In this document: in pieces, positions 1-24,000 of the stretch | Layout of the letters: each line of letters opens with the position of its first letter | How positions within the stretch are numbered: the first letter of the stretch is position 1 | Origin: Mycoplasmatales bacterium | GTDB taxonomy: Bacteria; Bacillota_I; Bacilli_A; CBDATW01 | Direction: 5' to 3' | DNA length: 24,000 nucleotides | Assembly (NCBI GenBank): GCA_965200605.1 | Contig: CBDATW010000002.1 | Location: forward strand, 280,458-304,457 | Notes under the pieces: generated by a model | What the model saw: only the letters and a program-made list of their open reading frames with translations | What the model was told of the DNA's origin: nothing | The model's database searches: none | Translations under genes and position numbers: made by a program

Positions 1-487
1 CTTTTAACTCTTTGTGCTTAGATTCTATTTGTGTTTTTTGTTTTGATGCTTCTTCTGGTAATTTATCAATGCCATTTAATGTAGCTTTATTTAAAACTTT
101 ACATTTCATAGGTAGTTTGTGCATTGCTAGTCTTAGGGCCTCTTGGGCCATTTCATCAGAAACACCAGCAATTTCAAACATAACAGTTCCTTTTTTTACC
201 ACTGCTACTCATGCTTCTGGTGAACCTTTACCAGAACCCATTCTTACTCCAAGAGGTTTTTTAGTTTGAGCAAAGTGGGGAAATATTCTAATTCAAACTT
301 TACCAAAACGTTTCATATATCTTGTCATAGCAATACGAGCAGATTCAATTTGACGGTTAGTAACCCAATTTCCTTGTTGGGCAACTATTCCTCATTCTCC
401 AAATTCAATTGTTGTTCCCTTTTTAGCAGGCCCTTCATATTTAACTCTGTGAGGTCTTCTAAATTTTGTTTTTTTTGGTAATAACAT
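1..487 (-). CDS. rplP: 50S ribosomal protein L16 (start in window; frame still open at the left edge)
   Basis: ATG 487-485 shares its last base with the rpsC stop. Code-4 translation [131 protein letters not shown] is collinear with bacterial L16. Three in-frame TGA (394-392, 295-293, 211-209) read as Trp, which is why the gene is absent from the supplied track. Confidence 0.93.
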
Positions 488-1137
488 TATTTCATTCCCT
501 CCAATACTTCTCCATGACATACCCAAACTTTCACTCCAAGTAATCCATAGGTTGTATGAGCTTCTGCTAGATGATATTCAACATCTGATCTTAGTGTATG
601 TAGTGGAACAACTCCCTCTGAATATCCCTCAGAACGAGCCATATCAGCTCCTGCTAGTCTACCAGATACTTGAGTTTTAATTCCCTTTAGACCTGATTTC
701 ATAGCTCTTTGAATTGTTCTTTTTTGAACAGTTCTAAATGATGCTCTATTTTCTAATTGTTCAGCAATTGATTCGGCAAGTAATTTTGCTGAGCCATCAG
801 GATTTTTTTCTTCACTAACTTTAATATTAATTTGTCTTTTTATTTTAATAACTTTTGAAAGTAAAACATTTAATTTTTTTAAACTTTCACCATTTTCTCC
901 TATGATAACTCCTGGTCTTGCTGAAAAAATTTCAATATCAACTGCTTTGTCATTTTGTCTTTGAATAATAACTTTGGAAAACATCGCTGATCTACCAAGT
1001 GTTTTTTGAAGAGCTTTTCTAATTGTGATATCTTCATTTAGAAAAACAGCTTGGTTTTGTTTGGAAGTAATTCAATTAGATTTCCACTTTTTAATAATTC
1101 CAACTCTAAGTCCATTAGGTGATACTTTTTGTCCCAT
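487..1137 (-). CDS. rpsC: 30S ribosomal protein S3
   Basis: ATG 1137-1135 follows AAGGAGAATAGAT. The N-terminus MGQKVSPNGLRVGIIKKWKSNWITSKQNQAVFLNEDITIRKALQKTLGRSA runs into the 165-aa track fragment (..GRLAGADMARSEGYSEGVVPLHTLRSDVEYH..). An in-frame TGA lies upstream of the track fragment. 216 aa, stop TAA 489-487. Confidence 0.93.
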
Positions 1138-1149
1138 ATCTATTCTCCT

Positions 1150-1479
1150 TTATTTTTCATCTACTACAGCAGTAATGTGTGATGACCTTTTTAGTATTTG
1201 AAAGGCTCTACCTTGAGATCTTGGTTGAAATCTTTTCATAGTAGGTGCTTCATTTGCATAAATTTCTTTAACATATAATTTATTGATATCTTTTCCATCA
1301 TTATTAACAGCGTTGGCAACAGCTGATTTAATAAGTTTTTGGATAACAGGTGCAGCTGATTTGTTTGTGTATTCAAGAATTTGCATTGCTTCAAGTATTG
1401 ATTTACCACGGATTAAATCACAAACTAGTCTTATTTTTCTGGCTGTTATTCTAACCATTTTTGCTTTTGCAACTGCCAT
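1150..1479 (-). CDS. rplV: 50S ribosomal protein L22
   Basis: Intact 109-aa [60 protein letters not shown].., typical of L22. It sits in the operon position between rpsS and rpsC. Confidence 0.95.
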   Translation of the reverse strand: MAVAKAKMVRITARKIRLVCDLIRGKSILEAMQILEYTNKSAAPVIQKLIKSAVANAVNNDGKDINKLYVKEIYANEAPTMKRFQPRSQGRAFQILKRSSHITAVVDEK

Positions 1480-1736
1480 TATTTAGTGTGTCCTTTAAAT
1501 ATTCTTGTAGGTGCAAATTCTCCGAGTTTATGTCCAACCATATCCTCTGAGATATAAACTGGAATAAATGTTTTTCCGTTGTAGACATTAAATGTAAAGC
1601 CAACAAATTGAGGAAAGATAGTTGATCTTCTTGATCAAGTTTTAATTGGTTTTTTAGATCCTGCTTTTGTTGCTGCTGCTACTTTTTTAAGTAGATAGCC
1701 ATCTACAAATGGACCTTTTTTAAGTGATCTTGACAT
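1479..1736 (-). CDS. rpsS: 30S ribosomal protein S19
   Basis: ATG 1736-1734. Translation [85 protein letters not shown]. The conserved KTWSR Trp is TGA (1637-1635). Stop TAA 1481-1479 overlaps the rplV ATG by 1 nt. Missing from the track because of the TGA. Confidence 0.93.
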
Positions 1737-1748
1737 ATTATCTTCCTC

Positions 1749-2594
1749 CTATTTTTTCTTTCTTCTTCTAATAATTAATTTATCTGATGCTTTATGTTTT
1801 TTTCTTGTTTTAACACCAAGGGCTTTTTTACCTCATGGTGTCATTGGAGCTGCTTTTCCAATTGGTGCTTTACCTTCACCACCACCATGGGGATGATCAT
1901 TTGGATTCATAACTGAACCTCTAACTGTTGGTCTAATACCTTTATGCCTATTACGACCAGCCTTACCAATATTAACTAATGCTTGGTCTTCGTTTCCAAC
2001 TGTTCCAATTGTTGCTTTGCAGGTGGCAAGAATTTTTCGAACTTCACCTGATTGCAATCTTACAATTACATATCTTTCTGAATCATCAAATCCAAGTACT
2101 TGGGCTGATGCTCCAGCTGATCTTGCTAGTTGTCCACCTTTATTAGGCTTTAATTCGATATTGTGAATAACTGTACCTTCTGGAATATTTTTTAAGATAG
2201 TGGCATTTCCAACTTGGATATCAATTTTCTCAATTCCTGATATAACCTTTGTTCCTACTTTTAATCCTTTTGGAGCTAAAATATATCTTTTTTCTCCATC
2301 TGCATAATGTAATAAAGCGATATTAGCTGTTCGATTCGGGTCATATTGAATTGAATCAACTTTAGCTGGAATATTATCTTTATTTCGTTTAAAATCAATA
2401 AGACGATATTTACGCTTTGCTCCTCCACCTCTATGTCTAACTGTAATTGAACCAGAATTATTTCTTCCAGCATGCTTATTTAGTTTTTTTAAGAGTGATT
2501 TTTCTGGAGTCTTTTTTGTGATTTCTGCTTTATAGTCTAAAACTGACATATTACGTCTTGCGTTAGTAGTTGGTTTATACTTGATAATTGGCAT
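1749..2594 (-). CDS. rplB: 50S ribosomal protein L2
   Basis: The 253-aa track ORF (..[20 protein letters not shown]) continues through TGA 1835-1833 at the invariant TPWG Trp into [27 protein letters not shown]. Stop TAG 1751-1749. 281 aa. Confidence 0.96.
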
Positions 2595-2665
2595 ACTTTC
2601 TCTCCTTTTGTTATCGGCATAGATTAGATAGGTTTTCCTAATCTAGCCATAGTTTTTTTCTTTTG

Positions 2666-2986
2666 TTATTTTTTCTTTTTAGCTTTTGCTTTTTCTTCTT
2701 GGTTTGGATTCTCTCCAATGGTTTCTCCTGGCATCAACTTAACATAAGCCTTTCTAATTCCTGATATTTTACCTTGATATCTTCCTACTCTTTTTTTTCT
2801 AGGTTTTGTGTTAACAATGTTTACATCTTTAACATTTACTTTAAATAATTTTTTAATAGCTTCTTTAATCATTGTTTTTGAAGATTTAGGTGCAACTTCA
2901 AATGTATAAATGTTTTCTTTATTTTGAAGGGAATATGTTTTTTCACTAAGAACTGGTCTAATGATAATTTCTGAATATTGTTTCAT
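2666..2986 (-). CDS. rplW: 50S ribosomal protein L23
   Basis: 106-aa [59 protein letters not shown].. is L23-like. Its ATG overlaps the rplD stop (TAATG). Confidence 0.93.
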   Translation of the reverse strand: MKQYSEIIIRPVLSEKTYSLQNKENIYTFEVAPKSSKTMIKEAIKKLFKVNVKDVNIVNTKPRKKRVGRYQGKISGIRKAYVKLMPGETIGENPNQEEKAKAKKKK

Positions 2987-3582
2987 TATTTAAGTCCTCC
3001 TGTGATTTTATCAATTGCTTTAAGTGAAGCAACTAGGTAGTCATAATGTGTTAGATCAAGGATATTTATTTCACTTGCCCCGCAATGATCAGCATATCTT
3101 AAATTAGATAGAGATCTAAATGTATTGCTATTAAATTCTTCTGATACAATTAGAACTTTTTTATCTTCAATTCCAAGAGATTTTAGAAACTCTAACATAA
3201 GTTTTGTTGAAGGTTTGGGAAATTCAATTTTATCAACAATAATTATTTCTTCTGCTTTAGCTTTAATTGAAAGCACAGATTTTAATGCAAGTTTTCTAAC
3301 TTTTTTGTTAATAGCTTTTTTATAATTAACATTAGTTTGAGGCCCAAAGACAACTCCACCACCTACTCATTGAGGCGCTCTAATTGTTCCTTGACGAGAT
3401 CTACCAGTACCTTTTTGTCTCCAAGGTTTTTTACCACCACCAGCAACTGCTGATCTATTTTTAACAGCTGAAGTGCCTTGCCTTAATGAAGCTTGTTGAG
3501 CAACAATTGAATCAAATACTACTTGTTTATTAGGCTTGATTCCAAATACATCAGAATCAAGTTTAAATACTACTTTTTTCAT
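2986..3582 (-). CDS. rplD: 50S ribosomal protein L4
   Basis: Track fragments 3367-3582 and 2986-3276 are one frame joined through TGA 3369-3367. The joined sequence reads ..[51 protein letters not shown]... 198 aa. Confidence 0.94.
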
Positions 3583-3585
3583 CTC

Positions 3586-4527
3586 TTACTCCTTTGTCTC
3601 AACTTCAGGTTTTGCAGGCGATTGTTCTTCAACTTCTTTTTTTGAAGGTTTCTCTTTTGCTTCTGGTTTCTCTTTTGCTTCTGGTTTCTCTTTTGCTTCT
3701 GGTTTCTCTTTTGCTTCTGGTTTCTTTTTTACTTCTGTTTTTGTTTCTGCTTTTGGTTTTTCTTCTGCTTCTGGATTTTCTTTTGCTTCTGTTTTTGTTT
3801 CTGCTTTTGGTTTTTCTTTTGCAGAAACTTTTGAAATTTCATTAGCTTCTTTTTCTTCTTTAACTATTGTTTCATAATCAACAAGTTCAATAGTTTTGCT
3901 TGGCTCTAGACCTTTAATTGCTGATTTAACAACAACAAATGATTTGTTAGGTCCTGGTACTGATCCTTTAATTAGAATGTAACCTTCTTCATCATTAATA
4001 TCAACTACAACTAGGTTTTGAGTTGTTCTTTGAACATTCCCCATTTGCCCAGGCATAATTTTACCTTTTTGAATTTTATTTCCTTCAACATCTGACATTG
4101 ATCCAATTTGTCTATGAAATTGTGATCCATGTGACATTGGGCCCCTTTGAGCATTATGTCTTTTGATAACTCCAGCAAATCCTTTACCTTTTGAAGTTCC
4201 AGTAACATCTACTAATTGTCCAGATGCAAATAATTCACTTGGTTTAATTTCGGCTCCAAGTTCAAAACCAGTCATATTTCTGATTTCTTTTGTGAAGCGC
4301 TTAGGTGTGGACTTGGCTTTTTTGAAGTGTCCAGCTTTTGCTTTTATGATTTTGTTTTCTTTTCTATCACCATAAGATAATTGAATTGAGTTATAACCAT
4401 CAGTATCATGAGTTTTAACTTGTGTAACAATATTACCCTTAGTTTCAATCACTGATACTGGTATTAGTTCCCCATCTTTGTTAAAAACTTGGGTCATTCC
4501 AGCTTTTCTTCCTAAGATTCCTTTCAT
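3586..4527 (-). CDS. rplC: 50S ribosomal protein L3 with a repeat-rich C-terminal extension of about 100 aa
   Basis: 313-aa ORF. Residues 1 to about 212 (MKGILGRKAGMTQVF..KGKGFAGVIKRHN..GSVPGPNKSFVVVKSAIKG) are canonical L3. The remainder is KPKAETKTE and PEAKEK repeats. Confidence 0.95.
   Translation of the reverse strand: MKGILGRKAGMTQVFNKDGELIPVSVIETKGNIVTQVKTHDTDGYNSIQLSYGDRKENKIIKAKAGHFKKAKSTPKRFTKEIRNMTGFELGAEIKPSELFASGQLVDVTGTSKGKGFAGVIKRHNAQRGPMSHGSQFHRQIGSMSDVEGNKIQKGKIMPGQMGNVQRTTQNLVVVDINDEEGYILIKGSVPGPNKSFVVVKSAIKGLEPSKTIELVDYETIVKEEKEANEISKVSAKEKPKAETKTEAKENPEAEEKPKAETKTEVKKKPEAKEKPEAKEKPEAKEKPEAKEKPSKKEVEEQSPAKPEVETKE
3647..3736. repeat. In-frame 18-bp tandem repeat (4 perfect copies plus 1 degenerate) inside the rplC 3' region
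   Basis: ggtttctcttttgcttct occurs at 3647, 3665, 3683 and 3701 (perfect) and at 3719 (ggtttcttttttacttct). It encodes (PEAKEK)n on the minus strand. Confidence 0.95.
3737..3818. repeat. Second, 54-bp-period direct repeat inside the rplC 3' region
   Basis: gtttttgtttctgcttttggtttttctt occurs at 3737-3764 and again at 3791-3818. It encodes KPKAETKTE twice. Confidence 0.9.
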
Positions 4528-4550
4528 TTTCTTTCTCCTTGAATTTTAAT

Positions 4551-4856
4551 TTAAAGTTTAATTGAGATTTCAATTCCTGTTGATGCACTTATTCTTTGTA
4601 ATGAATCAATTACTTTATCAGAAGCCTTTTCTAATTGAATAAGCCTTCTGTGAGTTCTTTTTTCAAATGATTCTTGAGCATAACCATAAATATGTGTTGC
4701 TCTTTTGATTGTATAAGTAGCTTTGTGAGTAGGTAGCGGAATTGGCCCTGAGACTATTGCTCCTTCTTTTTTGGCGTTTTCTACAATTTTTTTTGCAGTT
4801 GAATCAAGTAAAGCTACATCATGGGCTCTTAATTTAATTTTAACTTTATCAGCCAT
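4551..4856 (-). CDS. rpsJ: 30S ribosomal protein S10
   Basis: 101-aa ORF MADKVKIKLRAHDVALLDSTAKKIVENAKKEGAIVSGPIPLPTHKATYTIKRATHIYGYAQESFEKRTHRRLIQL... It is the first gene of the S10 operon. Confidence 0.96.
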   Translation of the reverse strand: MADKVKIKLRAHDVALLDSTAKKIVENAKKEGAIVSGPIPLPTHKATYTIKRATHIYGYAQESFEKRTHRRLIQLEKASDKVIDSLQRISASTGIEISIKL

Positions 4857-4975
4857 TTTATTAGTTGTCCTTTCGTCTAATCTTTTAGATTGACTACCTC
4901 AATGTAAATTTCCCCTACAATTACAACTATTACAGGTGTATCGGCAACCTCACAAATCTTTGGTCAGTCTATAAG

Positions 4976-5004
4976 ATTATATATGAAATAATAAAAGAAA
5001 ACAA
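4976..5004 (-). promoter_or_regulatory. Candidate sigma-70-type promoter of the S10 operon, followed by a leader of about 110 nt
   Basis: The minus strand reads TTGTTT (5004-4999), a 17-nt spacer, then TATAAT (4981-4976). The leader 4968-4857 contains the small hairpin AATCT-AAA-AGATT just upstream of the rpsJ SD. Confidence 0.55.
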
Positions 5005-5049
5005 CCTTATATATTAAATATATAAAAATAGTTAATTATCTTATGTTTG

Positions 5050-5658
5050 TTATTTTTCTCTTTCTCTGTTTCATTCGTCAATGGTGTTAGTAAATATTTG
5101 GCTTCAATCATTTGAATTTTCTAATTCTTTTCATATTTTTTTGGCATCAGGTAAAATTAATGAATAATTATCATTGGCATTTCCAACATTTTCTATTTCT
5201 CTATCTAAATATGTATTATCTTCAAAAAAGTAATCAAGAGCATAGTAACTAAATGCTAATGCTAATTTTTCATGAGCATTACTAAATTTTCCATCATATT
5301 TCTTAGTTTTTCCTTCTTTTTGGTAAATAATATGATGTATTATTTCATGTGAAAATTGATATATTTTTTGATAATTAGAAGTTTTTTTAGGATTAATTGC
5401 CAGGTATATAGTATTGTTGTTAACTCTATATCATGGATCTTTTTTTCAAAATGCAGCATTTTTAATTCTAAATGCACCAACATCTAATAAAGATATTTTT
5501 TGGGATAATAAATTTATAGTTTCATCAACTATTTTATTTTCAACATGTGATTTATTGACATATTCATTTATATTTTTACTATAACTTCTTTTTGGTAAAA
5601 ATAATATTATGGGTATAATCGCTAGTGATATTATTGTGATTTTAATTCATTTTTTCAT
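5050..5658 (-). CDS. Hypothetical membrane-anchored protein with an HExxH zinc-metallopeptidase motif
   Basis: Hand-translated with code 4, every codon checked, 5 in-frame TGA. Sequence: MKKWIKITIISLAIIPIILFLPKRSY..DPWYRVNNNTIYLAINPKK..YQFSHEIIHHIIYQKEG..AHEKLALAFSYYALDYFF..EWNREREK. 202 aa, stop TAA 5052-5050. N-terminal hydrophobic anchor. Not in the track. Confidence 0.7.
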
Positions 5659-5724
5659 AACAATATATTATACACTTTTATTTTTAATATAATAGATATA
5701 AATACAAAATTCCTAATTTGTCTA

Positions 5725-5752
5725 TTTACTTTATGAGTTTTTATTCTATAAT
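5725..5752 (+). promoter_or_regulatory. Candidate promoter for the alpha/beta-hydrolase gene
   Basis: TTTACT (5725-5730), a 16-nt spacer, TATAAT (5747-5752), then GGAG and ATG 5780. Confidence 0.5.
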
Positions 5753-5779
5753 TAGATAATTAAAAAATGGAGAAAAAAT

Positions 5780-6913
5780 ATGAACAAAATCATTAAGGCA
5801 ATTATTGCCATACCATTAAGTGTGGTAGTAGGATACAATTTGATTATTTTATCAAATATTAATAGACCTTTTAATAAAAATAGTGTCTTTTCAGATTCAA
5901 AAGTAACAGGAGTATCTTGTATGATAGATAATTCCTATAAAAAGAAATATACATATAAAGCATGTGATAAAGAATTTAAAGTTGAAGATTGAATAAGGTT
6001 TGGTGATGCACAAAATGATGATAAAAAAGTTGTTGTGTGACTACATGGAGGGCCAATGCCATTCTTTAGTTTTTCAGAAAGTAAACTTGAAGATTCAAAA
6101 GACATTTTTAATGAAATTAGCAATTCAATCCAAGGTTATACAAGTAAAGATGCACCTTGAGACATAGCTGTTGTTAAAGAAATTTGACATATGAAACACA
6201 ATTTGTTGCTACATGGAATGGACATTGACCCAGATGAGGCTAAATTGGAGCAAACAGAATATATGGAAATTGTCAATAAAATTGTTAGACATTATCAAAA
6301 CCAAGGAAGGCAAGTGGTACTTGCCGGACACTCATATGGTGGGAATCAAATTAATGATTTTTTAAGAGTTAATGGAACAACTCCTGATGGCATTGTTTCT
6401 CTTGTAGGAAGAATTAATGGTCCAAAAAGCCAAGCCGAACTTTGAAAGAAAAGAATTGTAACAAATTATAAATATGATGGTTCAAATAATGATTCATTTT
6501 TTACAAAATATAAAATCAAGCAAGCAAAATGATCATCACCTCAAGGATTTATTGTAACTGTATTTGATGGTGCAACATTGGATTATGATTATACAAAAGA
6601 AATTGATCCTAAAAAATTAACTCACAATAATATTTTATGATATAGTTCACAAGGTGATTTGCCTGCTGGAAGTTTTTCACAAAAAGAAAGAGATTTTGCA
6701 AGAAAATATGGTCATCTAATTTATAAAACTTATCAAGATAGTGATAAACTTTATAAATATCTTGAAAAATTAGCTAAAGATGTAGGTGATGATGATGTAA
6801 TTAAAGATTTAAAAGATCACATTCCTCATGATTTTCCATTTTTAGCAGATGAAATAGATATTATTTTTCATAAAGCTTTTGATAATGAATTTGATAAAAT
6901 AGCAGATAAATAA
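5780..6913 (+). CDS. Exported or membrane-anchored alpha/beta-fold hydrolase (esterase/lipase-like)
   Basis: Track fragments 5780-5992, 6191-6445 and 6659-6913 share one frame, and the gaps contain only TGA (7 in total). 377 aa. N-terminal hydrophobic segment IIKAIIAIPLSVVVGYNLIIL, oxyanion-type VVWLHGGP, and nucleophile elbow LAGHSYGG (GxSxG). Confidence 0.8.
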
Positions 6914-6970
6914 AATGATTTTTATAAAAATTAATTAATAATTTATTAAAATAAATGTTATATTAATAGT

Positions 6971-7264
6971 ATGATGAACACTATAAATTATACTTATTTA
7001 AAAGAACTGTTCTTTTATGTTTTAGTTTTGGCTAATGTTGTTTCTGCAGCAATGTTTATTTATGATAAAGAGGCTTCAAAGTGAAATAGTTGAAGAATTC
7101 GTAATTGAATATTAATTTTATCAGCATTCATCGGGGCAATAGGTGCTTATGCTATTGTTATTTTAACTAATCATAAAATTAAAAAATTTAAATCAATATT
7201 TGCAAAAAGTAAATATATTGCTGGAATTCAATTTTTATTTATTATTGGATATTACATAACATAG
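6971..7264 (+). CDS. DUF1294-family small membrane protein
   Basis: MMNTINYTYLKELFFYVLVLANVVSAAMFIYDKEASKWNSWRIRNWILILSAFIGAIGAYAIVILTNHKIKKFKS.. fits the DUF1294 pattern (YDK..A....WRI.E..L......G..GA......HK..K). 97 aa, three in-frame TGA. Confidence 0.7.
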
Positions 7265-7273
7265 GAGGTCTAA

Positions 7274-7597
7274 ATGTTTAATTTTATTCAAGCTGATGGT
7301 TTACATTTTGTGTCTCTTTTTAGTTACCCATTAGTAATTTTATATTATTTTATATTTTCAATAATAAGAAAAAAGCCAATAAATTTTAAAATAAACTTAA
7401 AAAAAATATTTTTAATTTTAGTTACCCCATTTTTAACTTTTATACTTTTTGTTATACCTCTTTATATTATTAAATCAACTGTAATGTTAAATAATTCAAG
7501 TGTTGGTGATGGATGAATTACACTATTTATTACTTTGATGATAAGTGCAAATATATCAAGTATAATCATTGCAAATCTACTAATAAAATCTTCATAA
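7274..7597 (+). CDS. Hypothetical small polytopic membrane protein
   Basis: Strong SD (TAGGAGGTCTAA-ATG). The 80-aa track ORF continues through TGA to ..VGDGWITLFITLMISANISSIIIANLLIKSS. 107 aa, about 3 hydrophobic spans. The gene begins 10 nt after the DUF1294 gene. Confidence 0.6.
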
Positions 7598-7652
7598 TTT
7601 TGAAAATGATTTCATTTATTTTTTTAAAAATTAATAAAATTATTTGAAAACA

Positions 7653-7682
7653 TTTACAAATCATTGTTTTTTTTGTTAAAAT
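7653..7682 (+). promoter_or_regulatory. Candidate promoter of the permease gene
   Basis: TTTACA (7653-7658), an 18-nt spacer, TAAAAT (7677-7682), with a TGn extended -10 (TGtTAAAAT). Confidence 0.45.
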
Positions 7683-7689
7683 AAATATG

Positions 7690-7716
7690 CCAATTAATAA
7701 TGCATTATTAAATTGG
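7690..7716. promoter_or_regulatory. 27-bp palindrome (candidate operator or 5'-UTR hairpin) between the promoter and the permease SD
   Basis: TTAATAATG|CATTATTAA is a perfect 18-bp palindrome at 7694-7711. It is extended by CCAA/TTGG (7690-7693 and 7713-7716) with one bulged A. Confidence 0.5.
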
Positions 7717-7737
7717 TAAATAATAAAAGGAGTGTAT

Positions 7738-9153
7738 ATGAAAAAACAATCATATTCATTTATAAACCTAGTTACTATTAACGTAGGTTCTATGATTGGT
7801 GTTGGAATATTCTTTAAGAACCCAGGGATCTTAAAAACTACTAACAACATCTACCTAGCTCTAGCTACCTGAGCAATTGGTGCTGTGCTGGTTTATGGGC
7901 TGTGTTTGTCTTTTGCTGAAGCGCAAAGCTACACAGGTAAAAACAATATATCAGGTACAGTTCCAAACTGAGTAAATCAGTTTTGTGGAAAAACAATGGG
8001 TCGAATCTCACAGCAAATTATGTCATGAGTTTACTACCCAGTATTTTCATCACTACTTGTATACTATGCAGTTTATTTTGCCTTTACAGGTCTAGGATGA
8101 AAGGGTGCAGACATTGAATCTAAATGAATCATAATCTATGGAGCTACTACATTAGCATACCTTGCTTTAACAATAGGTAATGTTATGTCATATAGCTTTG
8201 GTAAAGCATTGCAATTTGTTGGTACGGTAATTAAATTTATCCCTCTGCTTTTAGTTTGTGTTCTTGGATTTATAGCACCAGTTGCAAGTTCAGATGCAAA
8301 CACATTTGCAGGTATTGTTAATGGGAAAGCTCAGACATGAAACTTTGGGTCAATTTTCTTAGCAATTCCAGCTGTATTCTTTGCTTTTGATGGATTTATG
8401 GGTGGTTTGAACCTTTCTAAAGAAGAGGAAAAACCAAATGATGCTACAAAAGCTTCTCTCTTCTCAGTTGTGTCTGTTGCTATATTTTATCTAATATTTG
8501 CTGCAGCCGTTGGATTTGGTACAGATAATGGTTCTCTTTTCCCAGTGTTTGAAAAAACATTTGGAAAAAAAGGAGCAACTGCTATCTTTATGCTAATTGC
8601 TATTTCAGCTTATACTGTTGCTAACGGATTTACTGTAGCAGGAGCCAGAGCTCTAAAAGGAATGAATGATGAAAAAGGATTTATTCCATTCAAGTTAATT
8701 TCAAAAGTTGAATCTGATGGAAGACATGCAGGTCAAACTTGAGTGCTATTTGGAATGGGAATGTTCTATATGACATTATGTTTCCTAATTTCAGAAGCTT
8801 CAATTCAAAAAGCTGGACTTGTAGAATTTGATGCAATTAATGCAGCAAAACTTACAAAAGAAGCTACATTTGATAACTTTGGTACTGCAGGTGCCCAATT
8901 TGCCTTTGGACTATATGCCTTAGTTGCACTTGGAGTATTTGCCAATAGATTCTCAAATAGGCTACCGGTTATAAAACAAAAATGAATCGGCCTACAAGTA
9001 TCAGCAGCAGTTCTTGCTCTTTGAGTTGTTGTTATGAACATTATTGGTTACTTCTTGGCTAGTGCCAAAATCACAATGTGACTAGTTATCTTATCACTAT
9101 TTATTACATATGTTGCTAATAATGTTGTAAAATTATCACAAACAAGAAAATAA
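7738..9153 (+). CDS. APC-superfamily amino-acid permease
   Basis: ATG 7738 follows AAAAGGAG. One frame runs through track fragments 8398-8742 and 8743-8985, with 11 in-frame TGA. 471 aa, roughly 12 hydrophobic spans, N-terminal INVGSMIGVGIFF signature. Stop TAA 9151-9153. Confidence 0.85.
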
Positions 9154-9188
9154 AATAATCTCCAATTTTATATTTTATTATTGTTAAT

Positions 9189-9216
9189 AAATAGACACTC
9201 TTGAGTGTCTATTTTA
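9189..9216. terminator. Bidirectional hairpin between the convergent permease and smr genes
   Basis: AAATAGACACT-cttg-AGTGTCTATTT forms an 11-bp stem (9189-9199 with 9204-9214) with T-rich sequence after it on both strands. It includes the smr stop codon. Confidence 0.6.
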
Positions 9217-9460
9217 ATATAATTTCTGTTTCGCCTAAGTTAAAAGGATTGGGATTACGCTCTATTATTAATTTTGATCTTAATGTTTTATTAACCATTG
9301 TTTTTAAAACTTTTCCACCTTTATAGCCATGAATAACAATCAATCTTTTATAACTCAATTTATGAAGTCTAATAATTTCCTTTTCAAGAAATTTTCTAGC
9401 TTCAAGTTCTACCATATGATGAATATCTATTTTTTTTGTTTTTAAAAAATAATTAGACAT
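9209..9460 (-). CDS. Smr (small MutS-related) domain protein
   Basis: ..IDIHHMVELEARKFLEKEIIRLHKLSYKRLIVIHGYKGGKVLKTMVNKTLRSKLI..GETEIIL matches the Smr pattern (LDLHG..EA...L...I......V.IIHGKG.G.L). ATG 9460 overlaps the ymdB stop (ATGTCTAA). The track start at 9466 is a TTG. Confidence 0.65.
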   Translation of the reverse strand: MSNYFLKTKKIDIHHMVELEARKFLEKEIIRLHKLSYKRLIVIHGYKGGKVLKTMVNKTLRSKLIIERNPNPFNLGETEIILK

Positions 9461-10235
9461 TTTCAATAATGTTTATTCTTTCAATTGATTTGGCTTTGTT
9501 AGTATTATCATCAATTTCAATAATAACACCCATAAATTGATATCTACCTTCAGCAGGACTAAATTTTGCAGGAATATTTGTTTTTGTACGATAAATTACT
9601 GCTTCTGGCTTAGCTCCAATTACCGAATCTCTTGGACCTGTCATACCAGCATCTGTAAGAAAAGCAGTGCCCTTAGGTAAAATCCTTTCATCTGCTGTTT
9701 GAACATGAGTATGGGTGCCAACCAAAGCAGTAATTTTACCATCGTATTCAAGAGCAAAAGCAATTTTTTCAGCTGTTGCTTCAGCATGATAATCAACAAA
9801 ATGAATATCAGCTTTTTCTTTATCTAATAAAATAAAATCTAATGCAGCAAAAGGAGACTCTGGGATAGGTTGCATAAATGATTTTCCTAAAAGTGATGTA
9901 ACTCTAATTTTTTTGTTTTTTACTTTATAAATTCTTGAACCTAATTGCGAAGTATAAGGTGAATAGTTTTCAGGAACAAGTAAGTCTTTAACTTGATTTA
10001 CATATTTTTCAATTTTGTTTCCAAAAAATGAATGATTGCCACCTGTAAAAACATCAATTCCTAATTCTTTAAGTTCTAAATAATGACTTTGTTCAAGTGA
10101 TTTTCCATGTGAGACATTTTCTCCATTGGCAATTACAAAGTCAATATTGTGATTTTTAACAAGTGCTGAAAGTTCAGATTTGATTGCTCTTCTTCCAGAT
10201 TTACCTAAAATATCACCGATAAATAAAATTTTCAT
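9453..10235 (-). CDS. ymdB: YmdB-family metallophosphoesterase (2',3'-cyclic-nucleotide phosphodiesterase-like)
   Basis: 260-aa ORF MKILFIGDILGKSGRRAI..VIANGENVSHGKS..FTGGNHSF..DYHAEATAEK..VGTHTHVQTADERIL. It has the calcineurin-like metal motifs and lies immediately downstream of rny, as in Bacillus. Confidence 0.85.
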   Translation of the reverse strand: MKILFIGDILGKSGRRAIKSELSALVKNHNIDFVIANGENVSHGKSLEQSHYLELKELGIDVFTGGNHSFFGNKIEKYVNQVKDLLVPENYSPYTSQLGSRIYKVKNKKIRVTSLLGKSFMQPIPESPFAALDFILLDKEKADIHFVDYHAEATAEKIAFALEYDGKITALVGTHTHVQTADERILPKGTAFLTDAGMTGPRDSVIGAKPEAVIYRTKTNIPAKFSPAEGRYQFMGVIIEIDDNTNKAKSIERINIIENV

Positions 10236-10273
10236 ATTAATTTTCTCTTTCTATCTATTATTAAAATTATACA

Positions 10274-11401
10274 CTATTTTTCTTTAATAGCTTCAATGCT
10301 AAATCTATTTTCTTTAATTAAAACAATGTTAATTGAACCTGGAAATTTAACTTCTTTTTCAATATCAGCTTTAATTTTTAAAGCAATATCATTTAAATTC
10401 ATATTAGCTTTTGGCTTGATGATGACTCTAAGTTCTTTACCACCCCTAATCACATAAGAATCTTTAACCTCATTATGTCTTTTTGCTATTTTTTCAATTT
10501 TTTCAATTCTTACATATAATTTTTCTGTAACATTTTTTCTTGCTCCAGGTCTAGCTGCAGAAATTTTATCAGCAAAAGCTACAAGAGCTGCAATTAAGCT
10601 CTTTGCTGGTGTATCATTATGATGTGCTGCAATTGCATCTATCACCTCAAAGGGTAGGTTGTGTTTTTGAGCAAATTTTACTCCAAGATCAACATGTGAA
10701 CCACTTTTTTCAATATCAATTGCTTTACCAATATCATGCATTAAACCAGCAAGCATAGCTTTTTTTTGATCTAATTTAAACTCAATAGCTAAATTCGCCA
10801 TGATTTTTGCAGTTTCAATTGAATGAGATAAAACATTTTGTCCATATGAATGTCTTAAAAATAATTTTCCAACAGTTTTTGTCACCTCAATATTAATTTC
10901 TTTTAAATCAAGTGCTTGAAATGCCTCTTGTCCTTTTCTAAGTAAAATATCATCAGTTTTTAAAAGAGCATTATCAAATTGTGTTTCAATAGTTCTTGCA
11001 TTAATACTTTTAGCTTCAATTAATTGCTTAATTAATTCAACTGCAACTTCTCTTTTAATTGGATTAAAAGATGAGATTTGTATTTTATCTGTATTATTGT
11101 CAAATACAACATCACATTGTGTTAATTTTTCAATTAATTTTAAATTTCTACCTGATTTACCAATAATAGCTGATCTAATATCTTGATTTTTTAGTTTTAT
11201 AAGATTTGTGCTTGGATGCTTAAGAAAGCCAGAATAAGCCTTTTCAAGAGAATCTAGAATGATTGCTTTTGCTTTTTTTTCATCAAATGAAAAATCATTA
11301 ATTTCATAATTAATTTCTTTTTTATTATTTTGTTTTAAATATATTACATAGCCTATCAAAAATAAACAAAGTAAAATTAATAATATTGTTGGGTTGCGCA
11401 T
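10274..11401 (-). CDS. rny: Ribonuclease Y (short form)
   Basis: N-terminal TM segment (PTILLILLCLFLIGYVIYL), KH motif (IIGKSGRNLKLIEKLT) and HD domain (LSHSIETAKIMANLA..LAGLMHDIGKA..AAHH). The preferred start is ATG 11401, preceded by GGAGAAATAAT. The track start at 11428 has no SD. 375 aa. Confidence 0.88.
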   Translation of the reverse strand: MRNPTILLILLCLFLIGYVIYLKQNNKKEINYEINDFSFDEKKAKAIILDSLEKAYSGFLKHPSTNLIKLKNQDIRSAIIGKSGRNLKLIEKLTQCDVVFDNNTDKIQISSFNPIKREVAVELIKQLIEAKSINARTIETQFDNALLKTDDILLRKGQEAFQALDLKEINIEVTKTVGKLFLRHSYGQNVLSHSIETAKIMANLAIEFKLDQKKAMLAGLMHDIGKAIDIEKSGSHVDLGVKFAQKHNLPFEVIDAIAAHHNDTPAKSLIAALVAFADKISAARPGARKNVTEKLYVRIEKIEKIAKRHNEVKDSYVIRGGKELRVIIKPKANMNLNDIALKIKADIEKEVKFPGSINIVLIKENRFSIEAIKEK

Positions 11402-11497
11402 ATTATTTCTCCAAATATTTTCAACCATTTTGCATTATATATATTACACTAATAAAAAAATATGTAAATAAAAAAACTTGAAGTTTTTAATTTTATT

Positions 11498-12466
11498 TTA
11501 TCCAAGTTTTACTTTTATTTCTTTTTGAATTTTGGGATTTTCAATCAATCATTGTTTAACAGATTTTATGCCTTGTCCAACTTTCTTTTTATTATATGAG
11601 TATCAAGATCCAGATTTATCAATCAATTGTTTTTCAACTGCAAGTGAAATTAAATCACCTAAATTATCAAATCCTGTTCCATATATAATACTTGCCATAA
11701 CTGTTTTAAATGGTGGTGCTAATTTATTTTTAACAATTTTAATTTTAACCTCATTACCAACAATTTCACTACCTTGATTAATTTTAGTTGACCCTCTTAC
11801 TTCAATTCTTATTGAAGAATAAAATTTAAGTGCTCTGCCCCCTGGTGTTGTTTCTGGATTTCCAAACATAATTCCTATTTTTATTCTTATTTGATTAATA
11901 AAAATAATAGTTGCATTGTGCTTTCTTAAAAGTCCTGCAATTTTTCTTAATGCCTTTGACATTAATCTTGCCTGAACACCAATAGTTTGATCTGACATTT
12001 CTCCATCTAATTCAACTTGAGGAACAAGTGCTGCTACTGAATCTACAATAATTAAATCAATATTATCAGATTTAATTAACGATTCTACTATTGCAAGAGC
12101 TTGTTCACCTGAATCTGGCTGTGAAAAAATTAATTTTGGTAATTCAACTCCTAATTCTTTTGCATATGTTGGATCTAATGAATGTTCTGCATCAATAAAT
12201 GCACAATTAAGTTTTTGTTTTTGTGCCTGATTAATTATTTCTAATGTTAGTGTTGTTTTACCAGAAGACTCTGGTCCATATATTTCAACAATTCTTCCTT
12301 TTGGAATTCCTTTTATTCCTAGTGCATTATCTAGTGACAATAATCCTGTGGGAATAACATCAATATTGGCTTTAGGTTTATCTCCTAAGGTCATAACTGA
12401 TTCTTCACCAAATGCAGTTTTAACTTTTTCTAGAGTTGAGTTAATGTTTGGTTGTTTTTTACTCAT
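11498..12466 (-). CDS. recA: Recombinase RecA
   Basis: ATG 12466 follows AGGAGGAAAAATT. Walker A GPESSGKTT, plus ..AFIDAEHSLDP.., ..IIVDSVAALVP.., ..FINQIRIKIG.. The track ORF extends through two TGA (11605-11603, 11551-11549) to stop TAA 11500-11498. 322 aa. Confidence 0.95.
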
Positions 12467-12526
12467 AATTTTTCCTCCTATAACATACATAGCCAAAAAA
12501 AATAAAAATTCCTAATTTTTTTATTA

Positions 12527-12562
12527 TTTTAAAAAAATAAAAAATACCAAAGTTGGTATTTT
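12527..12562 (-). terminator. Rho-independent terminator after rplT
   Basis: The minus strand reads AAAATACC-AACTTT-GGTATTTT followed by TTATTTTTTT. The 8-bp stem spans 12541-12562, and the U-run corresponds to the plus-strand A-run 12527-12540. Confidence 0.7.
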
Positions 12563-12566
12563 ATAA

Positions 12567-12926
12567 TTAATTTGTAATTTGTTTTTTAGCTGTTTGAACT
12601 AATTTGCTAAATGCTTCTGGATCATGAATCGCCATTTCTGATAACATTTTTCTATTTAGATCAATATTAGCTTTTTTTAATCCATTAATAAATTTTGAAT
12701 ATGAAATTTCATGATTTTTAGCTGCAGCTGAAATTCTTGTTATTCACAGTTTTCTAAAATGTCTTTTTCTAGTTTTTCTATCTCTATATGAATAAGCTAG
12801 AGAATTAAATAGCTGTTCTTGTGCTGTTTTATATAGTTTATGTTTTGCCCCAAAATATCCTTTGGCCTGTTTTAAAACTTTTTTTCTTCTTTTACGTGCT
12901 ACAACACCTGATTTTACTCTTGGCAT
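12567..12926 (-). CDS. rplT: 50S ribosomal protein L20
   Basis: The 60-aa track [49 protein letters not shown] continues through TGA 12746-12744 into [58 protein letters not shown]. Stop TAA 12569-12567. 119 aa. Confidence 0.94.
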
Positions 12927-12942
12927 AATACTCTACCTTCCC

Positions 12943-13137
12943 TTATACAATATTTTTAATTCTTTTATAATCACCTTTTGAAACCATTGTTGGTTTTGCA
13001 AGTTGACGTTTTTGCTTTGTTGTTTTTCCATAAGCTAAATGAGACATAAATGCTTTTTTACGCTTTAGCTTGCCACTAGCTGTTTTTTTAATACGTTTGC
13101 TAAGTGCAGATTTTGTTTTTATTTTAACTTTTGCCAT
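12943..13137 (-). CDS. rpmI: 50S ribosomal protein L35
   Basis: 64-aa basic ORF MAKVKIKTKSALSKRIKKTASGKLKRKKAFMSHL.. located between infC and rplT. Confidence 0.92.
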   Translation of the reverse strand: MAKVKIKTKSALSKRIKKTASGKLKRKKAFMSHLAYGKTTKQKRQLAKPTMVSKGDYKRIKNIV

Positions 13138-13142
13138 AATAG

Positions 13143-13763
13143 CTATTCTCCTATTTTCTTTTTATTTATTTCTTGAGAGTTTTCAATTGTTTTAGTATTT
13201 TTTATACTATCTTGAGATTTTTTCTTTTTCTCTGGGGCAACAATCATATCAAAGAATCTTCCATTTGAATATGGTTGCTTTTCAAGTTTTGAGATATCAC
13301 TAACTACTTCATAAAATTTCATAAGAGTTTCTCTACCAACATCAGTGTGGGCCCTTTCTCTTCCTCTAAATTTTAGAGATACTTTCACTTTTGAACCTTG
13401 TTTTAGAAACTTTCTTGCATTTTTAGCCTTTGTTTCTAAATCATGCTGTCCAATATTTGGGGTGATTCTAACTTCTTTTAAACTAATAATAGTACGGTTT
13501 TTCTTTGCTTCTTTTTCTTTTTTAGATTTTTGAAATTTATATTTTCCATAATCTAAAATTTTACAAATGGGCGGTTTTGCATTGGGTGATATACAAACTA
13601 AATCAAGTCCTAGTGCCTCAGCTTTTTTAATCCCTTCTTGTGGCGACATTTGCCCAAGAGGTCCTTTTTCTCCAATTACCATTACCATTGGAAACCTAAT
13701 ATCTCTATTTATCAGATCAGTTTTTTTTGGTAGTTTTCTACTATATCGATTAAATCTTGCCAA
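13143..13763 (-). CDS. infC: Translation initiation factor IF-3 (TTG start)
   Basis: ..DLINRDIRFPMVMVIGEKGPLGQMSPQEGIKKAEALGLDLVCISPNAKPPICKILDYGKYKF..SLKEVRITPNIGQHDLETKAKNARKFLKQGSKVKVSLKFRGRE... The only start-like codon between the upstream in-frame TAA and the conserved N-domain is TTG 13763-13761, 6 nt after AAGGAG. Confidence 0.9.
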   Translation of the reverse strand: MARFNRYSRKLPKKTDLINRDIRFPMVMVIGEKGPLGQMSPQEGIKKAEALGLDLVCISPNAKPPICKILDYGKYKFQKSKKEKEAKKNRTIISLKEVRITPNIGQHDLETKAKNARKFLKQGSKVKVSLKFRGRERAHTDVGRETLMKFYEVVSDISKLEKQPYSNGRFFDMIVAPEKKKKSQDSIKNTKTIENSQEINKKKIGE

Positions 13764-13936
13764 TTGATTCTCCTTTTAAAATAAAAAGTGGTATATTAAA
13801 CCCACTTATAAATACTATTTATTTAATAATAACTAATAGCATTGACCTTGGATTATTAATCCGCAGGTGGAAGTGTGGCTTCTCTTTCTATAACATCTAT
13901 TGATGTTTTAATATTATATATAAAGGTAAGTAAAAA
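13764..13936 (-). promoter_or_regulatory. Long leader of the infC-rpmI-rplT operon with a conserved-looking hairpin (possible L20-type leader)
   Basis: About 170 nt are untranslated between the upstream gene and the infC SD. The minus strand contains ACCU-gc-GGAUU-aau-AAUCC-a-AGGU (13868-13845) and a TATATATAAT -10-like box near 13915. Confidence 0.3.
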
Positions 13937-13949
13937 AACAAGCATTTTA

Positions 13950-15125
13950 CTACTTGTCTTTCAATATAGAATTGCCATTGTAAAATTTATCTAAATTAAA
14001 ATAATCATTTATTGTAGCTGCAATATCAGATAATGTTTCCCTTGTGGCTATTTCCTTTGGTTCAATACTTTTTGAATACATTATCAATGGTGTATATTCA
14101 CGTGTATGTTGATTTGTACCATTTGTAGGATCATTACCATGATCTGCTGTTATTAATAAAATATCTTTATCATTTAAATTGTTAATAATAGTTTTAATTT
14201 TATAATCAACTATTTTTAGCTTTTGATAAAATAATTTTTTATCTTGACTATGGCCAGCAAGATCAGTTTCTTGAATTGTTGCAGCAATTAAACCATCTTT
14301 TTGCTCTGACATTCTTTGAATAATGCTATTCATAACTAGATTTGTTTTAACTGCTTGTTTTCTTCAAATATTATCACCAAGAATAATATCCTGAATTTTG
14401 CCAATTAGTGATACATCAATATTATTTTTAATTAGTTTGTTTTGAATTTGCTTTGATGCATCAATTCCATAACCCATATGTAGACATTGATAATTTTCAT
14501 CATATATTCCAGAATCAGAGGTGATTAATCCAACTCTTTTATCAGGTAGTTCTTTAATTGAATTTTGAATTTTTTCAATACTTGATTTTGTACCTCCAAG
14601 GGCAATAACTCTTGAATTACCTACTGTTGATCTAACTAGATTAGCAATTTTAAGAATTTTTTTAAATGATGTTTCCAAAGTTGATGCAGAAACATTTATG
14701 ATTTGACCATAATCTGCTTCTAAATTATCTGCAATCACAATTTTATCTTCAACAATAAAATATTTATCAAATTTATATTCAACATTATTATTATCTAATA
14801 TTTTTTTTATTTTATCTTTATTGTCATTTAAAATAGAAAGTTTTGGTTTGATTGGTTTTGAACCCATTATTTCCTGATGACCAAAATATGTATCAGCTCC
14901 ATAATGTTGTAATTTAAACTTACCATTAGAAGCAAAATTATTTTTAAATTTATCATTGGCAATATTAAATAATCCCAATTTATTTAAATTAGGAAATGCA
15001 TCAGGATTTTTTACAACTGAGTTTACTGTATTATAGCCAATATCTTGAGGACGAACATCTTTACAGTCATCCATTGCTCCAACTCCCAGACCATCTAAAA
15101 TTAATAATATAAATCTTTTATTCAT
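13950..15125 (-). CDS. YhfW-like phosphopentomutase-family metalloenzyme (alkaline-phosphatase superfamily)
   Basis: Track fragments 14364-15161 and 13950-14333 are one frame joined through TGA 14366-14364. The preferred ATG 15125 (MNKRFILLILDGLGVGAMDDC..) overlaps the upstream stop (ATGAATAA). Family motifs LDGLGVG, ..GHQEIMG.., ..ITADHGNDPT... 391 aa. Confidence 0.8.
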
Positions 15126-16272
15126 GTATTTTTTCTCCAAGAGAGGTAAATATACCCTCAATTTTTGGTTTTCCTTTTTGAATTCCAGAAACTACTGCTA
15201 CTTTTGATCTGGTAATAAAAATTTGTGTTCTAAATGAGGCAATAACCATATCGCCTACTTTTGGTCTGGATTTGTTAATTTTAAAACCCAAATAATAATC
15301 AATTGCCTCTGGAGCAATTGGTAATGTTTTTTGGATTTTTTTCTTTTTACCTGAAACTAATAGTACATGTTTCATATTAGATCTTCGATAGTGTCCTCCA
15401 CCAAAGAAATAGGCTCTATCTTCATAGACATGTGATATTTCAGAAACATATAACATAGCTGGTATCTCTTCTAAATTCTTAGCTGCATGGGCTGGTGTTG
15501 TTCCAGTTAAAGCATGGCCAGGTTCACCATGTGTTCCTTGGTGTTTTTTAATCAACTTCATTGTCTTAGTGCAATTTACACTTGGAATATTTATGTGAGG
15601 AAACTCAAAACCTAAATCTTTACCAATTTTAATTGCTTTTTTTACTGTTTGAAGATTTTGAGTTGGTTTAATACTTTTACCTTTATATAAGAAACATGGA
15701 AAAGAAGTAGGTCCAACCACATTGATTCCTTTTAATTTTGTTATTTTCTTTAAAAAACTTGAAAAATCTTTTAATTTAACTCCCCCCTCTTGGCCTGGGT
15801 AAATATCATCATCTTTTCCAACTACTTTAATTAAAATATCTTGTACTAAATTATTTTTAGAAGCGATTTTAGAAATTTGTTTTGCCTTATGTTCTGTAAA
15901 AATAGTTAAAACATCTGGCTTATATTTAATTATTGGTTCAAGAAAGCATTTTGGAGTTTGAACTAAGTGTCCAACATTTCCAAGCGGAATCTTATTTTTA
16001 ATCATTACCATTGCTCCCCATGGATCAACTGCAACTACTTTTGGAATGCCTGATTTTCCTATTGCTTTAGCTACCAAAGGGTTTCGGCCAAATTGTTTGG
16101 TCATTTGATACAATTCAATATTATGCTTTTTAGCTTCTTTTGCCATAATTGAAGCATTTTTTTTAACTGTATCTAGATCGATGATATATGTGTTGGGCTC
16201 TAGTCTAGAATAGAGATTGATGGCTACATTAATTAACTTTGGATTTCTTTTTTGTAATTTTTTTATAAACAT
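15118..16272 (-). CDS. YhfX-like fold-type III PLP enzyme (alanine-racemase N-terminal domain family)
   Basis: Intact 384-aa ORF. TIM-barrel-like N-domain with the candidate PLP-lysine context ELYQMTKQFGRNP, ..VVAVDPWGA.., ..GTHGEPGHALTG... Its length and neighbours match E. coli YhfX (about 387 aa). Confidence 0.7.
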   Translation of the reverse strand: MFIKKLQKRNPKLINVAINLYSRLEPNTYIIDLDTVKKNASIMAKEAKKHNIELYQMTKQFGRNPLVAKAIGKSGIPKVVAVDPWGAMVMIKNKIPLGNVGHLVQTPKCFLEPIIKYKPDVLTIFTEHKAKQISKIASKNNLVQDILIKVVGKDDDIYPGQEGGVKLKDFSSFLKKITKLKGINVVGPTSFPCFLYKGKSIKPTQNLQTVKKAIKIGKDLGFEFPHINIPSVNCTKTMKLIKKHQGTHGEPGHALTGTTPAHAAKNLEEIPAMLYVSEISHVYEDRAYFFGGGHYRRSNMKHVLLVSGKKKKIQKTLPIAPEAIDYYLGFKINKSRPKVGDMVIASFRTQIFITRSKVAVVSGIQKGKPKIEGIFTSLGEKIHE

Positions 16273-16275
16273 AAT

Positions 16276-17187
16276 TTAGTAATTTATAAGATTTGGGTCT
16301 TTTTTTATCCTTTCTATAGCTTCTAGTAGTTTATCTTCTGATATGATGTTTTTAAAGATATTTTTAATAATTTGGTTGTTTTTGTTGATAACCAAAGTTG
16401 CAACAGTTGAATCTATAAGTAGTTGTTTGTTACTGGTAAATGATTTAATAGGTACAACATATTTTATATTATTGATAGCATCATCAATGTTATAAATAAC
16501 TGCATCAATTTTTTTATTTTGTATATCTTCAATTAATGTGTGATATTTTTTATTAACTAATTTAACTTTTTTATTTCCAATAATTTCTTTTGTAAGTACA
16601 GCAATGTCAATTGAGTTTTCATCAATACCTACTATCATTCCGTCTTCTATTTTCTTAAATTTTGCTTTAGAAAAAATAATAGCATGTGAGCTAGTATATG
16701 ACTCCACTCCTAATTCAACTGGTATATTTAAATTAGAATATTTTTTAACAATTTTTTTTGCAGCAATTTTTGACATAATGCCAATATCAGATAATTGGTC
16801 TTCTAATAATTCTGCTCTTTTTAAACTACCTGGTTTATACAAAAGTTCAAATGGTATTTTATTTTGCTTAAATATGTATTCTAAAGCTGATGAAATTATT
16901 TTTAAATTCATTGTCAAAGGAATAGGAGAAACACAAAGTATTATTTTTTCTTTAGAAAGTTCAAATAATTTTGAATAATCAATAAAATCAATATATGAAC
17001 CATCTTTGGTTTTATTTTTAATTTTAATTGCTTTATTTTTTATAAGAAAATTTAGTGCAAAATAAACAGTCCCTCTTGAAAAGGTATAGTTATTATAAAA
17101 TTGTGAATTGTTAACTTTTGAATTCTTTTTATATAGAAAAAATTTGCGTGCTAACATTTTTATACATTGCTGTCTTTTGCTTTCCAT
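16276..17187 (-). CDS. YhfZ-like putative regulator (N-terminal winged-helix plus periplasmic-binding-protein-like domain)
   Basis: Intact 303-aa ORF. HTH-like FSRGTVYFALNFLIKNKAI near the N-terminus and an alternating beta-alpha C-terminal part. Its size matches E. coli YhfZ (about 301 aa). No obvious SD at ATG 17187. Confidence 0.6.
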   Translation of the reverse strand: MESKRQQCIKMLARKFFLYKKNSKVNNSQFYNNYTFSRGTVYFALNFLIKNKAIKIKNKTKDGSYIDFIDYSKLFELSKEKIILCVSPIPLTMNLKIISSALEYIFKQNKIPFELLYKPGSLKRAELLEDQLSDIGIMSKIAAKKIVKKYSNLNIPVELGVESYTSSHAIIFSKAKFKKIEDGMIVGIDENSIDIAVLTKEIIGNKKVKLVNKKYHTLIEDIQNKKIDAVIYNIDDAINNIKYVVPIKSFTSNKQLLIDSTVATLVINKNNQIIKNIFKNIISEDKLLEAIERIKKDPNLINY

Positions 17188-17220
17188 ACTATTATTTTAA
17201 TAAATAATTGGTGTTTTGAG

Positions 17221-18123
17221 TTAAAAATCTAATATTTTTGCAAGATTCTTTGAAGAAATTTTTTCTCATGCTTCTTTTGAAATTTGGTTTTTAAGCTTTG
17301 GATAAAATTTTTCTACAATATATCCATAACCTGTTCCACCATATTTTTTTAGATAAACTAGTCTTGAAATATCTTGTGCTAATAGGATTTGGTTTTCATA
17401 TCCTAACTTAATTAATTCAATAACTCATTGTGCTCTAAGGTCACAACTTTGAATACGATTTTTGCCAATAGTGTCAAAGGCAATTGTGAGTCCTGAATCA
17501 AGTATTTTAATTAATGTTTTAATATCTTTTACTAAATCCATATGACCAATAACGGTTTTTTTAACGTCACAACCTGCCTCTAATAGAATATCAACATGTT
17601 CCATTGTGTTATTATCATGATCTACATGTGTGAAAACCGGACACCCTGTTTCTTTTTGTGCCTCTACTGCTGCTAATAACACTTTTTTTTCTGAGGGAAA
17701 TATTTGTTTAGAACTAGTTGCCAGTTCTCCTATGGCTCCAGCTTTAATGTTGGTGTTATTAATTCCCTTGGTAATTTCTTCTATGAATTCTTTTTTTATT
17801 TCTTCAACTGTTAATTTTTTAAAGTCTTCTGTATGATATTCATGTAGGTAGTATCCAGTGGATGCTACTATTTCTATACCAATTTTTTCAGAAAGTTTTT
17901 TTAAATGTTCTGGATCTCTATGCATGCTTTGATTTGAGCAATCAACAAGAATATTGTATCCTTGTTCTTTGAAGATTTTTAATTCTTGAGATTGAAGCTC
18001 AATATCTTGTAAAATTGAATCTTCATCTTTTCTAACATGTCTTAAATCCATAGAAAGATGTTCATGCGATGATCCTAGTTTTACATCTTTGGGATCCATT
18101 AGACCTCTTACAGTTCTAATCAT
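17221..18123 (-). CDS. php: Phosphotriesterase-homology protein (Php, amidohydrolase superfamily)
   Basis: The track ORF (232 aa) continues through TGA 17427-17425 and 17268-17266 to stop TAA 17223-17221. 300 aa. Binuclear-metal ligand positions are present: SSHEHL (HxH), AIGELATS (bridging Glu as in E. coli Php), VFTHVDH, VIGHMDL, LLAQDISR. Confidence 0.88.
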
Positions 18124-19556
18124 TATAGACTTGTAGCTATTTTATATAAGACGTTTAGAATAACGCCGACAGTTAAAGCACCAATTGGTCCAATAGCAAG
18201 ATCAGAAATTTTTCTTTTTGTTTGTTGGTTAATGATAAACATTCCAATTACAAGTCCAGCTGACATTGATGGAAGTCATGTAGCTAATCCGCCAAATGGT
18301 ATCGAAACTTTAGCAATTAATCCTGCAACTGTTTTACCCATTGAAAAGGCAGCAATTGTACCACCAAATAAGAATGCTGCTTTTACAGTCCTAATAATTC
18401 CTTCTCTAAGTGAATCTGATAGTTTTTGAATTCCAGGCACTTTGAATAATACTTTTGCAATAACTTGCAGAAATTGAATTTCTAGAAACATTGAAATTGC
18501 ACCCATCACAAAAGCAATTGGAATTGCTGTTAGATATGAACTAGTATTTCCTGATGATTGTACTAATTGAAAACCAATAAGTTTAGCAATTGTTCCAAAC
18601 ATCAAAACTGCAGTAAGTCCAATTGGTGAATATACACCAGTTAGTAATGATGTTAGTACAACTAATGGAATAAATCCAATTACTCATGATAAATCAGCAA
18701 TTGCTGCAGCATATAATTTATGAGTTGTGTGTAGTCCCAATGATACAAGTGGGGCAATGGCAAATGAAGCTACTGCAGCTGCAGCAATACCACCTGATAT
18801 CATTAATCATAATCTATATTTCTTGATTTGTTCAGCACCTTCTTTAAAAGTGTTAAGTTTGGAATCAAGATTACTATTTGAAACTTTTGGCTCACTTGAT
18901 TTTGTTAATGCAAAAAATGCAATAATACCAACAAGCATTGTTAAAGCCATTGGGTACATTTTATGTTGATTTCACCCAAACATTGCAACTAATATATATG
19001 TAATTATTGACAGTACTAGAACTGGTGTTCCCTTTTTAGCCCCTGAGTGAGCATAAGCTGCTACTGCTGGGAATAATGAAAATACAAATGGAAATGCTCC
19101 ATCTCCGATTAATCCAAGTTCTCATCCAAATCCTGGATAAGAAATCTTACCAATAAAGGCTCCTAATGCATCTAGCCCATAAAATAGCGCCAAACCATAG
19201 ATTGCAGCTAATATAGTTGCTACTCCTGTTTTTCATTTTTGATCATGGTCAAATGATAAACCAATAATTTCTGCACCTAATAGTACAGCATGTACAATAA
19301 GAATTTTTGTAGCAATTGAAAATGGAATAAATCCTACAACATACCCAATTGACATTGAGAATGACATTGCAGCCAATGCTTTAAATGATAAATTTCCTTG
19401 TTTTCTTTGCCCCACAAGTGGTCTAACACCATCATTATAAACAGCAATGTTTTTGTTAGCTAAAAATGCTGTTAATGCTGAAAGTGCAGTAATTAGAAAC
19501 ATACCAATAGTTTTCAATTGTGGTAACAGTGAAATTTGTGTTAATTGTTCAGTCAT
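18123..19556 (-). CDS. YhfT-like polytopic membrane protein (candidate transporter)
   Basis: One frame links track fragments 19233-19556 and 18276-18605. I translated every codon between them and found only TGA (7 in-frame), no TAA or TAG. 477 aa, at least 10 hydrophobic spans. Stop TAA 18125-18123 overlaps the php ATG (ATAATG). Confidence 0.75.
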
Positions 19557-19571
19557 TTTAATTTTTCCTTT

Positions 19572-19922
19572 TTATTTTAAATGTTTTAGCAAGTGTGTGA
19601 TGCAGTATTCATAGTCTGCTGCAACAAATCCAAATGCTATATATCCAGATTTAATTAAATCCTTTATTTCTTCTTCACTTTTTTTAGAAGATTGGGTAGC
19701 AATTGTAACTGTTTTTTTTGCTCCTAAAAAGCTTGTTGCCATAGCAAGAGCTCCACCTCCCCCGGTATCACATGCTCCAACATAATAATCAGCTTGTCCG
19801 CTTTCGATTGCCATTGCAGCATCTAAATCAGACATAATTTCTACTTCAATTTTAGGGTTTATGTTTTGTATTTTAGCAGCAATTTCTTTTTTAACTAATT
19901 GCCCTCCTACTACTATTTTCAT
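19572..19922 (-). CDS. YhfU-like DUF2620 protein
   Basis: 116-aa ORF MKIVVGGQLVKKEI..ESGQADYYVGACDTGGGGALAMATSFLGAKK... The DYY[IV]GAC.TG.G.AL core and the length match E. coli YhfU (117 aa) as I recall it. AGGAGG SD. Confidence 0.7.
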   Translation of the reverse strand: MKIVVGGQLVKKEIAAKIQNINPKIEVEIMSDLDAAMAIESGQADYYVGACDTGGGGALAMATSFLGAKKTVTIATQSSKKSEEEIKDLIKSGYIAFGFVAADYEYCITHLLKHLK

Positions 19923-19931
19923 AAAAGCCTC

Positions 19932-20267
19932 CTATCTTCTTCGAAGGATTAATGCTAAAATATGCAACATTAAATATTGCTTTTCATTTTTTGAAATTTC
20001 AACAGGTGGATTAAAAAATAATCAATCAAATATTTCTTTTCCTTCTTCTAAATTAGGATTTTTGTCTATTGATTTTTGAGTTATATCATTAACTGGATCA
20101 ATTACTTCACCTTTAAATAATCGCTCAATAGCAATAGCTAAGTGAGTTGTTAATTCATCATTTTTGGTGTAGCCTTTTGATTCAAGTTTGTTTATTATTT
20201 CTTCTACATAATTAAATGTTTTTTGTGAAATAACACCTTTTTCTAACATTATTGAAAACTTTTTCAT
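19932..20267 (-). CDS. YhfY-like PRD-domain-only protein
   Basis: The 81-aa track ORF continues through TGA 20024-20022 into LFFNPPVEISKNEKQYLMLHILALILRRR, with stop TAG 19934-19932. 111 aa. It has two PRD-like His helices (LTTHLAIAIERL and YLMLHILALI). Confidence 0.65.
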
Positions 20268-20293
20268 TTATCCTTCTATTTTCAATATAACAT

Positions 20294-20317
20294 ATTATTC
20301 CATTTTTTTGGAATAAT
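20294..20317. promoter_or_regulatory. Perfect 9+9 inverted repeat (candidate operator) abutting the -10 of the yhf-like operon
   Basis: ATTATTCCA-tttttt-TGGAATAAT. On the minus strand it sits directly upstream of the extended -10 TGTTATATT (20292-20284), covering the -35 region. Confidence 0.5.
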
Positions 20318-20328
20318 TATTTAAAAAA

Positions 20329-20346
20329 CTATTATTTTAATAATAG
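20329..20346. promoter_or_regulatory. Second perfect inverted repeat (8+8, 2-nt spacer) in the divergent control region
   Basis: CTATTATT-tt-AATAATAG lies about 25 nt upstream of the extended -10 TGATAAAAT (20369-20377) of the cyclodeaminase gene. Confidence 0.45.
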
Positions 20347-20402
20347 AAGGCTTATATTTTAATAGTTATGATAAAATATTATTCACATTAAGGAGAATAA
20401 TA

Positions 20403-22007
20403 ATGCAAAAAATATTAGATGTAAATGCAATTAAACTTTTAGTTGCAAAATATGGTTTAAAAAATATCATTAAATCAACAATGGAACGTATTGAATATGA
20501 TTTTTCAAGATGAAAAGAATTTGATATTATTCCTCGACCTGCTTTTCATGTTCCAGGGGGAGTTATTGAATTAATGCCCTCTGCTGATAAAGAATATTTT
20601 ACATACAAATATGTTAATGGACATCCAATAAATCCAAAGCAAAATAAATTAACAGTAGCTGCAACTGGACAAATGTCTAAAACAAAAGATGGCTATCCAA
20701 TCTTTATTACTGAAATGACTATTTTAACTGCAATTAGAACAGCAGCAGTAGCTGCCCTTGCTGCAAAATATATGGCTAAAGAAGATTCTAAATCTATGGC
20801 TATTATTGGTACAGGTGCTCAATCTGAATTCCAATTAGAAGCACATTTATTAATTAGAAATTTAAAAGAAATTCATTATTTTGATACAGATCAAAAAGCT
20901 ATGGATAAGTTTGAAAGAAATGTTATTAAAAAATATCCAGATGTAAAATTTAAAAGATTTGATTCAGTGCCAGATGCTATTAAAGGAGTTGATATTGTAA
21001 CTGTCTGTACAGCTACAAAAGCTCAAATGCAAGTTATTAAAACTCAATGAATAGAACCAGGAATGCACTTAAATGGTTTAGGGGGAGATTGTCCTGGCAA
21101 GACTGAATTTGAAAAAGAAATTTTGCAACTTGATAATTCAAGAGTGGTTGTAGAATTTTTTGAACAATCATTTATTGAAGGTGAAATCCAAAATTTTGAT
21201 AAAAAAATAGCACAAGAAATAGTCTATGCTCAAATGTCAGAAATTTGTGATAAATCAAAAAAAGGTAGAGATGATGATAATCAAATTACAGTTTTTGATT
21301 CAGTGGGAATTGGTCTTGAAGATTTTTCAATGCTTTATGTTATTAAAGAATTAATTAAAAATGAGGTGATTGGTGATCAAAGAGTTATGACTCCAATACT
21401 TGATGATGTAAAAGATTTATTTGGACTTCTAGAATCAAATATTAATGTAGGCAAAATTGAAGAATTTGATACACGAGGAATTAAACCACTAGTTATTGGT
21501 GATACCATTTATGATATTTGTGCAAAAAAACAGCAATTTAAAGCAATTACTAAAGATTCATGTATGTGTACAGTGGGCGTATGATCTGGAGCTCAAAAAT
21601 ATTATGGAGCAATAGGATTAATTCATATTGGAGATGTAATTAATTCATCTATAGGTTCTCTTCTTGGAGAATCAGATAGAGAGGAACGTCTTCTTTATGG
21701 ACATCTTGGTAAAATTAATGGTCCAAACTATGTTGTTGCTGGAATTGAATTTGATCAAATTAAAAATGAGCAAAAATGAATTGATCGCCTTGATGTTTTA
21801 AACAGACATGGGGTTACTATTCATTTTAAAAGCCAGGTTGATAAATTGAGTTATAAAGAAATTATTAATCAAACTATTAAACAATTTGAAGCTAAAGGTT
21901 TGATGTGGGGAATAATTCTAACCAATGAAACTATTGATTTAATTAAACCTTACTTAAAAAATAAAAACTTTATTGGTTATGAAATAAACACAAAAGAAAG
22001 TATTTAA
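20403..22007 (+). CDS. Ornithine cyclodeaminase fused to a C-terminal domain of unknown family (about 190 aa)
   Basis: ATG 20403 follows AAGGAGAATAAT. One frame runs through track fragments 20574-21050 and 21063-21584 and on to TAA 22005-22007, with 4 in-frame TGA. 534 aa. OCD hallmarks: VIELMPSADKEYFTYKYVNGHP, LTAIRTAAVAAL, IIGTGAQSEFQ, EPGMHLNGLGGDCPGKTEF, IEGEIQ, ITVFDSVGIGLEDF, DDVKDLFG. Confidence 0.88.
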
Positions 22008-22008
22008 T

Positions 22009-22047
22009 ATATAGAATTTATTTTTCAATTATGTTTCTATATTTTTC
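22009..22047 (+). terminator. Weak candidate terminator between convergent genes
   Basis: ATATAGAA (22009-22016) pairs with TTCTATAT (22035-22042) and is followed by TTTT. The loop is long (18 nt) and the stem is almost all A/T. Confidence 0.25.
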
Positions 22048-22054
22048 TCATTAA

Positions 22055-22321
22055 TTATTCTTTATTTTGCAATTTTAACTCTTTCTTTTCCCTTTTTATA
22101 ATATCAATTTTACGATTAGCAATTTTATCACATGGATTGCATTTTTTGTGATTATTTTCAATATTAATTATATTTTTCATCTTATCAAATAAATGTGGTT
22201 GAGAACGAGATTTTACTCCCAAAAAATGTTTACACCCAAATAAAATATGATAACAATAGCGAGTAGTATATTTACTAATCTTATATTCCTTTTTATATTC
22301 ATCATTTCATAATTCAAGCAT
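22055..22321 (-). CDS. Hypothetical Cys/His-rich protein, or the 3' part of an interrupted gene
   Basis: Same frame as 22367-22870, downstream of an in-frame TAA. From ATG 22321: MLELWNDEYKKEYKISKYTTRYCYHILFGCKHFLGVKSRSQPHLFDKMKNIINIENNHKKCNPCDKIANRKIDIIKREKKELKLQNKE. 88 aa, stop TAA 22057-22055. Confidence 0.4.
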
Positions 22322-22366
22322 TTCTGTTAAAAAATTGTTCAAATTTAATAATTGGACAATAATATA

Positions 22367-22870
22367 ATTAATAAATTCCTCTGAAGAAGACCGATATTCA
22401 TTTGCACTAACCATTGAGATTGATGTTTGGTCATCTTTATCCATAATATATAAATTTTTATTGTAAGCTCAAGTGCTATCAAAAACTTCTTCTGTATGAA
22501 TAAAATAATTTAGTATGTTTTCTGGATTTTTAGATTTATTTCCAGATAAAAGAAAAAGTAGATCTGAAGCTTGTTGAATTATGTCGCTTAATTTAGAAGT
22601 GGTTAAATTAAAATTTGATTTTTGTAGAAAAGTCATAATGTCTTGTCAAGATATATTGTCTTTTTTATTTACTTTAATTTCATGTATTTTAATTATATTA
22701 ATTATTATGTTTTTAAAATATTCTAATTTTTTTCTTATATTAATAGCAAAGGCTTCAATATTACTATTACCTATTTTTTTTAAATTATTAATTTGGTTAT
22801 CTAATCTTTGAATATGATTAGGATTAATAAAATTGATATTTCTTGATTTTAAAAAATTATTTCTTTTCAT
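22367..22870 (-). CDS. Hypothetical protein, or the 5' part of an interrupted gene
   Basis: The track ORF (74 aa) continues through TGA 22648-22646 and 22471-22469 to TAA 22369-22367. 167 aa: MKRNNFLKSRNINFINPNHIQRLDNQINNLKK..FIHTEEVFDSTWAYNKNLYIMDKDDQTSISMVSANEYRSSSGGIY. No family recognised. Confidence 0.5.
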
Positions 22871-23145
22871 ATTAAAATTATACTATATAATTCCTTTTTT
22901 TGATTAAGTCTACATTTATTATGAATATAAATTTTAGAATTTAGTTTTATGTGAACTGAAATGTTTAATTTACCTCTTTGTTATGAATTTAATTTAAATA
23001 CTTTTAGTCACTATTTTTTTTTGTTGGGTTTTTAGTAGTATAAATAACAATTCTATATTTTGAAGTGTAGAATTTATTTTGCCAATGTAAATTTTTGAAT
23101 TTATTTTTTTAATTTAGCAACACATTTGCGGACTAAACAGTACTT

Positions 23146-23685
23146 TCTAAAAAATGGTCTTGCAACTATTTGTGGAATCAAAAGAGTTATAGTAGCTGAA
23201 AATCCCCGATATATTTTAACTGGCTGTCCTTGTATTCAAGATGAATAGACTTGTGAGTTTTCTTGTCAGTAAAACAATGTAAAATATGTTATTGCAAGCA
23301 AAATAAGATTTCACATATATTTAGTTGGGTCTTGTGTTATAGAAGCTATAAAAAGTAATATTAAGTATATAAACAAAGGAACTCCAGCACTTTTTGCAGC
23401 ACCCCAACCATAAATTGTATTGCTTAACAATATTGTTAATGGAATTAATAAAACTAATGGTAAAATAACTCATATTTCCTTTATTGAAATAGTTTTATAA
23501 AAAACTGATAATGGGATAAGTAAAAATATAATTGATGATCCTAAAGCTTGAGCAAAAATTAAAAAATATCAACGAAAAGCATTTGTTTTAAAAATGTCTT
23601 TACCTAAAAATAATATTAAACTAGTTATAATTAATACTGATACAGATGTTATGTAAATAAATTTAAATTCTTTTTTTGTAATCAC
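23146..23685 (-). CDS. Hypothetical polytopic membrane protein (GTG start)
   Basis: AAGGAG, 6 nt, then GTG 23685-23683. Hand-translated codon by codon with 6 in-frame TGA: (M)ITKKEFKFIYITSVSVLIITSLILFLGKD..FRWYFLIFAQALGSSIIFLLIPL..IYGWGAAKSAGVPLFIYLILLFIAS..ATITLLIPQIVAKTIF. 179 aa, 5-6 hydrophobic spans, stop TAG 23148-23146. Confidence 0.6.
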
Positions 23686-23795
23686 AGTAATCTCCTTTGT
23701 GAGAAATTGACTTTATTATATAAAATCATCAATTAATCTCTAAAAATTAATATACATCAAAAATTCTTGTTTTAGAAATTTTTATTTTAGATTTT

Positions 23796-24000
23796 TTATT
23801 CTGAATTTTTTATTAGCTTAATAAATTTATCAATTGGCATTGATTCTTCGTGCTTTGAACCATATTCTCTAATGTTAATTGTTTTATTATTTTGCTCAGA
23901 ATTACCAATAATTATTTGATAAGGTATTTTAGAAATTTGAGCTTCTCTAATTCTATAAGATAACCTTTCTTTGGCATCTACTATTTCTGTTCTAATATCA
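23796..24000 (-). CDS. thrS: Threonyl-tRNA synthetase, C-terminal (anticodon-binding) end; gene continues beyond the right edge
   Basis: Frame from 23999: DIRTEIVDAKERLSYRIREAQISKIPYQIIIGNSEQNNKTINIREYGSKHEESMPIDKFIKLIKNSE, stop TAA 23798-23796. The pattern D.R.EK..YKIREAQ..K.PY..V.G..E.....V.VR is the ThrS C-terminus. Confidence 0.8.
   Translation of the reverse strand, partial: DIRTEIVDAKERLSYRIREAQISKIPYQIIIGNSEQNNKTINIREYGSKHEESMPIDKFIKLIKNSE

Follow-up and report, generated by a model that had tools for sequence, protein, structure and literature searches.

Closest described systems

The closest described system is the E. coli K-12 locus yhfZ-yhfY-yhfX-yhfW-php-yhfU-yhfT-yhfS (b3383-b3376), seven of whose eight proteins have counterparts of near-identical length and with conserved active sites in the cluster analysed here. 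Such clusters are carried by E. coli, Enterococcus, Bacillus, Brevibacillus, Clostridiaceae, Halanaerobium, Spiroplasma, Mycoplasma todarodis and several code-4 genomes. The E. coli locus is without an assigned pathway, as the earlier note on this DNA had it. Neither the searchable literature nor the 2026 RefSeq names give one for the cluster, and a literature and database search found no report of a substrate, transcript or phenotype for any cluster member. In E. coli, the fructoselysine operon adjoins the cluster.

Substrates are known for two kinds of relatives of Php. Characterised PTE-family enzymes of mycoplasmas have D-xylono- and L-arabino-1,4-lactone-5-phosphate as their substrates. 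M. synoviae MS53_0025, M. agalactiae MAG_6390 and Listeria Lmo2620 belong to the PTE superfamily and have a binuclear metal centre, as does the Php studied here; these phospho-furanose lactonases occur in Mollicutes and Firmicutes, where their context is ascorbate-type PTS operons. The phosphotriesterase-related protein PTER of animals, a eukaryotic enzyme that stands alone and contains a helical insertion commonly missing from bacterial PTEs, hydrolyses the amides N-acetyltaurine and N-acetyl-beta-alanine. Residues H26, H28 and E169 of PTER are listed by mutagenesis as metal-interacting.

Gene content and integrity of the cluster

The window, that is, the whole 24-kb stretch of DNA analysed, comes from a code-4 Mollicute with a small genome and the mycoplasma-type code. 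Seven minus-strand ORFs read cleanly under table 4, reproducing the positions, lengths, overlaps and gaps reported in the earlier note; under table 11 the genes are broken up at TGA. Because both TGA codons of RecA (2/2) sit at conserved Trp positions, including the one in the GSWYSY motif, TGA is read as Trp, and the 100% identity of code-4 translations to two database proteins (601-kb NCBI/ENA contig) further supports these gene models. By the ORF coordinates, genes overlap by 1 nt at 18123 and by 8 nt at 15118-15125, and the remaining intergenic gaps are 9, 15, 33 and 3 nt. Neither the operon nor the rest of the 24-kb window encodes a kinase, PTS EII or dehydrogenase, in line with what had been noted for the operon.

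Pfam recovers PRD, DUF2620, YhfT, PTE, HTH_41 with YhfZ_C, Ala_racemase_N with YhfX-like_C, and Metalloenzyme, the same families to which the seven proteins had been assigned, and the motifs quoted with those assignments are present. Each of the seven finds its reciprocal best hit in the E. coli locus (BLASTP, 21-42% identity, E 5e-5 to 1e-93), compared with the roughly five below which the earlier note would have given up its claim that the set of proteins is that of E. coli yhfZ-yhfY-yhfX-yhfW-php-yhfU-yhfT; NCBIfam agrees with Pfam on this identity. The E. coli gene order and protein lengths were given correctly in the note, and the order is indeed shuffled: in the window it is PRD-U-T-Php-Z-X-W, with the YhfU gene directly upstream of the YhfT gene in both. 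Unlike its E. coli counterpart, the window's cluster is written in code 4, and its YhfT is 43 aa longer. Judged by its sequences, the cluster is an added member of the already known yhf/php cluster, a type that is not itself new, and its identity as a YhfZ/Y/X/W-Php-YhfU/T cluster is no guess, unlike the substrate class proposed below.

YhfS is missing, and YhfW and YhfZ resemble their Firmicute homologues more than those of other Mollicutes, which makes the cluster a mosaic. Both would fit a passenger that is decaying or was transferred recently and does nothing for its host. This reading is already largely refuted and we regard it as extremely unlikely. There are no frameshifts or premature stops across the seven genes, and catalytic and cofactor residues are intact wherever they could be checked. 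The nearest relative (L002) has all seven genes in identical order at the same infC-adjacent site, with cluster proteins only 54-78% identical to those of the window (n=7). Between the two genomes dN (0.16-0.37) is well below dS (above 1.1) in 7/7 genes, a purifying selection similar to that on infC. The ten TGA-Trp codons within the seven genes, together with a GC content like that of the flanks, also oppose the passenger reading and suggest that the genes have long been part of a code-4 genome.

Php and its possible reactions

Php (17221..18123, 300 aa), a PTE-family binuclear-metal hydrolase (Pfam PTE, 208 bits), keeps all six ligand positions of the Glu-bridged metal site: H20, H22, E133, H166, H194 and D251 align with E. 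coli H12, H14, E125, H158, H186 and D243. The closest solved structures in a PDB search are 1bf6 and 4lef, both E. coli Php. The E. coli Php equivalog PRK09875 is its best-scoring family, with 199 bits against a cut-off of 486 that was built from enterobacterial sequences. On these scores Php is a homologue of E. coli Php and not a demonstrated equivalog.

The earlier note had pointed to PTE-family lactonases from mycoplasmas. The literature bears out their existence; the window's Php, however, falls outside that subfamily, with 82.4 bits against a cut-off of 630 for the phospho-furanose lactonase model NF045706, and it was rejected as a member. After E. coli Php, the next solved relative is PTER (9efa, 121 bits), above all lactonases, and Lmo2620 (3pnz) ranks below both PTER and the quorum lactonases. 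Since Php is nearer to E. coli Php and then to the PTER amidase, the lactonase analogy is only one of two precedents.

Both precedents can be extended to the whole cluster. If the locus worked as Listeria Lmo2620 or Mycoplasma MS53_0025 do, Php would be a 5-phospho-pentono-1,4-lactonase delivering its product to the pentose phosphate pathway. The activities of the mycoplasma enzymes are consistent with such a route, as are the nearest characterised relatives of YhfW and YhfU, the pentose-phosphate enzymes DeoB and RpiB, and the ascorbate-type PTS genes and transketolase near the cluster in three code-4 genomes. We nevertheless find it very doubtful: the lactonase score and the rank of Lmo2620 disagree with it, PTS genes are absent from the window, and a sugar-only chemistry has no place for YhfX, the invariant PLP enzyme, or for the YhfS that most genomes carry.

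The similarity to PTER suggests instead the salvage of N-acyl amino acids or amino-sulfonates, with Php as a PTER-like deacylase that cuts an amide bond, YhfX racemising the amino acid set free, amidase/esterase partners in other genomes broadening the range, and the sugar-phosphate likenesses misleading. By analogy, the substrates of PTER would fit such a role, and so would the amidase genes within the Enterococcus, Halanaerobium and Spiroplasma clusters and the weak likeness of the YhfZ ligand domain to SBP_bac_3 amino-acid-type binding proteins (Pfam, E 0.0075). This salvage is unlikely, as it leaves no role for YhfW, with its fully intact nucleophile and metal site, or for the RpiB-like YhfU.

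YhfU, YhfT and YhfY

YhfU (19572..19922, 116 aa) matches Pfam DUF2620 with 123 bits, is 42% identical to E. coli YhfU, and has the invariant Cys51-x-Thr53 and Gly-rich loop of the family. The best PDB fold matches of its AlphaFold2 model (pLDDT 96) are RpiB (Foldseek, TM 0.63-0.69, rmsd about 3.3 A), and the Cys-x-Thr-Gly loop is aligned in register with RpiB Cys66/Thr68. By hhalign, YhfU and RpiB are matched at E 0.036 with a probability of 1.4%, and an exhaustive YhfU profile search of 1.84 billion proteins never reached RpiB/LacAB. YhfU is about 30 aa shorter than RpiB/LacAB, and in the alignment nothing corresponds to RpiB D9/H10, H99/N100 or the C-terminal Arg cluster. Membership of RpiB/LacAB was rejected, the fold and Cys-x-Thr loop being present, the remaining catalytic and phosphate-binding residues missing and the profiles unconnected. 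As modelled, YhfU is a fold-alike of RpiB through a link that is structural only, with no significant sequence relationship. An import-plus-conversion module had been proposed earlier; the cluster identity behind that proposal stands, and the division into uptake and conversion genes is less sharp than it implied, because the DUF2620 protein resembles an RpiB-type enzyme fold.

YhfT (18123..19556, 477 aa) is a polytopic membrane protein and presumed permease that matches Pfam YhfT with 251 bits and E. coli YhfT reciprocally. Its gene is directly downstream of the DUF2620 gene in 12/12 comparison loci, here with the 15-nt gap. The YhfT model (pLDDT 77, from a 12-sequence alignment) has no PDB fold match (best TM 0.17). 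YhfY (19932..20267, 111 aa) is a PRD-only protein (Pfam PRD, 32.9 bits, cut-off 23) with a full-length reciprocal match to E. coli YhfY (E 5e-5); histidine H42 of its signature THLA.A..R is invariant in five homologues. A PRD domain is normally a target of PTS phosphorylation.

YhfY, YhfU and YhfT might constitute a new PTS-coupled group-translocation system in which YhfU is the phospho-carrier, via Cys51, and YhfT the channel. Uptake would in that case deliver a substrate that already bears phosphate, which would account for the absence of a kinase from the window. The PRD domain is a constant member of the cluster, YhfU with its invariant Cys in a Gly-rich loop is always beside YhfT, and databases hold DUF2620-PRD and DUF2620-YhfT fusion proteins. 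These fusions, however, unite neighbouring genes and could be artefacts of read-through, and a PTE-DUF2620 fusion exists too. We give this system little credence, since RpiB dominates the YhfU fold matches, with no EIIB among the top 50, and YhfT matches neither EIIC nor another solved transporter (no fold match with TM above 0.2). The YhfU Cys, moreover, presumably follows strand 3, as in RpiB, and not strand 1, where we take the Cys of Rossmann-type EIIB to be. There are no PTS Pfam matches, and YhfU/YhfT as PTS enzyme II (EIIB/EIIC) was rejected for want of an EIIB-like or EIIC-like fold match.

It is also conceivable, but distinctly unlikely, that the PRD-only protein, the RpiB-like YhfU and YhfT form a novel uptake machine that modifies its substrate on entry, the six-gene core of Mollicutes being the minimal version of the pathway. 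YhfT would then have a transporter fold of which no structure is solved. Coupled to it, a small cysteine enzyme would isomerise or phosphorylate the substrate on its way in, and the pathway would serve a glycated or amino-sugar-acid nutrient from the host.

YhfX, YhfW, YhfZ and a candidate operator

YhfX (15118..16272, 384 aa) is a fold-type III PLP enzyme (Pfam YhfX-like_C, 111 bits, plus Ala_racemase_N) that is 39% identical to E. coli YhfX and carries the invariant motif MTKQFGRNP with K59. It matches PDB 4kbx (E 3e-81), titled 'Uncharacterized protein YhfX'. The adjacent gene, with which it shares the 8-nt overlap, encodes YhfW (13950..15125, 391 aa), a phosphopentomutase-family metalloenzyme (NCBIfam PRK12383, 438 bits, cut-off 254) with conserved nucleophile T79 (GADT) and ligands D11, D288/H292, D328/H329 and H340.

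YhfZ (16276..17187, 303 aa) is a putative regulator that combines HTH_41 (28 bits) with a periplasmic-binding-protein-like ligand domain (Pfam YhfZ_C, 166 bits, cut-off 35) and has a PDB relative, 2ozz. The NCBIfam model YhfZ_full gives it 228 bits, just below a cut-off of 260 that was likewise built from enterobacterial sequences. Sequence search and comparison with L002 located a perfect inverted repeat, TTATTCCA-N6-TGGAATAA (20295..20316), which lies about 28 nt upstream of the start codon of the first gene, occurs once in the window and had 0 matches in 100 shuffles. L002 has it at the orthologous site and 0/92 other loci have it, so that it is confined to the two YhfZ-bearing Mollicute loci. 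The arms are kept within a conserved 51-nt block, and 4/6 differences lie in the spacer. The palindrome, as two related sequences suggest, is a candidate operator, presumably for YhfZ. Promoter-like sites were not above chance (51 vs 49.9 expected).

Comparison with other Mollicute-type clusters

Mycoplasma todarodis and the code-4 genomes L090-L093 have PRD-YhfU-YhfT-Php-YhfX-YhfW in the order of the window, which by comparison of the loci is the conserved core. Their YhfT is long (about 480-500 aa), as in the window, and identity to the window's proteins is 42-61% for YhfU, YhfT and Php. They differ in lacking YhfZ, in whose place M. todarodis has a divergent GntR gene, in a mutase-family enzyme of 350 aa that is shorter than the window's YhfW and only 29-32% identical to it, and in an added esterase. 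In the window and in L002, both YhfW and YhfZ are of the canonical type.

The absence of yhfS, noted earlier, is confirmed: tblastn under code 4, with YhfS of E. coli and of E. faecium as queries, found none in the window at E<=1. YhfS is likewise missing from 4/4 other code-4 Mollicute-type clusters examined, which places it outside the invariant core; a Spiroplasma MAG keeps it. The divergent neighbour of the cluster (20403-22007) encodes an ornithine cyclodeaminase (PRK07589, 397 bits, cut-off 350, aa 3-343), and no match was found for its C-terminal ~190 aa. The suggestion that it stands in for YhfS fared poorly. The nearest relative has no cyclodeaminase at the corresponding site, where the C-terminal domain occurs alone, and none lies nearby in the four other code-4 clusters, all of them without YhfS. 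The cyclodeaminase does not recur as a partner of the cluster and is an unlikely replacement.

A NagB-family gene adjoins the cluster in Brevibacillus and three code-4 genomes, and amidase/esterase partners recur.

Proposed mechanism

The cluster, itself intact, is probably, though with considerable doubt, a co-expressed catabolic unit of a code-4 Mollicute; this assessment, from sequence comparison, covers the following mechanism and substrate class jointly. The overlaps, the gaps of 3-33 nt and the conserved palindrome favour an operon. YhfT would bring in a small host- or diet-derived compound. YhfZ would detect the compound with its binding-protein-like domain and control the operon via the conserved palindrome adjoining the promoter region, and the PRD-only protein would couple cluster activity to the general PTS (HPr) state. 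Four soluble enzymes could then act in series. Php would cut an ester, lactone or N-acyl bond, YhfX with PLP might catalyse inversion or elimination at an alpha-amino carbon, YhfW would form a phospho-Thr intermediate and in this way relocate the phosphate within a moiety like a phospho-sugar, and YhfU, with its RpiB-like fold and Cys-x-Thr loop, might perform a proton-transfer isomerisation. Because the window contains no kinase or PTS EII, the phosphate source for the YhfW-type mutase is unexplained.

As a guess, all four chemistries would best suit a class of substrates that combines an amino-acid-type centre with a phosphorylatable sugar or sugar-acid part, such as an amino-sugar acid, its lactone or a glycated amino acid. 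Hints for the chemistry come from the YhfU fold and loop, the NagB-family neighbours, the amidase/esterase partners and the fructoselysine operon in E. coli.

Gene content, genetic code and conserved residues

Under the standard bacterial code the yhf region fragments at TGA codons; under code 4, in which TGA is read as tryptophan, it contains seven unbroken minus-strand ORFs. These encode YhfY, the PRD protein (19932-20267, 111 aa); YhfU (19572-19922, 116 aa); YhfT (18123-19556, 477 aa); Php (17221-18123, 300 aa); YhfZ (16276-17187, 303 aa); YhfX (15118-16272, 384 aa); and YhfW (13950-15125, 391 aa), and they agree exactly with the coordinates and lengths proposed in the earlier note. From these coordinates, two pairs of neighbors overlap, by 1 nt (18123) and 8 nt (15118-15125), and the remaining gaps are 9, 15, 33 and 3 nt. 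Because none of the TGA codons of the yhf genes is aligned with a conserved Trp, all of them being at variable positions, the code was tested on RecA instead, where both TGA codons are at conserved Trp positions, including that of the GSWYSY motif. The code-4 translations of YhfU and YhfT are 100% identical to two database proteins on a single 601,261-bp NCBI/ENA contig, so the source genome is publicly annotated with these very gene models, and it is reasonable to call this genome reduced. GC content is ~25-33% in the cluster and its flanks alike. The best RecA match in a contig scan is 61% identical (Thomasclavelia, "Mollicutes bacterium" and Erysipelotrichaceae), but the scan relies on exact peptide words, so its matches do not place the organism. 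A scan of genome contigs with YhfX found no close relative.

In gene order, the Pfam assignments are PRD; DUF2620; YhfT; PTE; HTH_41 with YhfZ_C; Ala_racemase_N with YhfX-like_C; and Metalloenzyme. YhfW also belongs to NCBIfam PRK12383, the YhfW-type "phosphopentomutase" (438 bits, cut-off 254). BLASTP against the proteins of the 20-kb E. coli K-12 locus gives seven reciprocal pairs with 21-42% identity and E-values from 5e-5 (YhfY, over its full length) to 1e-93 (YhfX). The identification with the E. coli yhf/php set had been made to depend on at least five reciprocal matches, and it stands with seven of seven. The binuclear-metal ligands reported for Php are likewise present at all six E. 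coli ligand positions (H20, H22, E133, H166, H194 and D251). YhfX keeps the invariant lysine motif MTKQFGRNP, YhfW keeps the phosphopentomutase nucleophile T79 (GADT) and the metal ligands D11, D288/H292, D328/H329 and H340, and the PRD protein keeps the histidine of its THLA.A..R signature. Besides Php, whose crystal structure (1bf6) dates from the 1990s, YhfX and YhfZ also have solved structures; the only PDB match of YhfX, 4kbx, is still named "Uncharacterized protein YhfX".

The yhf/php genes form a recognised conserved set, for which Pfam and NCBIfam have curated models. No paper characterising the E. coli genes was found in the literature searched, and their RefSeq 2026 names are still "putative" or "uncharacterized"; as had been stated, no characterised pathway corresponds to the cluster. 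Mollicute copies are already in public annotation, one of them under the name "DUF2620 family protein [Mycoplasma todarodis]". The operon in the window is thus one more instance of an orphan operon that is already known and so annotated in public genomes. Its value lies in a minimal core and in two leads that are cheap to test, an RpiB-like fold for YhfU and a PTER-like versus a lactonase activity for Php.

Maintenance of the operon

The nearest relative, L002, is a 35-kb ENA metagenome contig that carries all seven genes, arranged as in the window and likewise just upstream of infC-rpmI-rplT. The cluster proteins of the two are 54-78% identical. For all seven genes dN is 0.16-0.37 and dS exceeds 1.1, which is saturated (Nei-Gojobori), and these values resemble those of infC in the same genome pair. 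Judged from these comparisons, the cluster is long-resident and under purifying selection. That it is decaying or was recently acquired is contradicted by dN far below dS, by the conserved order, and by the ten TGA-Trp codons within the yhf genes. Selection for the cluster in a genome of ~0.6 Mb shows that its pathway has a use in host-associated life.

Candidate regulatory signals

A perfect inverted repeat, TTATTCCA-N6-TGGAATAA, is located at 20295-20316, and the ribosome-binding site AGAAGGA and the operon's first ATG follow closely downstream. It occurs once in the window, where none is expected by chance. L002 has it at the orthologous position, and the other 92 loci compared, the YhfZ-less Mollicute clusters among them, all lack it. 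The last 51 nt before the first ATG are identical at 45 of 51 positions between the window and L002, four of the six differences lie within the palindrome spacer, and the sequence farther upstream has diverged. The palindrome fits a candidate operator for YhfZ, the HTH regulator that the operon itself encodes, as far as two sequences indicate. A generic inverted-repeat scan of the AT-rich intergenic spacer returns many chance palindromes, and the test of the specific motif alone is informative.

Matches to consensus promoters in the window are no more frequent than expected by chance. Terminator-like sites are in excess (10 versus 2.7 expected), and none of them is a convincing terminator in the 186 nt that separate yhfW from infC. 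A gathering-threshold scan found no Rfam family in the window, hence no L20 leader before infC. The infC gene (13143-13763, minus strand) most likely starts not at the first ATG but at a TTG at 13763, which is preceded by an AAAGGAG ribosome-binding site, and would encode 206 aa.

Distribution and minimal core

YhfX homologs number in the thousands, with top matches in Clostridia, Enterococcus, Vagococcus and Bacillus at ~50% identity. A Spiroplasma MAG has the cluster U-T-amidase-Php-PRD-S-X-W. Mycoplasma todarodis and three code-4 genomes have PRD-U-T-Php-X-W', in which W' is a shorter YhfW-family enzyme, usually with an esterase and lacking both YhfS and YhfZ. The identity matrix across loci is a mosaic for the window proteins. 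YhfU, YhfT and Php are 42-61% identical to other Mollicute versions versus 34-49% to those of Firmicutes, whereas YhfW is of the canonical ~390-aa type, 41-45% identical to Firmicutes proteins versus 29-32% to the 350-aa Mollicute enzyme. YhfZ is kept, among Mollicute-type loci, only in the window and L002. The reported absence of yhfS was borne out, as tblastn found no match to YhfS anywhere in the window; this loss is common to four of four other code-4 Mollicute-type clusters examined, and the Spiroplasma MAG retains the gene. The invariant core thus consists of PRD, YhfU, YhfT, Php, YhfX and an enzyme of the YhfW family. Comparison across Mollicutes marks the esterase, the amidase, YhfZ and YhfS as dispensable. 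Such a Mollicute core narrows the possible essential chemistry.

In four code-4 metagenome genomes (L090-L093) an esterase (PF00756) is encoded either after the short 350-aa mutase-family enzyme or in fusion with it; the fusion product in L090 and L091 is 620 aa. The cluster in these genomes is flanked by a fructose-PTS/FruK/NagB-family block and by an ascorbate-type PTS with transketolase.

The divergent cyclodeaminase gene

Divergent from the operon is a fusion gene at 20403-22007 (plus strand). Residues 1-343 of its product form a bona fide ornithine cyclodeaminase (397 bits against PRK07589, cut-off 350), to which is fused in frame a C-terminal domain of ~190 aa that has no Pfam, NCBIfam or PDB match. 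In L002 the corresponding divergent gene beside the PRD gene (5523-5852, minus strand) encodes a stand-alone homolog of the C-terminal domain, with 69% identity over 93 aa and without the cyclodeaminase part; L002 has 2.2x coverage, and the truncation of this gene to 109 aa may be an assembly error. The stand-alone form makes the C-terminal domain, and not the cyclodeaminase, the conserved neighbor. The earlier note had proposed that the cyclodeaminase may fill the role of the missing YhfS. This is unlikely, since no cyclodeaminase is found near the other YhfS-less clusters examined and the enzyme is therefore not a conserved partner. A Clostridiaceae locus does have a mu-crystallin-family gene (22% identical) three genes upstream, and YhfS is also present there.

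Predicted fold and fusions of YhfU

An AlphaFold2 model of YhfU, built on a 118-sequence alignment, is very confident (pLDDT 96) and depicts a five-stranded α/β protein. Its best solved matches in Foldseek are almost all RpiB ribose-5-phosphate isomerases (TM 0.63-0.69, rmsd ~3.3 Å, Foldseek probability 1.0, E ~2e-3). Flavodoxins and receiver domains rank behind RpiB with TM <0.5, and PTS EIIB is absent from the top 50 matches. The invariant Cys51 and Thr53 of YhfU align to Cys66 and Thr68 of RpiB in two independent, non-significant alignments (3c5y and E. coli RpiB), but the other catalytic and phosphate-binding residues of RpiB are absent from YhfU. A profile search started from DUF2620 and run exhaustively over 1.84 billion proteins yielded 179 representatives only, all DUF2620, and never reached RpiB or LacAB. 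Because the alignments are non-significant, RpiB residues are missing and the profile search does not connect the families, we regard the modeled YhfU as resembling RpiB in its fold and in a single catalytic loop, and as outside the RpiB family.

DUF2620 is fused in some proteins (P0269, P0323, P0328 and P0376) to PTE, PRD or YhfT, as a full-length PTE fusion of 413 aa, a PRD fusion of 267 aa, and partial domains with YhfT or PTE. They may be true Rosetta-stone proteins or may have arisen as artefacts of read-through or frameshift between adjacent genes; as all three partners are operon neighbors, the fusions do not discriminate between roles. The DUF2620 protein of the window (19572-19922) also has a weak match (E 0.007) to Pfam Gly_rich_SFCGS. 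That family belongs to another orphan cluster, which likewise combines a PRD-only protein with membrane proteins of uncharacterised function, a PLP enzyme of fold type I and an amidohydrolase, and the two clusters may be sister systems.

Possible chemistry and substrate

The mycoplasma PTE-family lactonases MS53_0025 and MAG_6390 act on D-xylono- and L-arabino-1,4-lactone-5-phosphate. The earlier note's statement on mycoplasma lactonases is correct, but the Php of the window scores only 82 bits against that family, whose cut-off is 630. Among solved structures Php is most similar to E. coli Php (165 bits), followed by 9efa, a "phosphotriesterase-related protein" (121 bits), Rhodobacter 3k2g (109 bits), quorum-quenching lactonases (~100 bits) and Listeria Lmo2620 (95 bits). 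Animal PTER, to which 9efa belongs, is an N-acetyltaurine and N-acetyl-beta-alanine amidohydrolase. Amide hydrolysis is therefore no weaker a precedent than lactone hydrolysis.

The enzyme set comprises a hydrolase, a PLP enzyme, a phospho-Thr mutase and the RpiB-like YhfU. The PLP enzyme acts at an amino carbon, and the relatives of the mutase act on pentose phosphates. NagB-family, amidase and esterase genes recur near yhf clusters, and the E. coli cluster adjoins the fructoselysine operon. From this combination we infer that a substrate with an amino-acid-type center and a phosphorylatable sugar or sugar-acid moiety would be the best fit. The statement that the operon encodes no kinase or PTS EII holds for the whole window as well, so that neither supplies an evident source of the phosphate.

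Two plus-strand genes, flanked by the ribosomal-protein block on one side and the rny-recA block on the other, have no evident operon link. One (5780-6913) encodes a 377-aa predicted secreted protein or lipoprotein with a weak α/β-hydrolase (PGAP1-like) match, and the other (7738-9153) encodes an APC-family amino-acid permease and contains 10 in-frame TGA codons.

Follow-up and report, generated by a model that had tools for sequence, protein, structure and literature searches.

Arginase (rocF) and ornithine cyclodeaminase (OCD) are linked in operons that lead from arginine through ornithine to proline: rocF lies directly upstream of ocd in Azospirillum, and both genes belong to one operon on the Agrobacterium Ti plasmid. 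In these operons the two genes are separate, and the arginase, encoded upstream and about 300-324 aa long, is active. An ornithine-consuming enzyme covalently joined to an arginase-fold domain is found in the ODC/arginase fusion of Fusobacteriaceae (8d27), whose arginase domain has its full length (~287 aa) and still shows the overall ligand framework; in some species, among them oral Fusobacteria, this domain is described as diverged and inactive (Mothersole et al. 2022, cited in PMC11271267). Metal-free pseudoenzymes of the arginase family are also known, namely MetCb of metformin hydrolase, which works as a binding partner of the active enzyme, and an arginase-like protein of T. brucei (Hai et al. 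2015) (PMC11271267). Both of them have the arginase fold with substituted metal ligands, and ureohydrolase activity is not expected of them; they are full-length stand-alone subunits, paired with or derived from another ureohydrolase.

The window, i.e. the whole stretch of 24,000 nucleotides that was analysed, encodes a protein in which an OCD is followed by a C-terminal module of about 190 aa that is homologous to the arginases. The same two families are associated here as in the rocF-ocd operons, but in one polypeptide, with the OCD first and the arginase part degenerate, and with ornithine apparently coming from ArcA/ArcB. The Fusobacteriaceae fusion, which was matched by the module in both structure and sequence, differs in its PLP-dependent ODC, where the protein of the window has an NAD-dependent OCD, and the module is shorter than the Fusobacteriaceae domain, lies at the C-terminus and carries a Cys for the first His ligand. 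Unlike MetCb and the T. brucei protein, the module has been shortened and forms one chain with a Rossmann-type enzyme to which it is unrelated. It combines arginase-family descent with the loss of metal-coordinating residues, the two traits that define an arginase-fold pseudoenzyme in PMC11271267. The fusion is a Rosetta-stone counterpart of rocF-ocd, with the operons showing the ancestral logic.

The components, that is OCD, the arginase fold, arginase pseudoenzymes and arginase fusions to ornithine enzymes, are already known. A literature search returned no described OCD-arginase fusion and nothing relevant on OCD in mycoplasmas. Since, in addition, no family model matches the module and the fusion members carry no protein name in the source databases, the OCD plus arginase-fold architecture, the truncation to ~190 aa and the His-to-Cys replacement appear to be undescribed so far. 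To our knowledge, this module of ~190 aa is also the shortest one with an arginase fold.

The fusion gene and its OCD domain

The features of the gene and of its product are the following (positions in the window).

20369-20377, plus strand: likely promoter with an extended -10, TGATAAAAT, called from the sequence
20390-20395, plus strand: likely SD of the fusion gene, AAGGAG, from the sequence
20403..22007, plus strand: complete fusion gene, 534 codons and TAA in genetic code 4, with TGA (Trp) at 20511, 21048, 21582 and 21777
20403..21425, plus strand: OCD domain, aa 1-341 (Pfam PF02423, NCBIfam NF005762, PDB 1u7h, invariant columns)
21426..22004, plus strand: C-terminal module, aa 342-534, predicted truncated and metal-ligand-free arginase/ureohydrolase fold (AlphaFold2, Foldseek, HMM, hhalign)
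21561..21563, plus strand: codon of the invariant Cys387, at the first Mn ligand (His of GGDHS; ungapped FPLVLGGDHSIAIGTL / FKAITKDSCMCTVGVW match, HMMER and hhalign)
21630..21647, plus strand: loop aa 410-415 (GDVINS), in place of DAHxDxN (alignments)
21903..21923, plus strand: strand aa 501-507 (MWGIILT; WGISAT in relatives), at the probable equivalent of the SxDxD strand (secondary structure of the model and alignments)

The four in-frame TGA codons of the gene specify aa 37, 216, 394 and 459. A single ORF is obtained only with translation table 4, and ORF calling with table 11 breaks the gene at TGA. In the phmmer alignment Trp37 pairs with a Trp of the Pseudomonas putida OCD, and TGA and TGG replace each other among homologous genes at the aligned positions 216, 394 and 502. 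Moreover, the long ORFs of the window contain 27 in-frame TGA versus 5 TGG codons. The remaining two frames over 21300-22010 are densely interrupted by stops, and inspection of the OCD/module junction revealed neither an ATG nor an SD. The extended -10 and the SD of the gene both fall within the 66 nt of upstream sequence that are still present in a closely related contig (L006, see below).

The first-pass annotation had considered the interval 21438-22007, which corresponds to codons 346-534 plus the stop, as a same-frame continuation of the OCD and as part of a genuine fusion. The peptides it quoted (NINVGKIEEFDTRGIKPLVIGD, CMCTVGVWSGAQKYYGAIGLIHIGD etc.) were found, and its reading was borne out by the one open frame, the closed state of the other frames and the presence of the fusion architecture in relatives. 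A full-length profile search detected this architecture, with 528-534 aa, in six other protein clusters (P0005-P0009 and P0002), and the fusion occurs in five independent contigs (L002-L006). Being shared in this way, it is not an assembly artefact. The break introduced at TGA by table-11 ORF calling might be taken to mean that two separate genes, or frameshifted or mis-assembled DNA, had been read as one gene. This explanation is already refuted by the TGA/TGG exchange and the alignment to P. putida Trp37, which prove that TGA encodes Trp, by the recurrence of the architecture in independent assemblies, some of them with >400x coverage, and by a dN/dS of 0.16 for the module.

As regards the N-terminal part, its earlier identification as a true OCD was upheld. 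The Pfam scan placed PF02423 on aa 15-319 (E=1.3e-82), the NCBIfam OCD equivalog NF005762 scored 397.1 bits against a cutoff of 350 (model 2-334/334), and the P. putida OCD (1u7h) matched aa 4-342 with E=1e-76 (phmmer against PDB). The P. putida enzyme (PDB 1u7h/1x7d) aligns end to end with aa 1-341, and its residues Arg45, Glu56, Lys69, Arg112 and Asp228 meet identical residues in the window protein. In P. putida, these five residues reportedly bind the substrate or take part in catalysis. Within the fusion family, R45, E56, K69, R112, D229 and the dinucleotide-binding motif GTGAQS (136-141), which follows the GxGxxS NAD pattern, are conserved and invariant. Residues 1-341 are predicted to be a bona fide ornithine cyclodeaminase. 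The OCD match stops at DDVKDLFG (aa 334-341), equivalent to DDPKDLFS at residue 336 of 350 in the P. putida enzyme. The latter ends 14 residues past this motif, whereas the window protein runs 193 residues further.

The C-terminal module

The first-pass annotation could not place the extra domain in any family. As far as family models are concerned this still stands: the module alone matched no Pfam or NCBIfam family, and the window module did not reach the gathering threshold of PF00491. The early weak matches of a four-sequence profile were Pfam Arginase, the best Pfam result among four members (E=0.22), and the arginase PDB 6nbk (E=0.69). PDB 5uc0 (COG5400/DUF992) was discarded after its E value went from 0.03 to 0.87 with a better profile.

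The AlphaFold and Foldseek analysis that had been proposed for this domain pointed to the arginase family throughout the top 50 matches. The module of P0007, 96% identical to that of the window, was used as a stand-in with a 7-row alignment, and AlphaFold2 returned a seven-stranded alpha/beta domain with a pLDDT of 91.4 and a pTM of 0.89. For the half domain of P0001, with a 3-row MSA, the pLDDT was 41. In Foldseek against PDB, the module model had 82 matches at E<=1e-3, and the top 50, all of the arginase family, included arginases of Bacillus, Thermus, Leishmania, Schistosoma and human as well as formiminoglutamase, agmatinase, guanidinopropionase, guanidinase and metformin hydrolase. The best match was 1cev_A (E=1.8e-7), with a query TM of 0.67-0.70 and an identity of ~15%; when normalised to the target, TM was 0.45-0.50. 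Proline racemase, GATase/DJ-1-type Cys enzymes, a PrdA-type pyruvoyl proenzyme, carbamate kinase and YhfS had also been considered and found no support in the Foldseek fold result.

Profile comparisons gave a similar picture. An HMM of seven module sequences matched, in PDB, the B. subtilis arginase with E=3.6e-4 (module positions 9-157), the B. cereus arginase with E=1e-3, and 8d27 and 1cev with E=0.01. When the module was compared by hhalign with eight arginase-family sequences from plasmid records, the global alignment had a probability of 87.7% (E=3.8e-7) and placed module 1-193 on arginase 52-276 of 300, while the local alignment reached 89.6% (E=1.9e-6). Controls with the OCD family and with the reversed sequence gave at most 0.4%, with E>=0.16. 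Taken together, the structural model and the profiles indicate that the module is homologous to arginases and has a truncated version of their three-layer alpha/beta (arginase/ureohydrolase) fold. A complete arginase domain has ~300 aa and an eight-stranded sheet; the module, with 193 residues and seven strands, is shorter by ~50 residues at the N-terminus and by ~25 at the C-terminus and has lost two internal loops, and ~100 residues of the fold are missing. The domain is in this respect no longer without a family. The first-pass annotation had also foreseen that the region could turn out to be a known domain with an obvious role; the fold is indeed a known one, but the metal ligands are gone and the role is not plainly that of an arginase.

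In arginases, the ligands of the binuclear Mn centre are His101, Asp124, His126, Asp128, Asp232 and Asp234 (rat numbering), and the corresponding motifs are GGDHS, DAHxD and SxDxD. In the module, the position of the first ligand is occupied by Cys387, which is invariant in every member including the 38%-identical P0002, where the adjacent Cys389 is not conserved. The DAHxD region, with three of the ligands, is replaced by I409-[GSDAN]-x-x-I-N414, in which the His is absent and no Asp or other acidic residue is conserved; Asn414 and Ser415 do not vary among the members. The SxDxD motif corresponds to WGI[SI][AL]T (hhalign has a gap here), and both Asp ligands are gone. As judged from these alignments, the binuclear metal site is missing from every member and the module is not an arginase. 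Because the binuclear Mn centre is lost, metallo-ureohydrolase activity would no longer be possible.

Other positions of the arginase active site may have been kept. In arginases, the substrate is bound through its amino-acid and guanidinium parts by Asn130, Glu186 and Glu277. Residues N414, E456 and E527 of the module fall on or beside these three, depending on the alignment (identity is ~15%, and HMMER and hhalign are off by a few positions), and may be retained ligand-binding positions. About 50 positions of the module are the same in all members, even at 38% identity, and D425, R426, K437, H474 and E527 are among the many polar ones. In a comparison of the window with L006 (96.5% nt identity), the dN/dS (omega) of the module, in which 14 synonymous changes stood against 9 non-synonymous ones, was 0.16; that of the OCD part was 0.20. 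This result showed that the module is kept by purifying selection as strong as that on the OCD part.

Members of the family and their genomic context

Among the 120 best OCD homologs, 114 have 315-371 aa and the six fusions alone have 528-534 aa. The nearest non-fused OCDs of this set (54-56% identity) come from Thiotrichales and other host-associated bacteria, in agreement with the earlier remark that an OCD is unusual in a mollicute. The family comprises seven protein clusters, every source being a MAG of uncultured Mycoplasmatales-type organisms; in a GTDB scan, the 530-aa architecture was located in a Mycoplasmatales MAG (OZ244030.1, L002) and in a Metamycoplasmataceae MAG (L003). P0002 is an outlier, with an identity of 47% overall and 38% in the module, and its contig of 4.2 kb, with 36% GC, likewise has TGA as a Trp codon.

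The search for the module outside the window protein, suggested by the first-pass annotation, yielded the six fusion clusters and a 109-aa fragment (P0001); an OCD-less, frameshifted copy lies in L001. With the module alone as query, P0001 was the sole match in a database of 5.8 billion proteins; the full-length fusions surfaced with the whole protein as query and not with the module alone. When only the N-terminal half of the module served as query in an all-against-all HMMER search, P0001 and P0002 were returned. The same search returned the two repeat proteins P0003 and P0004, which matched through a short VWSGAKKY-like repeat and were judged spurious. Metagenome scans provided no additional members; one of the scan patterns ended in Trp, which is mostly encoded by TGA in these genes.

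In the window, the fusion gene is divergent from a yhfY-yhfU-yhfT-php-yhfZ-yhfX-yhfW-like operon (13950-20267, minus strand). This arrangement had led to the proposal that the fusion and the neighbouring YhfX-like enzyme, of the racemase fold, or the yhf operon as a whole, jointly process ornithine, proline or a derivative of them. Such a joint role, to which the divergent adjacency in the window (the fusion gene starting at 20403 on the plus strand) and in L001 and the alanine-racemase-type N-terminal domain of YhfX would point, is highly improbable. The similarity of YhfX to ornithine racemase is faint, with 32 bits against the ornithine racemase (Orr) model, whose cutoff is 480. In L006, with 96% aa identity, a deletion of ~6.1 kb (window ~14207-20336) has removed the yhf operon and left the fusion gene intact, so that the yhfW-like gene is left with its last ~240 nt, which abut the 66 nt upstream of the fusion gene; because so close a relative deleted the operon yet kept the fusion, the link is unsupported. 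No yhf genes were found near the fusions of L002, L003, L004 and L005, and those of L002, L003 and L005 sit among housekeeping genes. Conversely, L001 has kept the yhf operon, and its OCD part is gone. A conserved palindrome in the spacer goes with the yhf operon and not with the fusion. The claim made for the locus as a whole is contradicted by these contexts, and we conclude that the yhf operon and the fusion are independent of each other. A literature search for a function of the yhfT/W/X cluster returned nothing relevant.

The module of L001 has its own ATG behind AGGAGG and contains two single-base insertions causing frameshifts. Around it, ~16 kb of neighbouring genes are intact, and the other called genes of this 19.7-kb locus have a normal length. 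This pattern of decay is consistent with a module that is useless without the OCD; the coverage of the contig is 2.2x and the frameshifts could be errors, in which case the module might function alone.

The connection to ornithine through the arginine deiminase pathway, also raised by the first-pass annotation, gained support from L004. In this contig, arcA (arginine deiminase) and arcB (ornithine carbamoyltransferase) are followed directly, on the same strand, by the fusion gene. L004 represents the most distant member, and the arcA-arcB neighbourhood was found in this contig only. Arginine deiminase followed by OCD, with proline as the product, is a known route in Clostridium sticklandii (PMC3091704).

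Possible roles of the module

We consider it probable, at roughly 0.6, that the protein is an active OCD joined to a pseudoenzyme domain of arginase origin, and that this domain works in cis in ligand binding, regulation and/or assembly. In this two-domain protein, aa 1-341 are predicted to be a catalytically intact, NAD-dependent OCD that would convert L-ornithine to L-proline and NH3. The C-terminal 193 residues would descend from an arginase (rocF-type ureohydrolase), the supplier of ornithine to OCD in the classical rocF-ocd pathway, possibly by way of a once-active arginase-OCD fusion. About two thirds of the arginase fold would remain, without the binuclear Mn centre. The tail is most likely a non-catalytic remnant of this ornithine-supplying enzyme, retained by purifying selection for binding or regulation, and would influence the OCD in cis. 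Most likely it would bind an amino acid of the arginine or ornithine type and so control the OCD allosterically or capture substrate, and it may also drive oligomer assembly. Regulation of an OCD by arginine is reported for the Ti-plasmid enzyme (Sans et al. 1988, as cited in PMC3840593). In these arginine-fermenting mollicutes, ornithine would be provided by ArcA/ArcB and not by an arginase, and its conversion to proline would withdraw the product of the unfavourable catabolic OTC step and free additional NH3.

The position of Cys387, exactly at the old His ligand and conserved even in P0002, where Cys389 is not, raises the question of a module that is still an enzyme. A new metal-independent or differently metallated site around this residue, with E527, D425/R426 and H474 as further site residues, could release ornithine from a guanidino or ureido compound (arginine/citrulline), and the protein would then be bifunctional, leading from arginine/citrulline to proline with possible channelling. 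The density of invariant polar residues, the strong purifying selection, the use of ornithine by the fusion partner and the location of the L004 gene behind arcA-arcB would all fit such an activity. It is nevertheless unlikely, in view of the ~100 residues missing from the fold and the deletion of both the S137/H141 loop and the loop past SxDxD, which contribute substrate-binding and catalytic residues in arginases; moreover, L004 already has ArcA and ArcB for ornithine. That Cys387 itself acts as the nucleophile of a metal-independent hydrolase, and that the ornithine made from arginine/citrulline is passed directly to the fused OCD, seems quite unlikely, and we know of no Cys-dependent hydrolase in the arginase fold. 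If true, it would amount to a single-polypeptide arginine/citrulline-to-proline machine, with a mechanism that is not known from this fold.

Arginases are trimers or hexamers, and the module could also be purely architectural, i.e. a trimerising or hexamerising remnant that brings OCD dimers together in a larger particle or stabilises the protein and binds no small molecule. We regard this as rather unlikely. The compact and confidently predicted fold would suit such a role, and MetCb, as a metal-free protein of the arginase family, can act only as a protein binder (PMC11271267). However, the invariant residues of the module include positions aligned with the amino-acid-binding residues of arginase, and they lie together where the strands have their C-terminal ends, on the active-site face. 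Such a pattern would be unusual for a mere interface. A pseudoenzyme domain that binds a ligand, with a possible contribution to assembly, is the reading that we prefer.

With this reading the orphan domain is resolved: it would represent a new domain architecture, a new pseudoenzyme of the arginase family in which a Cys occupies the old metal site, and a Rosetta-stone case tying arginase to OCD. Pipelines based on Pfam and NCBIfam models would at most name these fusions "ornithine cyclodeaminase", a gap that would be closed by deriving a model from these sequences. With seven protein clusters, all MAG-derived, the family is very rare and of limited practical importance. As for the organisms, the finding suggests that some uncultured mycoplasmas may extend the arginine deiminase pathway by one step, from ornithine to proline and NH3. 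This extra step would alter models of their arginine fermentation, ammonia output and proline supply.

The yhf-like operon and its genomic setting

The window has the gene layout usual for a small mollicute chromosome, and its GC content is 20-35%. The region is flanked by two sets of ribosomal-protein genes, between which lie recA and genes for an RNase Y-like KH/HD protein and YmdB:
1-4955, minus strand, S10 ribosomal-protein operon (rpsJ to rplP)
12567-13763, minus strand, rplT with infC

Seven genes on the minus strand (13950-20267) form a cluster homologous to yhf/php of E. coli, but lacking a yhfS homologue. In cluster order, from first to seventh, they are:
19932-20267, minus strand, PRD protein, yhfY-like
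19572-19922, minus strand, DUF2620 protein, yhfU
18123-19556, minus strand, YhfT permease
17221-18123, minus strand, phosphotriesterase-homology protein
16276-17187, minus strand, YhfZ HTH regulator
15118-16272, minus strand, YhfX PLP racemase-fold protein
13950-15161, minus strand, phosphopentomutase-like metalloenzyme, yhfW (NF009049, 438 bits)

Taken at their greatest length, the yhfX-like and yhfW-like ORFs share 44 nt (15118-15161). Since the family match of the yhfW-like protein begins at Met13 (MNKRF...), its true start is probably 15125, which would leave only a short overlap.

Loss of the operon and a candidate operator

In contig L006, from a 96%-identical relative with an intact fusion gene (ornithine cyclodeaminase, OCD, joined to an arginase-fold module), comparison of positions 9515-10000 with window positions ~14207-20336 revealed a ~6.1-kb deletion, and nearly the whole yhf-like operon is gone. 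What remains is the 3' end of the yhfW-like gene (~240 nt), joined to the 66 nt upstream of the fusion gene. The deletion shows that this lineage can do without the operon and is losing it.

The divergent intergenic region carries a perfect 9-nt inverted repeat, ATTATTCCA-N6-TGGAATAAT (20294-20317). It is kept in L001 (9876-9899), a contig with the yhf-like operon and the module, and is missing from L006 and from three further contigs with the fusion (L002, L003 and L005). The repeat goes along with the yhf-like operon, and is on that account a candidate operator to which the HTH protein YhfZ, for instance, might bind.

The module outside the fusion and the surroundings of the fusion gene

In L001 (10001-10590), the arginase-fold module stands alone without the OCD part, with its own AGGAGG and ATG. 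It contains two +1 frameshifts, both adjoining A-runs, and is probably a decaying deletion derivative, although the contig is covered at only 2.2x. In protein P0003 (580 aa), matched in a HMMER search with the N-terminal half of the module, the motif VWSGAKKYRE(E/A)LGW recurs in every one of seven tandem repeats of ~65 aa. This motif looks like the module helix GVWSGAQKYYGxIGL; P0003 was rejected as an unrelated protein, the similarity being probably due to chance.

The window also contains two ORFs downstream of the fusion gene, and a permease gene:
22055-22870, minus strand, 271-aa protein without any family match
23101-23685, minus strand, 194-aa hydrophobic protein without any family match
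7732-9153, plus strand, APC-superfamily amino-acid permease, 473 aa (AA_permease_2)

The 271-aa protein is missing from the corresponding position in L006. L006 and L001 both keep the hydrophobic protein downstream of their fusion or module.

Links to arginine and ornithine genes

The most distant fusion lies on L004, a metagenomic code-4 contig (TGA read as Trp) with 36% GC, where arcA and arcB, the genes for arginine deiminase and ornithine carbamoyltransferase, share one strand with the OCD fusion (162-4143). The two arc genes have 11 nt in common. Since the contig stops 95 nt past the fusion gene, arcC or arcD could follow downstream. The permease of the window, which is also kept in L006, reached only 37 bits in NCBIfam, a distant similarity to an L-type amino acid transporter. 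The permease could have a bearing on arginine/ornithine exchange.
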